Below, in pieces: positions 1-64,000 of a stretch of 64,000 nucleotides of DNA. The DNA is taken from positions 136,820 through 200,819 of the IMG/VR virus record IMGVR_UViG_3300007512_001664. One strand, 5' to 3'. The notes under the pieces were generated by a model. That model saw only the letters and a program-made list of their open reading frames with translations, did no database searches and was not told the origin of the DNA. Each line of letters begins with the position of its first letter. The stretch's first letter is position 1. This DNA comes from a virus. Lineage: Duplodnaviria; Caudoviricetes. The position numbers and the translations under genes are program-made.

Positions 1-895
1 GCCATATAAAACATTTTTCTCCTTGACTGAGTAATAGTCGAGTTTTCTCTTTTGCTGTCTCGTCGCAATATTGATTATCAAGAACCCAAATACGTTTATG
101 GAAGGGTTTTTGATTTATTTGTTGCTGTTGTCGTTTTGTAAAACAAGATCTACCTTTACTAATACCTCCTACTGCAACACCATTTTTAACAAAAAAACTA
201 TCTATAGGCCCTTCGAAAATAAAAATATAATCTAAATCGTTATCTATTTTATCAATATTAAATATTGTTTTATCGGCTCCTATTTTTGAAAGATATTTTG
301 GCTTTGTATCTTTTTTATTTTGTTTTAATTTTCTCGATTGATAAAATATAATTTTATTGTCGTCATAGAAAGGTATTATTATTCTATTTTTATGGACGAA
401 ATCATTTCTACTAAACCACAACGTTTTAGGTTTATTAATTGCAGTTAGTAATCTCCTTTCTTTGCATGTAATTATAGCATGATTTACCATAGGTTCATGA
501 TTATAAAAACTACACTGTACTTTATCATATAAATTAACACAATCACCGGGAAGAGACTGTGGCGGTTTCTCCGGAGTTATGGGAATGTCCTTTTCAATAG
601 GAATATTAAATACATTTACATTCTTACATTCATTAATTATATCAATGTAATTTTTACCTGTTACCTCTTGAACCCACTTTACAGGTGAACCACTCCAACC
701 ACAATTATGACAGAAAATATGATTTTCTTTTACTATATAGTAAAGTCTTCTTTTTTTATTCCAAGATTTACCTTCTCTACAGACCGGGCAACCGCCTTCG
801 TATACATTAGTTAATTTTTTATACTTAGGATACCCTGCGTATTGATAAAATTTTTCTACTATATACTCCTGCGGTATAACGTCACTTAGGCTCAT
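1..895 (-). CDS. gp61: DNA primase (T4 gp61-like), runs off the left edge of the window
   Basis: Not in the ORF track. Manual translation from ATG at 895: MSLSDVIPQEYIVEKFYQYAGYPK..GGCPVCREG..FCHNCGW (zinc ribbon), TOPRIM IFEGPIDSFF and WVLDNQ. Confidence 0.9.
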   Translation of the reverse strand, partial: MSLSDVIPQEYIVEKFYQYAGYPKYKKLTNVYEGGCPVCREGKSWNKKRRLYYIVKENHIFCHNCGWSGSPVKWVQEVTGKNYIDIINECKNVNVFNIPIEKDIPITPEKPPQSLPGDCVNLYDKVQCSFYNHEPMVNHAIITCKERRLLTAINKPKTLWFSRNDFVHKNRIIIPFYDDNKIIFYQSRKLKQNKKDTKPKYLSKIGADKTIFNIDKIDNDLDYIFIFEGPIDSFFVKNGVAVGGISKGRSCFTKRQQQQINQKPFHKRIWVLDNQYCDETAKEKTRLLLSQGEKCFIW

Positions 896-1076
896 CTTTT
901 ACTGGTCGGACATCTACTATTTGTTTTGTAATAAATTGACCAGTATGAGGATCGTTATAATGCGCTTCCGTACGTATTTCATTACCCATTCTAACCTCTC
1001 TCATCGTAGGTGTAATTGTATTACCTGCTGGGCCCATTATGTTATTTGGATTTTTTTTATATTCAACTTTTCGCAT
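882..1076 (-). CDS. hypothetical protein (64 aa)
   Basis: Overlaps both neighbours in a tightly packed operon; no motif recognised. Confidence 0.6.
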   Translation of the reverse strand: MRKVEYKKNPNNIMGPAGNTITPTMREVRMGNEIRTEAHYNDPHTGQFITKQIVDVRPVKDEPK

Positions 1077-1965
1077 TTTTAATCGCCTTGTTAATAATAT
1101 TTATTATATTTTCGTTATTATTAAACGATTCGCGCCATGAAGAATAGTTTCTCACAACAGACCACATGTTCAATTTCTTTGCTTCTTCTATAAACTTTTT
1201 ATAATCACTCTTATGTTTCTTGCATTTTTCTAATTGCTCTTCATATACTGGTACTTCGTCAGGATAGTAATCATAACCTGTAGTTAAGTCCATTAATTTT
1301 AAATTCCTCTCGTAAATAACTTGTTGTTCATCTGTTAATCGATTTAAATCTAATTTTTTAAATCGAGCAAGACCATATCTAGGTATTCCAGGTATATTAT
1401 CAGACTTATCACCTGTTACTGCTCTGTAATTTAAATATTGCTCTTTAGTTACTCCTGTATACTCTTCGAAGTTTTGTAACGTAACTATTTTCTTTTTTAT
1501 AGGGCTATAAATTCTAGTATCAACAGAGATTGTTTGTAGTAAATCTTTATCAGTGGTTACTATAACACTTTTACCGGGTAGGTGAGATGATAACCAAGAC
1601 ATTAAATCATCAGCCTCCATCCTTAACGGATACATATTATGTACACCTAATAAGGAAATAACATCTTGTATTTTTTCTGAGTATTCATGAACATCTTTGA
1701 ACTTATCGTCGTCTCTATTTGCTTTATACTCTACGGTAATAACTTCACTCCTGAAATTAGACGAAGGCCATTCTAACTTCTTATCCCATGTACAATAAAT
1801 TTGTTTTGGCTGAAACTTGTCTACATACGATTTTAAAGATCGTAAGAATAAAAATACTTGACCAGGACTATCTTTTTCGTCTAATTTGAAATTATTAGTC
1901 CAAAATATTCGGTATAAGAGGTTATTACCATCAATTATGAGATTGTTAGTTCCACCATTTTTCAT
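1063..1965 (-). CDS. rnh: RNase H / 5'-3' flap exonuclease (T4 rnh-like)
   Basis: IIDGNNLLYR, YKANR, MEADD, TTDKD and GDKSDNIPGI motifs. Confidence 0.92.
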   Translation of the reverse strand: MKNGGTNNLIIDGNNLLYRIFWTNNFKLDEKDSPGQVFLFLRSLKSYVDKFQPKQIYCTWDKKLEWPSSNFRSEVITVEYKANRDDDKFKDVHEYSEKIQDVISLLGVHNMYPLRMEADDLMSWLSSHLPGKSVIVTTDKDLLQTISVDTRIYSPIKKKIVTLQNFEEYTGVTKEQYLNYRAVTGDKSDNIPGIPRYGLARFKKLDLNRLTDEQQVIYERNLKLMDLTTGYDYYPDEVPVYEEQLEKCKKHKSDYKKFIEEAKKLNMWSVVRNYSSWRESFNNNENIINIINKAIKNAKS

Positions 1966-2950
1966 TTTTAATATACCACATTATAGTATATTTTAAATCA
2001 TCGGCAAATGTTTTTTTAGTTTCAGAAAATTCTAATTGATCTCCTGCTTTAATTATCATCGATTTATATATTGAATCACTTAAGCTATATCTAAGATCAT
2101 GACCTTTCCTATCCTCAGCAAAACTAATTAATTTTTTAGGTTTATCGAGTATGTCTAATATGAGATTTACAATTTCAATATTAGGTATTTCCGATTGATA
2201 GTGCGAGTCAGGAGCAAGGTTATATATTGTTCCTGAGGTTCCTAGTTTTAATACGTTATATATTTTTTCGCAATGATCTTTGACGTATATCCATTGACGT
2301 ATGTTATCACCTTTACCATATACCGGTATCTGTTCGTCGTTAGTAGCTTTTTGAGCGATAACTGGAATAAGTTTCTCGGGGTATTGCCTAGGACCAAAAT
2401 TATTTGTACATCTCGTTACGATAATATCTTTCTTATATGTTTTATGAAAAGATAATGCTAATAAATCAGCGCCTGCTTTTGTTGCAGAGTATATAGAAGA
2501 TGGTTCTAATAAGTCATCCTCTTCACTAGGGTTCGAATCAAATTGTAAACTACCATATACTTCATCTGTCCCTACTTGGAGAAATCTCGTATTGTCAGGT
2601 AATTGTTTTAATAATTCATACACACCTACATAATTACTATCAATAAAAACATCCCCGTCGTTAATACTATTATCTACGTGTGATTCAGCTGCGAAATTTA
2701 CAATATAATCATATTGTTTATCCAATTTAAAATCCGAGACACTTACATATATTATATCTAATTTATTACTAGACCCATCCGGGTGCTTATATAAATCCCA
2801 TAGATAATCTTCAGTGTTCTGTGATACACAATAGGCATAACTATCTATTATTGTTACATTACAGTTTTCACATTCACGGTGAAGTAGCTCTACGAAATGA
2901 CTTCCAATGAATCCCAAGCCACCTGTTACTAGGATGTTTTTATCTTTCAT
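1946..2950 (-). CDS. rmlB: dTDP/UDP-glucose 4,6-dehydratase
   Basis: TGGLGFIG, NFAAESHVDNS, TDEVYG, YSATK, RCTNNFGPRQYPEKLIP, DRKGHDLRYS. Confidence 0.95.
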   Translation of the reverse strand: MKDKNILVTGGLGFIGSHFVELLHRECENCNVTIIDSYAYCVSQNTEDYLWDLYKHPDGSSNKLDIIYVSVSDFKLDKQYDYIVNFAAESHVDNSINDGDVFIDSNYVGVYELLKQLPDNTRFLQVGTDEVYGSLQFDSNPSEEDDLLEPSSIYSATKAGADLLALSFHKTYKKDIIVTRCTNNFGPRQYPEKLIPVIAQKATNDEQIPVYGKGDNIRQWIYVKDHCEKIYNVLKLGTSGTIYNLAPDSHYQSEIPNIEIVNLILDILDKPKKLISFAEDRKGHDLRYSLSDSIYKSMIIKAGDQLEFSETKKTFADDLKYTIMWYIKNEKWWN

Positions 2951-3869
2951 CTGCTATTTCTTTAGTAAAATATGTTTCTTTTTTACCTAATATTCTAAAT
3001 AGTGATTCTCGTTCCGTTGGCATATCTAACCCACGTGCTTTTAATTTATCTATTGATAAAACGCAATTAGATCTATTAGCAACAATATGTTGTTTTAATT
3101 CATTGTAAGTAATAAACTTCCAATGAGGATTCCACAAACCATGCTCATCTAAAATGCTACAAACTTCAGATGTTTGAAGAGGTTCAGGGTTTACGCAATT
3201 ATAAACACCACCGGGTAAGTCTTCGATGTTAACTATTTTATTAATTACGACTAGTAAATCCTCAATAACAGTTTTAGAGTTTACATCGTTTAAGACGTTA
3301 TTGTATTTTAAAATCTTACTTAAGTAGTTTTTTTGTGAATTAAAATCATTACAAATAGGCATTCTTATGCGTAGAGTATAAACATTGCCAAAGTTGTTTA
3401 AACATAATTCTGCTGCATGTTTTGTCTTACTATACCAACTACTATCAGGGTTAGTTAACCCGAAATTTGGCTCGTCTTCTTCAGTAAATGATACTGTGTC
3501 AAGCACGTCTAATGTATCATATATACACCCGGAACTTACATTAATAAGTTTCGCGTTATGTTGAGTACAGAATTGAGCTAACATAGTAGGTAGTGTTACG
3601 TTCAAATCCCAGCATGTTTGTTTTTGTTCTTCACATGCGTCTACATTTGGAGAACCAGTAAAACCAACACAATTAATTACCCATTTGTTTTGTGATCCTC
3701 GGAACTCGGTTATTAAATTAGTAAATAATGTTTCTTTTAACTTTTCGGGTGAAGTATATGGATAGTTCGACAAGCGAACTACATCGTATATACCTTCTAA
3801 GTTCTCTTCAAAATGCTTATAAGCCTTCTTCCCAATATAACCGTTACCTAAGACAATTATTTTATTCAT
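2940..3869 (-). CDS. NDP-4-keto-6-deoxyglucose 3,5-epimerase/4-reductase (NRS/ER-type, RmlD-like SDR)
   Basis: GNGYIG, GFTGSPNVDACE, SSGCIY, FTEEDEPNF, YSKTK, LRIRMPI, NSKTV and NRSN match, from memory, the plant NRS/ER and mimivirus L780 pattern. Confidence 0.8.
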   Translation of the reverse strand: MNKIIVLGNGYIGKKAYKHFEENLEGIYDVVRLSNYPYTSPEKLKETLFTNLITEFRGSQNKWVINCVGFTGSPNVDACEEQKQTCWDLNVTLPTMLAQFCTQHNAKLINVSSGCIYDTLDVLDTVSFTEEDEPNFGLTNPDSSWYSKTKHAAELCLNNFGNVYTLRIRMPICNDFNSQKNYLSKILKYNNVLNDVNSKTVIEDLLVVINKIVNIEDLPGGVYNCVNPEPLQTSEVCSILDEHGLWNPHWKFITYNELKQHIVANRSNCVLSIDKLKARGLDMPTERESLFRILGKKETYFTKEIADER

Positions 3870-4155
3870 TTGTATTTGTTTGTTCTTGTATGTCTTTAAA
3901 AAAGTCTATGTTACCTACTCGTCGTAATAATGTTTCAATAGCGTCATAATCTTGAGGATTCTTACCTGAAACAATTACTACACTTTCTCCTTTAAGGTCA
4001 TATCCGAGTAATATAAATGATTTTAGATGCTCAGCAAGATAATCATTAATAAACGACATATCTTGTTCTTCCATAGATTCAACAGACTCGGCTGCGTTAA
4101 TGCTGGATTTTAATAGATTATCAAAATTTTTAGGTTTTGGCATTTGTTTTTTCAT
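3862..4155 (-). CDS. hypothetical protein (97 aa)
   Basis: ORF with overlapping start/stop junctions. Confidence 0.7.
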   Translation of the reverse strand: MKKQMPKPKNFDNLLKSSINAAESVESMEEQDMSFINDYLAEHLKSFILLGYDLKGESVVIVSGKNPQDYDAIETLLRRVGNIDFFKDIQEQTNTNE

Positions 4156-4444
4156 TAGGCGTAATATTTTTTTCGATTAATTTAGTCATAATAACCTCCA
4201 TACTATCTGTTTTTAATTGAAGATTTTTAAATAACACACCATCATGTAATTCGAATTTAAAGTCACCTGTCCAGTCATAATTAACATAACACGTTATAAA
4301 TAAGGCTGCCTTTTCTGGATTAATCATTATTGTCCAGCGTCTCGGGTCTTCAGAAGTATAATCAGAAAAAATTCTATTGACCTTATAACCGTTATCTCTT
4401 AAGCGCTTGATAAAATAACCACAAGTTGTGACTTTATTTTTCAT
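4130..4444 (-). CDS. hypothetical protein (104 aa)
   Basis: ORF in operon with a TAATG junction to the upstream gene. Confidence 0.7.
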   Translation of the reverse strand: MKNKVTTCGYFIKRLRDNGYKVNRIFSDYTSEDPRRWTIMINPEKAALFITCYVNYDWTGDFKFELHDGVLFKNLQLKTDSMEVIMTKLIEKNITPNEKTNAKT

Positions 4445-5175
4445 TAATTTTTATAACTAGTACTGACAAATGTAAGATTACTGCCTTCTAATTGAAGTTT
4501 AATCATAAGCATTTTATACTCGTTATTTATATATATCGTTGCTTCGGAAAAGCTCAATATGGATATTAGTCTAAATAGCTCTATATCTAAAATTAATTCA
4601 TAATCTAATTTATCTCCTTCATACCCTTCGGCGAGTATTGTAGTATAACTGTCAACGTTTTGTAGTTTTTTATCTGACAGTTCGGCGTACACATTTGTGT
4701 TTTCGGTTTTAAGATATAGTTTACTTGATTCGGTAACGAACGGTAGTGCTTTTAATATTGCGCTGTTCTTTTCTTTTGTCAGTTTAAAGTTAGTACTAAA
4801 TGTAATGTCATTAATTTTATCAAAATTAAATACACCGTTTTTAGCTATGCTATTATCAAATAAATGATATGTAAATCGATTAGCACTGCTATTATATTTT
4901 ATACAATTAGTCTGTATTTCTAGATCAATATTATCTTCATCTAAACATGATAAAATTTTAATTAGTTTTACTGTATCTGGTAAACATATATTATTTCGAT
5001 CGGGTTGCTCCACCCAGTTAATCTTATATTCTGCTTTAAGAAAAATATTAGAATTATTATGTACTATAGTAGATATATTGTCATTTATATCTAGTGTTAC
5101 AGATGAGTCTAATCGCGAGACTGGATTAAGAAAATTTTGAATAAAATTATCTTTATTCTTTATTGGTAGAATCAT
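4444..5175 (-). CDS. gp45: DNA polymerase sliding clamp (gp45-like)
   Basis: 243 aa, two-repeat beta-rich pattern typical of gp45/PCNA clamps; located near gp32. Confidence 0.65.
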   Translation of the reverse strand: MILPIKNKDNFIQNFLNPVSRLDSSVTLDINDNISTIVHNNSNIFLKAEYKINWVEQPDRNNICLPDTVKLIKILSCLDEDNIDLEIQTNCIKYNSSANRFTYHLFDNSIAKNGVFNFDKINDITFSTNFKLTKEKNSAILKALPFVTESSKLYLKTENTNVYAELSDKKLQNVDSYTTILAEGYEGDKLDYELILDIELFRLISILSFSEATIYINNEYKMLMIKLQLEGSNLTFVSTSYKN

Positions 5176-5557
5176 TATCTTCGTTCAATTTGATTCGTAT
5201 ATTAATTTCTTTTGCGTTTTTTGCAAGTCTACGTTCAATTAGAGTCAGAAATTTTGTAAGTTGTTTCTCAACGGAAGACACCCGCTCTATTAAATTGTTT
5301 AACAGAGCGGGATCTCCAGTCACTTGTTGTTGAGGGATGGCTTGTTGCTGTGTAGCTAACTGCTGTTGAATAAGGAATTGTTGCTGTGTAGCTAACTGTT
5401 GTTGTGCGGCTGGATTCTTCTTTTTCTTTTTATATATTCCTTTCTCTACAGGAATATCCTGCATTGTAGCGCTTTTTTGAACAATATTCTTGTTCATTTC
5501 CTTAGCTTGATCATTCATTTGATGAATGAACATTTTTAGTGCAACGTCGTCTTCCAT
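5153..5557 (-). CDS. hypothetical protein with Gln-rich linker and coiled coil
   Basis: QQQQLATQQQFLIQQQLATQQQ. Confidence 0.7.
   Translation of the reverse strand: MEDDVALKMFIHQMNDQAKEMNKNIVQKSATMQDIPVEKGIYKKKKKNPAAQQQLATQQQFLIQQQLATQQQAIPQQQVTGDPALLNNLIERVSSVEKQLTKFLTLIERRLAKNAKEINIRIKLNEDNDSTNKE
5342..5404. repeat. 27-bp direct repeat x2 (36-bp period) encoding QQQLATQQQ
   Basis: ttgttgctgtgtagctaactg(c/t)tgttg at 5342-5368 and 5378-5404, one mismatch. Confidence 0.9.
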
Positions 5558-5558
5558 T

Positions 5559-6425
5559 TTAATCTAAAGTATCAAGTAGTTCTTTAACTTTATCATCATC
5601 AATAGCAGGTGATTTAGAATCGTCTTTTGATGGAGTAGCATCTAAATCATCAAAATTTAAATCATCATCGTCATCATCTGAAGAGATTGTTGATGGTACT
5701 GTAGCAGTCTCTTGACCAGGGTCTTCTGTAACACCATGATAATGCTCATTAAGCATTGTTTGCAGTTCGTCATAACTCTTAACCGGAAAAACATTTTCTA
5801 AGTCAAATGTCTGTTCGTAGATATCTTTAATAGTATCACCTGTTACTCCTGAGATTTGAGAAGGTGATGCAAAACGAGAACTTACATATGTCGGGTACCC
5901 ACCCTGCTCTTCAACTTTAACTCTAAAGTTACAACCTTCCTTTGATAGGTCAAAGATCTTTTCACCAAATTCCTCAGCATCTTCTCCCTCCATAGCTTCC
6001 ATTACAATCTTATGTAATTGACGACCAAACCTAAGAATCTTTACCTTACCTTCATTCTCCGGTTTTTCCGGATCCTTTACTACATAGACATTAACAAGCC
6101 AGTTCTCTTTACGGTTTAAAGCTTTCGCCTTGTCTTTTTCTTCTTCAGAACCAGTACGGGAGATTCTATATCGTGCTTCTGCAATAGGATCCCTCTCTCC
6201 CCACGTCTGTGGACTAATTGCACTCTGGAATTGCCCGGTCATTTCACTCACCCAGCCGTGTGAGTAATAATGAAAAAACGTCTTACCAGGGTCTTTTACA
6301 AATGGTACAAGACGCAATACATATGTATTACCTGGTTTCAATCGCATAATATTACCAGTAGATGTCTTTTGTGCGTCTTGAGCCATTGCTCCTCTAATCG
6401 ATTCAAACATATTTTTCGTTGTCAT
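5559..6425 (-). CDS. gp32: single-stranded DNA-binding protein (gp32)
   Basis: YVLRLVP, YSHGW, DPIAE, NVYVVKDP..PENEGKVKI..FG, GCNFRVK, acidic C-terminal tail (DDDDDDLNFDDL..LLDTLD). Confidence 0.92.
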   Translation of the reverse strand: MTTKNMFESIRGAMAQDAQKTSTGNIMRLKPGNTYVLRLVPFVKDPGKTFFHYYSHGWVSEMTGQFQSAISPQTWGERDPIAEARYRISRTGSEEEKDKAKALNRKENWLVNVYVVKDPEKPENEGKVKILRFGRQLHKIVMEAMEGEDAEEFGEKIFDLSKEGCNFRVKVEEQGGYPTYVSSRFASPSQISGVTGDTIKDIYEQTFDLENVFPVKSYDELQTMLNEHYHGVTEDPGQETATVPSTISSDDDDDDLNFDDLDATPSKDDSKSPAIDDDKVKELLDTLD

Positions 6426-7063
6426 TTTCTTTTTAATATTTCGTTAATGGTTTTCGTTAATTTTATTCCCAATGGTTTGATTTTTTTCGAAAATGTATAT
6501 TTCGATCTCAAACTACTTAAAGTATTATAGAAACTACTACATACAAATTCAACTATATTTTTTTCTAGCTTAATATTTTTCTCTGATACGTTAAGCGCTA
6601 ATAAACTATAATAACTGATGTCTCTGTTTTTTAAATCTAAAATAAAATTTGGATACATACCTGATTCTACCTGTAGATATTCATTACACGTTGTAAGGTT
6701 ATTCTTGACACAGGTATCGTAAATAAATTTAAAGCTATCTCTTAATTTAACAATATTAAATTCGTGATCAGGTTCTGTTAATTCTAATTCTGTTACGTAT
6801 TTTTTATATGTAGAAATAGCATTAAATGTACTGTAGAAATCTAAAGGCACGTATTTTTCTGAATATAATTTATATGGTGCATTAAAAAATATATCTGGAT
6901 CTATATTTTTATTTTTTAAAGTACGTGATATTTTTTTTAATAGAACGTATTTTGTATCGTCTAGTTTTTGAAAATCTTTTCTTGGTGTGAATCCTTTTTT
7001 ATTTCTAGAAGTCTTCAGATAAAGATTATATATATTTTTTTCAAAAACTGATAATTCGCTCAT
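6422..7063 (-). CDS. gp59: putative helicase loader (gp59-like)
   Basis: About 210 aa, basic and helical, immediately upstream of gp32 as gene 59 is in T4. Mainly synteny. Confidence 0.5.
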   Translation of the reverse strand: MSELSVFEKNIYNLYLKTSRNKKGFTPRKDFQKLDDTKYVLLKKISRTLKNKNIDPDIFFNAPYKLYSEKYVPLDFYSTFNAISTYKKYVTELELTEPDHEFNIVKLRDSFKFIYDTCVKNNLTTCNEYLQVESGMYPNFILDLKNRDISYYSLLALNVSEKNIKLEKNIVEFVCSSFYNTLSSLRSKYTFSKKIKPLGIKLTKTINEILKRK

Positions 7064-7338
7064 AAATCAATAGAATTTCTTTTGAGATATTTAGTTATAT
7101 ATTTACTTTTATACAAATAAGGATCATGTTGTAAAAATAATTTAACTAACTCAAAATTACTATCTAATAATAACGACGCTTTAAATAATTCTCTATACTT
7201 TTCTTCTTTAAGAACTAATAAAAATACATTGGCGAGATTAATTTTTCGGTTCTCGGAAATTGAAATAAAACTACATAATGACAAGAAAACATGTACAATA
7301 TCTTTTCGTTCTAAAATTGTATATGGACTGTCTGTCAT
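7060..7338 (-). CDS. hypothetical protein (92 aa)
   Basis: ATGA-type overlaps with both neighbours. Confidence 0.65.
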   Translation of the reverse strand: MTDSPYTILERKDIVHVFLSLCSFISISENRKINLANVFLLVLKEEKYRELFKASLLLDSNFELVKLFLQHDPYLYKSKYITKYLKRNSIDL

Positions 7339-8234
7339 TTTGTATCTAGTGGTTCGAATTGCTTGCTCAAAGAGAGCACATTATCGTTTAACATACCACC
7401 GGCTGCATATTCATGACCACCACCGTCGCATATCTTCTTAGCAAAAGTACTTAAATTAAAATCTATATTTCTATTTCTTCGGAGATATACTCTTTTGTTT
7501 TTTAAATTAATCATCATACATACATCGCAATCATAAGTATCAACAATATATTGACCTAAATCGTTAATATATTCATTTGCAAATGTACTAATAAAGTTAT
7601 ATTCCTTTCCACCTATAGATAATTTTGCTTTAAATAAATCTATGGTTTCTCTCATTTTTTTAAATTTATAAAAATGATAACTAATTATTTTATTTTGTTC
7701 GTTTGTGAATCCGAAGAAACCATTTTCAAAATCGTTAATAAAGTTTTGCAGCTTATCACCATTTTTGTACCATAGATAGAAATTTAATTTATTACTCTCC
7801 GGGTATTTTAATTCATAACAATCATAATCATTTGCAAATGTAATTAATTTTTTCTGTTCCTTAGTAAGATTTACATTTGGATATATATGATTTAATATTT
7901 GATATAAATGTTTACTGCATGATGGTTGATTTACATTTATATATGTTTTAGCAAAAGAATAATCATCCTCATGAGATTTATGATGATCAAAAATAATTAC
8001 ATTTTTTTTGTCTATTAAATCTTTAATTTCTGTAGTATCTAAATCAAAGAAGTATACTCTTTTATAATCCTCAATTTTATTATAATTGAGCCATCCTAAT
8101 AGTTTTTCACGTATGTTAGAAACCTTTAATGTAACAGCTTTTGGTTTAGTCTGTTTAAACCATGTATAAATTAAATAGCTACAACAACCGTCGAGATCTA
8201 GGTCGGTAAAAATTATTTCATCCTTATTATTCAT
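7335..8234 (-). CDS. DHH/DHHA1 family phosphoesterase (RecJ/NrnA-like)
   Basis: TDLDLDG, FFDL, FDHH and GGGHEYAAG motifs. Confidence 0.88.
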   Translation of the reverse strand: MNNKDEIIFTDLDLDGCCSYLIYTWFKQTKPKAVTLKVSNIREKLLGWLNYNKIEDYKRVYFFDLDTTEIKDLIDKKNVIIFDHHKSHEDDYSFAKTYINVNQPSCSKHLYQILNHIYPNVNLTKEQKKLITFANDYDCYELKYPESNKLNFYLWYKNGDKLQNFINDFENGFFGFTNEQNKIISYHFYKFKKMRETIDLFKAKLSIGGKEYNFISTFANEYINDLGQYIVDTYDCDVCMMINLKNKRVYLRRNRNIDFNLSTFAKKICDGGGHEYAAGGMLNDNVLSLSKQFEPLDTK

Positions 8235-8379
8235 TTAGTTCTTCTTCTGTTAAAATATTACCATAATGAGGCCAACCGTAATCTTCTGGATGTTCTCCTA
8301 AATATCTCCAACGTATTACATTAGTATCGGGATTGCGTTCGTATATCTTTGGTCTTTTTTTATTGTTATCCTCAGACAT
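8227..8379 (-). CDS. small hypothetical protein (50 aa)
   Basis: Manual translation MSEDNNKKRPKIYERNPDTNVIRWRYLGEHPEDYGWPHYGNILTEEELNE; fills the gap exactly; not in the ORF track. Confidence 0.6.
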   Translation of the reverse strand: MSEDNNKKRPKIYERNPDTNVIRWRYLGEHPEDYGWPHYGNILTEEELNE

Positions 8380-8388
8380 TATATATAT

Positions 8389-9741
8389 TTACATCACTCT
8401 TCCGAATTGTACAGCGTCATCTTCCGCAGCGTTCACATCTTCATTTATATTCAAATCGTTATTTTCTGTAAGAGTAAGAGTGTTATAGTCTATAGACACT
8501 CGAGTACTACCCGTGTTAGAACCAAATCGATTTTTAATAATACCTATATGAAGAGCATCATCTTCTTCATCCTCTTCTGTTCTCCATATACTAACTATTG
8601 CATCAGCAGTAGCTCCTAGACCATAACTTTCACCAATAGCATCTAAACCAGGACCACCAGCGTTATTACCTGTACCGTACCCTGTTCTGTTTACTTGTGT
8701 TGCAGATACAATTGGACATTCAAAGGTATATGACATTGCTCTTACTTGTTCAGATATACTTTTTATTCGTTCATATGAATTATTACCATATGTACTTGCC
8801 ATTAAGTTTAAATAATCAAGTACAATAATATCAGGTTTAAATTTTTTGTTTATTAGTTTTTTTATAAAACCTTCTAATTGTGGAGGTGTAATTGAACTCG
8901 GAGCAAATTCTTTAATTATAATATTTCCTCGAGGGTGTGTTATTTTAAATTTACCTACTCTATCTCTCAATTCTTCGACGTGATCATCTAAATGATTTAT
9001 AGGTAATCCAGTAAGCTTAGATGTAATTCGTTTACAATAAATCATTTCTGACATTTCGAGAGAAATAACTAAAACATTTTTATCTTCTGCTGCAGCGTTA
9101 CTTGCTATATTACTCAAGAATATAGATTTTCCAACGTTAGTAGGTCCAGCAAAAATATACATACTACGCCCTTGTTCGAGGAATCCTCCTCCTAATCTAG
9201 TATCAAGCCAATCCCAGCCTGTTTTAATTTTTTCTTCCCGTGTCGTTAGGTCAGTAATATGTTGCTCTACATCTTTAAAATAATTATGACCTGTATTTGT
9301 CGTAATAGAGATGTTACATGCTTTTGAGAACTTATCATGAATGCTTTTTACATCTCTTTCTTTATTATCAACAATTTCTAAAAACGTATTAAACACAGCT
9401 TGTTCTTGTAAAAACTTCTCTGTGTAAGAAAGTAATAAGTCATTAGATAATTCTACTTCTAAAACATCAATGATTTTTTTACTTGCTTCGTAATGCTGTT
9501 TAAGTTGTGGTGTGTTTAAATATAATTGTAATTCAGTAATAGTCGGACGTCTATTATTCTTCCGATAAAGTGCTTGAATGATTTTAATTATTTGCTGAAA
9601 GTCTTTATTCTTAAAAAATTTATAATTAAGATTATCAATAATAGAATTTAGATAAACTTCGTCTTCAAGACAATTCTTAAAAACTACCTTTTCTAAATAT
9701 TCTAAATCTATATCTAAGTAATTACTTTCGTTTGTTAGCAT
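8389..9741 (-). CDS. gp41: replicative DnaB-like helicase (gp41)
   Basis: Walker A AGPTNVGKS, ISLEMSE, IVLDYLNL, SATQVNR, ESYGLGATAD, KNRFG. Confidence 0.95.
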   Translation of the reverse strand: MLTNESNYLDIDLEYLEKVVFKNCLEDEVYLNSIIDNLNYKFFKNKDFQQIIKIIQALYRKNNRRPTITELQLYLNTPQLKQHYEASKKIIDVLEVELSNDLLLSYTEKFLQEQAVFNTFLEIVDNKERDVKSIHDKFSKACNISITTNTGHNYFKDVEQHITDLTTREEKIKTGWDWLDTRLGGGFLEQGRSMYIFAGPTNVGKSIFLSNIASNAAAEDKNVLVISLEMSEMIYCKRITSKLTGLPINHLDDHVEELRDRVGKFKITHPRGNIIIKEFAPSSITPPQLEGFIKKLINKKFKPDIIVLDYLNLMASTYGNNSYERIKSISEQVRAMSYTFECPIVSATQVNRTGYGTGNNAGGPGLDAIGESYGLGATADAIVSIWRTEEDEEDDALHIGIIKNRFGSNTGSTRVSIDYNTLTLTENNDLNINEDVNAAEDDAVQFGRVM

Positions 9742-10423
9742 GTTCTAACAGAGTATTATAGAAGTATTCTTCTGATTTGCTATATTCTTCTGTGTGGTTG
9801 AGTAGGCCAGGTGATTCATGAATAATGTGAATAGGGGCAGTGGTTAAGCGCAAACCAGCTAAATGACAATCTAAACAAAATTTTAGATCATAATAATGGA
9901 ATCCTTTAAGGTTAGTATCAAATTTTATTTTTTTCTCGGAAATTGATTTTGTCCGAATTGCAAGAAACACTCCGTCTAATAATACTACTTCTTTAGGTGT
10001 TTGGCCGAAGATTGTAGGGGCATAATCTGTATTATTATGATAATGTGACACTATACCAGACATAGTATCTGGCTTACATAATAAATGCCATAAACAAGGT
10101 TTTTGAACTTGTAACTTACTTCCTCCAGCGACACCGATAATATCAAATCCTCGCTTAAACGCATTACGAATTTCTACTAAGAAATTTATGCTATCAATAA
10201 ATACATCATCATGTACAAAAAGGATACAGTCATATTTTTTAAAATTTTCTGGTATAAGATAATTATTATAAACAGCACACAATCCACTAGTATTTTTATA
10301 TGTAGGCTGTAAGTCGAAAGTAGTTATAGTGTTTTCATCGTGATGAGTTAAGCTTTTAGATAATCTAGTTGTTTTAAAGATGGCTTCAGTAGTTTGAGTT
10401 GCAACCGCAATTAAAGTTTTCAT
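9722..10423 (-). CDS. GT2-like glycosyltransferase (Glyco_tranf_2_5-type)
   Basis: LFVHDDV (DxD-like), IGVAG, LLDGVFLA, FHYYDLKFCL. Confidence 0.75.
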   Translation of the reverse strand: MKTLIAVATQTTEAIFKTTRLSKSLTHHDENTITTFDLQPTYKNTSGLCAVYNNYLIPENFKKYDCILFVHDDVFIDSINFLVEIRNAFKRGFDIIGVAGGSKLQVQKPCLWHLLCKPDTMSGIVSHYHNNTDYAPTIFGQTPKEVVLLDGVFLAIRTKSISEKKIKFDTNLKGFHYYDLKFCLDCHLAGLRLTTAPIHIIHESPGLLNHTEEYSKSEEYFYNTLLEHANKRK

Positions 10424-11058
10424 ATAAAAAATGGAGAATTTAATTTAAATGTATTAGTTTTAGTAAAGTTATTTTTACTAAAATTAAATTCATATACTGT
10501 ACCCTCTTCCACCATTTCCCATTCCGAATATGGCGCTGAACTAAATGATTTATTATCAGTAAATAATGTGGAACCGGATCTAAAAATACGTAACCTACCC
10601 ATATCTGGTTCATACATCCAGCATCCAAATGTTCCTTCAATTTCCGATAGAGCGTTTTGTATACCAGACATATATATCAACGGTAATATTATACTACTAT
10701 CTACTTTATTTACCTTACTTGATAATGTGTATTTTTCTTTTAATTTATCAAAATTTTGTAGTACGCCGTTATGCGCTAAATATGTATTTTTATATGAAAA
10801 TGGATGTGATGTATCAATATTAAAAGTTCTAACTTCTGTCGTAGGGGACTGTACATGTCCTAGGTAATATAAACAAAATGGATTTTCTTCTATATGTCTA
10901 TTAAAATCTTGTTCGTATTTCGTCATTACGCGGACATTATTTTTCATTCCGCTAGGAAACATCATTGTTACGCTACGTACAAAATTACCCCTTTCTGAGT
11001 TCTTTGTATATAACTCTCTAAATGTTTTAATATCTGTTGAACCAAAAATACCACACAT
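10420..11058 (-). CDS. class II (Ntn) glutamine amidotransferase, standalone
   Basis: N-terminal MCGIFG (nucleophilic Cys), LGH, HPF, LAHNGVL, VDS, EGTFG. Confidence 0.85.
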   Translation of the reverse strand: MCGIFGSTDIKTFRELYTKNSERGNFVRSVTMMFPSGMKNNVRVMTKYEQDFNRHIEENPFCLYYLGHVQSPTTEVRTFNIDTSHPFSYKNTYLAHNGVLQNFDKLKEKYTLSSKVNKVDSSIILPLIYMSGIQNALSEIEGTFGCWMYEPDMGRLRIFRSGSTLFTDNKSFSSAPYSEWEMVEEGTVYEFNFSKNNFTKTNTFKLNSPFFI

Positions 11059-11059
11059 A

Positions 11060-12016
11060 TTATTTTAATTGTATGAACTTTGTATCACTCAGGCAACTTA
11101 AATCTTTACACCCGGCGTATGAAATAGAGCTCTTAAGAGCTTTTTCGATTTCTTTTAATCTAATATTATACTCTGGAGCTAAGTCTATTGCTATCTCTCT
11201 CCCTTCAACGAAATTTAATTTATTTCCCTTTTGCATATATGATGTACTTCCATAATATTCCTTATACCCATCAACAATTTTAGCTGGTGAGTCTACACAC
11301 CCTGCAAAGAAAGAACCAGCCATTACACAGTCTGCTCCAGCAACTAATGCTTTTGCGACATCTCCAAATTCTCGACAACCACCATCGGCCATTATTTTAG
11401 CTTTTGTTTTATGTGAGGTAATTTTTAACAATGTTGAAAACATTGGTGTACCAAAGCCTGTTTTATATCTCGTAGTACAAATAACTCCAGATCCGATTCC
11501 TACTTTAATAACGTCAGCACCGGAGTCTTCTAAAAAATGGAACCCGTCGTATGTTCCAACATTACCAGCGATAACTATTACATCAGGTAAATTCCTTTTA
11601 ACGTATCTAATCATATTACCGACTTTTTGATGATGTCCGTGCGCAACGTCAATTGTAATAATATCAACTTTATAATTATTATCTATAATCGCTTCTAATT
11701 CTTGATATGATTTTTCATTTACCCCTATACTGACACTCACACAATTACAATTAAGCTCATTAAGTTGTCGCACTGTTTCAAATACATCCTGAAATCGATG
11801 CATAATATAAAAATAATTATTATCATCTAATTGCTTACAGAGTTTGAGATCTATTACCGTTTCCATGTTAGATGGAACAACTGGTAGATTAAATGTAAAC
11901 TTACCTAATTTAAAAGATGTGTCGGCGTTGTTTCGAGTATCTAATTGACTATATCCTGGTACTAATAAGATATCAGAATATTCTAGCTCTTTACCATGGT
12001 ATATCTGTTCGCTCAT
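11060..12016 (-). CDS. guaC: GMP reductase
   Basis: PVVPSNM, IDVAHGH, AGNV, KVGIGSGVICTT, ADGG, AGSFFAG, YYGSTS, FVEG, SSISYAG. Confidence 0.9.
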   Translation of the reverse strand: MSEQIYHGKELEYSDILLVPGYSQLDTRNNADTSFKLGKFTFNLPVVPSNMETVIDLKLCKQLDDNNYFYIMHRFQDVFETVRQLNELNCNCVSVSIGVNEKSYQELEAIIDNNYKVDIITIDVAHGHHQKVGNMIRYVKRNLPDVIVIAGNVGTYDGFHFLEDSGADVIKVGIGSGVICTTRYKTGFGTPMFSTLLKITSHKTKAKIMADGGCREFGDVAKALVAGADCVMAGSFFAGCVDSPAKIVDGYKEYYGSTSYMQKGNKLNFVEGREIAIDLAPEYNIRLKEIEKALKSSISYAGCKDLSCLSDTKFIQLK

Positions 12017-12677
12017 ATTCGATTGGGTCTTTGATTTTATTCTCTAAAAAGCCTTGTATACGTGAACTACAAGCAGTACAATAACCGCATGCAACTTCTT
12101 TACCTTCATAACAAGTCCAAGTGTCTTCAAAACGCACACCATTATCTAATCCCAGTTTTACGATTTCTCGTTTAGATAACTCAATTAACGGTGCTTCTAT
12201 TTTAATTAGATTTTTTCTATTTAAACTTGTAACGTTATTAATTTCAGTTAAAAATTCCTTACTACCATCCCAGTATCCAGCCTGACTATCTACCAAGGCT
12301 GATCCATGATAAACAGTATTAGCTCCGACCGCTTCAGCATATGAACATGCAATAGACAGCATCATCATATTACGAAATGGCACATAGTTTACAGTTTGAG
12401 CGTCTCCTAGAACATCTCTCGTATGAGCGACTTTAATTTTATTGTTTGTTAAGGAAGAAGTATTAGCAATAGTTTTAAAAAATTGTATATCTAATATTTT
12501 ATGTTGTTCGATACAATCATAATTAATTAATTGAAACCCTGCGAATTGAATTTCTTTACGATGCTTTTGACCGTAATCAAAAGTTATTGCATATATATCA
12601 TCATGTCGATCCGCTGCTATGCTTAGTATTACGGAACTATCTAAACCTCCTGAAATAGGTACAACTGCTTTACTCAT
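11991..12677 (-). CDS. queC: 7-cyano-7-deazaguanine (preQ0) synthase
   Basis: SGGLDS, FDYGQKH, VPFRN, TWTCYEG..CGYCTAC zinc site. Confidence 0.95.
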   Translation of the reverse strand: MSKAVVPISGGLDSSVILSIAADRHDDIYAITFDYGQKHRKEIQFAGFQLINYDCIEQHKILDIQFFKTIANTSSLTNNKIKVAHTRDVLGDAQTVNYVPFRNMMMLSIACSYAEAVGANTVYHGSALVDSQAGYWDGSKEFLTEINNVTSLNRKNLIKIEAPLIELSKREIVKLGLDNGVRFEDTWTCYEGKEVACGYCTACSSRIQGFLENKIKDPIEYERTDIPW

Positions 12678-13758
12678 CTTCTTGTTCTAATATAGCACCC
12701 TCGTCTAATGATTTACCATACCGGTATTTTTCATTTATAGAAGATTCTAACTTAGGTAATATAGATTTCCACGTCTCTTCGTCATTGCGCCAATTCTTAT
12801 AATAACCTAATTTTTTATCCCCCATACTATATGTAGAACCATTTTGTTGTACAATACCGTGAGATACGGCAATATCTTTTAATCCAGAATATTTTTCTAG
12901 ACCTGTTTTGAAATTTAAATATGCTTCCGCTTGTAAAAATGCTGGAATAAATCTATTTTTTACGGTAAGCATTCTAAGAGTAACTCCGGAATAGTTTCTA
13001 CTTTCTGATAGCGCCTCGTCGTTGTCGTTTGAAGCGTCAGTTCTTTCTTTTTTAGCTGCCATTTGGACTAATAAAGAAGCCATGTACATAGGGCCCGACC
13101 CACCAGCTTGTTGCTTGACTAAGGTAGGATGGAGTGCACCAGGATCAGCATATGTATGATTACTACATATAATAGTTGTACCGGTCACCGCGGCCTTATA
13201 TGTAATAATACGCATCATGGATTTTAGCTGTTTGGCCCGCAGCCCCATGTCCATGGCTCCTTTATTAGACTCAGCATCAAGAATTTCTTTTGATGATGCT
13301 AAATTACCTAATGAATCTATTGATATAATAAATTTTCCGTGAAGTTCTGGTTCATTTTCTACTTCATCTAAAAATGCCATTATTTGATTACGACAGTTTT
13401 CTACAGTATCTATTGGAACATACTTTACATTAGAAACATCTAGACCTACATTTTCTGCACCTTCTTTTTCAATAGCGACCTCTGTGTCAAATATTATAGG
13501 TATCATTCCTTGCTTTTGAGCTTTAGCGAGAATTTTATTTAAAATAAAAGTCTTACCGCATTGAGACTCTCCAGCGAAAATTGTAATTCTACCCTTAGGT
13601 ACGCCACCATGTAGTGACCCAGATAGGATAGAATTTAATACTAAACAACCTGTATCAATCCACTCTGTTACATTACTCAGAGTGTTTTTCTCTAAAGTAG
13701 TAGCATTGCTGTTAAGCTTTTGGAGCTTAGCAAATGCCTTATCAACCAGTTTTGACAT
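12670..13758 (-). CDS. uvsX: RecA-like recombinase (UvsX)
   Basis: DTGCLVLNSILSG, FAGESQCGKT, FDTE, IDSLGNL, SNHTY, GGSG, KNRF. Confidence 0.95.
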   Translation of the reverse strand: MSKLVDKAFAKLQKLNSNATTLEKNTLSNVTEWIDTGCLVLNSILSGSLHGGVPKGRITIFAGESQCGKTFILNKILAKAQKQGMIPIIFDTEVAIEKEGAENVGLDVSNVKYVPIDTVENCRNQIMAFLDEVENEPELHGKFIISIDSLGNLASSKEILDAESNKGAMDMGLRAKQLKSMMRIITYKAAVTGTTIICSNHTYADPGALHPTLVKQQAGGSGPMYMASLLVQMAAKKERTDASNDNDEALSESRNYSGVTLRMLTVKNRFIPAFLQAEAYLNFKTGLEKYSGLKDIAVSHGIVQQNGSTYSMGDKKLGYYKNWRNDEETWKSILPKLESSINEKYRYGKSLDEGAILEQEDE

Positions 13759-13759
13759 A

Positions 13760-14116
13760 TTATTCCTCGAATAATGTTACTTCAGGTATGTTCTCGTCAG
13801 ATAGCGTGGTCGCGGCAGGTTCAGGGTTTGACTCTTCCTTGACATTAATCTTAGCATTATAATGAACTAATATTTTATCAGAAATAGTAACCTCGACTTC
13901 TGTGTATTGAGTGTTTAGATATTTAAATATTGGCGCTTCACCGCTAGAAAATTCAGTAAAGAATAACGGCATAACATCAACTTTCATATTAGCAGCGTCA
14001 TTGGGCGTTACCATAATCATCGCTGGTGCTTTAACTCTTAAAGATGAATCTGTTTGCTCTACTAGCTCTCCGAAACACGTCCTACCTATACTATCAATGT
14101 ATGTAATGATATCCAT
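13760..14116 (-). CDS. hypothetical protein (118 aa, beta-rich)
   Basis: ORF with its own sigma70-like promoter. Confidence 0.7.
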   Translation of the reverse strand: MDIITYIDSIGRTCFGELVEQTDSSLRVKAPAMIMVTPNDAANMKVDVMPLFFTEFSSGEAPIFKYLNTQYTEVEVTISDKILVHYNAKINVKEESNPEPAATTLSDENIPEVTLFEE

Positions 14117-14122
14117 GTAATT

Positions 14123-14150
14123 ATTATATTATCAAAAAATTAATTTGCAA
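14123..14150 (-). promoter_or_regulatory. sigma70-like promoter TTGCAA-N16-TATAAT, ATG 6 nt after the -10 box
   Basis: Read directly on the reverse strand. Confidence 0.6.
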
Positions 14151-14155
14151 CGGAT

Positions 14156-16798
14156 TTATTTAAAGAAATCAAATAAATCCGTATTAACAGCTTCACCGGG
14201 TCGAAACGACTTCCAGTTTACGTTGTCATAAAACCTATCAATAACACTATAAACGATTTTATCAAACATTTTTTCATAATCTATTTTAAAATCTTGTTCA
14301 AATTCCGGTGGTATGTCGTACTTAAAACCTAACGAATTCAAACCAAACTTGTTAGGAGAAACTGTATAAAAATATCTTATCTTATCACCGGAGCTAATAT
14401 ATTCGTGGTTATTAGAGATGTTATAATGATCTAAAAGTTTATTATAATATATAGAAGATTTTACATGAATCGGTGTTCCTTTTTTAACTGTCCAGTCTTT
14501 AGCATATATACTATATTTTTCGTATTCTTTAACACCCATAACAAACGCAATATCTCTTATAGGTAATGATTTAAAAATCTCATATGTCTCTTCAAAAATT
14601 TCATTTGTAGTGACTTGATTTTCAGTCATAATCATATGTTCAATAATTTTCTTCACATATGGTTTTATTGCATTAGGCATAGTAGTTCGAACTACTTCTA
14701 CTCCAGTGTATTTAAATTTATTACAAACAACTCCTTCATCATCTAGTTTGTGTAGGACATATCGCTTCTTTTGTAAAAAAATACCTTTATCACAAATAGA
14801 CTCTCGCTTAAAAACAAATCTAGGATCTTTAGTTAATAGTGTTTCTCTCGCCCATTTTTCAATATGAACATTTAAATCATCTTCGATGTCTTGTACTAAT
14901 TTATAAACCCTGTCATCTATTTTATTATTTTCATGCAGCGGAATATTTAAATTCTCAAGGAGCGGAGTTATTGTACAATACGAACTATCTGTATCATTAT
15001 AAATAATAGGATCGTTATTATCTAGTTCTCTATCAGATAATCCTGTTACTCTTTTTATATAATTTCTTAGAATAATATTGCTCTGTTTAATTACGTCGCG
15101 ACCAGTTAGCGTAATTGACCGGGCAATATCACCATCAGCCATGGCTGAGTTTTTATTACCGAAATATCCATAAATTCTGTTAATAAGAATTTTTAGAGTA
15201 AATTGCCAGATCCATAATTGATCAATTTTAAATTTAGTATCATTTATCTTTTTTTGTAATTTTTTCTTTGATTCGTTGTTAGTTTCTTTTTCTAATTTTA
15301 CCGATAGTTGATGTAATTCTTCACGAGCTTCGTTCCATTCTTGTTTTTTTCCTGATCGTATAGCATAAAAGTGATCTGTAATTCTAGGAAAAATTCCTTT
15401 GTTCTTTTGTGAAAAAAGCTTCTTAGCTCTTGTTACTGCTATTTCATTTTTAGCGCACCATTTATTAAAATCCCCATAAGACATTTCAATATCTTTATTG
15501 TTTATTGTCTTTATATATACCTTACCATTATCTGTGCCTACAATACTACCGATCTTTGTTTCTGGACTTAAATTAAGAGTTACCATTACACTCGGGTATA
15601 GTGAGTTAGCATCAAATGATATAATATTATTTTGAAATCCACGATGAGGTTCACCTACGTAAGCTCCCTCATACTTACCGGATCTGTCGTCTCCTTTTAT
15701 AAAAGTTGGTATAACTCTAGGCGGGTCTGACTTTCTCGCTTCAACGATAGCGCGACCGTTAACTGTACTAATAGTACCTAATGCCGCGTTAAATGGAGTT
15801 AACCCTATGTAAGACAGCATTCTCGCTAAATCCATATACATGAGCTTAGCATCCAGTTTTACCAGCAATCTTACGTCATGAATATTGTAATCAACAAATT
15901 TGTCCCAGTCTTCAATAGACAGTGTTGCAAGGTTAGTTTCTCCTATATCTACCTTGTTCTCTCCTAGTTCTATATGAGCTATGTTATCTAACTTATAACT
16001 GTCTTTCATGCCCATGCTGAAGGTTTTATACACATCTAGATAATCTAGCATTGATACTCCTTCAACTACGTATTTTGATGTTTGCTGACCGAAATTACCA
16101 CGGTACACACGTTGGTAAATTGGTTTCATAATTTCATCATGTACGGGTGAAAATAACCGAGTAGCGTCTTCTCCTAATAAGTTTCTAACTCGATTAATTA
16201 CATATGGTATATCAAAAGTCTCACTAGCCCAACCAGATAAAATATCAGGTCGATCCTTACAGTAAAAATCTAAAAACTTTTGCAATAATTCAACCTCAGA
16301 CTTGCAGTGAATATATTTTACGTCATCGGATTTTGGTTTATATGGATTAATACCCCATGTAAAATACATTTTTTCGACAGTGTCATAGATTGTAATTACA
16401 TTAATCATATGACTCGCTTCATCTGGTTTTGGAAATTCGTCAGGGGAATATGTCTCAATATCAAAGAACCATATCTTAAGAGGGAATTTGCTAAATTCGT
16501 CTGTTTCGTTTACTTCCCAAAACCTATCAACTAAAAACTGTTGGTAGGGAGAAATATTTTCATAAATTTTATGATCATTAAGATCTTCGATTTTTTTTCT
16601 TCTATCTAACTCGCTGTTTGCAGTGTGTCTTCGAAGTTTTGTACCGTACAATGAAGTTGCGTCGTATCGATTTGAATTCGTTTCAGAATAAAAATATGGA
16701 CGATACGGACAATCAGTTTCAATTCTAACTCCATTCTCATCCCATGTATACAGCCGCATAATGCGCTGATTTGGTATGTACGCTAAATTTCTATACAC
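14156..16798 (-). CDS. gp43: family B DNA polymerase (gp43), GTG start
   Basis: Exo I FFDIET, GWASETFDIPY, YNIHDV, SFDANSLYPS, KILINRIYG, YNDTDS, KKRY. No intein apparent. Confidence 0.97.
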   Translation of the reverse strand: MYRNLAYIPNQRIMRLYTWDENGVRIETDCPYRPYFYSETNSNRYDATSLYGTKLRRHTANSELDRRKKIEDLNDHKIYENISPYQQFLVDRFWEVNETDEFSKFPLKIWFFDIETYSPDEFPKPDEASHMINVITIYDTVEKMYFTWGINPYKPKSDDVKYIHCKSEVELLQKFLDFYCKDRPDILSGWASETFDIPYVINRVRNLLGEDATRLFSPVHDEIMKPIYQRVYRGNFGQQTSKYVVEGVSMLDYLDVYKTFSMGMKDSYKLDNIAHIELGENKVDIGETNLATLSIEDWDKFVDYNIHDVRLLVKLDAKLMYMDLARMLSYIGLTPFNAALGTISTVNGRAIVEARKSDPPRVIPTFIKGDDRSGKYEGAYVGEPHRGFQNNIISFDANSLYPSVMVTLNLSPETKIGSIVGTDNGKVYIKTINNKDIEMSYGDFNKWCAKNEIAVTRAKKLFSQKNKGIFPRITDHFYAIRSGKKQEWNEAREELHQLSVKLEKETNNESKKKLQKKINDTKFKIDQLWIWQFTLKILINRIYGYFGNKNSAMADGDIARSITLTGRDVIKQSNIILRNYIKRVTGLSDRELDNNDPIIYNDTDSSYCTITPLLENLNIPLHENNKIDDRVYKLVQDIEDDLNVHIEKWARETLLTKDPRFVFKRESICDKGIFLQKKRYVLHKLDDEGVVCNKFKYTGVEVVRTTMPNAIKPYVKKIIEHMIMTENQVTTNEIFEETYEIFKSLPIRDIAFVMGVKEYEKYSIYAKDWTVKKGTPIHVKSSIYYNKLLDHYNISNNHEYISSGDKIRYFYTVSPNKFGLNSLGFKYDIPPEFEQDFKIDYEKMFDKIVYSVIDRFYDNVNWKSFRPGEAVNTDLFDFFK

Positions 16799-16805
16799 TC
16801 CTTAT

Positions 16806-16834
16806 AGTATAAAGAATATGAAGCAATAAATCAA
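16806..16834 (-). promoter_or_regulatory. sigma70-like promoter TTGATT-N17-TATACT upstream of gp43
   Basis: Reverse strand TTGATTTATTGCTTCATATTCTTTATACTATAAGGAGTG. Confidence 0.7.
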
Positions 16835-18051
16835 CTAATTCCGTTTAAGCGATTAAGATTTTTTCTCTTTGGATCACCATACGGAAATGAATATAATTCA
16901 GTGTAGAAGTTAATATTATCTTCCATCCATCTGGATTTCATATACTCCCGAGCTCGTTTTACCTCTTTTATATATTTTTTATAATCACTAGTTAGATATT
17001 TTATTTTATCTATTAAGTCGTCTCCGGTAGTAAATTTATGAAATGCAGTATCATATGTGCATAAGTCTTGACAGATAGTTGGAATCCCTAGCGCACAACC
17101 TTCAATAAATTTTAAATCACTTTTAGCTTTATTAAAATTACTATTTTCTAATGGAGCGTAAAAAACTGTAGGGTTCTTACTGTATATATATGCAGGGTAA
17201 TCTACTAAATTAGTCCATTCATGATATTCAATTTTTTTCTGTGATATTAAGTCTCTTAATGTTAATGGAAAGCCCCCTATAAATACCCATTGAAATTTGT
17301 CTACTGTTTTTCTTATCACATCGTTAATATGAAAAAAATCATCTTTCTGTTTGATTCTATTTTCAATATCGAAATGAGCACCACTACCACAATATACTAC
17401 TCTTGGTTTGCGTTTAAATTTTTGAAAATTTTCTTTAATTGTTGTAAGATCAAAATATCTATCCATCCAAAATCTAGGAATAAAATTAGGCACAACAGTT
17501 ACCTGTTTATTACCAGTTTTTTCCATATAGTACTCCTGCATAAACTTATTGGTTACAGTAATTTCGTCACATGCAGCCATGATTTCCATACTAGTTTGTC
17601 TGATTTTTGGATCTTCAAACGCAAATCTAAATTTATTATAATGAGGTATATCTTCTTTGAATATTATATCGTCTATTTCGTATATGACGTTAAAATGTAA
17701 TTCTTTGGATAATTCTTTTAACCATTTTATATAACTTGCTTGAGTTTTAGTTGCTTGTCGTTGAATTCGGACTGTTTTAACTCCACTGTAAAAAGCTTTA
17801 TCTCCAATCATTACCGTACCACCCTGTACGTTTGCTTTGCTATAGCAGTTAAGCAGCAACTCTGGCCAGATCATTCTCCAATGACCACAACCTGAATAAT
17901 CTGCGTAAAAATTTAAACCTCGGGGAAGATCTGGTGCAGCACCATCTGTCTTAGGACGTTCGTTTTTAGGTCGAGGTAGAGCTAAAGACGGATTACCTGT
18001 CGGTATCGGTGCGAATGGTAAGCGAGGCATATGATTAAGATGCGAAATCAT
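16831..18051 (-). CDS. GT-B fold glycosyltransferase (GT4-like)
   Basis: SGCGHWRM, YEIDD, CDEITVTN, VVPNFIP, YCGSGAH, APLENSNFNKAKSDLKFIEGCALGIPTI. Confidence 0.85.
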   Translation of the reverse strand: MISHLNHMPRLPFAPIPTGNPSLALPRPKNERPKTDGAAPDLPRGLNFYADYSGCGHWRMIWPELLLNCYSKANVQGGTVMIGDKAFYSGVKTVRIQRQATKTQASYIKWLKELSKELHFNVIYEIDDIIFKEDIPHYNKFRFAFEDPKIRQTSMEIMAACDEITVTNKFMQEYYMEKTGNKQVTVVPNFIPRFWMDRYFDLTTIKENFQKFKRKPRVVYCGSGAHFDIENRIKQKDDFFHINDVIRKTVDKFQWVFIGGFPLTLRDLISQKKIEYHEWTNLVDYPAYIYSKNPTVFYAPLENSNFNKAKSDLKFIEGCALGIPTICQDLCTYDTAFHKFTTGDDLIDKIKYLTSDYKKYIKEVKRAREYMKSRWMEDNINFYTELYSFPYGDPKRKNLNRLNGIS

Positions 18052-18066
18052 TATATAAATTTATTA

Positions 18067-19887
18067 CTAATTACTGGATAAATCCACCCGGGTTGTAACG
18101 CTATTTTTCTTTTCTAGCATAATAACTTCACCGGAAGCCGCTTTAACAGATTCTTTTCTATGAGAGATAACATATATACTTTCGTGATGTTTGTCAACTC
18201 GTTCTTTAATTATATTTAACACTAGTTCTACTCCCTTCTCATCAAGTGAACTATCTAATAATTCATCGAACATTAATAGATTATATGCCACGTCACCTTG
18301 TAACCTTCTCATATCTATAAATGTGAATAAAATAGCAAGATCTATATTTTTTCTCTCAGCGCCAGAAAAATTAAAATACGAGCACTGTTCATTTTTTTCG
18401 TTTACAATTTCTTCTTCAAAATATTCATTAAACCTACAAATACAATTCGCGTCCATTTTTTGTAGATAATATAATAATCGTGTGTTTAAAATATCTAAAA
18501 TCTTTTTTACAATAAATGATTTGACACCTTCTTCTGATAGAATATATTTTACCACCTCTAATATTTCTAAATCAGAATGTATATTATTTGACACCTCTTC
18601 TAATTCTTCAACTTCTTTTGCTTTTACTTTTAATTTATTGTTTAATTCTTTTATTTCTAAGCTCGTTTCTCTTTTTGTTAGTTCTTGTAATTCGCTTTCA
18701 TTTTCACCGCGATCGTTTTTAAGACTATTAATATGTACCGTGGTTAATCTGTTGTTATTATGAACTGTTTTTATAGTAGAAATATATTCATTAAGTTGAG
18801 ATTCGGCGGTGATATTATTTTCCTTTAAATTAAAAATATTTTTTTGTTGTTGTAATAAGCTTTCAATATCTTGCTCACAATTATCGATATCTTTTTTAAT
18901 TTTATTTTTCTCCTGTAAGATATGATCTCTATCTTCACTAGTAATTTGTCGTAAGCAGACAGGACAACTGTCCCCCTCTGTGCCTATACTGGAGGTTTGT
19001 TTTTTATAAAATTTAATCTCGGTTTGATGTTGAGTAATTTTATTTGAAATAGAATCTAATTGATTTTGAATATCTGTTAGTTTATTTTTTATAAATTTTA
19101 GTTTTTCTTTACTTTTGTTATATAAATCTTTATTTATTTTTTTAATTTTTATTTTATTTTGCTCTATTTCTTCATTTATAATTTTTATTCTATCATTTAT
19201 TTTATCTTTCCTCTCAATAATATTAGTTACTATTTTTTCTTTTTGGTCGTTGAGAAGTTTAAAGATATTAGTTGCATGATCAAAGTCTTTTGTAATGTGC
19301 TCATATTTTTTCTGTACGTCATTATATTCAGACCGTGCTCTTAATAACATATCCGAGAAAATTTCTAAATTTAAAATACCTTCAATGAATTTTCTTTTTT
19401 CAACCTTCTTTTGTGCCATAAAAGGCAACGTAGTGTTGAGTGACATTATAACACAGTTTTGAAATACTTCAGGAGAGCAACTAAGTATGTTTTTTATTTT
19501 TTTACTAGTGTTCGGTATTGTACTTTCTGTTACATCAACGTCGTTAGCATACAGATAACATTTTGTAGGTTTTAATTTACGTATAATACGATAGTTATTT
19601 GTTTTATTATTTTCGTTTATTGAAAAATGTACTTCAACATATGTATTTTTCTTATTTACAGAATTTACAATAAAGTCTTTCGACACTTCACGTATAGTCT
19701 CGCCAAAAATAGCAAAATGTATTGCATCAGCAATTGTTGACTTACCAACTCCGTTTCTTCTATCTTCCTTATCTCTATTAACACCGGTAATTATGTTTAA
19801 GCCTGTTTTAAAATTAATCGCGATTGGCTCTTTTCCGATTGATAAGAAATTACTAATTTTTATTGAATTAAAATTTATATACTTCAT
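18067..19887 (-). CDS. gp46: recombination nuclease ATPase subunit (gp46, Rad50/SbcC-like)
   Basis: NFLSIG, NGVGKS, CPVC zinc hook, FSGAE, LMFDE, ISH. Confidence 0.95.
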   Translation of the reverse strand: MKYINFNSIKISNFLSIGKEPIAINFKTGLNIITGVNRDKEDRRNGVGKSTIADAIHFAIFGETIREVSKDFIVNSVNKKNTYVEVHFSINENNKTNNYRIIRKLKPTKCYLYANDVDVTESTIPNTSKKIKNILSCSPEVFQNCVIMSLNTTLPFMAQKKVEKRKFIEGILNLEIFSDMLLRARSEYNDVQKKYEHITKDFDHATNIFKLLNDQKEKIVTNIIERKDKINDRIKIINEEIEQNKIKIKKINKDLYNKSKEKLKFIKNKLTDIQNQLDSISNKITQHQTEIKFYKKQTSSIGTEGDSCPVCLRQITSEDRDHILQEKNKIKKDIDNCEQDIESLLQQQKNIFNLKENNITAESQLNEYISTIKTVHNNNRLTTVHINSLKNDRGENESELQELTKRETSLEIKELNNKLKVKAKEVEELEEVSNNIHSDLEILEVVKYILSEEGVKSFIVKKILDILNTRLLYYLQKMDANCICRFNEYFEEEIVNEKNEQCSYFNFSGAERKNIDLAILFTFIDMRRLQGDVAYNLLMFDELLDSSLDEKGVELVLNIIKERVDKHHESIYVISHRKESVKAASGEVIMLEKKNSVTTRVDLSSN

Positions 19888-20930
19888 ACAAATTGATTAT
19901 ACAAATGTACGGTTCTTCTTATTACTTCTTCCTTGCTGTCTATGTCTAAGGATTCAATATATTCTATAATACATTGCTTAATATTCAAGTCTCCTATCTC
20001 ATTCGTTATTGCGATATTATCCCCGATACTAAATTTATGTAAATAATCTGTTACTAATGAGAACGGTGCTTCAAAATTTATAGCTGCTATTATTTTATCG
20101 AGTATGTTTGTCTTTATATCCTTATCAATAACAATTTTTATGGCTAACTTTGACCAACCGACCTCTTTTGCGATTGTTTTTAGTTTTTCGAGCTCACTTA
20201 AGTTTACTTTTACGTGAATAGGTGATATTTTATTTTCAATAAAAGTATATTCTATGCTTTGTCCACTAAGATCAAGAATATAAAAGCCTTTCTGGTCTTG
20301 TATATCATTAAAATCCATTTCAAACGGATTTCCTGCATAAATTATCTCTCCGTTTGAATATTTTCGACGCTGACGTTTGTGAAAGTGACCAGATATTATA
20401 AGGTTGGATCTTGTTAGTAAGTCACACGATTGAACGCCTGATTCACATACTTTAAAGCTATTAAAATTAAAATTTTCAATTTCAAAGTGCCCGATTATTA
20501 AATCAGAGTCTGAGATCTCACTTACACTGGTTCCCCACGGGCAAAAGCAAATATTAAACCCGAACATATTTTGCACGCTTGGTTCATTAATAATATGAAT
20601 ATTGTTCCTGTTACTTAAAATAGATAGTGAATGTACGTTAGAGTTATCTTTGTAATATGCGTCATGATTCCCGGGGATCATGAATATTTCAAAATCATTA
20701 AATAAATCTAGTAAATTATTTGCAAAGTGCAAAGATTTAACGTTTATTTCATCTCTATAGTGAAAAAAATCCCCGCCAAATATTATTTTAGTGATTTTCT
20801 CCTTTTTTAACTCCGATGTAAACCATTTCGCCCACTCAAACGCCACATCATGCCATTTTTCACTGTTTTGATGTATACCGATATGTAAATCGGAGAAGAA
20901 ACCGATTTTTTTATTGTTTTCGGTTACCAT
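19884..20930 (-). CDS. gp47: recombination endonuclease subunit (gp47, Mre11/SbcD-like)
   Basis: SDLHIG, GDFFH, GNHD, GHFE, SGHFH, YAGNP. Confidence 0.93.
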   Translation of the reverse strand: MVTENNKKIGFFSDLHIGIHQNSEKWHDVAFEWAKWFTSELKKEKITKIIFGGDFFHYRDEINVKSLHFANNLLDLFNDFEIFMIPGNHDAYYKDNSNVHSLSILSNRNNIHIINEPSVQNMFGFNICFCPWGTSVSEISDSDLIIGHFEIENFNFNSFKVCESGVQSCDLLTRSNLIISGHFHKRQRRKYSNGEIIYAGNPFEMDFNDIQDQKGFYILDLSGQSIEYTFIENKISPIHVKVNLSELEKLKTIAKEVGWSKLAIKIVIDKDIKTNILDKIIAAINFEAPFSLVTDYLHKFSIGDNIAITNEIGDLNIKQCIIEYIESLDIDSKEEVIRRTVHLYNQFV

Positions 20931-21370
20931 TATGTGTATAATTCTCGATCGTAATCTTTAACTGGTTGTTTATTAAAAATTTTTTCTTCATTAGCTAAAG
21001 ATCCATATACTTGCTCTTGATAATCATTAATTGTTTCTCTATATTTTTTTTCCTTCTTTATTCTATTAATAAATGCGTGATATGCAATAGTAGTAAAATA
21101 TGAAAACGGATTTGACTCAGAATCAAGATTAAATTTTTTATTTTTTACAGCAGCTATCATTTTTACAACAGCATCACCTATCATTTCGTCTTTATAACTA
21201 TAGTTTATAAAGTTCGGAGAATAACTTAAACCGACAGCGATTTTATAAACTGACTCAGCTAGTTCGTCGATTAAATCATCCGTGCTATAATATTCTGTTA
21301 GTTGTTGTAAAAATTGTTTTGGATTAACGTAATATGTTTTTTTATTTGGTTTCTTTGTCTTTGGTTTCAT
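20930..21370 (-). CDS. gp55: late-transcription sigma factor (gp55)
   Basis: YYVNPK, IAVGLSYSPNFINYSYKDEMIGDA, NPFSYFTTIAYHAFINRIKKEKK. Confidence 0.92.
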   Translation of the reverse strand: MKPKTKKPNKKTYYVNPKQFLQQLTEYYSTDDLIDELAESVYKIAVGLSYSPNFINYSYKDEMIGDAVVKMIAAVKNKKFNLDSESNPFSYFTTIAYHAFINRIKKEKKYRETINDYQEQVYGSLANEEKIFNKQPVKDYDRELYT

Positions 21371-22793
21371 GATACTGGGTAAATTTATATTTTATATGTT
21401 CGCTGTCATACAATGATAACCGTTGCTCTACATGACGTTGACCGTAACGTAGATTATCAGCGATATCAAAGATTATAAGCTCTTTCTTATCATTATGCAA
21501 GCGCAGGCCTCGACCTATACTTTGTATAATTTTTATCTTTGCTTTTCCACCGCTAGCAAACACTAAATAATGTAAATTTTTAATATTAATACCTGTAGAA
21601 AATATTTTTGATATAGCGACGATTATTATATCTTTTTGGCGCTCCATTAATTCTTGTATTTTTTTACGCTCTTTTACTTCCACGTCTCCCCTAATAAAAT
21701 ATATTTGTTTATTTTTACAAATATCTGTTAAGGTATTAAGCAATAACTCACCATGTTCTATATAATCGATTAGAATTAATGCATTATTATCTAATTTATC
21801 TGCTAATTTAGCTAATAAATTATTTCTAAAAGAATTCCTTCTTATAAATTCACTCTCTTGTAAATAATACGCATTGGAATTATTTCCTTGATAGATTTCA
21901 GTCGAGGGAGTGTTGTAAGTTAATTCTAAGACATGTACCTTTGCTGGTACAACATAATTTTCATCTCTTAATTCATGAGCTTTCTTTTCGAATAATTGCG
22001 GTCCTATCTTTCCTAGAATATTCCATTTGTCGAGTAGATCATCTGGTAACGTTCCTGTGAAACCGAAGCGGTGAGGAGTAGTAATTTTTTTAAGAATATT
22101 ATTTATTTTATTACCTCTCCTTACTTTATGTACTTCATCTACAATTAAAAAATCAATATGCTCTATCCATGAAATATCTTGCTTCGAACTTTGTAGTATG
22201 CCTAGATTAGCTATAATAATATTGCGAGACAATATTAATTCATCTTTACCTGTATATTTGGTAGTCGAAAAGGATACTCCATATTCTTCGAAATCAGAAG
22301 TTGTTTGATTTACTAATCCTAAATCAGGTACAATAATTAACCCTTTAAAATTTTTACTGTAATTTTGATAATAAAATTCTAATAGCCCTGCCATGGTTAA
22401 AGTCTTACCTCCTGCAGTAGCTAATATTATTGTACCACGTCCTTGATTAATACATTTAGTAATTATATCCTGTTGATAATCTCTAAATTTTAAATTTAAA
22501 TCATAGTCGATAATATTATCTTTACGTAATGTCGGTATAAGTGAATTTTTTATATCTTTAGAAAAATTAATTTTTATATCTTTTGTTTTGCAGAGTTTTG
22601 CAATTTCAACCAAAAGACCAACATCGGTTTTTCCTTGTTGAGTAATTACATAAGTTCGTGGAGGTACAAACCTTCCAAATCTTCTTTGAAAATGCGCATT
22701 TTCATTTTTTACACTAAAATGCTCTCTAATAATATCTAACTCAGGTCCCTTTAATACAGCTTGAGAGTTTGAATTTAATGTTATATCAATCAT
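21342..22793 (-). CDS. uvsW: SF2 DNA helicase UvsW
   Basis: RDYQ, ATAGGKT, VDEVH, GFTGT, FSTGINIKNL, QSIGRGLR, FDIAD. Confidence 0.95.
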   Translation of the reverse strand: MIDITLNSNSQAVLKGPELDIIREHFSVKNENAHFQRRFGRFVPPRTYVITQQGKTDVGLLVEIAKLCKTKDIKINFSKDIKNSLIPTLRKDNIIDYDLNLKFRDYQQDIITKCINQGRGTIILATAGGKTLTMAGLLEFYYQNYSKNFKGLIIVPDLGLVNQTTSDFEEYGVSFSTTKYTGKDELILSRNIIIANLGILQSSKQDISWIEHIDFLIVDEVHKVRRGNKINNILKKITTPHRFGFTGTLPDDLLDKWNILGKIGPQLFEKKAHELRDENYVVPAKVHVLELTYNTPSTEIYQGNNSNAYYLQESEFIRRNSFRNNLLAKLADKLDNNALILIDYIEHGELLLNTLTDICKNKQIYFIRGDVEVKERKKIQELMERQKDIIIVAISKIFSTGINIKNLHYLVFASGGKAKIKIIQSIGRGLRLHNDKKELIIFDIADNLRYGQRHVEQRLSLYDSEHIKYKFTQYHETKDKETK

Positions 22794-23194
22794 TGAGTTT
22801 CGAGTTTCATTAACTCTACTAAATTTTTTATATCATTTGTTGCGAAGCTTATGTTTTTATATATATTTTCTAAAAAACTAATAATCAGAATTTCATTTTC
22901 AATTTTCCGATCTATACTTTTAATTTCTTTTTTATTCTCAACGGCTTTTTGAGCAATTGATTTATTCACCCGTACGGGTTCTTTATCTTGATAATCAGTT
23001 ATATATTTTTCTAGGAGAGTAGATCGCTCAGATTTAAAATTATTTAATTTAATTTTATGATTAATTAATCTAGCCGACCACTTATGCTTATTAGCAACTA
23101 GCTGTTCTTGCGTAGATGTAACTTCTAATCGATCTAAATTTGTATCTATACTTGCTTCTTTAAGATACTGATTGATAATATCACCAATCTCCAT
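22790..23194 (-). CDS. uvsY: recombination mediator UvsY-like
   Basis: 134 aa helical protein next to uvsW; HKW..L and IKNLVELMK terminal pattern. Confidence 0.75.
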   Translation of the reverse strand: MEIGDIINQYLKEASIDTNLDRLEVTSTQEQLVANKHKWSARLINHKIKLNNFKSERSTLLEKYITDYQDKEPVRVNKSIAQKAVENKKEIKSIDRKIENEILIISFLENIYKNISFATNDIKNLVELMKLETQ

Positions 23195-23200
23195 TTATTT

Positions 23201-23227
23201 ATTATACCGTTTTTTAAAAAAAGTCAA
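23201..23227 (-). promoter_or_regulatory. sigma70-like promoter TTGACT-N15-TATAAT for the leftward replication operon, ATG 6 nt downstream
   Basis: Read on the reverse strand at the strand-switch point; the spacer is short. Confidence 0.55.
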
Positions 23228-23245
23228 CTTATTAACCGTTATGCG

Positions 23246-23252
23246 ATAAATA
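23246..23252 (+). promoter_or_regulatory. T4-type late promoter core ATAAATA
   Basis: 6 nt before ATG 23259; the motif recurs at matching positions before other genes. Confidence 0.6.
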
Positions 23253-23258
23253 CTTAAT

Positions 23259-23486
23259 ATGCCTCTTAAGTTATTCGATCAAGCAGTTACACACTATCTA
23301 ACTGATAATACCGTTGCGTCTGCTAATATAGGTCCAACAGGAGCGCAAGGCGCAGGAGATTTTACTACTGCGGATTCATATGCACCTGGTGATGCAAGAA
23401 TGCCTAAGATATTAGGTGATACTATTACACGTAAAGGTAAAGCAAAAAAGAAGCGCAAAAAGAAAAAAGTTGCAAGTTCTAGCTAA
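23259..23486 (+). CDS. small protein with Lys-rich C terminus
   Basis: Ends RKGKAKKKRKKKKVASSS; preceded by the late motif. Confidence 0.7.
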   Translation: MPLKLFDQAVTHYLTDNTVASANIGPTGAQGAGDFTTADSYAPGDARMPKILGDTITRKGKAKKKRKKKKVASSS

Positions 23487-23503
23487 AGAATAAGTAACTA
23501 TAT

Positions 23504-24007
23504 ATGCCTAGCGCAGCCAAACAGAAGGGTAACGCATGGGAGAGAGAAGTTGCTAAGGATTTAAGTGAAGTTTTTAATGAAAATTTTATTAGAGTTCCAA
23601 ATTCCGGAGCCTATACTGGAGGCGCTAATTTTCACCGACTTGATCAATTAACCGAAGACCAAAAACGTATGATGGATGGAGATATAATGGTACCTCCGTG
23701 CATGTCTAAATTTAAATTAGAATGTAAGAATTATAAAACGTTTGAATATCATAGGTTATTTACTGAAAATAAAACATTAGATAAATGGATTAAACAAGCA
23801 GAGAGTGGTAGATTATGGTTTTTAATAATTAAAGTAACTAGAAAAGGTAGTTATTTATTATTCCATAAAGATATATCTCATTATTTCCGTTTTGAAAATT
23901 ACTTGCGTTATACAAAGAATTATATTATAATTAAGTATGATAATTTTTGGAAGAGTAATGTAGATGCAATTAGAAAACTTAACGAAAATCCACCACCAGA
24001 GCTATAA
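23504..24007 (+). CDS. Holliday junction resolvase (Hjc-like PD-(D/E)xK nuclease)
   Basis: KGNAWEREVA, RVPNSGA, GDI, LECKNY. Confidence 0.8.
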   Translation: MPSAAKQKGNAWEREVAKDLSEVFNENFIRVPNSGAYTGGANFHRLDQLTEDQKRMMDGDIMVPPCMSKFKLECKNYKTFEYHRLFTENKTLDKWIKQAESGRLWFLIIKVTRKGSYLLFHKDISHYFRFENYLRYTKNYIIIKYDNFWKSNVDAIRKLNENPPPEL

Positions 24008-24506
24008 GTTACCTAATTCTTTTTTCAATATTGTTAATTTTACTCCGGTTATAGAATATATTCATAATTCATCGATTGATAAGATATCTGAATTTGATAG
24101 TGAGTTAAAGTTTAATAACAAACAGCATAAAAAATATATATTTCATTATTTTATACATTATACTTGTGAAGTATTAAAAATTTGTAATAATAAGAAAAAA
24201 CCGGTAATATATTTTGACGTCACTAACGCGCTTAATAAAGAGTATATTCCCTTTTTAAACGTTTTTGCGAAGAAATTTCCAGTTATTATAATACGTGAAC
24301 CATTATCCTTTAAAGAATTTAAGAAAACACTTAAATGTGATGGTGTTTCAATAGAGTTAATTATATTGTTAATGAGAAAACTTAAAAAGATACAAATCGG
24401 TAAGTTTTATTTTAGTAAATTACAATACTTTTGTAAGCGTTATGAGTTAACCTTTTTAGATAAAACATATTTCAATGATATAAGAAATAAGCTTTCGCTG
24501 CTATAA
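23964..24506 (+). CDS. hypothetical protein (180 aa)
   Basis: ORF in operon. Confidence 0.6.
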   Translation: MQLENLTKIHHQSYKLPNSFFNIVNFTPVIEYIHNSSIDKISEFDSELKFNNKQHKKYIFHYFIHYTCEVLKICNNKKKPVIYFDVTNALNKEYIPFLNVFAKKFPVIIIREPLSFKEFKKTLKCDGVSIELIILLMRKLKKIQIGKFYFSKLQYFCKRYELTFLDKTYFNDIRNKLSLL

Positions 24507-24509
24507 ATA
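24502..24509 (+). promoter_or_regulatory. late promoter TATAAATA
   Basis: Exact T4 late consensus, 6 nt before ATG 24516. Confidence 0.7.
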
Positions 24510-24515
24510 ATTAAG

Positions 24516-25682
24516 ATGAGTAAGTTTCTTAAAAAAATCGCTGAATTGACAACAGGTCATGATGATACGCACTCTACTGAGACTCAAACCCTTGCTAACC
24601 TAAGAAAAAAGCAGAAGGAGACGCCTAATGATCTTACTGATGATGAAAAGCGAGCATTAAAAGATGATGATGAAAGAACTAAAAAGCTCCAAACCAAGGT
24701 TCAACGGGATATACAGGCCTTAAATTCTTCAACAGAAGTAATTAACTCAATGCTCATCGAGGCTCCAGGAGATGAATTTGTTCCTAGACAAGGACCACCT
24801 GTTGGTGGTGAATTTGAACCAGCTATTCCGCCTCCTGGAGTTGGAGCTCCACCGTTACCGGATCCTGTTCAAGAGCCAGCTGAACCGTTAACGACAGAAG
24901 GAGAAACATTTTTAGTAAATCTTGCTCGTAAAGCATTACATATTAACTTAGATGATGTATTACTATCAGACGCTGATAGAGAACTTATTAATAAAGATGC
25001 TGAACCAGAAACTGCTAAAAAGGTAGCTAAAATTGTACACAAGATACTAGTCGATCAAGGATATACTGAAAGTTTTGTTAATAAAGCAGACATGGTCCTC
25101 GAGGATCTATTAAAAAAAAACGATAAAGTAGTTGTTCTTGTTCCTGGTAGCTTTAAACCACCTCATAAAGGTCATTATGAAATGGTCGAACATTATAGCC
25201 GAGCCTATCCTGATGGTCATGTACATGTTTTAATTTCTGCACCGTCTGCTAAGAGTGAGAGAAGAACTAAAGACGGTAAAGTAATTACTCCATCTGCTGC
25301 TGCGCAGATTTTTGAACTATACGTTCAACCTCTTAATAATGTAACAGTAAGTATTTCTGAATATCCGTCCCCAGTTACGGCAGCGTATGAATCTCTTAAG
25401 ACGTTAGATACTGGAACAACGGTAGTTTTAGGAGCTAGTACAAAAGATAATGATTGGAAGCGCTGGTCATATGCACGTCCATGGGCCGAGAAAGAAGGAT
25501 TAGGTTTAAATATCCTCGACCCGGAACAGACTGCAGTTAATGTTAGTACAAATCCATCAGGCCGTCCTTATAGCGCTAGTAATATTAGAGATAATTTTGA
25601 CGATTTTGAAAAAATAAGGACTGACATACCGGAGCATGTCAATCCTGAGGAGGTTAAGCAAGTTTTTGATTCTCTTCAGTAA
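24516..25682 (+). CDS. cytidyltransferase-like (HxGH) nucleotidyltransferase with long N-terminal extension
   Basis: PGSFKPPHKGH, LGASTKD, SASNIR; N-terminal half acidic and Pro-rich. Confidence 0.85.
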   Translation: MSKFLKKIAELTTGHDDTHSTETQTLANLRKKQKETPNDLTDDEKRALKDDDERTKKLQTKVQRDIQALNSSTEVINSMLIEAPGDEFVPRQGPPVGGEFEPAIPPPGVGAPPLPDPVQEPAEPLTTEGETFLVNLARKALHINLDDVLLSDADRELINKDAEPETAKKVAKIVHKILVDQGYTESFVNKADMVLEDLLKKNDKVVVLVPGSFKPPHKGHYEMVEHYSRAYPDGHVHVLISAPSAKSERRTKDGKVITPSAAAQIFELYVQPLNNVTVSISEYPSPVTAAYESLKTLDTGTTVVLGASTKDNDWKRWSYARPWAEKEGLGLNILDPEQTAVNVSTNPSGRPYSASNIRDNFDDFEKIRTDIPEHVNPEEVKQVFDSLQ

Positions 25683-26330
25683 TTATTTTAAATCTCTGAC
25701 AAAATCATAGAACTCTTGACGAGTTAAATCTGTTTTATCTAAAAACGCTCCTGACATTCTAGCAGTTTTCATAATACTATCATGCTTTACTCCACGAAGA
25801 CCAGCACAAGTATGATTAGCTGATACTAAAACAGCAACCCCTTTATTATCTTTACATACTTCATTCATATAATTATGAATTTGCATAGTTAAGTTTTCTT
25901 GTACTTGTGGTCTTCTTGAAAACCATTCAACAATTCGGTTAATTTTACTTAAACCAATCACCTTACCATCTTTACCTGGTATATAAGATACATGAGCTTG
26001 ACCGATAAACGGTAAATGGTGGTGAGAACAAAAAGAATTAACTTTAATATTACCTTGAAATACTAATCCATCATATTTATCAACATTATCAAATGCTGTG
26101 ATTTTAGGAGGTTCATTATAACAACCCTCAGCTAATTCATTAACAAACGCTTTTGCTACTCGTCTCGGTGTGTCTGCGCTGTTTGGATCATTTCTCCAGT
26201 CGAAACCTAAGGCATCCATATAACACTCATAAGCAGCAGAGGCCTTTTCAATAATTAATTCTTTTTCTTGTTCAGTTCTGGGCTTGTTACCATTAGCGTA
26301 TTGAAGTAAATCCTCATTCATATGAATCAT
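25683..26330 (-). CDS. folE: GTP cyclohydrolase I (true start probably Met at 26321)
   Basis: TPRRVAK, SFCSHHHLPF, GLSKINRIVEWFSRRPQVQE, HTCAGLRG. Confidence 0.96.
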   Translation of the reverse strand: MIHMNEDLLQYANGNKPRTEQEKELIIEKASAAYECYMDALGFDWRNDPNSADTPRRVAKAFVNELAEGCYNEPPKITAFDNVDKYDGLVFQGNIKVNSFCSHHHLPFIGQAHVSYIPGKDGKVIGLSKINRIVEWFSRRPQVQENLTMQIHNYMNEVCKDNKGVAVLVSANHTCAGLRGVKHDSIMKTARMSGAFLDKTDLTRQEFYDFVRDLK

Positions 26331-26356
26331 TATAGTGTATTCGATTTATAAATCAA
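26329..26356 (-). promoter_or_regulatory. sigma70-like promoter TTGATT-N16-TATAAT for folE
   Basis: The -10 box overlaps the first ATG, so the ATG at 26321 (7 nt downstream) is the likely start. Confidence 0.6.
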
Positions 26357-26368
26357 CTAAATAATTAC

Positions 26369-26542
26369 ATGAAATCTATTTTATTATGCGGAGGAAAAGC
26401 ATGCTGTCCGACGTTATCCTTATATGAAGACAAAAAAACAGTCCAAATTACGGATGATGATAATAATACTATTAAGATGGATGTATCTCAAGCTAAATTA
26501 ATTGATAAAGCCTTAAGGGACCTCTTAAAGGAGGATCAATAA
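26369..26542 (+). CDS. small hypothetical protein (57 aa, CGGKACCP)
   Basis: Manual translation MKSILLCGGKACCPTLSLYEDKKTVQITDDDNNTIKMDVSQAKLIDKALRDLLKEDQ; CTAAATA late-like motif 5 nt upstream; not in the ORF track. Confidence 0.7.
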   Translation: MKSILLCGGKACCPTLSLYEDKKTVQITDDDNNTIKMDVSQAKLIDKALRDLLKEDQ

Positions 26543-26826
26543 TAATTATTATCGATATATTAGCGTGTATCGGTTTAACGTTTATTCTTAAATACGGTAC
26601 TATTCTTAATTTTCCTAGAAAACTTCTTACTAGATTGTCGTTTTTACGAGAGTTGTTTAAATGTAGTTTATGTTTAGGGTTCTGGTCAGGTGTTATTGTG
26701 TATTTTGTAAGTAAAAACGATTATATTTTGTTTCCATTTGTCAGCGCTGGTGTATGTTGGATAGTCGATAATTTTAATAATGTTTTACAATCCATAGAAT
26801 TAAAACTTGATAAAGAAGAGAAATAA
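26542..26826 (+). CDS. small membrane protein with CxxC (DUF1360-like), probable ATA start
   Basis: The frame is open upstream of the tracked TTG (IIIIDILACIGLTFILKYG..LFKCSLCLGFWSG); two to three hydrophobic segments. Confidence 0.6.
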   Translation: MIIIDILACIGLTFILKYGTILNFPRKLLTRLSFLRELFKCSLCLGFWSGVIVYFVSKNDYILFPFVSAGVCWIVDNFNNVLQSIELKLDKEEK

Positions 26827-26841
26827 TATATAATCTCATTT

Positions 26842-27327
26842 ATGAGTTTTACTAGTACAAAAATTATTGAACTCGGTAGTTGTGCTTTCCGACAACCAAA
26901 AGCAGAATCACATTGCAGATTTATACATGGATATAGATTAACTGCTAAGTTCTGGTTCGGGGCTAATCAATTAGATAAAAATAATTGGGTAGTTGATTTC
27001 GGTAGTTTAAAGCATCTTAAAAAAGTACTACAAGGTCAATTTGATCACACTCTAGTAATTGCTGCAGATGATCCTGCGATAAGAGCCTTTAAAATGTTAA
27101 ATGACGATGACATTGTGGATTTAAGAATTATGGATGGTGTTGGTATTGAGAAATTTGCTGAGTATTGTTTTAATACTGCTAATAATTTTATTAAAGAGAG
27201 TACAGAGGGTAGGTGCTGGGTAGATAAAGTCGAAGTATTTGAACACGAAAATAATTCTGCTATTTATACAGATAAAATGGTCACAACTATGAGATTTGTT
27301 GACCACACGGATCAAGATAATGGGTAA
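26842..27327 (+). CDS. queD: 6-carboxy-5,6,7,8-tetrahydropterin synthase
   Basis: CAFRQ..HCRFIHGY, VVDFG, FDHT, GIEKFA, VEVFE. Confidence 0.93.
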   Translation: MSFTSTKIIELGSCAFRQPKAESHCRFIHGYRLTAKFWFGANQLDKNNWVVDFGSLKHLKKVLQGQFDHTLVIAADDPAIRAFKMLNDDDIVDLRIMDGVGIEKFAEYCFNTANNFIKESTEGRCWVDKVEVFEHENNSAIYTDKMVTTMRFVDHTDQDNG

Positions 27328-27469
27328 AGGTAGTAAGCGCCGGAAAGAGGATACCAGTAAACTTAATGATAACTGGGATGACATAAAGTGGGATAAACCT
27401 AAGAAGAAGGAAGTAGAACCGAAGGCTCGAGACATAAAAGACTTATATTTAAATGACAAATCTTTATAA
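27320..27469 (+). CDS. small hypothetical protein (49 aa, MGKGSKRR..NWDDI)
   Basis: Manual translation; bridges queD and queE with overlaps at both ends. Confidence 0.6.
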   Translation: MGKGSKRRKEDTSKLNDNWDDIKWDKPKKKEVEPKARDIKDLYLNDKSL

Positions 27470-28214
27470 AGAAGATCTTAGTGATAAGACAATACTGCTA
27501 TCTGATGATAAAGTATTTTATACTGTAGAAGGAGAAGGAGAGTTTGTAGGATATCCTTCAGTCTTTATGCGATTATCTATGTGTAACCTTACATGTCAGG
27601 GTTTCGCTTCAGATGACTCTCCGCATGGTTGTGATAGTTATGTATCTTGGAGTGTAAAGAATAGAATTACAAATGCTGACTTATTACAACACTTAGAACA
27701 GGAAGGTTTTGAAAAGCATTTATATAACGGAGCTATATGGAAGATTACAGGCGGTGAGCCTTTAGTACAGCAGCCCGCATTGCTTAGGTTTTTAGCATAT
27801 ATGGAGGTAGAATGGGGTTGGGTACCTAGAATTGATTTTGAAACCAACGCTACAATTATGCCTGATAAAGAATGGATTAGAGTTGGTGCTACATTTACTA
27901 CTTCTCCTAAGCTTAGTAATAACGGTGACCCAGAAAATAGGAGATATAAACCTAATGTATTAGAATGGCATGCAAACCAGGGATCTGGTTTTAAATTCGT
28001 CATAAGTAAAGAATCAGATTTAGATGAAGTAATGAAAAAGTATGTTGATAAGTTTGATATACCTACAGGTCGTGTCTGGTTAATGCCTTGCGCTGGTAGT
28101 AGAAAAGAGCATATTGAAGTTGCTCCTATGGTTGCAGAGTTAGCTAAAAAGCATCACTTTAATTTTAGTCCTAGGCTGCATTTACTAGTATGGGATATGG
28201 CCTTAAAGGTATAA
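27453..28214 (+). CDS. queE: 7-carboxy-7-deazaguanine synthase (radical SAM)
   Basis: FYTVEGEG, FMRLSMCNLTC..GCDS, ITGGEPL, FETN, SPKL, FKFV, RLH. Confidence 0.93.
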   Translation: MTNLYKEDLSDKTILLSDDKVFYTVEGEGEFVGYPSVFMRLSMCNLTCQGFASDDSPHGCDSYVSWSVKNRITNADLLQHLEQEGFEKHLYNGAIWKITGGEPLVQQPALLRFLAYMEVEWGWVPRIDFETNATIMPDKEWIRVGATFTTSPKLSNNGDPENRRYKPNVLEWHANQGSGFKFVISKESDLDEVMKKYVDKFDIPTGRVWLMPCAGSRKEHIEVAPMVAELAKKHHFNFSPRLHLLVWDMALKV

Positions 28215-28234
28215 CTAAATAAATATTAATTAAT

Positions 28235-28993
28235 ATGAGGATTGCAATTAGTGGAACCGCGTGTCAGGGTAAAACTACTTTAATTAAAGACTTCTTAGAG
28301 CAATGGCCGAGTTATACTACCCCTAAAAAGACCTATAGAGACATAATTAAAGAAAATAATCTCGAGCATTCATCAAAAACTAATAAAAAAACACAAAAGA
28401 AAATATTAGATTTTATGATTAAAGAGCAAAAAAAATATCGTAGCTCTGATAATGTAATTTTTGATAGATGTCCACTAGATAATCTTGTATATAGCATGTG
28501 GGCAACCGAACAACCTGAGGTAGATATAGATGATGATTTTGTACAGGAATGTATTCCTCTCGTTAGAGAGAGTTTTCGTAATTTAGATATTATATTTTTT
28601 ACACCTATAACAAAAGTTGCTCCTGTTGAATTAACAGAAGACGATTTACGAGATACTGACCCTAAAGTTATAGAGGAAGTAGATAATATTTTTAAAGCTA
28701 TGCACCGAGAATACATGAATAATGATTCGAGTGTGTTTTTTATTAAAGATGATAAACCTGGTATTATAGAAGTATTTGGTAATCAGAGAGAACGTATACA
28801 AATACTTAAACTTTATATTGATGCTGAGGGAGATATACATCCGGGCGGCGATCTTATCGATGAAGATATGCTATCTGATATGAAAGCATTAAGTGGTGTG
28901 TGGGCAGATGTAGATCCTACAGAGCATTCTCATTTACGAAAAGCATTAGAAGAGCAAATTGAGAAAGATAAGGCGGGTCGTATGAATAAATAA
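28235..28993 (+). CDS. P-loop nucleotide kinase-like protein (AAA_28/dNMP-kinase-like)
   Basis: IAISGTACQGKTT, IFDRCPLDNLVY. Confidence 0.75.
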   Translation: MRIAISGTACQGKTTLIKDFLEQWPSYTTPKKTYRDIIKENNLEHSSKTNKKTQKKILDFMIKEQKKYRSSDNVIFDRCPLDNLVYSMWATEQPEVDIDDDFVQECIPLVRESFRNLDIIFFTPITKVAPVELTEDDLRDTDPKVIEEVDNIFKAMHREYMNNDSSVFFIKDDKPGIIEVFGNQRERIQILKLYIDAEGDIHPGGDLIDEDMLSDMKALSGVWADVDPTEHSHLRKALEEQIEKDKAGRMNK

Positions 28994-28997
28994 TTAT

Positions 28998-29189
28998 ATG
29001 ACGGATTATGATAAATTATGTGAACGATATATGACTAGACAGGTGCGTTCATTTTATCCACGTAAATTTGAATTATCACAAGAATTTATTGATGCATTTA
29101 AATTAGAATATTCTCGATTAGCTGAAAGCGGTCAAAACAAAAAAACATTATTAGAAAGAATTCGTAAAGCCTTAAGCTTCCATCTTTAA
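28998..29189 (+). CDS. hypothetical protein (63 aa)
   Basis: ATAAATA 5 nt upstream. Confidence 0.65.
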   Translation: MTDYDKLCERYMTRQVRSFYPRKFELSQEFIDAFKLEYSRLAESGQNKKTLLERIRKALSFHL

Positions 29190-29972
29190 ATCTCTCAATA
29201 CTTTTACAATATATTTTAAGATTTCAGACCGTACAATATCCAACTCATTAAATTTAAATGTACATATACCGTGCTTATAGGACTCCTCCGTATTAAATGC
29301 ATTTAAAATTGATTTAAAACCAGTCTTACTTCCTATATCACTTTGCTGAGTATCTCCGGTTACTATATATTTTGTATTTTCACCGAATCGTGTTAAAATT
29401 GTAGTTAATTCCCCGGAGGTTAAATTTTGTGCTTCATCAATTAAAACACAGGCGTTATTAAACGTTAATCCACGTACGTAATTTACCGGAACACACTTAA
29501 TATATTGTTCAGTTATTAGACTAGAAGATAAAGACTTATCTAAAAATTCATTTAATTTTTCAAATAACGGAAAACACCACGGTAAAAATTTATCATCAAC
29601 TTCTCCCGGTAATGAGCCCATGCTTTTTGACGCTGACTCTACAATACTTCGTATGTAGATAATTTCTTGTACTTTTTGTGTACGTAATAATTGTAATGCG
29701 ACATATACTGATAAATATGTCTTTGCCGACCCGGCAGGCCCATCGACTAACGCCATTCTACATATATCCTTAAAACATGTTTCAAGGAATTGTTCGTGAA
29801 CGGGTGTTATTTCATATTTTTGTTTAACATCAAAATTTAGGAATGTATTCTTCTCTATACTTTCTTTAATTTCCTTATTGTTAACTAATTTTTTCTTACT
29901 AACTCGTCTGCCACTTAATGCAGTCTTTTTAGTTGAGTTAGAAACCGACGCGGAACGTCCTTTTCTAGCCAT
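29172..29972 (-). CDS. phoH: PhoH-like ATPase
   Basis: GPAGSAKT, GSLPGEVDDK, RGLTF, IDEAQN, TRFG, GDTQQSD, DIVRS. Confidence 0.93.
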   Translation of the reverse strand: MARKGRSASVSNSTKKTALSGRRVSKKKLVNNKEIKESIEKNTFLNFDVKQKYEITPVHEQFLETCFKDICRMALVDGPAGSAKTYLSVYVALQLLRTQKVQEIIYIRSIVESASKSMGSLPGEVDDKFLPWCFPLFEKLNEFLDKSLSSSLITEQYIKCVPVNYVRGLTFNNACVLIDEAQNLTSGELTTILTRFGENTKYIVTGDTQQSDIGSKTGFKSILNAFNTEESYKHGICTFKFNELDIVRSEILKYIVKVLRDLKMEA

Positions 29973-30026
29973 ATCTTTAAATATTTATTGCAATTTACCT
30001 AGATCGAAATCAATAATTAACAGTTA

Positions 30027-30830
30027 TTGGTGATAAAAATATTTACAGGATGGAGTAATCCCGGTGGTTCTACTACAGCATTTATTAATTTATGCAATTT
30101 ATTTAATAACAACGGTCATGAATGTATAATGTACGGTCCTCATGACTGGCATCTCGATAAATGTAATGGTGCAAAGTTACAGACTGCAACCACTAAAGAA
30201 TCAGATAAAGTTATATATCACTTTTTACATGTAAGAAAAACTAGACCTAATGTTGATAAATTTATTTTAAGCTTACATGAAAAAGAGCTATATCCGTTAA
30301 AGCAAACACCTGTTCATATTTTTGATAAAATACATTTTTTAAATAAACAGCAGTTACTATGGCACGAAGCTCATACTATAAAAAATTTATCTTGGTTTAT
30401 TTGCGGTAACGTAAATGAAGATTTAAAACCTTTTAACAAACCTAAACAAAAAATTGCTGGTATTATAGGTAGTATTGATAAAAATAAACAAGTACATGTT
30501 TCTATAGAGAGAGCTATAAAAGATGGTCATACTGATATTCGAATATACGGGACAATAAATGATCCTGATTATTACGAAAGTGACGTAAAACCTGTTATTG
30601 AAAAGTATTCTAAACAAGTCAAACTAATTGGTTATGTAGAAGAGAAACAAACAATATATGATACCATAACTGACGTGTATCATTCGTCATTATCCGAAAA
30701 TGCTTCTCTTGTATCAGATGAGTGTAAGTTAACTGATGTAAGCTTTCATGGTAATGAAAATATTATAGAACAAAGTTTGTGGTCGAATGTTGGTATTTTA
30801 AAGATTTGGAGAGATCAATTAGAGTTATGA
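30027..30830 (+). CDS. GT-B glycosyltransferase-like protein (start probably GTG at 30030)
   Basis: PGGSTTA, GIIGSIDKNKQ, VYHSSLSENASLVSDEC (GT4 ExF-x7-E-like). Confidence 0.7.
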   Translation: MVIKIFTGWSNPGGSTTAFINLCNLFNNNGHECIMYGPHDWHLDKCNGAKLQTATTKESDKVIYHFLHVRKTRPNVDKFILSLHEKELYPLKQTPVHIFDKIHFLNKQQLLWHEAHTIKNLSWFICGNVNEDLKPFNKPKQKIAGIIGSIDKNKQVHVSIERAIKDGHTDIRIYGTINDPDYYESDVKPVIEKYSKQVKLIGYVEEKQTIYDTITDVYHSSLSENASLVSDECKLTDVSFHGNENIIEQSLWSNVGILKIWRDQLEL

Positions 30831-31552
30831 GCAATATTATTCAAACATTATGGATCGGAGATACACTTTCATGTATGGAGATTCTGTCTTTAAATTCGTT
30901 TGTTAAAAACGATATGGAAATTCATTTATATTGTTATGAAGACATAAAGAATGTACCAGATGGTGTTATCATAAAAGACGGTAAGGATATTCTTCCTAAA
31001 GAAGATGTTTTTGCTTATCAAGTGGGACCTGGTAAGGGCTCATATTCTGCTTTTTCTAATTATTTTCGGTATAAACTATTGTACGAAAAGGGAGGCTGGT
31101 GGGTTGATACTGATATGGTCTGCTTACAGCCATGGGAATTTGAAGACGAATATGTATTTTGCTCAGAGGAAGACTACGATACACATAAACCTATATTAAA
31201 CACAGGAGCCATTAAATGTCCGAAGGGAGATAAGTTAATGGATTATTGTTATAATGAGTGTTTAAAGAAAGATAAAAAAACATTAGAGTGGGGAATTGTC
31301 GGTCCTAGGTTATTGAATGAAGCTGTAAACAAATTTAATTATAATGAGTATATTAAACCTATACATACTTTTTGTTTTATTGCTCCCTTTAGATCAAATT
31401 TGTTCATCACTCCAGGCAAAGTAATGAAACCTAGTAATAGTATATACGGATTACATTTATGGAATGAAGCATGGAGACGTATAGGTTTAGATAAGAAGGG
31501 TACTTATCCACCGACTTCAATCTATGAGCAATTAAAAGCAAAATATGTATAA
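30827..31552 (+). CDS. GT32-like DxD glycosyltransferase
   Basis: IQTLWIG, FSNYFRY.LLY..GGWWVDTD, GPRLL, HLWNE; ATGA overlap supports the ATG at 30827. Confidence 0.88.
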   Translation: MSNIIQTLWIGDTLSCMEILSLNSFVKNDMEIHLYCYEDIKNVPDGVIIKDGKDILPKEDVFAYQVGPGKGSYSAFSNYFRYKLLYEKGGWWVDTDMVCLQPWEFEDEYVFCSEEDYDTHKPILNTGAIKCPKGDKLMDYCYNECLKKDKKTLEWGIVGPRLLNEAVNKFNYNEYIKPIHTFCFIAPFRSNLFITPGKVMKPSNSIYGLHLWNEAWRRIGLDKKGTYPPTSIYEQLKAKYV

Positions 31553-33185
31553 TATAGTATTTTTAGTTAATAAACAATATTTTGATACTAAAATGTCTCG
31601 TGTTAGGTTTCATTCTATACGAGCTTTATTTGATCATGTAGATGTTAACGGTATATATACTGGTCCGGGTTGGGATAATTGGGATTCTGGTTTATTAGCA
31701 CAGGAGAATTTAGATAATATCCTTCAAGGAGATGAATGTCATTTAGTTATTGGTTATAAACCTCTTGAGATTTCTGGTTTTGCGGATATTACTTATACTA
31801 AATGTATTCGTTATAATGAAATGTATGATAAACAATGGACCTTAAGAGAAATAACTGAGAGTAAAGCTAATGTTATTGTATGTCATCATTATAATGACTA
31901 TAAAGAATATATAACTATCTTAAAAAATAAAAAACTTAATCATATTAAATCTTTAACATGGGTCCCCCATAGCGCAGAGTCTAGTATATTTAAACCTAAA
32001 CCTGAAATAGAAAAAAAATATGATGTAGCATTAGTTGGTGCCACAAATGTTACAACAATGTTAGGCGAGCATTATCCTTTAAGAGCAAGAATGGCTAGAT
32101 TACTTAATTTAATGCCATCAAAATATAAATGGGCAGTTATTCCTCATGTCGGTGGATCACATTCTGATGCATATACAGATAAATATGCACACGATTTTGC
32201 AGACAAAATAAATTCTTCGAAGATTATTATTACAGATAGTGGTGCACCTAAATCTAGGTTTGGAAAATATATAGAAGTCCCTATGTGCGGGGTCGCCTTA
32301 GCGGGTGATGTATACGATGATCATCCAAAAGATGTCGATCTGTTAAAATCTTTTTTGATTGATATTAATATGCAAATGTCTGATCAAGAAATTATTAAAA
32401 AACTTATTTATTATTTAGAAAATGACTCTGAAAGAGAAAAAAAAGTAAACTCCGGTATTCAGTATACTAAAGATTTTACTCAAGAAAGATATGCAGAGAG
32501 ATTTATTAACATATTAAGCAGTATTCGAAAAAAACCTAGAGTTAATTATTTTGATTTAGGCTTACATACTGGTTTAGAATTGAAGTATGTTCTTACTCAC
32601 ATATTAACGCCTCATAAAAAGGTAATAGATTTTAAAACTTACGGCTTCGAGGCATCTGAGAAGTTCGCCCTACGTCTCGAGGAGCAATATCATCCCCAAC
32701 CAGAGTTAAATACAACAATAATTCATAAGGCTATCTCAAATACAGAAGATAAGATTAAACTCTATCACGTTAACTTGGATATACAACCGAACGAAGTTGG
32801 TAACTCTATTTTTAGAACTAAAAATAATGTAACAGATGAGTACGAGGAAGTTAAAGGTATTATATTTTCTAAATGGTTAAAAGAAAACGTACCTGATTAT
32901 GAAGAGCATTTTAATATTTTAAAGGTTAATATAGAGGGTGCGGAATGGCATTTATTTAACGACATGGTAGATAATGATATGTTACAATACTTTCCGGTTA
33001 TTTTAGGAGCGGGTCATGACGTGGATAAAGTCTCTGAACTTGATTCTGACAAATATTGGAAGCTTATTAAAGACAATAATATAAACATTCATAGATTTGT
33101 AGCTGATTGGCGCCCGGAACTGAATGCGAATATATCTGAGATAATAAGAAAGGAGTTTAAATTATGGAAACAAAATCGGATATAG
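31545..33185 (+). CDS. GT-B glycosyltransferase (YkvP-like) fused to an FkbM-like methyltransferase
   Basis: KYDVALVG, KYIEVPMCG in the N-terminal half; FDLGLHTG, GFEAS, LKVNIEGAE in the C-terminal half. Confidence 0.75.
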   Translation: MYNIVFLVNKQYFDTKMSRVRFHSIRALFDHVDVNGIYTGPGWDNWDSGLLAQENLDNILQGDECHLVIGYKPLEISGFADITYTKCIRYNEMYDKQWTLREITESKANVIVCHHYNDYKEYITILKNKKLNHIKSLTWVPHSAESSIFKPKPEIEKKYDVALVGATNVTTMLGEHYPLRARMARLLNLMPSKYKWAVIPHVGGSHSDAYTDKYAHDFADKINSSKIIITDSGAPKSRFGKYIEVPMCGVALAGDVYDDHPKDVDLLKSFLIDINMQMSDQEIIKKLIYYLENDSEREKKVNSGIQYTKDFTQERYAERFINILSSIRKKPRVNYFDLGLHTGLELKYVLTHILTPHKKVIDFKTYGFEASEKFALRLEEQYHPQPELNTTIIHKAISNTEDKIKLYHVNLDIQPNEVGNSIFRTKNNVTDEYEEVKGIIFSKWLKENVPDYEEHFNILKVNIEGAEWHLFNDMVDNDMLQYFPVILGAGHDVDKVSELDSDKYWKLIKDNNINIHRFVADWRPELNANISEIIRKEFKLWKQNRI

Positions 33186-33772
33186 ATTTTATAGTAAAAA
33201 AACATCACTTAAACGATACTGGTTTAACGAGACATTATTTAACTTTATACTCTATAGTTTTAGGAATGGAGTCGAAGAATGTATTTGAATTCGGCGCCGG
33301 TTTTTCGACTCAAGCAATGGTTGAGGCGTTAAAATTAACTGGCGGTAAATTAACTAGTGTAGATAAAAGGTCTCTATCTGAGCGAGAAGATATTCCTGAT
33401 GATTTTGTAACTGATAGTAAGGATATATGGTCATTTTGCCCAGGAAACTCTTTAGATGTTGTACCTACTTTAGATCATAGTGAATGTTATGATGTTGTAT
33501 TACATGACGGTTCTCATACTGATGTAGAAGTTACTAAAGATTTAAATAATATAGCTCCATATGTTAAAAGTGGAGGATTAGTTTTAGTACACGACACAGC
33601 TCATTATGATCTCGGTCCTGAAATGAGACGAGGCCTAGCAAATAGTGATTTAATTAAAAAATATAAACACGACGGAACAACATTACCTTATGGTTACGGT
33701 CTGACTATTGTAAAAATATTTGATAACCCTGATAATAATAAAAAAGTTAACATACTATGGAGAAAAGAATAA
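33164..33772 (+). CDS. class I SAM-dependent methyltransferase (Methyltransf_24-like)
   Basis: FEFGAGFS, VLHDGSH, GGLVLVHDT. Confidence 0.85.
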   Translation: METKSDIDFIVKKHHLNDTGLTRHYLTLYSIVLGMESKNVFEFGAGFSTQAMVEALKLTGGKLTSVDKRSLSEREDIPDDFVTDSKDIWSFCPGNSLDVVPTLDHSECYDVVLHDGSHTDVEVTKDLNNIAPYVKSGGLVLVHDTAHYDLGPEMRRGLANSDLIKKYKHDGTTLPYGYGLTIVKIFDNPDNNKKVNILWRKE

Positions 33773-34722
33773 CATTTCTTACAACTCATCGTGACTTCAA
33801 CACAGGCTCTTACAGGATCTGGATTCATGATCTTAATAATTATTTTCAACAATTAAATATACCCTCTCAGATTGCTCATGATATTGGAGATGAAGAGATT
33901 GTTATTGTTGTAAAGGGTGAACTTGAATTAGCTCACAATATAAAAATAGCTCACCCAGAAAAAAAGGTAGGATTAATAAATCCCGCGATAGGTAAATATG
34001 ATTATTGTGATTTTCTTATTGTAGGTTCGATAGAAGAACAAGCAAGTTTATCAATGAACAAAAATGTATTTTTGTATCCGTTAATTGAAGAATTATATCA
34101 AAATATAGATATAAAAGAACATACTGATACAGATGTATTACGTTTTTGCTTTCATGGTCATTACCCTCATTTAGCTAAGTTTGATCCACATGTCAAACTC
34201 GCATTGGAAGAATTTTCTAAAGAGAGGGAAATTGAGCTGCTTATTATTCATGGCCATCCAGAGTTTGATTGGCAAATTGGTCGACCGGATATAAAAATAA
34301 AATATAAGCCATGGCATGCAGGTACAATAGCTCAGAATATTCTATCAGCTGATATAGGATTATGCCCTAATGTTACATATATAGATGATTATAAGCGAGA
34401 TCAGGTTATTGATACTGGAGCATATGACACGGATTATGTAGTTAGGTTTAAAAATAAATCTAACGCTGGTAGAGCGTTTGTTTTTCATCAATTAGGGTTA
34501 CCTGTTGTAACAGATCTTACTCCCAGCAACTTACATATTCTAGGAAACCCTGAACATGGTTTAATTGCCGCAGATAAAGACGGGTGGCTAAAGGCATTTA
34601 GACAGCTATCATCTTCTAATAACAGAAACGAAATGGCATTAAAGGCGAAACAAGAATTTGACAGGCTTTATGATCCGTTAGTATGGGCGAAGAGAATATA
34701 TACACAGCTAAATGAGTTATAA
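33757..34722 (+). CDS. glycosyltransferase-like protein (GT-B)
   Basis: GSYRIW, ADIGLCP, KSNAGR..LGLPVVTD. Confidence 0.6.
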   Translation: MEKRITFLTTHRDFNTGSYRIWIHDLNNYFQQLNIPSQIAHDIGDEEIVIVVKGELELAHNIKIAHPEKKVGLINPAIGKYDYCDFLIVGSIEEQASLSMNKNVFLYPLIEELYQNIDIKEHTDTDVLRFCFHGHYPHLAKFDPHVKLALEEFSKEREIELLIIHGHPEFDWQIGRPDIKIKYKPWHAGTIAQNILSADIGLCPNVTYIDDYKRDQVIDTGAYDTDYVVRFKNKSNAGRAFVFHQLGLPVVTDLTPSNLHILGNPEHGLIAADKDGWLKAFRQLSSSNNRNEMALKAKQEFDRLYDPLVWAKRIYTQLNEL

Positions 34723-35344
34723 AGAATTAGTTTCAAAATATGGCCGTGGTTTAATGAGTCATGTTCAGTATACTGAAATAGCTAAAGAGTTAGAGCCACA
34801 CTGTCCTTGTAATTTACTAGTTTTCGGTTTAGGAGACGACTCTCATTTGTGGCAAAACTTAAACATTAAGGGTGTAACAGTTTTTTTAGAAGATGATCAA
34901 TCTTGGATAGATAAAATTTCAAATAAAAGCACAGAAGATTGTTCATATTTTGAGAATACTAATGAATTAACGGTACATCATATAAATTATAAAACAAAGA
35001 TACAAGATTATCATCAAATAAATCTCGGTGTTAGAGATGATTCATTTTTTGATGAGGAAGAAATTAAAATCGATTTACCTTCTGAAGTAACGGATATTTT
35101 ATGGGATTTTATAATTGTAGATGGCCCGTTAGGTCATCAACCACCACGGCCATATAATGGACCAGGTCGGATGAGTAGTATTTTTTCCGCTTATTCATTG
35201 ATAAAAGAAGATGGCATTATTGTTATAGATGATTATAATAGAGGTATTGAAAAAACATATTCAGATCATTATTTTGGGAAAGAAAATTTATTTAAAATGG
35301 TAGAAGGAAAGGTAGGTTTTTTTAAAAATGCAAAAAAGAGATAA
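34712..35344 (+). CDS. DUF579 (GXM/IRX15-like) polysaccharide O-methyltransferase-like protein
   Basis: CNLLVFGLGDDSHLW..LN..G.TVFLEDD..W, WDFIIVDGP.G, GPGRMSSIFSA. Confidence 0.8.
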   Translation: MSYKELVSKYGRGLMSHVQYTEIAKELEPHCPCNLLVFGLGDDSHLWQNLNIKGVTVFLEDDQSWIDKISNKSTEDCSYFENTNELTVHHINYKTKIQDYHQINLGVRDDSFFDEEEIKIDLPSEVTDILWDFIIVDGPLGHQPPRPYNGPGRMSSIFSAYSLIKEDGIIVIDDYNRGIEKTYSDHYFGKENLFKMVEGKVGFFKNAKKR

Positions 35345-36071
35345 AGGTATAATTTATACAGTTTATAATGCACTGGGTAATATGGAATTTTTTAGAGAAT
35401 TAAGTATCTCTGTAGAGTCTTTTAGAAAATTTCATCCTGATCTTCATATTACTTGCTTTTCTGATATGAAGCCAGATGAGTTATTAAAGTTAGTACCAGG
35501 TATTGATGAATGCATACAAATTAATTGCCAGATATTAAGAGCAAAGGTCGATGTACTTAAGCATTCTCCATATGAAAAGACATTGTTCCTTGATACAGAC
35601 ACAGTTTTTAACTATAATGTTTACGACATATTTGATATGTTAGATGAATATGAGCTAGTTATTACTCATTGTTTGGCTAGAAAGAGAGAAAAATATTCAA
35701 AATGTATACCTGAATATAAAAACATTCCATATGCTTTTTCAGAAGTTAATACTGGTGTTTTAGGATTTAAAAAGTGTGATAATATAGATAACTTATTTGA
35801 TCTTTGGCCGAAATATTATCGTAAGTATTACAATGTTTGTCCATATGATCAACCTACATTTAGAGTTTCTTTATGGGAATCAAAAGCTAGATTATATATT
35901 TTACCTCCAGAGTATAATGCTAGGAGTAAACAGAACAGAGAAAAACAAAGAACGTTTCATCATGAATTTGGTCATGAGCATCTTAGAGAGAGAATTCTTC
36001 ATATGCATCATAAACAAAAAAATCTCGATTCAGCATTACAATATTGCTTAGAGAATTATCTTGAATATTAA
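35328..36071 (+). CDS. GT-A (GT8-like) glycosyltransferase
   Basis: SPYEKTLFLDTDT, NTGV, DQPTFR, EYN. Confidence 0.78.
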   Translation: MQKRDKGIIYTVYNALGNMEFFRELSISVESFRKFHPDLHITCFSDMKPDELLKLVPGIDECIQINCQILRAKVDVLKHSPYEKTLFLDTDTVFNYNVYDIFDMLDEYELVITHCLARKREKYSKCIPEYKNIPYAFSEVNTGVLGFKKCDNIDNLFDLWPKYYRKYYNVCPYDQPTFRVSLWESKARLYILPPEYNARSKQNREKQRTFHHEFGHEHLRERILHMHHKQKNLDSALQYCLENYLEY

Positions 36072-37669
36072 TGATTTGGACCAATACATCTCTTTTTGAT
36101 TCTCTTTTACCAAAAGAGCTAGTAACAACTACTCCAAGTAAAGCTACGTCAATTATATTAGGTGCTCCGCCTATAGATATAAAATTATTCCCTAATGTTA
36201 AATTTGTTTTTCGTGCAGGAGTTGGTACAGATAATGTAAATTTTTCTTCTGACATACAAGTAGAGTTTCCTTCAGTAAAAACTAAGAATTACATCTATGA
36301 AGAAACTGCAAATTTTACTTGTAGTTTAATATTTAAAATGTTATATGATGGTATAGGAGACTTAACATCATGGAGTAGTACTCAAAGACACGTTCTTACA
36401 AATAAGACTCTTCTTATTATCGGTCTAGGTAATATAGGACAAAGAGTTAAACATAAAATGGCTCCGTTTATTAAAAATATATTAACTTATGATATTTTAA
36501 ATGATGATAGACCTCCTGATTACAGTAAAGCTGATATAGTTACTCTTCATATACCTTATACTCCTCAAAATAAGAATTTTATTAATAAAGAAAATCTTAA
36601 GAGATTTAAATCTGATGCTATTTTAATTAATACGGCTCGCGGTCCTTTAGTTAATGAAGATGATCTTTACCATCACTTAAAAATTACTAACATGCGTGCC
36701 GCGTTTGATGCTTTTTGGGAAGAGCCGTATACAGGTAAGCTTACTGAATTTAAAAGTGATAAGTTTTTCATGACACCTCATATAGCTAGTTCTAGTATAG
36801 AGTTTATTGAAGGTTGTTACGAAGATTTTAAATCACATCATGTACAAATTGCCGGTGCCGCTCGTCATCTGACGGATAAAACCCCGGAACTAGATAAAGC
36901 CATAGAGTATACGGCGGGGTCGTATACTAACTTCTTAAAAGGTAAGAAAGTTATTATTATTGGCCCAGCACAGTATGTTACTACTAAACCGTTCTATGGT
37001 TTTGGTGAAAAAATAGATAAAGAATTTGACGTTGTAGTAAGATTGAACAGAGGGTTAGATGTCATAGATAAGTACAAACCATATATCGGCTCTAAAACAG
37101 ATGTATTTTATAATTGTCTTATAGAGCATAAAGATAATGGAGGTATAATAGATATTAATAGACTTAAAGATCATAACATACAGTGGGTATGTACAATACC
37201 ACATTCTGATATTAAAGGTAATTGCCATAATAACAGGTTAAGTCCGATGGTCAATTTACAAACCGTATCTAAGATAGCAAACAATTTTAATTTTCACGTA
37301 ATGGATTATAGATTGTATGGAGAATTAAACAAAGGAGTAGCTTGTAGAGCTAATACTGGTTTTGCAGCGATATTTGATCTGTTAAATCGCGATGTTGAGT
37401 CTCTTTACGTTACTGGCTTTAGTTTTTATTTAGATAATTTTACACCAGGTTATAAAGAAGGTTGTACGAGAGATGAAGAGGAATTTGCTAAGCAATGTTT
37501 TGCATCTAAACGACATAATCAAGTAAATCAATGGGAGTATTCTCGTAAACATTTAAAAGATAACCCTAAAGTTATTTTAGACGACGTATTAACTAAAATT
37601 TTAAATTTAAAAACTCTTAGTAGAGAAGAATTTAATGAAAAAACTCAAGATTTATATAGTAACGTATAA
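36071..37669 (+). CDS. D-2-hydroxyacid dehydrogenase fused to a GT29 sialyltransferase-like domain
   Basis: N-terminal: IGLGNIG, LHIP, INTARG, DAFWEEP, TPHIAS. C-terminal: KKVIIIGPA..IDKEFDVVVRLN..GSKTD (sialylmotif L-like) and NTGFAAI..LYVTGFSF (sialylmotif S-like). Confidence 0.78.
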   Translation: MIWTNTSLFDSLLPKELVTTTPSKATSIILGAPPIDIKLFPNVKFVFRAGVGTDNVNFSSDIQVEFPSVKTKNYIYEETANFTCSLIFKMLYDGIGDLTSWSSTQRHVLTNKTLLIIGLGNIGQRVKHKMAPFIKNILTYDILNDDRPPDYSKADIVTLHIPYTPQNKNFINKENLKRFKSDAILINTARGPLVNEDDLYHHLKITNMRAAFDAFWEEPYTGKLTEFKSDKFFMTPHIASSSIEFIEGCYEDFKSHHVQIAGAARHLTDKTPELDKAIEYTAGSYTNFLKGKKVIIIGPAQYVTTKPFYGFGEKIDKEFDVVVRLNRGLDVIDKYKPYIGSKTDVFYNCLIEHKDNGGIIDINRLKDHNIQWVCTIPHSDIKGNCHNNRLSPMVNLQTVSKIANNFNFHVMDYRLYGELNKGVACRANTGFAAIFDLLNRDVESLYVTGFSFYLDNFTPGYKEGCTRDEEEFAKQCFASKRHNQVNQWEYSRKHLKDNPKVILDDVLTKILNLKTLSREEFNEKTQDLYSNV

Positions 37670-38528
37670 GAGATCAGATGTTTTAAATGATACATTAGAA
37701 AAATTATTTAAATCTGATTTCTCTCAAATACCAAATACAGAAGTTAATATAATTAACAATCATACTGACTTTAAACTTAATTCGCAATTTAAAGACAAGG
37801 TTAATGTATTACATAACGTCCTTAGACCAGATTGGTCTAACGGTAATTTAGCTGAAAATTGGAACCAAGCTTTAATTAATGGGTTTAAAGATCTCAATAA
37901 ACCAGATTGTGAGTATCTAGTTACAATGCAAAATGATACAAGTGTTCATCCTAACTGGTGTAGTAATCTTTTAAAAATGCATAAGAAGTATAATTTTATC
38001 GTAGGTAAGTTTGGCGATAATTTAGTAAGCTATACACCAGCAGCTGTTAAGAAGATTGGCATTTGGGATGAAAATTTCTTTGGAGTACAGTATAAAGAAG
38101 CAGATTATTGGTTACGAGCTTTAATTTTTAATAAAGAAAAATCGTGTATTAATGACATCCTACATGGTATTGAATTGAATAACACTGATGCTCTTGAATT
38201 AGACACAGTAGCTGATCGAGTATTTGTTAAAGAACAAGGTTTTAGAGGAGATGAAACGTTAAAGCGAAGAGCAGATGACTCCGAGCATCAAGAAATTTGG
38301 AAAACTAGATCTGGTATATATAAAGAATATGCTTGGATGTATTTTTTTAATAAATGGAACGGTACATGGATTAAAAAACCGGAAAAATCTCAGTGGGTCA
38401 AGGCATGGCCAGCGGAACTTATTAATAACCCACCTGATATAACAAAATCTAAAATTAAATCTATCATAAAGTATTTGTATTTCGAAAAAGATATAGAAAA
38501 CTTGAAAGGTAAAAATTATTTGTTATAG
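37635..38528 (+). CDS. GT2-like glycosyltransferase
   Basis: IVTYKR, IINNH, MQND, GIWDENF..EADYWLR. Confidence 0.75.
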   Translation: MKKLKIYIVTYKRSDVLNDTLEKLFKSDFSQIPNTEVNIINNHTDFKLNSQFKDKVNVLHNVLRPDWSNGNLAENWNQALINGFKDLNKPDCEYLVTMQNDTSVHPNWCSNLLKMHKKYNFIVGKFGDNLVSYTPAAVKKIGIWDENFFGVQYKEADYWLRALIFNKEKSCINDILHGIELNNTDALELDTVADRVFVKEQGFRGDETLKRRADDSEHQEIWKTRSGIYKEYAWMYFFNKWNGTWIKKPEKSQWVKAWPAELINNPPDITKSKIKSIIKYLYFEKDIENLKGKNYLL

Positions 38529-38533
38529 ACTAT

Positions 38534-38561
38534 TTGACAAACTATTGTAATTATATATATA
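38534..38561 (+). promoter_or_regulatory. possible sigma70-like promoter (TTGACA..TATATA) before the first neuA-like gene
   Basis: Perfect -35 box in a 36-bp intergenic gap; -10 register ambiguous. Confidence 0.45.
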
Positions 38562-38564
38562 AGG

Positions 38565-39266
38565 ATGAAGATTTTTATACCAATTAAACATGAATCTCAG
38601 AGAGTACCTGGTAAGAATTTTCGGCAATTAAGCGGTCTACCTCTTTACAAACATACACTTTACAAATTAAAAGATTATAAGGTTTTTGTTGATACGGATA
38701 GTGATGAAATAATTCATAATATACGTAATGATGTTAATTTAAGGAATGTTGTTACTCTTAAGAGACCTCATTATTTATGTGGTAACGATGTATCAGTAAA
38801 TAAACTTATTGATAATCTTTTAAATGGGCATTGGCGCGGCGGAGCAGAGACATCTACAGTTATAGAGCCTAGCGATGTCGTATGTCAAATTCATGTAACT
38901 AGTCCTTTCCTTAAATTAGAAACTTTAGAGAAGGCGTATAAGTTTTTTGAAAATGATAAGTGTGATTCCGTTGTTAGTTGTAATTTAATAAATTCTCGTT
39001 TATGGAGAAAGGAAGAATATGGTTATTGTCCCGTAAATCACAACCCTCTAAAACTAGAACAAACTCAATCACTTCCAACGTTGTATGAAGAGAATTCTGC
39101 TTTTTATATGTTTAAAAAAAGTGTATTTACTACTATTAAAAATAGGGTAGGTAAAAACCCAGCTTTCTTTAAAGTCGATCATCCTGAGAATTTTGATATT
39201 GACACAGAAGATAATTGGCGGGAGTGTTTAAAAATTAATGAGACTCTTATGGCAACAACTTCCTAG
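38565..39266 (+). CDS. neuA: acylneuraminate/ulosonate cytidylyltransferase (NeuA-like) 1
   Basis: IPIKHESQRVPGKN, VDTDS, HVTSPF, EENSAFY, DIDTEDNW. Confidence 0.85.
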   Translation: MKIFIPIKHESQRVPGKNFRQLSGLPLYKHTLYKLKDYKVFVDTDSDEIIHNIRNDVNLRNVVTLKRPHYLCGNDVSVNKLIDNLLNGHWRGGAETSTVIEPSDVVCQIHVTSPFLKLETLEKAYKFFENDKCDSVVSCNLINSRLWRKEEYGYCPVNHNPLKLEQTQSLPTLYEENSAFYMFKKSVFTTIKNRVGKNPAFFKVDHPENFDIDTEDNWRECLKINETLMATTS

Positions 39267-39918
39267 TCCAACAATTACAGAGATATTATGTAATTCTACA
39301 TTTGACGGAGTAGTCTTCGATCTCGAACATGGATGCTTTAATAATGAGACATTGTATACCTGTATACAGGTATGTTTACTTAAAAACAAATTATGTTTTA
39401 TTAGAGTTACTTGGCTAGATAAGACTGTTATTAGAATGAGTTTAGATGCTGGTGTGTCAGGAGTTATATTTTCAACAGTACAGAATTATTTTAAAGCTAA
39501 GGAGTATTATAATTACTGTTTTTACCCACCTAAAGGTAGTAGAGGACAAGGTTTAGTCAGAGAAAATGAGTGGGGTAATAAAGATTTTAAAAAACGTGAC
39601 CCTATAGTTGTAGCTCAAATAGAAACACGAACAGGTTTAGATAATATAAGCATTATCGCAGAAGTAGATTTTGATTATTTTATGGTTGGGCCATATGATT
39701 TATCCGCAAGCTTAGGATGTGTTGGTAATTTTGATTCCCCTGTATATAAAACAGCTATAGAAAAATTAAAATCGAAAGTCGGAAATAAACTTGGTTATCA
39801 CATAGTTAAAAATATTGAAGATCAATTAGATATTTACAGAGATTCAGAGTTTTTAGCTTTATCAATGGATACACTTTTTCTTATTGACGGAATAAAGAGG
39901 ATCGAGGACGTAAAGTGA
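39238..39918 (+). CDS. HpcH/HpaI class II pyruvate aldolase
   Basis: FDLEHG, LDAG, YPPKGSRG, QIET, VGPYDLSASLG. Confidence 0.9.
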   Translation: MRLLWQQLPSPTITEILCNSTFDGVVFDLEHGCFNNETLYTCIQVCLLKNKLCFIRVTWLDKTVIRMSLDAGVSGVIFSTVQNYFKAKEYYNYCFYPPKGSRGQGLVRENEWGNKDFKKRDPIVVAQIETRTGLDNISIIAEVDFDYFMVGPYDLSASLGCVGNFDSPVYKTAIEKLKSKVGNKLGYHIVKNIEDQLDIYRDSEFLALSMDTLFLIDGIKRIEDVK

Positions 39919-40352
39919 TTTTAATCTCTCATAGAGGTAATTTAACTGGTAAAAATTCTAAATTAGAGAATAAACCTCTCCAAATTCAAACGGTATTAGA
40001 CTTAGGGTTTCATTGTGAGATAGATGTTTGGTTTATAAACGGCGAATATTTATTAGGACATGATGAACCGAAAATTCGTATTAAGGAGTATGCACTTGAA
40101 CATCCTCATCTATGGTGTCATGCTAAAAATTTAGAAGCATTACAGATGATGTTAAAGAATCGTAACATACATTGCTTTTGGCATGAAACAGATCAATATA
40201 CTATTACTTCGGAGCAATTTATTTGGACGTATCCAGGTAAATACGCTTCAGAAAATTGCATTATTGTAGATAATTCGAAAAACCCTCCTAATTATAATTG
40301 TAAGGGTATTTGCTCCGACTATGTACAATCATATAAAACACGTTATTTTTGA
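39915..40352 (+). CDS. short GDPD/PLC-like phosphodiesterase
   Basis: ISHRGN, LEN, CEIDVW, LGHD, WCHAKN, GICSD. Confidence 0.75.
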   Translation: MILISHRGNLTGKNSKLENKPLQIQTVLDLGFHCEIDVWFINGEYLLGHDEPKIRIKEYALEHPHLWCHAKNLEALQMMLKNRNIHCFWHETDQYTITSEQFIWTYPGKYASENCIIVDNSKNPPNYNCKGICSDYVQSYKTRYF

Positions 40353-41721
40353 TCTCGACGGTGTTTTACTAGATAGTAGAGATTTACATTATTACGCATT
40401 TAATGACGCCTTACGTTCAATTAATGAGTCCTATGTTATTTCTCGAGAAGAGCATCTATCTTCATATGACGGTCATACAACTACCACAAAACTTAAATTG
40501 TTAACTAAGGCCAAGCAGCTTCCAGAGAGCAAGTATGACGAAATTTGGAATCTAAAACAACAATTTACAACCGACCGCCTTCAATCCTTACAAGAGAATT
40601 TAGACTTACAACGGTTATTTAAATTTTTAAAAGATAAAGGATTAAAAATATCTATTGCATCTAATGCAATACGTCAAACAGTGTGGACATGCCTTGATAA
40701 AATAGGAGTACTTAGGTATTGTGATCATGTATTAACTAATGAAGATGTGTTTCTTTGTAAACCTAATGCAGAAATGTATATGAGATGTATGATACACACA
40801 AAGACTAATCCAGATGAAACTGTAATTGTTGAAGATTCTCATACTGGAAGAAAAGGAGCTATTAGAAGTGGTTCTCATCTGTGTCCTGTAACAGGGCCAG
40901 AAGAGGTAACATTTAATTATATAACTAATTTTATTCAAAATAAAGATAAGACTATGGAAGAAATAAAACCTAAATGGCTAGGTGGTGATATGAATGTATT
41001 AATTCCCATGGCTGGTGCTGGTACGCGGTTTGAAAAAGCTGGTTACACCTTTCCAAAGCCGTTAGTTGATGTAAATGGTAAACCGATGATACAGACGGTG
41101 GTCGATAATTTAAATATTGAAGCCAATTATATTTTTATTGTCCAAAAATCTCATTATGAGAAATATCATTTACAAACAGTACTAGAAAACATAGTACCGA
41201 AATGCACAATTGTACAAGTTGAAGGTATAACAGAGGGTGCGGCATGTACTACTCTATTAGCTAAAGAGTTTATTAATAATGATAAACCGTTAATTATGGC
41301 TAATTCTGATCAATATGTAGATTGGGATAGTAATGAATTTATGTATTCTATGGTCGGAGATAACGTGGATGGTGGTATTTTAACTTTTAAATCTACACAT
41401 CCTAAATGGAGTTATGCAAGATTAGGAGATAACGGGTTTGTTACAGAGGTCGCTGAAAAGAAACCTATATCTAATATTGCTACAGTTGGTATTTATTATT
41501 GGTCTAAAGGGTCCGATTATGTAAAATATGCTGAGCAAATGATAGATAAAAATATTAGGACAAATAATGAATTTTATGTTTGTCCTGTGTTTAACGAAGC
41601 TATAGAAGATGGAAAAAATATTAAAATTTTTGATGTACCGAAAATGTGGGGTCTAGGTACCCCGGAGGATTTGAATAATTTTATATCTAATTATGAAAGT
41701 ATGCGCGACAATTCCAATTAA
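40321..41721 (+). CDS. HAD phosphatase fused to a sugar-phosphate nucleotidyltransferase
   Basis: IFDLDGVL, KPNA, VEDS..G (HAD); IPMAGAGTRF, PKPLVDV, NSDQ, EKKPIS, GLGTPED (NTP transferase). Confidence 0.88.
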   Translation: MYNHIKHVIFDLDGVLLDSRDLHYYAFNDALRSINESYVISREEHLSSYDGHTTTTKLKLLTKAKQLPESKYDEIWNLKQQFTTDRLQSLQENLDLQRLFKFLKDKGLKISIASNAIRQTVWTCLDKIGVLRYCDHVLTNEDVFLCKPNAEMYMRCMIHTKTNPDETVIVEDSHTGRKGAIRSGSHLCPVTGPEEVTFNYITNFIQNKDKTMEEIKPKWLGGDMNVLIPMAGAGTRFEKAGYTFPKPLVDVNGKPMIQTVVDNLNIEANYIFIVQKSHYEKYHLQTVLENIVPKCTIVQVEGITEGAACTTLLAKEFINNDKPLIMANSDQYVDWDSNEFMYSMVGDNVDGGILTFKSTHPKWSYARLGDNGFVTEVAEKKPISNIATVGIYYWSKGSDYVKYAEQMIDKNIRTNNEFYVCPVFNEAIEDGKNIKIFDVPKMWGLGTPEDLNNFISNYESMRDNSN

Positions 41722-42337
41722 AAGTAATTCTACTAGAGTAAAGGATAAGAATTTTAAAGATTTAGGAGGTAAGCCTTTATATCAGTATATTATTGATCAT
41801 TGCATACAAGCAGAATGTTTTGATGATATATATGTAGATACTGATAGTCCTGAGATTAATAGTTATTGTGTAAAAAATCAGGTAATATGCATTAAACGTA
41901 AACCTGAACTCACATTAGACACTGCAAATGGTAATGATGTCTTTCACTATGATATAGATTTTATAGGGCATTACGATTTTTACTTTCAATTATATGCTAC
42001 AGCACCATTTTTAAAGCCAGAAACTATTAGAGAGTGTGTAGATAAGTTAACTCATAGTTCAAAGCATGATTCTATACTTACAGCTACAGAAGAATTTGGG
42101 TGGTTTTGGCATAAAGATCAACCTGTAAATTATCAGCCTAATATCTTACCTAGATCTCAAGATGCTACACCTGTTATAAAGGAGACAACCGGTTTATATG
42201 GTATATCGAAAAGCGCATATGATAGGTTTAGATGTCGTGTAGGTGCTACTCCGTATTTCTATATAATTAATGATAGAGCAGAGTGTATTGATTTAGATAC
42301 AAATGAAGATTTTAGTTTAGCAGAGAACATGTTATAA
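41693..42337 (+). CDS. neuA: acylneuraminate/ulosonate cytidylyltransferase (NeuA-like) 2
   Basis: IPIKSNSTRVKDKN, VDTDS, ATAPF, PRSQD, ETTGLY, DLDTNEDF. Confidence 0.85.
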   Translation: MKVCATIPIKSNSTRVKDKNFKDLGGKPLYQYIIDHCIQAECFDDIYVDTDSPEINSYCVKNQVICIKRKPELTLDTANGNDVFHYDIDFIGHYDFYFQLYATAPFLKPETIRECVDKLTHSSKHDSILTATEEFGWFWHKDQPVNYQPNILPRSQDATPVIKETTGLYGISKSAYDRFRCRVGATPYFYIINDRAECIDLDTNEDFSLAENML

Positions 42338-42343
42338 GAATAT

Positions 42344-42940
42344 ATGGAAATTATTAATAATACAGATCCGAATATAGTAAGAAAAACATATGAGTGGTTC
42401 GATCAGCACACACGCTATGGTTCATCTTTTCACGGTGAGTCATTATTGCCGATTGTAAAATCATTAAAAAATGTTAATTCTGTTTTAGATATCGGAACTG
42501 GTCGCGGAGACTTTTGTAATTGGGCTATTGAAAATTTATGTCAAGACGTTACAGGCTTGGATTTTGCTATTACCCCGAATCCAAATTATTTAAATAAAAA
42601 TATTAAATTTATTAAAAATACATCACACGAAATACCATTGCTAGATAACTCTGTTGATCTTGTGGTTTCGTTTGATGTATTAGAACATATAAGACCAGAA
42701 GATATAACAGAAACAATAAAAGAGTTTTCTAGAGTAACAAAAAAATACATGCTACATAAAATATCTTCAACCGCCGCATCAGCAGAATATGGAAAAAATA
42801 ATCCGCATATACAAGAAATCGGTAACTTGCATCTTATACAGCAATCCCGTGGTTGGTGGTTTAATAAATTTAAAGAGTATATTCCTAATTCATCTATATA
42901 CAGATTGGATCGTTGTTTATTTGTAGTTAAAGATGTATAA
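42344..42940 (+). CDS. class I SAM-dependent methyltransferase
   Basis: VLDIGTGRG, GLDF, DLVVSFDVLEHI. Confidence 0.88.
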   Translation: MEIINNTDPNIVRKTYEWFDQHTRYGSSFHGESLLPIVKSLKNVNSVLDIGTGRGDFCNWAIENLCQDVTGLDFAITPNPNYLNKNIKFIKNTSHEIPLLDNSVDLVVSFDVLEHIRPEDITETIKEFSRVTKKYMLHKISSTAASAEYGKNNPHIQEIGNLHLIQQSRGWWFNKFKEYIPNSSIYRLDRCLFVVKDV

Positions 42941-43610
42941 AGCGTGTTGTATTACTAGTATTACGGGTGATAGGTCTAAATTAGTTGATCCGCTATTTGT
43001 TCATCCTAATATCGATTATTTTGCGTTCGTCGATAAAACATATAATAATATAAAAGTATGGAACCAAAAAAAGATTTATGATTTTAGCACTATAGATAAT
43101 TATTCAAATAGGAGAAATGCAAAGATATATAAAATTTTACCTCACCTATTTTTACCTGGGTATGATTATTATATATGGTGTGACGCAAACTGTATTTTTA
43201 AGGAAGACCCGGTTAAATTAATTGAACAGTACTCTGTTGACGCTATATTTTTTTATCATTATAGATATAATACTATTTTTAATGATATAGAAAAAATAAT
43301 TAAGCGCAAGAAAGATCATTTAATTAATATAGATAATTATATAGAATTTTTATCTAATTCTAATTACATAGACGATATGCTCTTACAATTTTCTATGTTT
43401 ATTACTACTAATAGTCATGAAAGTATGTTAATGAGATTAATTTGGTGGGAATTAATATGTAAATTTTCTTCTCGTGATCAAATCTCAGGACCGTATGCTA
43501 TAAAAAAATCAAAAATTAGTTATCACATAATTAAACAGTCTTTAGGGCATGTAACACCATTAAGTAGTAATAATATAGGTATAAAATTTAACCCAAGCAA
43601 GCATGATTAA
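42933..43610 (+). CDS. DUF616 (MUCI70/TOD1-like) putative glycosyltransferase
   Basis: TSITG..D, RRNAKIYKILPHLFLP.YDY.IWCDAN, SRDQIS. Confidence 0.78.
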   Translation: MYKACCITSITGDRSKLVDPLFVHPNIDYFAFVDKTYNNIKVWNQKKIYDFSTIDNYSNRRNAKIYKILPHLFLPGYDYYIWCDANCIFKEDPVKLIEQYSVDAIFFYHYRYNTIFNDIEKIIKRKKDHLINIDNYIEFLSNSNYIDDMLLQFSMFITTNSHESMLMRLIWWELICKFSSRDQISGPYAIKKSKISYHIIKQSLGHVTPLSSNNIGIKFNPSKHD

Positions 43611-44448
43611 AATATGTCATATACGTGGTACACCGGAATATTGGAAGCATGAAAATCTTCCTAGAATTTCAGGTTGTCCTTCAGAAGAAAATAGAGACTT
43701 AATGTATAAATGTTGGAAAGAATATTTTAACATACCGTATCAAGAATTTAAATTACGCATAAGAGAAGCGACTATAAACTATATTAAAGAATTAAATCAA
43801 TTTGATGTTATTTTATATAACAATGAACTGTATCGTGATTTTTTAAAAAATAATAAAATTGATAATATAATGCTATATAGTCAAGACGATGATGATATAT
43901 TATACTTTATACCGGACCATATATCTCCCGGTATGAACATTTATAATTATAGTTATATTGATATAACAAATACTAAAAGACTTGACTATGAATTGGATGA
44001 TAATTTTTGTACGTTTCTTCCTAAAAAATTACAATCAAATCATGCAATATATTTTGTGTTAAATGAGCCAGATTTTATTCAAAACATAAAATCATATGGT
44101 TATATTCGCGCTCATACTATTTATGATTCATACAAAGAGTGTTTAATAGAAAAAAATGTACATATTTCTTATCATGACTATTTTTTTACAACCCAATTTT
44201 ATCATTTAACTAGCTTATCTTTATGGAAAAATATTGCTGGTACTAGTAAAACATCTAGGCATATTAGAGAGTATTTTTTTGAGAAAAAGCAGTTCGATAG
44301 AGATTGTATTTTTAAAATATTTGATTGTTATATAGATTTTATAAAAAAATTTAATATACCAAGACAATTGAACGACGTAAAATATAAAAAAGGAGCGGAG
44401 TTAATTAATACATTTAAAAATCTATACATTGATGTAAGTACTTTATAA
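43603..44448 (+). CDS. hypothetical protein, possibly glycosyltransferase-like
   Basis: Only a QDDDD acidic motif and the island context. Confidence 0.45.
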   Translation: MIKICHIRGTPEYWKHENLPRISGCPSEENRDLMYKCWKEYFNIPYQEFKLRIREATINYIKELNQFDVILYNNELYRDFLKNNKIDNIMLYSQDDDDILYFIPDHISPGMNIYNYSYIDITNTKRLDYELDDNFCTFLPKKLQSNHAIYFVLNEPDFIQNIKSYGYIRAHTIYDSYKECLIEKNVHISYHDYFFTTQFYHLTSLSLWKNIAGTSKTSRHIREYFFEKKQFDRDCIFKIFDCYIDFIKKFNIPRQLNDVKYKKGAELINTFKNLYIDVSTL

Positions 44449-45575
44449 TGAAAATAGCTATTTTATGTTTTGGTCAGCCTAGATTTTTAGATCTAACACA
44501 TGAATATATTAAGCAGGAATTTAATATGCCCGGTCATGATGTCGATTACTTCTTCCATCTATGGAGAGGTGTAGGTTATAACCCAGAAGATTCAATTAAT
44601 AGTACATATGACACAGTACCAGATCTTGATAAGCTAGTTCAGAGCTTTAATCCAAAAATGTGGATTCTCGAGGATTATAAATCTACCGGTTGTCAGATTA
44701 TGTTTGAAAAACATAGGAAGTGGCGCTGGAAAGATCAACATTCATTGGTAGATCTGTGTAATGCTTGGAGTGTTATGAATGATTTTGTTAGTTATAATAG
44801 AGATACTCCTATACCTAATTCCAAACGATTGGAGTATTTCTTCGGACAACATTACAGTATACAAAAATGTTTTAATTTAATTGAACAGTACGAAGAGTTA
44901 AATGGTTTTAAATATGACATTGTAATAAAAATTAGAACAGATATAGTCTATAGAACGCCTAATTTATATAAATCTCCAGAGGTGTATGATTTGCATAAAG
45001 TAGAACATTATACAGATTTTCCTACGGATTATCCTTGTATTAATGTTAAAGGATTACGTATTAATAGATTACAGATAAAAGAGAATACATGGAAAGGTCA
45101 AGATATATCATGTTTTTATAAAGGAAAGTATAGTTTACCGGATGAAGATTATGCTAAGAAGAAAAAATCTATTAAATTTGATTTAAATACACGGTTATGT
45201 TTTAACGACTGGACTATTATCGCTAATCGAGCGGCAGCTCATTATTATTTTGGTAGATGGTTTGAGACATATTTAATAACTTATGGAGAAGATTTATTGT
45301 ATCGTAAAGACAGATATTGGTATAAAAGTCAATCTGATCATACCCTTCAAGGTCATATAGCTTTATATAATGACATTAAAGTTAACAGAGTCAATAGACG
45401 AGATATGAAACTGGTCAGAGAAGATAAACTTGAAGGAGAAAAATCTAAAGATAGTTTATCTAATAAAGCCGTAGTACCGTCGAATAATGAAATAGATCTC
45501 GATAGTTGGATATGGGATAGATGGAAACCAAAAACAAAAACAAAATCAGATTGGACAGTTCAGCAAAAAAAATAA
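44448..45575 (+). CDS. GQPR-family paralog 1 (putative GT-A-like protein)
   Basis: MKIAILCFGQPRF, FFHLW, FFGQHYS, KYDIVIKIRTD. Confidence 0.7.
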   Translation: MKIAILCFGQPRFLDLTHEYIKQEFNMPGHDVDYFFHLWRGVGYNPEDSINSTYDTVPDLDKLVQSFNPKMWILEDYKSTGCQIMFEKHRKWRWKDQHSLVDLCNAWSVMNDFVSYNRDTPIPNSKRLEYFFGQHYSIQKCFNLIEQYEELNGFKYDIVIKIRTDIVYRTPNLYKSPEVYDLHKVEHYTDFPTDYPCINVKGLRINRLQIKENTWKGQDISCFYKGKYSLPDEDYAKKKKSIKFDLNTRLCFNDWTIIANRAAAHYYFGRWFETYLITYGEDLLYRKDRYWYKSQSDHTLQGHIALYNDIKVNRVNRRDMKLVREDKLEGEKSKDSLSNKAVVPSNNEIDLDSWIWDRWKPKTKTKSDWTVQQKK

Positions 45576-46576
45576 AAATTGCTATTTTACTATATGGTCA
45601 GCCTCGCTTTTTTGAGCATACATATAAAAACATACAAGAGGCGTATACTATAGACGGGTGTGAAACCGATTTTTTTGCTCATTTCTGGGAAGATGTTGGG
45701 TTTTATCCTGGTGACGACTATACAGATACATATATAAGGACTAAAGAGAGAGTAGAGAAGTGCCTTATAGATTTACAGGTTAAAGATTATATACAAGAAG
45801 ATTATACTGAGTTAGATCTCCTTGGTGATTCGCAAAAGATAATATATGATTTTTTAACTCAGTCGCGCCGTGACATTTCTCGAATCCGTCCAGTTACTAA
45901 TACACGAGGCCGGTATCATTATGGACAACACTTGAGTTTACATAAATGTTTTTGCTTAATGGAGAAATTTGAACGTCGAAAGAACTTTAAGTATGATGTC
46001 GTTATAAAGGTTCGTAGTGATTGGATCTATTCACCTAGTGACTCCATTACAAAATATAAAGCATATATTGAAAAATTAGTTGAACCTAATTTCATGAAGT
46101 TCGAATGCAAACGACTTACGACTCTTAGTCTCAAAAAATATGACTTACGTACGAAAACAGAATATCATTTATAAAAAGCGGATTGTAAAAAGGCTGATCT
46201 ACACAATTGTGTGATATCTATATCTGATATTTTTATTAATTGTAGTCGAGGCGCCGCGAAGTATATTTTTAAAGATTGGTTATTTTATTATAATTATCTT
46301 CAATGCATATACACCCATAATTATGGTTCTTTAAAAAATATACTCGAAGAAAAAGAAAAATCATATAATAAAATTAATCGTATTTTAGGCGATATTTGTA
46401 TGATAAATGGTATCGGAGCTTTTAAGTGTTCAAAATCAAGTATAAAAATTCATCGACTTATGTTAAAGGATAAATGTAAGAAAAAATGGGTGAACTCTAG
46501 GCGTCGTATAGTCTTACCGGATTTGAATTGTAATATACCACAATATATCGAACAAGCTTTACATGAAAACAAATGA
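45572..46576 (+). pseudogene. GQPR-family paralog 2, with ATA start and in-frame TAA at 46172-46174
   Basis: Tracked ORFs 45521-46174 and 46211-46576 are in the same frame and separated only by one TAA. The second half matches the C termini of the paralogs. Confidence 0.7.
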
Positions 46577-47165
46577 CATAATAATAGTCCCTAAAGTTCC
46601 TAAATGGGAGTCTCATAAAACAGAAGGAGAAGTCATTGGTCCATGTAAAACTCGAAAAGATATAGGAGCATTATGTCAAAAACTAGGTTGTAACAAGCGT
46701 GGTGTTGAATTAGGTGTGGCAAAAGGTAATTTCACATTTCAAGTACATAAGTATTTTGATCAGTTTTGGAGCATTGATAGTTGGTGTGATGTGCGACATG
46801 ATACTAAACAATATGAGCGATTTAAACGCAAGATATCACGCAAAAAAATTACAAATATTAATGTAGTTCGCTCTGATTTTAACACAGTAGTTAAATCGTT
46901 TGACGATTATTTTTTTGATTTTATTTATATTGACGGTTATGCTAAAGCCCATCATCAATTACGACTTAATTTAAAAAATTGGTTTATTAAACTAACTCCA
47001 GGAGGTATTTTCTCAGGTCATGACTGGCAATATCCACACGTACAGGAGATTATTAATGAGTTCGCAATTGATAAAAAATTAAATTTAAATGTTACCGGTG
47101 AACAGCATTATGGTTTGTCTGGTAGAATAAACACAAAAGGTCCTACATGGTGGTTTAAAACATGA
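46563..47165 (+). CDS. class I SAM-dependent methyltransferase (Methyltransf_24-like)
   Basis: GVELGVAKG, SIDSW, FDFIYIDG, GGIFSGHDW. Confidence 0.87.
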   Translation: MKTNDIIIVPKVPKWESHKTEGEVIGPCKTRKDIGALCQKLGCNKRGVELGVAKGNFTFQVHKYFDQFWSIDSWCDVRHDTKQYERFKRKISRKKITNINVVRSDFNTVVKSFDDYFFDFIYIDGYAKAHHQLRLNLKNWFIKLTPGGIFSGHDWQYPHVQEIINEFAIDKKLNLNVTGEQHYGLSGRINTKGPTWWFKT

Positions 47166-48091
47166 AAATTGCTATTTTACTACACGGTCAGCCTCGTTTT
47201 TTTAAATATACTTATAAGAGAATAAAAGAAGAGTTTAATTTACCTGGTGTAGAGTTTAATTTTTTCGCTCATTTTTGGGATAAAGTAGGGTATACTCCCG
47301 CGAGCACTGAGACTAATATTATAGATTTAATTCCTTTATTGGAGCAGTTAAATATAAAAAAATATTTAATTACTAATTACGACAAATTAAATACTATTAC
47401 TTCTTCAAATGAAGTCGTTAGATCTCTTGCTAAAGGTAATATATCAATAAAACCATTTAATCCCGATAATAGGTATCACTACGGTCAATATGTTAGTTTA
47501 TTAGAGGTTTTTAATCTAATGGAGCAATACGAACGTGATAATGATATAAAATATGATATCGTTATAAAAGTTCGTAGCGACTGGGTATATAAAGATAAGA
47601 GTTGTTATACATCAGAGTTAGACTATCTTACGGCAAAGAAAGAAAATTATCTTTTCTCTGATGTGAGCAGAAAAATGATAAGAACAACATATGTAAATAA
47701 GAAAATTTATAATAATAAAGAATATGTAAGGAGCTTTGACCCGTATATTATAGCAACACGCCCAGCAGCGCCTTGTTTTTTTAAATATTGGTTTTTAGCT
47801 AATCTTAATGCCTTAATTAAAGATGTTTTGGTTCCTATAGATATTAAATTACATGTAAAGCACGATTTTATGATTGGAGAAATTGCTAATTTATTCGACA
47901 TACAAGTCGAAGAGATTACTTTAAATTATGGAATTGGTAGATGTCATAGAGTAGTTAATTTTGAAGATTGTAAGAAATTTTGGATTACAGATGATAAGAA
48001 TATATCTATTATATTACCTACTTTGCAGTGTAATGTTAAAGAAGAAATACAAAAACAATTATTAACAATAAACCAAAGGAAATCAAAATGA
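47162..48091 (+). CDS. GQPR-family paralog 3
   Basis: MKIAILLHGQPRF, FFAHFWD, YHYGQYVS, KYDIVIKVRSD. Confidence 0.7.
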   Translation: MKIAILLHGQPRFFKYTYKRIKEEFNLPGVEFNFFAHFWDKVGYTPASTETNIIDLIPLLEQLNIKKYLITNYDKLNTITSSNEVVRSLAKGNISIKPFNPDNRYHYGQYVSLLEVFNLMEQYERDNDIKYDIVIKVRSDWVYKDKSCYTSELDYLTAKKENYLFSDVSRKMIRTTYVNKKIYNNKEYVRSFDPYIIATRPAAPCFFKYWFLANLNALIKDVLVPIDIKLHVKHDFMIGEIANLFDIQVEEITLNYGIGRCHRVVNFEDCKKFWITDDKNISIILPTLQCNVKEEIQKQLLTINQRKSK

Positions 48092-49122
48092 GAATAGCAG
48101 TTTTATTATATGGACAGCCTCGCTTTTTTGAGCAAACATGGCAATATTTAAAAGAAGAGTTTAATCTACCCGGTGTAGAATTTGATTTTTTCGCTCATTT
48201 TTGGAAAGGTGTTGGTTTTTCACCGAAAGACGATAAACAATTACGGTATATTGATAATTGTAGTTTAGTTAAAGATCGATTAACTAAATTAAATGTAAAA
48301 AAACAGTTGATCGAAGACTATAAACGTTTAGACGTCTTGTGTAAAACGTTTAACACTGTTCATAACTTTCTATTAAAGGGAAGCTTTAAAGAAGTATCTA
48401 ATCCACTAGGGTATCGATATTATCTAGGTCAATATGTCAGTGTGTATAATGCACATTGCCTAATGGAGGAATATGAGGTTGAAAACAAGTTTAAATATGA
48501 CGTTGTAGTTAAGGCTCGGTCTGATTTTATTTATAAAGATCGACGGTTTTATAAATCTGACGAAGAATATTTAGCTGCGAAGCGAGAAAATTATGTAGAT
48601 AATTTTGAAGAAAATAAACATAAAAGATTTGCTAAGACTATTGATATAATTTATAAAAAATGGCTTCCATTTAACGACCCTCCGCAGTGGACAACATATA
48701 AAAAGATTGATTATTTTAAAAAAGATTGTATGGTACAAAACCGAGATAGACATAATATCTTAAGAATGGGAGATGTAAATATAGCGACTAACAGATTAGC
48801 ATCGGATTGCTTTTTTAAGTATTTTTTCACTACCACTTTTTGTACATTAGCTAATGATATACATAATCATAATACAGATCAATTATTAATATACAAAAGA
48901 CATGATGCTATGTTTGGCGATATTGCTATATTGTTTGACATAGAAGTTAAAAGAATTAAGAGATGTAGATATTTTAGGGTGGCGTATTTAAATAGTTGTA
49001 AGGAAACTTGGCTAAGAAATAAACACGGCACTATAGTTATAGATGATTTAAATTCAGACATATATGACGAAATAGAAGTGCAATTAAACCGTAACAAATG
49101 GATTCTTAAATATGGGATGTAA
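48088..49122 (+). CDS. GQPR-family paralog 4
   Basis: MRIAVLLYGQPRF, FFAHFW, YYLGQYVS, KYDVVVKARSD. Confidence 0.7.
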   Translation: MRIAVLLYGQPRFFEQTWQYLKEEFNLPGVEFDFFAHFWKGVGFSPKDDKQLRYIDNCSLVKDRLTKLNVKKQLIEDYKRLDVLCKTFNTVHNFLLKGSFKEVSNPLGYRYYLGQYVSVYNAHCLMEEYEVENKFKYDVVVKARSDFIYKDRRFYKSDEEYLAAKRENYVDNFEENKHKRFAKTIDIIYKKWLPFNDPPQWTTYKKIDYFKKDCMVQNRDRHNILRMGDVNIATNRLASDCFFKYFFTTTFCTLANDIHNHNTDQLLIYKRHDAMFGDIAILFDIEVKRIKRCRYFRVAYLNSCKETWLRNKHGTIVIDDLNSDIYDEIEVQLNRNKWILKYGM

Positions 49123-50521
49123 GATATTTTATAAGGATGAAGTAATAAATCCTAAAAAGGAAATTGTACCGATATACGATGATAATTTAGATATACAGGT
49201 TGAAAAACGATATTATAGTAGTAAAAATCAATTAGGTGTAGCTGGTCCCGAGCAATACTTATTCGAAAAAAAGTGCTTAACTTTATTGGAACAAAATTAT
49301 GAAGATTTGTATAATGTAAATTTTTATCCTTTCCCTAGAATTATAAAAGATGATCCTACAGAGCCTAAACTATGGTTAAATTTTTGTGGTAATACAATTA
49401 AAAACGTGTATCATTGTACATTGCTACAACAATCTCACAGTGAGTATAATAATGTATTAGATAATATTAACGATCAAATAAAAAATATTATTTATAATTT
49501 AAAAAAGAATAATATTTATCATTTAGACGTAAAACAATCAAATGTTTGCGTGAATAAGGCAGGATATATTTCTCTTATAGACTTCGGTATTGGTTTTATT
49601 GATTCCGCTGAGTCAGTTGAATACGTTTATCTAAATCAAAAACGAAAACGAGATAGACAGCATTGGTTTGATACTAAATTAGTTAACGATTTTAATGTTA
49701 TTGTTAGTCATCTTAAAAGACCAGTTATTACTGCCGTGATGCCATGTTATAACCGTCCAAATGGAGCTAAAAGACAAATTTTAAATATTTGTAAGCAAAA
49801 TATTAATAGTTGGGAAGCTTTTATAGTAGGAGATTGTTGCGAACAGTTTGAAAAAGAAGTTATACCGAATGTTGAGGTTAATAAAAACTTAAACAGAGCC
49901 AGAAGACGTGGTAATATAATACATTCAAGTAAGCAATGGGGAGAAAGTGTGCTCCCGGTACCTCATTTTTTTAACAGATCGAAAGGATCTGGGCCATATG
50001 GTTATAAAAAATATCCTATATTAGGAAGCCCCGGCAAGTGGGGCACCGGTATTATAAATTTTGCACGTAAATATGCTATAGGAGAATATTTTATATGGCT
50101 CAGTGATGATGATATTATAACTAAAAATCATTTTGAAAATTATCTTTCTTATATTAAAGATACTGATTACGATATGATTATTCTCGATGATTATGCCGGT
50201 GAGTCGCGAACACGCCGAGGAGCTCGAAAAAGTAAAACGTATATTCGGTCTAAAGGTAAGAAAAAAAATGAGAATGATGGTATTGTAAGAGGGAGTGTAG
50301 GTCATAGTAATGTGATTGTTAGGACTGATTTTTTAAGAACGATTCCAGAAACTTCTAGAGAGCGTCGCACTCATGATTTTGTTATGATATCTGATATAAT
50401 AAATGCAGGAGGTAAATATAAAATCGTACATGACAATCAGTGTACATATTGGACCAAATACACTGATAGATTTGATAATTGGGATGGTCAACGCGAGGGG
50501 GTGTATCTCGGTAACCGGTAA
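49112..50521 (+). CDS. protein-kinase-like domain fused to a GT2 glycosyltransferase
   Basis: IYHLDVKQSN and IDFG (kinase-like fold); AVMPCYNR, FIVGDC, GEYFIWLSDDD (GT2). Confidence 0.8.
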   Translation: MGCKIFYKDEVINPKKEIVPIYDDNLDIQVEKRYYSSKNQLGVAGPEQYLFEKKCLTLLEQNYEDLYNVNFYPFPRIIKDDPTEPKLWLNFCGNTIKNVYHCTLLQQSHSEYNNVLDNINDQIKNIIYNLKKNNIYHLDVKQSNVCVNKAGYISLIDFGIGFIDSAESVEYVYLNQKRKRDRQHWFDTKLVNDFNVIVSHLKRPVITAVMPCYNRPNGAKRQILNICKQNINSWEAFIVGDCCEQFEKEVIPNVEVNKNLNRARRRGNIIHSSKQWGESVLPVPHFFNRSKGSGPYGYKKYPILGSPGKWGTGIINFARKYAIGEYFIWLSDDDIITKNHFENYLSYIKDTDYDMIILDDYAGESRTRRGARKSKTYIRSKGKKKNENDGIVRGSVGHSNVIVRTDFLRTIPETSRERRTHDFVMISDIINAGGKYKIVHDNQCTYWTKYTDRFDNWDGQREGVYLGNR

Positions 50522-50523
50522 AA

Positions 50524-51312
50524 ATGTCTAAAGTTATATATACTATTTGTAGTTATGAAGATGAACATTCTGATATAGTAAATGGCTGTATTAATAGCTC
50601 TCTTGTAACTATAAAAAGATATGCCGATTTTCATGGTGCTGATTTAAAAATTATAAAGGATATACCCGACGACATTACTAACTTACTCAACGATATATCT
50701 ATTGTTTATAATAAAAAAATAAAGCATGAATATAAAGCATGGAATACAAAATTTTTCTTAATACGTGAATTTTATAAAAGTAATTATGATAAGATGATTT
50801 ATATTGATTGTGATCATTTTATTAAAAATTATAATATTGATGTATTTAAATATGACGAGTGTTTTAATATAAAAAGAAAAATTCAGAAACCCGGTAGAAT
50901 AGTTCATGATCCTATTAAATTATGTAGACAATTTTTAGATAAAGATATTAATACATATTTTAATGCTAGTTTTTTTTATTTAACAAAAAACTATAAATAT
51001 AATTTAGCTGAGATATTTAATTTTAATGATATATATAATTTATGGAAATTAGATATTGGGTTTTTGAGAGAAGAGTGTAGTTTGGCACACTTAATGCATA
51101 CGCATAATATACAAAAACATATAGATTTTGAATTAGCGGATAATTTATATATTTACAGTAAAAATAATAAGAAGAATATTGGATTATATACGGGTATACC
51201 TGGTAGAACTGGTGAAATGAAATATGATTTTTTAAAAAATGTAATACTTAGCGATTCATCGTTTGATTATTCCTTAGCGCTACAGCAGTGGCGCGACACC
51301 CGAAAAAAGTAA
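50524..51312 (+). CDS. GT-A glycosyltransferase (GT8/GT34-like)
   Basis: KAWNTKF, YDKMIYIDCD, YFNAS, REE. Confidence 0.65.
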   Translation: MSKVIYTICSYEDEHSDIVNGCINSSLVTIKRYADFHGADLKIIKDIPDDITNLLNDISIVYNKKIKHEYKAWNTKFFLIREFYKSNYDKMIYIDCDHFIKNYNIDVFKYDECFNIKRKIQKPGRIVHDPIKLCRQFLDKDINTYFNASFFYLTKNYKYNLAEIFNFNDIYNLWKLDIGFLREECSLAHLMHTHNIQKHIDFELADNLYIYSKNNKKNIGLYTGIPGRTGEMKYDFLKNVILSDSSFDYSLALQQWRDTRKK

Positions 51313-52217
51313 ATATGTCAAAGTGTAATATTGCTATTTGTTTAAGCGGCGAGCCGCGATTGAGTAATTTATCGAGTGCTAGTATTAAAAGATTAAAAGC
51401 TTTTTGTTATAAGCAATATGGAGCAGATGTTAATATTGATGTATTTTATCATTTTTGGGATTCCGTAACAGAAAATATTTATAAGCAATATAAATATGAA
51501 TTTGACAGGGATAATGTTAAAATAAAATATGCAAATTCAAGTGATCTAAAAAATGAGTTTGAGCCTACTATAGGTGTATGTGAAAGTAAAGAAGAATTAA
51601 ACGACCCAATAGATAAAAGTTTTAATTATATTCACAGTTTCCTGACTAAAGACTTTATCATCAAACCAACGTATTTTAAAGGATGGTGTTCCTATTTTAA
51701 AGATTTAAAGGTATTTAGGGATATAGTAAAATATACTAATATCCCTACTCTATCACAAGTAATAAGTTTATGTAAATGTCAATTATTAAGACTTAAATAC
51801 GAAAAAAACCATAATATAAAATATGATCTAATTATTAGAACTAGATCTGATATAGAAATAAAATTACCTGAATGTGATATTATATCATATTGTAGACGTC
51901 CAAAAATGAGAATGTTAATACAATTTCCATTTGGTAATATAGATATTAAATATCATAATGATCCATTATTTTATTATACAAGATATGTGGATCTCCATTT
52001 CCAGTGTTGTTTTTTTCTTTCGACATCACACGTTTTAGTCGAGGGTATTTTTGATAATTATGTAGAAAAAATATACAAACAGATGTTTTCAATTGACAAA
52101 CAAAGCGATCGTTTAGGTCTGTTGACCGATCATCAGGTAATACCTCAGTTTTTCGCAAGTCAAGGGTGTAAATTTAAAATACCTTTAGACGGTATAGATT
52201 ATCGTCTAATACATTAA
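51288..52217 (+). CDS. GQPR-family paralog 5 (start probably ATG at 51315)
   Basis: IAICLSGEPRL, VFYHFWD, SQVISL, KYDLIIRTRSD. Confidence 0.7.
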   Translation: MARHPKKVNMSKCNIAICLSGEPRLSNLSSASIKRLKAFCYKQYGADVNIDVFYHFWDSVTENIYKQYKYEFDRDNVKIKYANSSDLKNEFEPTIGVCESKEELNDPIDKSFNYIHSFLTKDFIIKPTYFKGWCSYFKDLKVFRDIVKYTNIPTLSQVISLCKCQLLRLKYEKNHNIKYDLIIRTRSDIEIKLPECDIISYCRRPKMRMLIQFPFGNIDIKYHNDPLFYYTRYVDLHFQCCFFLSTSHVLVEGIFDNYVEKIYKQMFSIDKQSDRLGLLTDHQVIPQFFASQGCKFKIPLDGIDYRLIH

Positions 52218-52219
52218 TC

Positions 52220-52227
52220 TATAAATA
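52220..52227 (+). promoter_or_regulatory. late promoter TATAAATA inside the glycan island
   Basis: Exact consensus in an intergenic gap, 11 nt before ATG 52239. Confidence 0.65.
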
Positions 52228-52238
52228 ATTACATTGAT

Positions 52239-53144
52239 ATGGTGATATTAAACGACGGGTGCTCACATTCTGCAAAATCGGTAACTGATGAAGAAATCAA
52301 TTACCATGGAAGCAGAACATCTTATTGTGATTTTTTACCGGGTCAAATATATAATATTGCTAAACCAGGGACTGGTATTGATTCCTCTCGTGTTGAGAAA
52401 TTTATAAAGAAGACCGAGCTTGATAGTTTAAATAACGAATTAACACATTTTATTTTTCAAATACCAAGCCCGTCAAGACAAACCCTGTATTTAAACTTAA
52501 CTGACGAAAAATTTTTTGAAGCTCCAATGAATTATTGGACTGATAAGGCAGGTCGAGACTTGAGAGGTTTTATGAAAAAGAAACGAGAAGTGCTACCAGA
52601 GGTCGATTTTGGTTGTTCCGTTGATCATAAAACCAAATCAGCATTACGTGTCGTCAGTGTTGTTGAACTTGAGCCAGATGATTATAATAAACATTTTTTT
52701 AAATTTACGTATGATAATTTTTCATGGACTCATATTAAGGATAATTTTTGTATACCAGCTACTTTGTGGAGTACTTTAAGAGCACATACTGCTATATCAA
52801 TTAATTCATTTATTATGGATATATTTAAATCGGAAGACAAATATTTTAAAAAAGCAATAAACGAAGTAGATAGAGCGGTTCGTTTAGTTAAAGAACAATG
52901 GCCAAATATAAAAATTATATTCTTACGCTATGAAGAAAGTGGCATGCCGTTAATTTATGAGTTTTGTAAACCGTTTTATAAAAAAGACTTATCAGATTAT
53001 TGTAATAAAAATGATATAACATACATAAATGAAAAAAACTTTAATACAGAATGGTTCCGTTTAAATAATCTTACGAACGATACTCGACATCCTAATGATG
53101 AAGGAGCAAAATTAATAGCAGAAAAAATTAAACAGTTTTTATGA
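52239..53144 (+). CDS. SGNH/GDSL-hydrolase-like protein
   Basis: N-terminal DGCSHS (catalytic Ser block), AKPGTG, C-terminal DTRHPNDEG (DxxH). Confidence 0.7.
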   Translation: MVILNDGCSHSAKSVTDEEINYHGSRTSYCDFLPGQIYNIAKPGTGIDSSRVEKFIKKTELDSLNNELTHFIFQIPSPSRQTLYLNLTDEKFFEAPMNYWTDKAGRDLRGFMKKKREVLPEVDFGCSVDHKTKSALRVVSVVELEPDDYNKHFFKFTYDNFSWTHIKDNFCIPATLWSTLRAHTAISINSFIMDIFKSEDKYFKKAINEVDRAVRLVKEQWPNIKIIFLRYEESGMPLIYEFCKPFYKKDLSDYCNKNDITYINEKNFNTEWFRLNNLTNDTRHPNDEGAKLIAEKIKQFL

Positions 53145-53254
53145 AAAAAATATTATTAAAAATACGATTAAAGATTGCGTCTTTAAAACAATGGTATTTG
53201 CAGAAATATCATAAAAAGAGATATGATTCTGGTAATAATTATCCTTTTATGTAG
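53141..53254 (+). CDS. small basic protein (37 aa)
   Basis: MKKILLKIRLKIASLKQWYLQKYHKKRYDSGNNYPFM; ATGA overlap; not in the ORF track. Confidence 0.55.
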   Translation: MKKILLKIRLKIASLKQWYLQKYHKKRYDSGNNYPFM

Positions 53255-53262
53255 CCTGGTGA

Positions 53263-54090
53263 ATGAATTATATTTTTACCCAACATATAACACCCAGTAC
53301 AGGAAAACATCATCCCGGTATTAATATACTTTTAGACTCTATACAGTCATTAAATGATGATACAATAAGAGTAATTTTATTTTACCATGGGTATGATGAT
53401 GATCTATTTCACAAATATAAAGACTTCCTTACAATTGTAGACATTAATAATAGAGGTAACTGGATTCCAGTTATGTACTCACCAGTTCAACGATGGTATT
53501 TATATAGAAACTATATTGAACAAAATATACATAGATTTAATAACAATGATAAATTCTTTCATTGTAATAGTAAAGATACAATTTTCCAAAAAAATATTTT
53601 TAATGAAATAGAAAACAAAAACAAAACAGTGTTCTTCACAGAGCAAGACGAATTTACCATATCACATAATAATATCATATGTGGAGGTGCTATATATTTT
53701 GATACATTAGCAAACTTCCTCCAGTTTTTATCCGCATATACATCATATCAACTCATATGTATGAATAATAACAGTAAATTTAAAAGATGTGTTTATAATA
53801 GAATGGGAAAAGTAAATGATCAAGGTGTAATTAATAGTCTTGTCTATAATGAACCACGTCCTCAATATAAAATTCTTAAGAATAATTATTTGAGGTTAGT
53901 ATGTGCAATGTCGTCAATGACGCAATGTAATGAACAACCTGATATTAAAATAAAAAATAATATAATTTATATTAATAGTGTTATTCCATGTGTTATACAT
54001 CAATATGATAAATTTGTAAAAATTACTGACTTTTTTAAAAAAATTAACCTTATGTATAGGCTCTATATGGTGCCACTTTCATCTTATTAA
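53263..54090 (+). CDS. putative glycosyltransferase (GT-A-like)
   Basis: RWYLY, KDTIFQ, ICGG, DQGVIN, IHQYD pattern. Confidence 0.6.
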   Translation: MNYIFTQHITPSTGKHHPGINILLDSIQSLNDDTIRVILFYHGYDDDLFHKYKDFLTIVDINNRGNWIPVMYSPVQRWYLYRNYIEQNIHRFNNNDKFFHCNSKDTIFQKNIFNEIENKNKTVFFTEQDEFTISHNNIICGGAIYFDTLANFLQFLSAYTSYQLICMNNNSKFKRCVYNRMGKVNDQGVINSLVYNEPRPQYKILKNNYLRLVCAMSSMTQCNEQPDIKIKNNIIYINSVIPCVIHQYDKFVKITDFFKKINLMYRLYMVPLSSY

Positions 54091-55329
54091 TTTTTTATAT
54101 TGTTCCTCTACCGATATATCAGAATCCGCTAATACTCTAACATGAGGTCGGTTTAAAATAAATTCTTTAGTATGTTCATTAGCAATTTTTATAAATCGGT
54201 TAGGAATAATCATTTTATTATAATGCTCAAAACCTAATTCTGAAGCACATATACCATTTAAACCTAAAACTTCTCCGCATACGAGCTCCCCAGCAGCCCA
54301 GTTATTATCTATACCATTTTCTATTAGAAATTGTTTAGATTTTTTAATTAAATGTATAATAGTGTTAACATATTGTTTCATACTTAATAACATTTCTGAA
54401 CCAGATCCTACCATAAACCAGTCTTTCATGTGTAAGTATTGTGTTTCAGGGTTATATGTATGAGATTTTGTATTTTTACTATTCGATGTATGTAGCTTCT
54501 TCGTTATGCTCGATTTATGTGGCCTTGCTGTCATTTTGTTATTCGCATACTTAAATCTACTACAAAAAATTCTTTCCTTAGGTCCGTAGTTTGGTAACCC
54601 AGATTTATTTTTTACACCTACATCGTCTGAATGACATGATCCTTCCCAGATTTGCAAATCCCCGGTTCTACAGAAAATACCTTTATCTAAATTTTCTATT
54701 CTATTATAAAATAATTGTTTATCATTTAAGTAATCTGTTTTATTTTTATATAAGTCAGGAGTAACAAATAATACATCCGTTCTTAATCTAAAAATATAAT
54801 CATATTCCTCTCCTTCTTCTTCTACCAACTTCGCTCCCTCTTGTAATGATACAAACTGACCAAGAAAATATGTTAAATTTTTCGGTTGTGTGACTTCAAA
54901 AATAGTCTTCCTTAAACGACTGGCGTGTCTCTGTATATTATCATTGTTAAGTTTTTGAACATTGTTTATAATATCTTCTATAGTATCTGTTGGTAGTAAT
55001 TCTTTTTCTGGTGTACCGTGTTTTTCATCTAAAAATTTGTTTAATTCTTTTTTTTGTTTTTTTACTATACGGTATACATCATCGCATGTTTCTTCTAATA
55101 CAGAATAATCAGTAAAAGAATATTTTTTGGGTTTATAAGTGTCTACTATATTTGCTTTGTCTGTATCGGTTAATTTATACTCCGGATCATCAGTATTATA
55201 CGCTATTTTATCCCAAAAATGAAAATAATAATCCGTGGTGCTATTTTCGAAAGTAGTTTCTTGTATAATACTCTTATAGCTTAAATCCCAAAATCTAGGT
55301 TGTCCAAATAATACTACTGCTAATTTCAT
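54079..55329 (-). CDS. GQPR-family paralog 6 (inverted)
   Basis: MKLAVVLFGQPRF, YFHFWD, FLGQFVSL, EYDYIFRLRTD. Confidence 0.7.
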   Translation of the reverse strand: MKLAVVLFGQPRFWDLSYKSIIQETTFENSTTDYYFHFWDKIAYNTDDPEYKLTDTDKANIVDTYKPKKYSFTDYSVLEETCDDVYRIVKKQKKELNKFLDEKHGTPEKELLPTDTIEDIINNVQKLNNDNIQRHASRLRKTIFEVTQPKNLTYFLGQFVSLQEGAKLVEEEGEEYDYIFRLRTDVLFVTPDLYKNKTDYLNDKQLFYNRIENLDKGIFCRTGDLQIWEGSCHSDDVGVKNKSGLPNYGPKERIFCSRFKYANNKMTARPHKSSITKKLHTSNSKNTKSHTYNPETQYLHMKDWFMVGSGSEMLLSMKQYVNTIIHLIKKSKQFLIENGIDNNWAAGELVCGEVLGLNGICASELGFEHYNKMIIPNRFIKIANEHTKEFILNRPHVRVLADSDISVEEQYKKLIR

Positions 55330-56375
55330 TTTCTAAAGTCAGTCAAATTTCCCCAATCATGTCTTGGGCTATCATATTCCTTGTTTATTATTTCTAGTAA
55401 TTTTTTATGCTCTGGGTGCTTTGTATCAAAAATATTGTGTTCGTTAAACTGATCCTCTTTAAATGTTCCCCAATTAAATATTCTAGATGTATAAGAATTA
55501 AAATTATGATGTTCAGCTATCTTAATAAATTCAGGTATACTCTGGTAATTATTCTTTTGTACACACATATCTAATCTAACCCATGGTAATTGAAGAGATT
55601 TTATAAATTCTAAATTCTTCATTAATCGATCCCAGTCTCCCCCTACTCTAACTTTATCGTAATGCTCTTTTATACCCGCGTCTAAACTAATAATAGTTTT
55701 TATTTGTAAATTATGTATATTTTTTAATTTTGCCCATCTCTGTCGATCCCATAATACACCGTTTGTTTGTAGCATTAAGGTAATTTTTGGGTTTAGACGC
55801 GGGTTAATTTTTTTCATTAACTCAAAAAACGACGGTGATCCAAATGGGTCACCAGAACCCGTAATATTAAGAGTAACGTCATGAGGCTTACTATGAATCA
55901 TTCTTAGTAATTTGTCGTTAACTCGTAACGCATGTTCATATTGACGGGGATAGTTTTTCTTGTTATAGAAAATTTTCTGCTTCCTACAGCTAGGACACTC
56001 TAAATTACAAGATCTATCATAACATAGATTAATAGTAGAAGGTAAGTCAGCTATATCTAAATCCCATTCTACAGTTTGTTGTAATTTAGTGCCGTGTGAT
56101 CCATTTAATACGTCTTCACGTTTTGGTAGTGATTTATTTTGAATCATAGGGCATTCCTCTTTATTACACATACTAAAAGACCCATCTAGAATACTACGAC
56201 GAAACGCTTTACTAGCTTCGCTATTCCATTCTTTAGCAAAATCTAAATCTGGTGTAATTTCTCCTATTTTATTAAGGTTTACCCAGCGCGGACAGCAGTT
56301 ATATAATCCTTTTTCTTGTATTTCTAAAAAAGTCCATGGCCGGTCGCAAAACCTAGTTGAAAGATCATCTGACAT
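55326..56375 (-). CDS. radical SAM protein with N-terminal SPASM/Twitch-like Cys cluster
   Basis: CDRPW..CCPRW..C..C, CNLECPSC (CxxxCxxC), GSGDPF, TNG, SLDAG. Confidence 0.88.
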   Translation of the reverse strand: MSDDLSTRFCDRPWTFLEIQEKGLYNCCPRWVNLNKIGEITPDLDFAKEWNSEASKAFRRSILDGSFSMCNKEECPMIQNKSLPKREDVLNGSHGTKLQQTVEWDLDIADLPSTINLCYDRSCNLECPSCRKQKIFYNKKNYPRQYEHALRVNDKLLRMIHSKPHDVTLNITGSGDPFGSPSFFELMKKINPRLNPKITLMLQTNGVLWDRQRWAKLKNIHNLQIKTIISLDAGIKEHYDKVRVGGDWDRLMKNLEFIKSLQLPWVRLDMCVQKNNYQSIPEFIKIAEHHNFNSYTSRIFNWGTFKEDQFNEHNIFDTKHPEHKKLLEIINKEYDSPRHDWGNLTDFRK

Positions 56376-56418
56376 GTATAATTAATTACAAGAATGAACA
56401 CTTATTTCAATACTAATT

Positions 56419-56898
56419 ATGACTGCAACTAAGACAACAAAGACTAAACCTAAAACAAAGAGAGCCGCCGCAAAGGATGTTGATCCAGGTGAGCTCAAGG
56501 ATCCTCTTACTGATAGTATGTTCGAAAATGTAGATATTTTTTACAATGGAGCTGCATATAAACCTGGCAAGAAAGATGTACAAGAAATCTCATTTCTAGG
56601 TACTAAAACAATTCAAGCAAAGGTTAAACCTAATCTTTCTGTTTTTTGGAATCCGTTAATCTGGGACTGGACTAAAGTACCTGATAAGGAAGCATATGAA
56701 ATAAAGTATAAGCGGAAGTGTCAAGCTATTTACTTTAAGGAAAAGGTTTTTCTTGTAGAAAAATCAAAGATTAAAAAAGGTATCGTTAATGATGAGTTTG
56801 TTGATACTGCCGAGCTTCCAATTGGTATTGTTGTTTATTGGTCCGCGGAAGCCGATACATGGGAAATGCTAGGTTATAAAGAAACTCTATTGCGATAG
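56419..56898 (+). CDS. hypothetical protein (159 aa)
   Basis: Clean ORF divergent from the radical SAM gene. Confidence 0.65.
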   Translation: MTATKTTKTKPKTKRAAAKDVDPGELKDPLTDSMFENVDIFYNGAAYKPGKKDVQEISFLGTKTIQAKVKPNLSVFWNPLIWDWTKVPDKEAYEIKYKRKCQAIYFKEKVFLVEKSKIKKGIVNDEFVDTAELPIGIVVYWSAEADTWEMLGYKETLLR

Positions 56899-56916
56899 TT
56901 TTTTATTTTTTAAAAA

Positions 56917-57711
56917 ATGCTCGACACACTATTTGATAAAATATATGTAGTGTGGGGTAGAGATCCTATGCGTAAAGAGTATATTAAGGATCATTTTAAA
57001 AAATGTAATATTGAAAACTATAAGTTCATTCGTAGTATCGTTCCAGATAACTTAACGGTTAAGGGTAAAAAAAATCGAAAATTTAGGTTTAAAAAATTAT
57101 GGATGGAGGCGTCAGCTAAATATGACAATACACGTCATGTTTCTGGTTCTCCTCATCCAATATCTTTAGCTGAAATATGTTGTTCATATGGTCATCTTAA
57201 AGCATATAAAACAGCGATTGATGATAATGTAAATACTTTTCTTGTAATAGAAGATGACGCTATTGTTAATGAGGAATTATGTAACAATGCATTAGAGTGG
57301 AAGGAATATATACCTGATGATTGGGACATTATTCATTTTCATTCTTGGAGGGATTTCGAAGGAGCTCGTGAACCGAACTTAAGTAAAAAAAGAAAGCAGT
57401 TTAATGATTATTTTTACATCGGTTATAGAGAGCATGGTGGTACTGTTTGCTACGCTTTAACTATAGAAACAGCAAAGCATTTATTATGGAAGTATTATCC
57501 TATAATTTTACCATCTGATGGTATCACTGCATCACTTTCTAATAATATTTTTGCTAGAAAATTTTATAATGCATATGTCTTTCGACCATTTCTATGTGAC
57601 AATACAATATTTGAAAGTCAAATAGATAATGAAAAACAAATTAGTAAAAAGTATATGACACGTCCTCAGAGGTATAAACGGGATAATTATCAATCAGGTT
57701 ATTTTAAGTAG
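56917..57711 (+). CDS. GT25 family glycosyltransferase
   Basis: IYVV..R, EICCSYGHLKAY, LVIEDDA, DWDII, GTVCYAL. Confidence 0.85.
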   Translation: MLDTLFDKIYVVWGRDPMRKEYIKDHFKKCNIENYKFIRSIVPDNLTVKGKKNRKFRFKKLWMEASAKYDNTRHVSGSPHPISLAEICCSYGHLKAYKTAIDDNVNTFLVIEDDAIVNEELCNNALEWKEYIPDDWDIIHFHSWRDFEGAREPNLSKKRKQFNDYFYIGYREHGGTVCYALTIETAKHLLWKYYPIILPSDGITASLSNNIFARKFYNAYVFRPFLCDNTIFESQIDNEKQISKKYMTRPQRYKRDNYQSGYFK

Positions 57712-58297
57712 ATTTTATAAATATACTTTTTTGTTCATCCGAAGATACTGTTGTAGATAATGTATAACCTGCTGCTACTAATTTACTTTCTAGAATACTA
57801 TCTGCTACTGTTGGTACAATAAAGACAGAATGTTCAACGTTAATATTTCCTATATTAGTAATTATTTGATCTACAGCGTTCCATTGATGCTGTAATACAT
57901 CTTTACATATTAACATGTCATACGTATTACTATTACTAAAAGTAGAAAGTATGAAGTTTTGAGTTAGAAATGTATGTGTTGGGTGGTTAGTTTTATTTGC
58001 ATTACATACAGAAGGTACCCAATCTATACCAGTATATGCTACCAAGGGGTTTGCTTTTAAGACTTGAGCTGTCCATTGCATATCTCCACAACCTATATCA
58101 ACTAGACTAGAACAGTTATTAGTAGTTATAAAGTTTTTTACCCAAGCTATTAGTTCAGTGCTATTAGCTACTGTACTACCTGGCCCGGAGCCTTGTTCTT
58201 CCCAACCACCGTTATCGTATATAAATTCCCAAGAAGATAAAACAACGTTATTTAAATCAAAAGGCCCGGTCGGGACCCATGGAGGTATCTCTGGCAT
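57704..58297 (-). CDS. class I SAM-dependent methyltransferase
   Basis: GSGPGS, VDIGCGD, YTGID, DMLICKDVLQH. Confidence 0.85.
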   Translation of the reverse strand: MPEIPPWVPTGPFDLNNVVLSSWEFIYDNGGWEEQGSGPGSTVANSTELIAWVKNFITTNNCSSLVDIGCGDMQWTAQVLKANPLVAYTGIDWVPSVCNANKTNHPTHTFLTQNFILSTFSNSNTYDMLICKDVLQHQWNAVDQIITNIGNINVEHSVFIVPTVADSILESKLVAAGYTLSTTVSSDEQKSIFIKST

Positions 58298-58358
58298 ATA
58301 AATATTTAATCACTGGATTTTCATTTTAAAGTAATATATACTATTTTTTACATTACCT

Positions 58359-59171
58359 GTGAATGCTATTTTTTACACACACCATTATGAAGACGAGTTT
58401 GTACGTGATACATTTAAAAAGCTTCAGAAGTTAAACCCTCAGTGGGATATTTATAGTATTGGTTTTAAAGGTAATAAATTACTACCCGGGTCATTAATTG
58501 CGAAAAAGGATAAATACCCTTCGAATTCTTGTATTGAGGGTGCCCTTCCAGTGGAGTGGTCAGAAGCTGATTTATTATTTTGCGAAGCATATAGACATAA
58601 ACCGAAGTATGATTATTATTTTTTTGTTGAATATGATACTATATTCAATGTACCGGTTTTAGACTTTTTCGACATAGAAGGGGAAGATTTTCTAGGCTGT
58701 AATGTTGATAATAATCCAGGTCAAGCTTGGGTTTGGATTCAAAAGTTCGAAAGCTTTATAGATCAACATAGAGATGTCTCTATGTATGATGACGATTATG
58801 GCGCGGGTGGTCAGACTACATGTGTTAGTTTTAATAACAGTACATTAAAAAATTATAGAAATGAAATTATAAAAAACAAATATTTTTATGAGCATATGTT
58901 TAGTGAGTTGAGGTTGGGTACAGCCTTAAAAAAATATACTACTTTGAAAAACATACGATCTGATATTTCTGACTATGTAAGCTGGACTACTGATGATATA
59001 ACTTATAATTTTAAGAAACCGTATTTTTATCATCCAGGTGGTAATCGATGTGTTAACAGCAAACAGATGTCAAAAGATGAATACTACGAAAGAACAGCAA
59101 AATGTTTAGATTCTGGTATTGATGTTCCGTGGACAAAAGAAGTAGAGAAAGTTGAAAAATCTGCCTCTTAA
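58359..59171 (+). CDS. putative glycosyltransferase-like protein
   Basis: WSEAD, YDYYFFVEYD (ExD), FSE, YHP; island context. Confidence 0.5.
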   Translation: MNAIFYTHHYEDEFVRDTFKKLQKLNPQWDIYSIGFKGNKLLPGSLIAKKDKYPSNSCIEGALPVEWSEADLLFCEAYRHKPKYDYYFFVEYDTIFNVPVLDFFDIEGEDFLGCNVDNNPGQAWVWIQKFESFIDQHRDVSMYDDDYGAGGQTTCVSFNNSTLKNYRNEIIKNKYFYEHMFSELRLGTALKKYTTLKNIRSDISDYVSWTTDDITYNFKKPYFYHPGGNRCVNSKQMSKDEYYERTAKCLDSGIDVPWTKEVEKVEKSAS

Positions 59172-59172
59172 G

Positions 59173-59200
59173 TTGATTATTTTTGCGGGTAATCTATAAT
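59173..59200 (+). promoter_or_regulatory. sigma70-like promoter TTGATT-N16-TATAAT, ATG 7 nt downstream
   Basis: Read directly in the intergenic gap. Confidence 0.65.
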
Positions 59201-59207
59201 ATTTAGC

Positions 59208-59795
59208 ATGATTTTAAAAGATATCGATATCTATGATGGAAATTTGATTCACGGTCGGTTTGCTTATAAATATTTTCGTAAAAAAACACTCCCAATTGGT
59301 AATATTATTGCGTTTCGCGCTCCAATGAAAGTAGAAACCGAGGGGATGATTGATAATGAAGACCTTCTTAACAATGATTTTATTTACTCTGATGACGCTG
59401 TCAATTTTTGTTGGGAGCTTCCTAATTTATGTCCTCTTGGGGCTGTTTTCTTTCAAAGATTATTTAACACACAAATTGCGAATTTGCTGTCGACGAAATA
59501 TTTGAAGGCCCCCATCGAAGTTGATGGTGATGACTTAATCGTACATAAAGAATTTGAGCAACACGGCATTATACAACCAAAAGGTAAGTGTAGTGTTAGT
59601 ATAACCTATTCAAAAGACAATGTTGCGATTGGTCACACGGCAATTAATGTGCTGGCTGGTCAAAAAGCACCGTCTTTTGCGTTTTCCACCAATTTAACCG
59701 ATAATCAAGTAGAGGAATTCATGAAAATCGTGGTGGATTTGTACTATTCCATGACGGATGACGCGTTTATCGCGACAACGAAATTAACACTGTGA
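59208..59795 (+). CDS. DUF366-like protein (biotin/lipoate-ligase-like fold)
   Basis: YDG..I, IIAFRAP, MIDNED, IYSDD..NFCWE, FQRL, VDGDDL, KCSVSI, GHTAINV recalled from the DUF366 pattern. Confidence 0.65.
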   Translation: MILKDIDIYDGNLIHGRFAYKYFRKKTLPIGNIIAFRAPMKVETEGMIDNEDLLNNDFIYSDDAVNFCWELPNLCPLGAVFFQRLFNTQIANLLSTKYLKAPIEVDGDDLIVHKEFEQHGIIQPKGKCSVSITYSKDNVAIGHTAINVLAGQKAPSFAFSTNLTDNQVEEFMKIVVDLYYSMTDDAFIATTKLTL

Positions 59796-59941
59796 GGTTA
59801 CGTACTGCGGTCAAATTTTTTTCGCAAAACCCCGGGAATTTCCCTGTTTGGTGATTTGTACTTTTGGTTTTTTAGATTATGACCGTAGTCCAAATTTTTT
59901 TTGCAAAAATTGAGAAAAAATCCTTATAAGGATTTCCAGAT
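59796..59941. repeat. structured intergenic region with direct repeats, inverted repeats and an 18-bp palindrome
   Basis: CAAATTTTTTT(C/T)GCAAAA at 59812-59829 and 59891-59908; ACTGCGGTCA/TGACCGTAGT inverted pair; GGGAATTTCCC at 59834-59844; AAATCCTTATAAGGATTT at 59918-59935. Confidence 0.8.
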
Positions 59942-60322
59942 ATGAAACAAGCGAATAATTTTTTTGATTTTGTAACTAACATTTTATTTGAACAAAATAA
60001 AATTGATATAGACGTGACATCTGCGCAGATTTATTCTCCGTATATAGTTAACAGGTATATTACATTTGCTGATACTAGGTTTGTTCCACTAATAAACAAT
60101 AGTGTTAATATGTATGGTTCTGTTTTTAGTATAAACGTTGATCATTATAATTTGTTGCATTGTTTGATTCCAAAAACAAAAAGGAAATATATTAACTATA
60201 CTAAAAAAATAAAAAAAGATAAAACCGCATATGAAAGGGTATGTAAACAGTACGAACTCTCACAAAGAGAGGTGGATTTGTATTCAGAAACATTTAAGAT
60301 AAATATTAAAAAATATGAGTGA
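59942..60322 (+). CDS. gp62: clamp loader small subunit (gp62)
   Basis: YSPYIVNRYIT, HYNLL..LIPK.KR..INYTKK, CKQYELSQRE. Confidence 0.8.
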   Translation: MKQANNFFDFVTNILFEQNKIDIDVTSAQIYSPYIVNRYITFADTRFVPLINNSVNMYGSVFSINVDHYNLLHCLIPKTKRKYINYTKKIKKDKTAYERVCKQYELSQREVDLYSETFKINIKKYE

Positions 60323-60800
60323 GAAAATAAAGAAAAAACATTACGACAAAGCATTAGATAAGTTAGATCTAACTGATAGTCAACGAGACGCTTTGGATCA
60401 TGATGTAAAACGTAGCTTAATTAATTTAGATACATATCAAGATACTGATACATTTAGTCTTCAGGGATATAAGTTGAGTAGAGTTATGGATGATATTGTT
60501 TTAGCACAATATGTAGATTTATCAAATGATGGTCGGTCTGTTGTACGGAATGGTATACATATTCCGTTATCTCAAGTTAAACGTACATGGCGATTAGCTA
60601 GGGTTATATTAGTAGGTCCTCGATGTGAATATTCATCCCCTGGTGATGTTGTTTGTTTTCCAGATGACAAGGGAATAAAGGTTGATAATCTACGCGTAGT
60701 AGGTTATGAAAATTCTCTTAGGGATTGTATCTTTTTAAATGAACAACGTTTTTTCGGAATTTGTCAGGACTTAGAAGACGATGATAACCAGTCTAGCTAA
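60315..60800 (+). CDS. groES: GroES-like co-chaperonin
   Basis: VMDDIVL, NGIHIP, ARVILVGP, GDVVCF. Confidence 0.7.
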   Translation: MSEKIKKKHYDKALDKLDLTDSQRDALDHDVKRSLINLDTYQDTDTFSLQGYKLSRVMDDIVLAQYVDLSNDGRSVVRNGIHIPLSQVKRTWRLARVILVGPRCEYSSPGDVVCFPDDKGIKVDNLRVVGYENSLRDCIFLNEQRFFGICQDLEDDDNQSS

Positions 60801-61158
60801 TCTTAAAGGTATATTATTAGATAAGGTATGTGAGGTAAAGTTTGTAAGACGGAACCCTAAACCTGGACGTCCAGCAACTAGACGAATGCTGTGCACTAAT
60901 AATGTACAGCTTTTAAATTCCGTAGAGGGTCGTACTATTTTAAATTATGACCCGCCGCGACAAGCTCCGAATTATAATCCTAATCAAGAAAATTTAATTA
61001 TAGTTTGGGATATTATAATGCAAGATTATAGAACTATAAATTGCGACACAGTAGATTTAATTAGTACATTAGAAGCAGATGAAACATTTTGGGTATATAT
61101 AAATGAAAAAATTGCACCTATGTCTGCAGGTGAGAAAATGGCCTTTATGAATACATGA
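60781..61158 (+). CDS. WYL_2/SH3-like phage protein
   Basis: EVKF.R, RRMLCT, VWDI..QDYRTIN. Confidence 0.65.
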   Translation: MITSLANLKGILLDKVCEVKFVRRNPKPGRPATRRMLCTNNVQLLNSVEGRTILNYDPPRQAPNYNPNQENLIIVWDIIMQDYRTINCDTVDLISTLEADETFWVYINEKIAPMSAGEKMAFMNT

Positions 61159-61481
61159 CGTACGAGGATATTAATAACACATTAAAACATTTATTACTTC
61201 ACGATGTTAAGATTACATCGAAAAAACGTACTCTCGGTACTGGTCAAATTATGTTATATGAGTTAAAGGATTTTAATATTAAATTATTTTTTAATAATAA
61301 TAAGAAAGTAGAGTTATTATATCCTTTTAATATTATTACTGAAAAGAAAATTATATATTTCGATTATACCTTACAACACATACACCGAGATGATATTATA
61401 TGGAAAGCTCGACTTAACCGGATGATCAAAAATAAACGTAATAAATATTACGACTTGCTTCTCTCTATAGAAATATTATAA
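61155..61481 (+). CDS. hypothetical protein (108 aa)
   Basis: ATGA overlap with the upstream gene. Confidence 0.65.
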   Translation: MTYEDINNTLKHLLLHDVKITSKKRTLGTGQIMLYELKDFNIKLFFNNNKKVELLYPFNIITEKKIIYFDYTLQHIHRDDIIWKARLNRMIKNKRNKYYDLLLSIEIL

Positions 61482-61482
61482 T
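61455..61482 (+). promoter_or_regulatory. sigma70-like promoter TTGCTT-N16-TATAAT, ATG 6 nt downstream
   Basis: Read directly upstream of the helicase ATG at 61489. Confidence 0.6.
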
Positions 61483-61488
61483 ATGTGA

Positions 61489-63126
61489 ATGGGTATTAAA
61501 AACTTCCCGAAAGGATACATTCCATCTTCGAGTCAGCAGTATGCAATCCCTAATATACTTGATGCGTTTAAAGAGCACAAGTTTGTTGTTATGCAAGGAC
61601 CTACTGGCTGTGGAAAAAGTTTTATTGCCAAAGCAATAGCAAACGGATTACAAAAATTACCGTCAAGGTTATCAAAATTAGTTTCCGATTATAGAGCGTT
61701 TGAGACATCATGGGACAATGGTAAATTAGTTTATGAATATGCAGATGACTTTATTGATAAGAATTACGGTACATCAATATTAACAACAACAAAAGCATTA
61801 CAAGATCAATACACAAAAGATTTTAAAGATATAAAACCTCTTAAAGGTAAAGGTTCATACGTTTGTAATTTAGATGATCGAAGTACTGCTGATGCTGCTC
61901 CATGTGCTTTTAGTTCTAAACTAAAAAGAGAATGTTGGGATTGTAATAGGTGTGATTATTATGAAGCTAAAAATAAATCTATAATTGCAAAAATAAGCGT
62001 AGAAAATTATTCTAGCTTCTTTCACAAACCTGATCATTTAAAATATAGACAGCTTATTGTATGTGACGAGGCGTCGGAATTAGAAAATATAATTGTTAGT
62101 CGGTTTAGTTGTAGTATTGAGTTAGGTAAGTTAAACAGGTATAGTTTTAGTTTATTATATTCATCTAACAGAAAACGGTTTTATAATAATTTAATTAACT
62201 TACATCATCAGTTAGAAGGTAGGTATGTTGAATTGCTCCGTATGCTTGAGAAGCATTCTGATACTATAAGTGACGCAGTAAAGAAAGAGTTTAAATTTAT
62301 TGCAGATTTAAAGCGCGACTTATCTCTTATTATTGATACTTGGCAGCAATCTGAATATATTGTTAATAAGACTTCTATTTATAATAAAAAATATATACAA
62401 TTAATACCCAAAAAGGTTGATGTATTAGCGCAGCATTTATTTAGATATGCTGATAAGGTACTTCTTATGTCTGCTACATTCGTCGATTATAGACGTGTTA
62501 TGAGAAACTTAGGCATAGAAGAGCAAGATTTTAAATATATAGACTTACCTTCATCGTTTGATCCGAAACTGTCACCAATTGTATTTGGTACTATTCAACT
62601 TTCAAAAAAGAATATTGATAGATATTTTCCTAAAGTTGTTGAATGTGTAGATCAAATTTTAAAGGAGCATAAAGATGTAAAAGGTTTAATTCACACTCAG
62701 TCAAATGCTTTGACATTGAGATTAAAAAACGAATTAAAAAACGATAGGGTGTTATATCGTATAAGAGGTGATAAGGATAATATAGATATATTGACCGAGC
62801 ATTCTGAAAGCTCGGAGCCTACTGTGTTAGCTAGTCCGTCGTTAAGTTTTGGTGTTGATTTGAAAGGTGATGCGGCCCGTTTTTGTATTATTATTAAATG
62901 CCCGTGGCCTGATTTAGGAGATATACGAGTAAAAGAAATGTCCAAAAACGATTATAAATGGTATACAAATAAAATGTTTACTACGTTTATTCAACAATGT
63001 GGAAGATGTACTAGAGATGAAAATGATTACAGTACTACGTATGTTATTGACGCCGGTGGTATAAGAAAATTACTACCTGAATATAGAAGTTTATTGCCAG
63101 ATTATTTTATAGACCGTTTTATTTAA
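61489..63126 (+). CDS. DinG/Rad3(XPD)-like SF2 helicase
   Basis: GPTGCGKS, LKGK.SYVC plus Cys cluster, VCDEA, MSAT, GVDL, QQCGR. Confidence 0.9.
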   Translation: MGIKNFPKGYIPSSSQQYAIPNILDAFKEHKFVVMQGPTGCGKSFIAKAIANGLQKLPSRLSKLVSDYRAFETSWDNGKLVYEYADDFIDKNYGTSILTTTKALQDQYTKDFKDIKPLKGKGSYVCNLDDRSTADAAPCAFSSKLKRECWDCNRCDYYEAKNKSIIAKISVENYSSFFHKPDHLKYRQLIVCDEASELENIIVSRFSCSIELGKLNRYSFSLLYSSNRKRFYNNLINLHHQLEGRYVELLRMLEKHSDTISDAVKKEFKFIADLKRDLSLIIDTWQQSEYIVNKTSIYNKKYIQLIPKKVDVLAQHLFRYADKVLLMSATFVDYRRVMRNLGIEEQDFKYIDLPSSFDPKLSPIVFGTIQLSKKNIDRYFPKVVECVDQILKEHKDVKGLIHTQSNALTLRLKNELKNDRVLYRIRGDKDNIDILTEHSESSEPTVLASPSLSFGVDLKGDAARFCIIIKCPWPDLGDIRVKEMSKNDYKWYTNKMFTTFIQQCGRCTRDENDYSTTYVIDAGGIRKLLPEYRSLLPDYFIDRFI

Positions 63127-63138
63127 TAAATATTTATA

Positions 63139-63819
63139 ATGAAAAACCGGTATTATGGTTTTGAGCTAAAAGACATGATAAGGCAGTTTATTACTGCTTT
63201 TAATAGTATTGTCATTAATAGATATAATAGAAGTAAAACTGTTGTTGATCAAATTCAGACAGGTTTTTATTACGGCCCTAAAGAAAGAGCTCTTCAGGAT
63301 ATAGTTAATAAGTCTCAATCATTAAAGCTCCCAACTATTGCAGTTCATTACACATCTATTTCTAGAGATCCAGATAGGGTGTTTAATAAAATACCGGGGT
63401 TTTATTATAGTAAATCACCTACACTTAGTGCTGGTTCTTATGATTCAGATCATTTAAAGACTCCTATACCGGTTAATATAGGTATATCAATGTCTATTAT
63501 GACAAAATTTCAAACTGATATGGATCAAATTTTAAGCAATTTCGTACCTTACAATAACCCATATATTATTATAAGTTGGAAAGTACCGTCCTCTCAGAAT
63601 TTAGCTAATGATTTAGAAATAAGAACTGAAGTATTATGGGACGGTAATATAAGCTTAGATTATCCTGTTGAAATATCCGGTTCGCAACCAGCGAGAATTA
63701 TAGCAGATACTAGTTTTACAATGAAAGGATGGTTATTTAAAGGTGCTTCTTCTGATGTTAAAAATATCTTTGTTATTGATCAAGATTTCGTTCCAGTAAA
63801 TACGTTTGATTACGAATAG
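63139..63819 (+). CDS. gp15: tail sheath stabilizer / tail completion protein (gp15-like)
   Basis: YGPKE, LPTIA, SRDPDR, PIPVNI, DMDQILSNFVPY; late motif ATAAATA 6 nt upstream. Confidence 0.8.
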   Translation: MKNRYYGFELKDMIRQFITAFNSIVINRYNRSKTVVDQIQTGFYYGPKERALQDIVNKSQSLKLPTIAVHYTSISRDPDRVFNKIPGFYYSKSPTLSAGSYDSDHLKTPIPVNIGISMSIMTKFQTDMDQILSNFVPYNNPYIIISWKVPSSQNLANDLEIRTEVLWDGNISLDYPVEISGSQPARIIADTSFTMKGWLFKGASSDVKNIFVIDQDFVPVNTFDYE

Positions 63820-63821
63820 TT

Positions 63822-64000
63822 ATGCCTGATAATCCTAAAATACCTGAAGTAGGAGACGGTGAACAAGAAAATCATAGATTAACCGGCGGTATTGTTATAA
63901 CTTCAACGTCTACTGAGATTGAAGTACTTTGTGGAAAACCCGGTGTTCATAAAAATCAAAGATTCGAATGGGAGGATACTACTGTTTCACCATCAATAAC
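63822..64000 (+). CDS. hypothetical protein, truncated at the window end
   Basis: Open frame MPDNPKIPEVGDGEQENHRLTGGIVITS.. to the edge. Confidence 0.55.
   Translation, partial: MPDNPKIPEVGDGEQENHRLTGGIVITSTSTEIEVLCGKPGVHKNQRFEWEDTTVSPSI

Follow-up and report, generated by a model that had tools for sequence, protein, structure and literature searches.

The 64,000-nucleotide stretch analysed here (the window; positions 136,820 to 200,819 of the record IMGVR_UViG_3300007512_001664) belongs to the 200,819-bp genome of an uncultured marine T4-like phage, which is complete as judged by its direct terminal repeats and a CheckV value of 100%. Window positions 36071-39918 encode four genes with overlapping or nearly abutting ORFs on the + strand, and these lie within a ~24-kb glycosyltransferase/methyltransferase island. 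The features of the region are as follows.

33757..36071 (+): conserved upstream block comprising a 321-aa protein without assigned function, a GXM/IRX15-like methyltransferase and a GT8-like transferase
36071..36835 (+): N-terminal domain of a 532-aa fusion protein (36071-37669), a D-2-hydroxyacid dehydrogenase closest to short 3-phosphoglycerate dehydrogenases (PGDH) and glyoxylate reductases
36923..37669 (+): C-terminal GT29-like (predicted sialyltransferase-fold) glycosyltransferase domain of the same protein
37635..38528 (+): GT2-like (GT-A) glycosyltransferase, weak match
38565..39266 (+): CMP-transferase 1 (CTP_transf_3, NeuA/PseF-like), the end of which overlaps the aldolase start by 29 nt
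39238..39918 (+): HpcH/HpaI-family class II (metal-dependent) pyruvate aldolase, the proposed ulosonic acid synthase
39915..40352 (+): 145-aa minimal GDPD/PLC-like phosphodiesterase-fold protein, overlapping both the aldolase stop and the start of the next gene
40321..41721 (+): HAD (beta-phosphoglucomutase-like) domain fused to a sugar-1-phosphate nucleotidyltransferase
41693..42337 (+): CMP-transferase 2 (CTP_transf_3, PseF-like), confined to the lineage of the window

Residues ~40-245 of the fusion protein match 2-Hacid_dh_C (PF02826, E 2.6e-32). The best NCBIfam hit of the dehydrogenase domain is PGDH TIGR01327 (8e-29, far below its cut-off), and a profile of HpcH-linked dehydrogenases hits the Pyrococcus horikoshii PGDH (PDB code 1wwk) at 1.5e-59. 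The GxGxxG motif and the Arg/Glu/His triad are kept, and GxGxxG, Arg190, Glu218 and His237 are invariant in the dehydrogenase alignment (A4). The fused open frame recurs as a 534-aa frame in two other metagenome records and as six member sequences on five contigs, so it is not a one-off assembly error. At the same time, the fusion is a recent, lineage-specific join, since in 76-77%-identical relatives the two parts are separate ORFs, the dehydrogenase being an ORF of 272-276 aa (relatives G003-G005/L003).

Residues ~285-532 of the fusion protein are GT29-like. The window's own sequence of this domain hits no Pfam model, but a homologue search returned 918 sequences at E<=1e-3, 57 of 64 homologues hit PF00777 (best E 1e-12), and the family profile hits pig ST3Gal-I (PDB code 2wml) at E 2e-7, aligned through sialyl motif L and the start of motif S. 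Whether this domain would model as GT29 had been named in advance as a critical point; the AlphaFold 2 model (pLDDT 95.7) aligns best to GT29 structures (Z 14.2-13.6, rmsd ~3 A over ~190-205 residues), followed by GT42 Cst-I/II (Z ~11-12) and MptE/Maf (Z 9-11), with everything else below 7. The conserved His208 and Tyr187 of the GT29-like alignment (A1; residues 482 and 461 of the protein) lie after the motif-S-like segment. The domain belongs to a clade with an SH-aLRT support of 100 that is 17/20 HpcH-linked, while other clades are NeuB-linked, which is what a distinct donor would predict.

The product of 38565-39266 matches CTP_transf_3 (PF02348, E 1.7e-13) and is nearest to PseF (TIGR03584, 2e-15; KdsB models only 1e-6) and, in the PDB, to the NeuA/CMP-sialic acid synthetases; the C-terminal D-I-D metal motif is kept. 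CMP-transferase 2 (PF02348 1e-20; PseF 1.5e-24) is only ~30% identical to CMP-transferase 1, and these are the only two CTP_transf_3 genes in the genome. The aldolase matches HpcH_HpaI (PF03328, E 3.8e-19) and HpaI (PDB code 4b5s, 8e-22), with the equivalents of the catalytic HpaI residues His45/Arg70/Glu149/Asp175 kept; the corresponding H31, R56, E129 and D154 are 99-100% conserved in 120 homologues. It is the only HpcH gene in the genome, and its subfamily is almost entirely viral/metagenomic and almost confined to glycan islands of this kind.

Among the accompanying genes, the GT2-like one matches PF00535 below the Pfam cut-off (E 1.6e-4), without any PDB sequence match; it is present near HpcH in 8 of 17 lineages, the same lineages that carry the HAD-nucleotidyltransferase, and also co-occurs with the small phosphodiesterase-like protein. 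In the latter, an HRG..EN..ExD..HD motif is invariant in 10 homologues, the profile hits GDPD 7e0v at E 0.001, and the best Foldseek hits of the AlphaFold 2 model (pLDDT 93.6) are GDPDs (E 0.01, TM 0.5-0.6); this gene is next to HpcH in 8 of 17 lineages. The HAD-nucleotidyltransferase matches PF13419 (1.2e-27) and PF00483 (2.3e-12) and contains a DxDGxxxDS motif; in other lineages, the same two domains occur as separate genes or in the reverse order (NTP-transferase, then HAD). The upstream block (PF21729 2e-32; GT8 weak) travels with the cassette, and the order unknown - GT8-like - (GXM-like) - GT29-like - CMP-transferase - HpcH is kept in lineages 2, 3 and 13-16.

Searches over the whole genome revealed no NeuB (PF03102), KdsA (PF00793) or NeuC (PF02350), whereas the genome contains one GT29-like gene and one MptE/Maf-like gene. 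Of 45 viral records with a GT29-like gene, 44 carry CTP_transf_3, 17 carry HpcH, 17 carry NeuB and one carries KdsA; no record has HpcH together with NeuB or KdsA. The chance of zero overlap is 8e-6 by record and about 4e-3 after a rough collapse to lineages; related phages share islands by descent, so the co-occurrence counts are not independent. HpcH lies within 350 bp of a CTP_transf_3 gene in 16 of the 17 records. Over 17 HpcH lineages, clustered at 65% identity, CTP_transf_3 is within 6 kb in 15 and abuts HpcH in 9, and the GT29-like, CTP_transf_3 and HpcH genes are three consecutive overlapping genes in six diverged lineages. A marine phage with both systems (L030-32) has one CTP_transf_3 fused-in-line with HpcH plus an MptE-like glycosyltransferase, and a second CTP_transf_3 inside a NanE-NeuB-GT29 module, i.e., one synthase, one activator and one transferase per module. 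The only four cellular genomes found with this aldolase subfamily are all MAGs (two Woesearchaeota, one Altiarchaeales and one Verrucomicrobia), and in all four CTP_transf_3, HpcH and the dehydrogenase are contiguous, as they are in three phage lineages; the dehydrogenase belongs to the ancestral trio with the aldolase and the CMP-transferase. In 11 of 17 lineages, the gene following HpcH encodes a GmhA-like sugar-phosphate isomerase (SIS) fused to a HAD phosphatase. SDR epimerase/dehydratases and sugar-1-P nucleotidyltransferases are conserved neighbours as well.

The observation made in the first-pass annotation, namely a GT29 sialyltransferase-like domain, a NeuA-like CMP-transferase, an HpcH aldolase and a 2-hydroxyacid dehydrogenase within 4 kb and without NeuB, NeuC or KdsA, is thus confirmed, although the GT2-like gene between the fusion and the CMP-transferase had been omitted and neither the recent origin of the fusion nor the membership of the dehydrogenase in the ancestral trio had been seen. 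Its interpretation, in which the aldolase replaces the PEP-dependent synthase and makes a short ulosonate (pentulosonate or Dha-like) that GT29 installs, is only partly supported. The GT29 fold of the C-terminal domain, the intact catalytic residues of the aldolase, the absence of a PEP-dependent synthase and the genomic linkage of the aldolase to a CMP-transferase and a sialyltransferase-fold glycosyltransferase, in a pattern complementary to NeuB, all agree with it, and it is therefore reasonable to call this an undescribed phage glycosylation route; no precedent was found in the literature or in cultured phages. The short product, however, is not supported: nothing in the data fixes chain length, and the SIS-HAD fusion in sister cassettes, the conserved SDR and nucleotidyltransferase neighbours and the proximity of the CMP-transferase to the nonulosonate-activating enzymes (PseF/NeuA) rather than to KdsB together point, weakly, to sugar or sugar-phosphate acceptors and C8-C10 products.

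The cassette is probably a PEP-independent route to a CMP-activated 2-ulosonic (sialic-acid/Kdo-like) sugar, a reading that seems more likely than not. In this view, the HpcH-family aldolase would condense pyruvate with an aldose or aldose-phosphate to give a 4-hydroxy-2-oxo acid; in dehydrogenase-bearing variants such as this one, the donor may instead be a hydroxypyruvate-type molecule made by the PGDH-like dehydrogenase. The translationally coupled NeuA/PseF-like enzyme would pull this otherwise reversible reaction forward by forming the CMP-sugar from CTP, and the GT29-like domain would transfer the acid to a glycan that the island builds in the infected cell; since no exporter was recognised in an earlier annotation, the target may be a virion protein. 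The domain identities, the intact catalytic motifs, the absence of NeuB, KdsA and NeuC and the conserved gene linkage are established by the analysis, while the direction of the aldolase reaction, its coupling to CMP activation, the donor specificity of the transferase, the identity of the product and the acceptor are inferred; everything rests on homology and gene linkage rather than on biochemical evidence. Pyruvate aldolases favour cleavage unless pulled by a downstream step, but the combination of an aldolase, a CMP-sialic acid synthetase and a sialyltransferase is an established, thermodynamically workable one-pot scheme in chemoenzymatic synthesis (PMC10795189). The model leaves the role of the dehydrogenase unexplained; a D-2-hydroxyacid dehydrogenase acting on the aldol product would destroy the 2-keto group that CMP activation needs; the second CMP-transferase has no partner synthase; the window's lineage lacks the SIS-HAD gene, so the Kdo-like logic is seen only in relatives; and the window's own GT29-like and GT2-like sequences fall below Pfam thresholds.

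Among the alternatives, all of them unlikely on present evidence, the best surviving one is that the CMP-transferases and the GT29-like enzyme use Kdo or a nonulosonic acid made by the host's own KdsA/NeuB, and that the aldolase is a salvage, catabolic or otherwise unrelated enzyme riding in the island. One complete phage genome (G013, 180 kb) has a GT29-like gene of the same clade and a weak CTP_transf_3, but no HpcH, NeuB or KdsA, so host-made ulosonic acids can evidently serve such transferases; ten of the 45 GT29-bearing records have neither HpcH nor NeuB/KdsA, though most of these are fragments; the window has two CMP-transferases but only one candidate synthase, and pyruvate aldolases are typically catabolic. 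This explanation does not account for the abutment or overlap of HpcH and CTP_transf_3 in 9 of 17 lineages and in all four cellular genomes, for the lack of coincidence of HpcH and NeuB/KdsA among the 45 records, for the SIS-HAD fusion following the aldolase in 11 lineages, or for the near confinement of the aldolase subfamily to these glycan islands.

Slightly more doubtful is the possibility that the aldolase and the dehydrogenase together make a reduced 2,4-dihydroxy (3-deoxy-aldonic) or other 2-hydroxy acid, attached as a non-glycosidic substituent or activated in some other way, with the CMP-transferase acting on a different molecule or forming an unprecedented CMP-hydroxy-acid. The contiguity of the dehydrogenase with HpcH and CTP_transf_3 and its physical fusion to the transferase speak in favour of this, as does the fact that enzymes of this family normally reduce 2-oxo acids, the nearest solved relatives being PGDH and glyoxylate/hydroxypyruvate reductases. 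However, most HpcH lineages have no dehydrogenase (only 8 of the 17 HpcH-positive records carry one), and close relatives swap it for a SIS-HAD gene at the same position. Characterised CTP_transf_3 enzymes are not known to activate anything other than the anomeric hydroxyl of a 2-keto acid sugar, and the GT29, GT42 and Maf transferases, the nearest structural neighbours of the domain, use CMP-ulosonates as donors.

The least likely reading is the short or dicarboxylic ulosonate, e.g., a 3-deoxy-hex-2-ulosaric (Dha-like) acid formed from dehydrogenase-made hydroxypyruvate through isomerisation to tartronate semialdehyde and a GarL-type condensation with pyruvate, then CMP-activated and transferred: GarL and HpaI are the best-scoring characterised relatives of the aldolase, some homologues are auto-annotated as 2-dehydro-3-deoxyglucarate aldolase, the dehydrogenase resembles glycerate/hydroxypyruvate reductases, plant GT29-like proteins have been proposed as Kdo/Dha transferases and the island also holds plant-type GXM/IRX15-like and TOD1/MUCI70-like genes, but all scores against GarL and HpaI are far below the equivalog cut-offs, no hydroxypyruvate isomerase was seen (without a specific search for one), acids of five carbons or fewer may not form the ring hemiketal that CMP activation uses, and the SIS-HAD partner in sister cassettes, the neighbourhood rich in NDP-sugar enzymes and the affinity of the CMP-transferase to nonulosonate activators argue against it.

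Of the described systems, the Kdo pathway (KdsD arabinose-5-P isomerase, KdsA Kdo8P synthase, KdsC HAD phosphatase, KdsB CMP-Kdo synthetase, then a Kdo transferase) has the same logic and three of the four enzyme types: a CTP_transf_3 activator and, in sister cassettes, a SIS isomerase fused to a HAD phosphatase directly after the synthase-slot gene, mirroring KdsD/KdsC with the aldolase in the place of KdsA; a dedicated transferase for a CMP-acid is also present. It differs in that the C-C bond-forming enzyme here is an HpcH/HpaI class II pyruvate aldolase rather than a PEP-dependent DAHP/KdsA-type synthase, the transferase is GT29-fold and not GT30/GT99/GT107, and the window's lineage has a PGDH-like dehydrogenase instead of the SIS-HAD gene. 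The Kdn/Neu5Ac-9-phosphate pathways (NeuB-type synthase on Man-6-P or ManNAc-6-P, a HAD phosphatase such as Bacteroides BT1713, CMP-Kdn/Neu5Ac synthetase, GT29 sialyltransferase) share the NeuA-like CMP-transferase, the nearest solved relative of CMP-transferase 1, the GT29 fold and, in sister cassettes, the logic of a sugar-phosphate acceptor plus phosphatase, but rely on a NeuB-family synthase, which is found nowhere in this genome. The one-pot three-enzyme sialylation (PMC10795189) includes the same three activities in the same order and demonstrates that CMP activation can pull a pyruvate-aldolase condensation forward; that scheme is man-made and employs the class I (Schiff-base) NanA aldolase, catabolic in vivo, whereas here a class II metal-dependent HpcH aldolase is genetically linked to the activator. 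The HpaI/GarL/YfaU(RhmA) 2-keto-3-deoxy acid aldolases of aromatic and sugar-acid catabolism belong to the same Pfam family and have the same catalytic His/Arg/Glu/Asp residues, but at about 30% identity the phage enzyme represents a shorter (226 aa), distinct subfamily (WQQ...DxEHG...GxRGxGL motifs), found in glycan islands of marine phages and a few DPANN archaeal MAGs and not in catabolic operons. Finally, the eukaryotic/viral GT29 sialyltransferases and the bacterial GT42 (Cst-I/II) and Maf (MptE-like) nonulosonate transferases have the same fold as that predicted here (Z 14 to GT29, 11-12 to GT42, 9 to Maf), with motif-L-like and motif-S-like segments aligned by HMMER and a conserved His after motif S; unlike them, the phage protein is a soluble ~250-aa domain fused to a dehydrogenase, in which no signal anchor or disulfide pattern typical of Golgi GT29 was noted, short of a formal test, and the donor of which is probably not Neu5Ac.

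The complete 200,819-bp IMG/VR virus record (G000:C1), of which the 64-kb window (136820–200819) forms the last third, has direct terminal repeats and represents a distant T4-like myovirus. It encodes a family-B DNA polymerase, a gp46/47-like SbcCD pair, UvsW- and UvsX-like proteins, a gp41-like helicase and PhoH; the polymerase is at most 31% identical to those of pelagiphage and cyanophage relatives, and G+C is about 30%. From about 30.0 to 54.1 kb of the window, some 28 co-directional, mostly overlapping genes are nearly all glycosyltransferases, methyltransferases and sugar-nucleotide enzymes, and the genes discussed here lie in the middle of this island. Window positions 34712–35344 and 42933–43610 encode plant-cell-wall-type families, namely, an IRX15/GXM (DUF579, glucuronoxylan 4-O-methyltransferase-like) protein (E 2e-32) and a TOD1/MUCI70-like GT domain (E 7e-12). 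Five paralogous proteins (44448–45575, 45521–46174, 47162–48091, 48088–49122 and 51288–52217; 27–44% identical in tblastn cross-hits) give only faint DUF7796 matches and make up an expanded family inside the island, perhaps a set of glycosyltransferases. A 469-aa protein (49112–50521) combines a weak protein-kinase-like/ABC1-like N-terminal segment with a GT2 domain, and a radical SAM protein (55326–56375, minus strand; PF04055, E 3e-10) and an adjacent 416-aa uncharacterised protein on the opposite strand are found at the edge of the island. Scans of 29–46 kb for promoters, terminators and the T4 late motif TATAAATA gave no signal above chance. The ORFs that fill 36071–39918, and those that follow directly, are:

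36071–37669, a 532-aa protein with an N-terminal D-2-hydroxyacid dehydrogenase and a C-terminal GT29-like domain of 250 residues
37635–38528, a weak GT2-like protein
38565–39266, a CTP_transf_3 enzyme, CMP-transferase 1
39238–39918, an HpcH/HpaI class II aldolase
39915–40352, a 145-aa protein with GDPD/PLC-like features, overlapping the aldolase stop
40321–41721, a beta-phosphoglucomutase-like HAD domain fused to a sugar-1-P nucleotidyltransferase
41693–42337, a second CTP_transf_3 enzyme, CMP-transferase 2

The first-pass annotation had listed a GT29 sialyltransferase-like domain, a NeuA-like CMP-transferase, an HpcH aldolase and a 2-hydroxyacid dehydrogenase within this stretch, without NeuB, NeuC or KdsA, and this observation is confirmed, although the GT2-like protein had been omitted. 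The N-terminal half of the 532-aa protein matches PF02826 (112 bits, E 2.6e-32), and GxGxxG (G118/G120/G123) and the Arg-Glu-His triad (R190, E218 and H237) are invariant in the dehydrogenase alignment. The C-terminal domain of the window protein itself hit no Pfam model directly, PF00777 included even at E ≤ 10, and no PDB sequence, but an exhaustive HMMER search found 918 relatives; of 64 aligned relatives, 57 match PF00777 (GT29; best E 1e-12), and the family profile hits chains of ST3Gal-I, ST6Gal1, ST8Sia3 and ST6GalNAc2 at 2e-7 to 5e-3, with ST3Gal-I at 2e-7. HMMER aligns the GKKV(I/V)xVGPA...IDxxDxVVRxN segment with sialyl motif L and RPNTG...L with the PSTG start of motif S; His208 and Tyr187 of the GT29-like alignment are at least 90% conserved, the former being only a candidate for the catalytic His (motif VS). 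AlphaFold 2 modelling (pLDDT 95.7) predicts the GT-A variant 2 fold shared with solved sialyltransferases: the top 26 Foldseek hits are all GT29 or GT42, and structural alignment gave VIA Z-scores of 14.2–13.6 to GT29 over 183–207 residues (rmsd 2.8–3.4 Å), followed by GT42 Cst-I/II (Z 11–12) and MptE/Maf (Z 9–11), with a sharp drop below Z 7 after MptE, SteA and Maf. The GT29-like domain is therefore real, but its membership of the family is transitive rather than direct.

Both CTP_transf_3 enzymes exceed the profile cut-off (51.4 and 74.9 bits against 22.6) and have the C-terminal DxD metal motif (FDIDTED and IDLDTNED), while the N-terminal P-A-R is replaced by P-I-K in both proteins. The searches did not reach an equivalog-level assignment of the acid that is activated (PseF at 57 and 87 bits against a cut-off of 205.7, KdsB models far lower); CMP-transferase 1 is closest to PseF and to NeuA/CMP-sialic acid synthetases, and much further from KdsB. 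The aldolase belongs to PF03328 (69.3 bits against a cut-off of 25; HpaI structures at 8e-22), and its R56, E129, D154 and H31 align with R70, E149, D175 and H45 of HpaI (catalytic Arg, metal-binding Glu and Asp, and the His of the DxEH motif), being 99–100% conserved in 120 homologues. It falls, however, far below the equivalog cut-offs of HpaI, GarL and RhmA (96, 78 and 64 bits against 369, 407 and 441) and represents a separate subfamily. Searches of the whole genome, with positive controls, found no PEP-dependent synthase (NeuB/PseI/LegI or KdsA; PF03102 or PF00793), and no NeuC was found either; exactly one HpcH gene, two CTP_transf_3 genes, one GT29-like gene and, outside the window, one MptE/Maf-like gene were found. 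The latter, which encodes a sialyltransferase-fold protein (PF01973, 38 bits), belongs to a second small glycan cluster at about 43,800–50,300 of the record (locus L041:7828-14295), with an SDR epimerase/dehydratase, a GT2-like protein, a KaiC-like ATPase and a NodU/CmcH-type carbamoyltransferase, next to a PTPS (QueD-like) gene. In other lineages the MptE-like and SDR genes sit beside the HpcH cassette, so they may belong to the same system and could partner CMP-transferase 2.

The association of these genes was examined from two sides. Starting from the aldolase, 28 viral loci, metagenome and MAG contigs and the GT29-anchored loci together gave 17 aldolase lineages at 65% identity, and the commonest families within 7 kb of the aldolase were counted by lineage.

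Families found within 7 kb of the aldolase, with the number of lineages (of 17)
Sialyltransferase-fold GT (GT29-like or MptE-like): 14
CTP_transf_3 (BLAST cluster): 12
SDR epimerase/dehydratase: 12
322-aa unknown protein: 11
HAD + nucleotidyltransferase: 8
GT2-like protein: 8
145-aa protein: 8

A profile search raised CTP_transf_3 to 15 of 17 lineages within 6 kb; the CMP-transferase directly abuts or overlaps the aldolase in nine lineages, and GT29-like, CMP-transferase and aldolase are three consecutive overlapping genes in six. Starting from the GT29-like domain, 45 viral records carrying one, found with a nine-sequence alignment, were examined: 44 have CTP_transf_3, 17 have HpcH, 17 have NeuB and 1 has KdsA, and no record has HpcH together with NeuB or KdsA. 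The chance of zero overlap is 8e-6 by record, or about 4e-3 after a rough collapse to lineages, although relatedness inflates both figures. On a tree of the GT29-like domains, the window protein falls in an SH-aLRT-100 clade of 20 rows, 17 of which are HpcH-linked, while the other clades are NeuB-linked. One marine phage group (L030-32) carries both systems, and they are cleanly modular: one module is GT2, CTP_transf_3, HpcH, an unknown protein and MptE-like, and the other, 3 kb away in the same phage (L030:12561-17671, a Tara/JGI marine phage contig), is a canonical-looking nonulosonate module of NanE, NeuB, GT29, formyltransferase, polysaccharide deacetylase and CTP_transf_3. The formyltransferase and deacetylase suggest an N-formylated nonulosonic acid.

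A scan of one genome per GTDB species found this aldolase subfamily (47–52% identity) in only four MAGs, two of Woesearchaeota, one of Altiarchaeales and one of Verrucomicrobia, and in all four CTP_transf_3, HpcH and a 2-Hacid_dh gene are contiguous. The dehydrogenase is therefore not an accident of this phage, and aldolase, CMP-transferase and dehydrogenase form a trio outside phages too. Among the 45 viral records, the dehydrogenase occurs only in HpcH-positive ones (8 of 17 against 0 of 28). In 76–77%-identical relatives it is a separate 272–276-aa ORF just upstream of the GT29-like gene; the fusion is thus recent and confined to the window and its two nearest relatives, where it recurs as a 534-aa frame. 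The HpcH-linked dehydrogenases are closest to short 3-phosphoglycerate dehydrogenases (1wwk, 1.5e-59) and to glyoxylate/hydroxypyruvate reductases.

The unannotated 322-aa protein that directly follows the aldolase in 11 of the 17 lineages (e.g., L011:8688-9656 in a sister phage) appears to be a GmhA-like SIS isomerase fused to a HAD phosphatase. Its N-terminal domain gives a profile hit to phosphoheptose isomerase GmhA (5i01, 7.8e-5) and weak SIS hits in 8 of 9 members (best 6e-4), and an ESM-Atlas lead pointed to SIS_2 (0.89); its C-terminal half carries HAD motifs (DFDGV ... T ... K ... DDK) and gives weak HAD hits. Closely related phages, with aldolases at least 65% identical, carry either this SIS-HAD gene (locus L060) or the dehydrogenase (locus L014) at the same position, and the genome of the window has the dehydrogenase, in the equivalent role or position, and no SIS-HAD gene.

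The HRG..EN..ExD..HD motif of the 145-aa protein is invariant, but its profile hit to a GDPD (E 0.001) covers only the first 52 residues, and the predicted structure (pLDDT 93.6) has GDPDs as best Foldseek hits at modest scores (E 0.01–0.06, TM 0.5–0.6); at this length it is only about 60% of a GDPD barrel. A divergent DUF386/YhcH-type protein, as found in the Woesearchaeota cluster, was also considered, but the sequence motif and the predicted fold indicate a GDPD-like protein instead. The HAD and nucleotidyltransferase domains encoded at 40321–41721 occur as HAD-NTPt, as NTPt-HAD or as two adjacent genes in different lineages (compare L060:14745-15836 and L014:12403-13733), a Rosetta-stone pattern for a coupled mutase/phosphatase and nucleotidyltransferase step, which argues that they work together. 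The genes for the 145-aa protein and for the HAD-nucleotidyltransferase fusion and the GT2-like gene occur in the same eight lineages. One speculative possibility is that they make and release the aldose acceptor, by analogy with the NDP-sugar hydrolysis steps of the Pse, Leg and Neu5Ac pathways; another is that they add a second sugar or phospho-substituent. CMP-transferase 2 is only about 30% identical to the first, is confined to this lineage and has no partner synthase.

Moderate confidence can be placed in a mechanism in which the aldolase condenses pyruvate with an aldose or aldose-phosphate; in dehydrogenase-bearing variants the donor may be (phospho)hydroxypyruvate made by the PGDH-like enzyme. 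Hydroxypyruvate-using HpcH aldolases are known (PDB 6r62, a ‘hydroxyketoacid aldolase’, is among the hits of the aldolase). CMP-transferase 1 would trap the product as a CMP-ulosonate, making the reversible aldol step productive, and the GT29-like domain would transfer the acid onto a glycan built by the island. An earlier annotation alone records no flippase, Wzy or ABC exporter in the island; this would fit a cytoplasmic target such as virion proteins, but that is inference. The analysis itself establishes the domain identities and the gene linkage, whereas everything beyond them, including the catalysed reactions, the product and its acceptor, is inferred; the use of a CMP-activated ulosonic acid as donor is deduced only from the fold and from the linkage to CTP_transf_3. 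The interpretation of the first-pass annotation, in which the aldolase replaces the PEP-dependent synthase and makes a short ulosonate that GT29 installs, is partly supported, but the SIS-HAD partner, the SDR and NDP-sugar neighbours and the PseF/NeuA-like (rather than KdsB-like) activator lean weakly towards C8–C10, not towards a short acid.

Of the alternatives, each considered unlikely, the best surviving is that the transferases use host-made Kdo or nonulosonic acid and that the aldolase is unrelated. A complete phage genome (G013, IMGVR_UViG_3300030330_006573; 179,985 bp, CheckV 100%) with a GT29-like gene of the HpcH-linked clade and a weak CTP_transf_3, but no HpcH, NeuB or KdsA, shows that this is possible and is a natural test case for the use of host-made ulosonic acid; however, this reading leaves the tight aldolase/CMP-transferase coupling and the NeuB complementarity unexplained. 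Slightly less likely, aldolase and dehydrogenase may together make a reduced hydroxy acid, which fits the conserved trio but conflicts with the frequent absence of the dehydrogenase or its replacement by SIS-HAD, and with the known activities of CTP_transf_3 and GT29-fold enzymes. A short or dicarboxylic Dha-like acid made via tartronate semialdehyde is the least likely product. A phosphonate reading, with HpcH as a PEP-mutase-like enzyme and a CMP-aminoethylphosphonate-type activation, was rejected because the HpaI catalytic residues are conserved and the activator is CTP_transf_3, not a LicC/PntC-type enzyme; Pfam scans of the island also revealed no decarboxylase or aminotransferase partners.

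More tentatively, marine T4-like phages and a few DPANN archaea may possess a previously undescribed, PEP-independent route in which a dedicated class II pyruvate aldolase subfamily makes one or more new ulosonic acids. Variants may differ by feeder enzyme (SIS-HAD versus a PGDH-like dehydrogenase, the latter perhaps yielding a 3-hydroxylated Ko-like acid or an ulosaric acid), and the acids would be CMP-activated and installed by a phage-specific GT29 clade, in the phage case probably onto virion proteins. Full-text searches on HpcH with cytidylyltransferase/ulosonic acid, GT29 with phage, heptulosaric acid biosynthesis and HpcH with capsule/CMP found no paper linking HpcH aldolases to CMP-sugar synthesis, and the SugarBase preprint reports new CMP-ulosonic acids but no aldolase route. 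A DNA comparison of the 3.8-kb stretch with GenBank phages gave no match, protein searches of GenBank phages for the aldolase subfamily and the GT29-like domain found only an unrelated 29.5% Staphylococcus phage hit, or nothing, and PHROGs has no family for the GT29-like domain, the GT2-like protein, either CMP-transferase or the aldolase. The cassette is common: more than a thousand aldolase homologues score E ≤ 1e-20 in metagenomes, and 17 diverged lineages were sampled here, none in a cultured phage.

CMP-ulosonic acid pathways (Kdo, Neu5Ac, Kdn, Pse, Leg and relatives) are not known to form their sugar other than with a PEP-dependent KdsA- or NeuB-family synthase, and genome mining for sialic-acid-like sugars relies on those markers. 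If the aldolase route is real and hard-wired, such sugars are being missed in viromes and in DPANN archaea, the cassette would give glyco-engineering a compact natural set of synthase, activator and transferase, and unknown acidic sugars would be expected on marine phage particles or infected cells, with consequences for host recognition, grazing and particle stickiness; in the more tentative reading, a third kind of ulosonic acid synthase would be added beside the KdsA and NeuB families. The proposed trapping of the aldol product by CMP activation is exactly how aldolase/CSS/sialyltransferase one-pot syntheses work (PMC10795189). The cassette would be a form of CMP-ulosonic acid biosynthesis and transfer that differs from the described pathways in its C-C bond-forming enzyme. 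A phosphosugar isomerase fused to a phosphatase, as the 322-aa protein of the sister phages appears to be, placed next to a C-C bond-forming enzyme and a CMP-transferase, is the logic of KdsD-KdsA-KdsC-KdsB and also that of the Kdn-9-P route, and in both comparisons the aldolase sits in the synthase slot.
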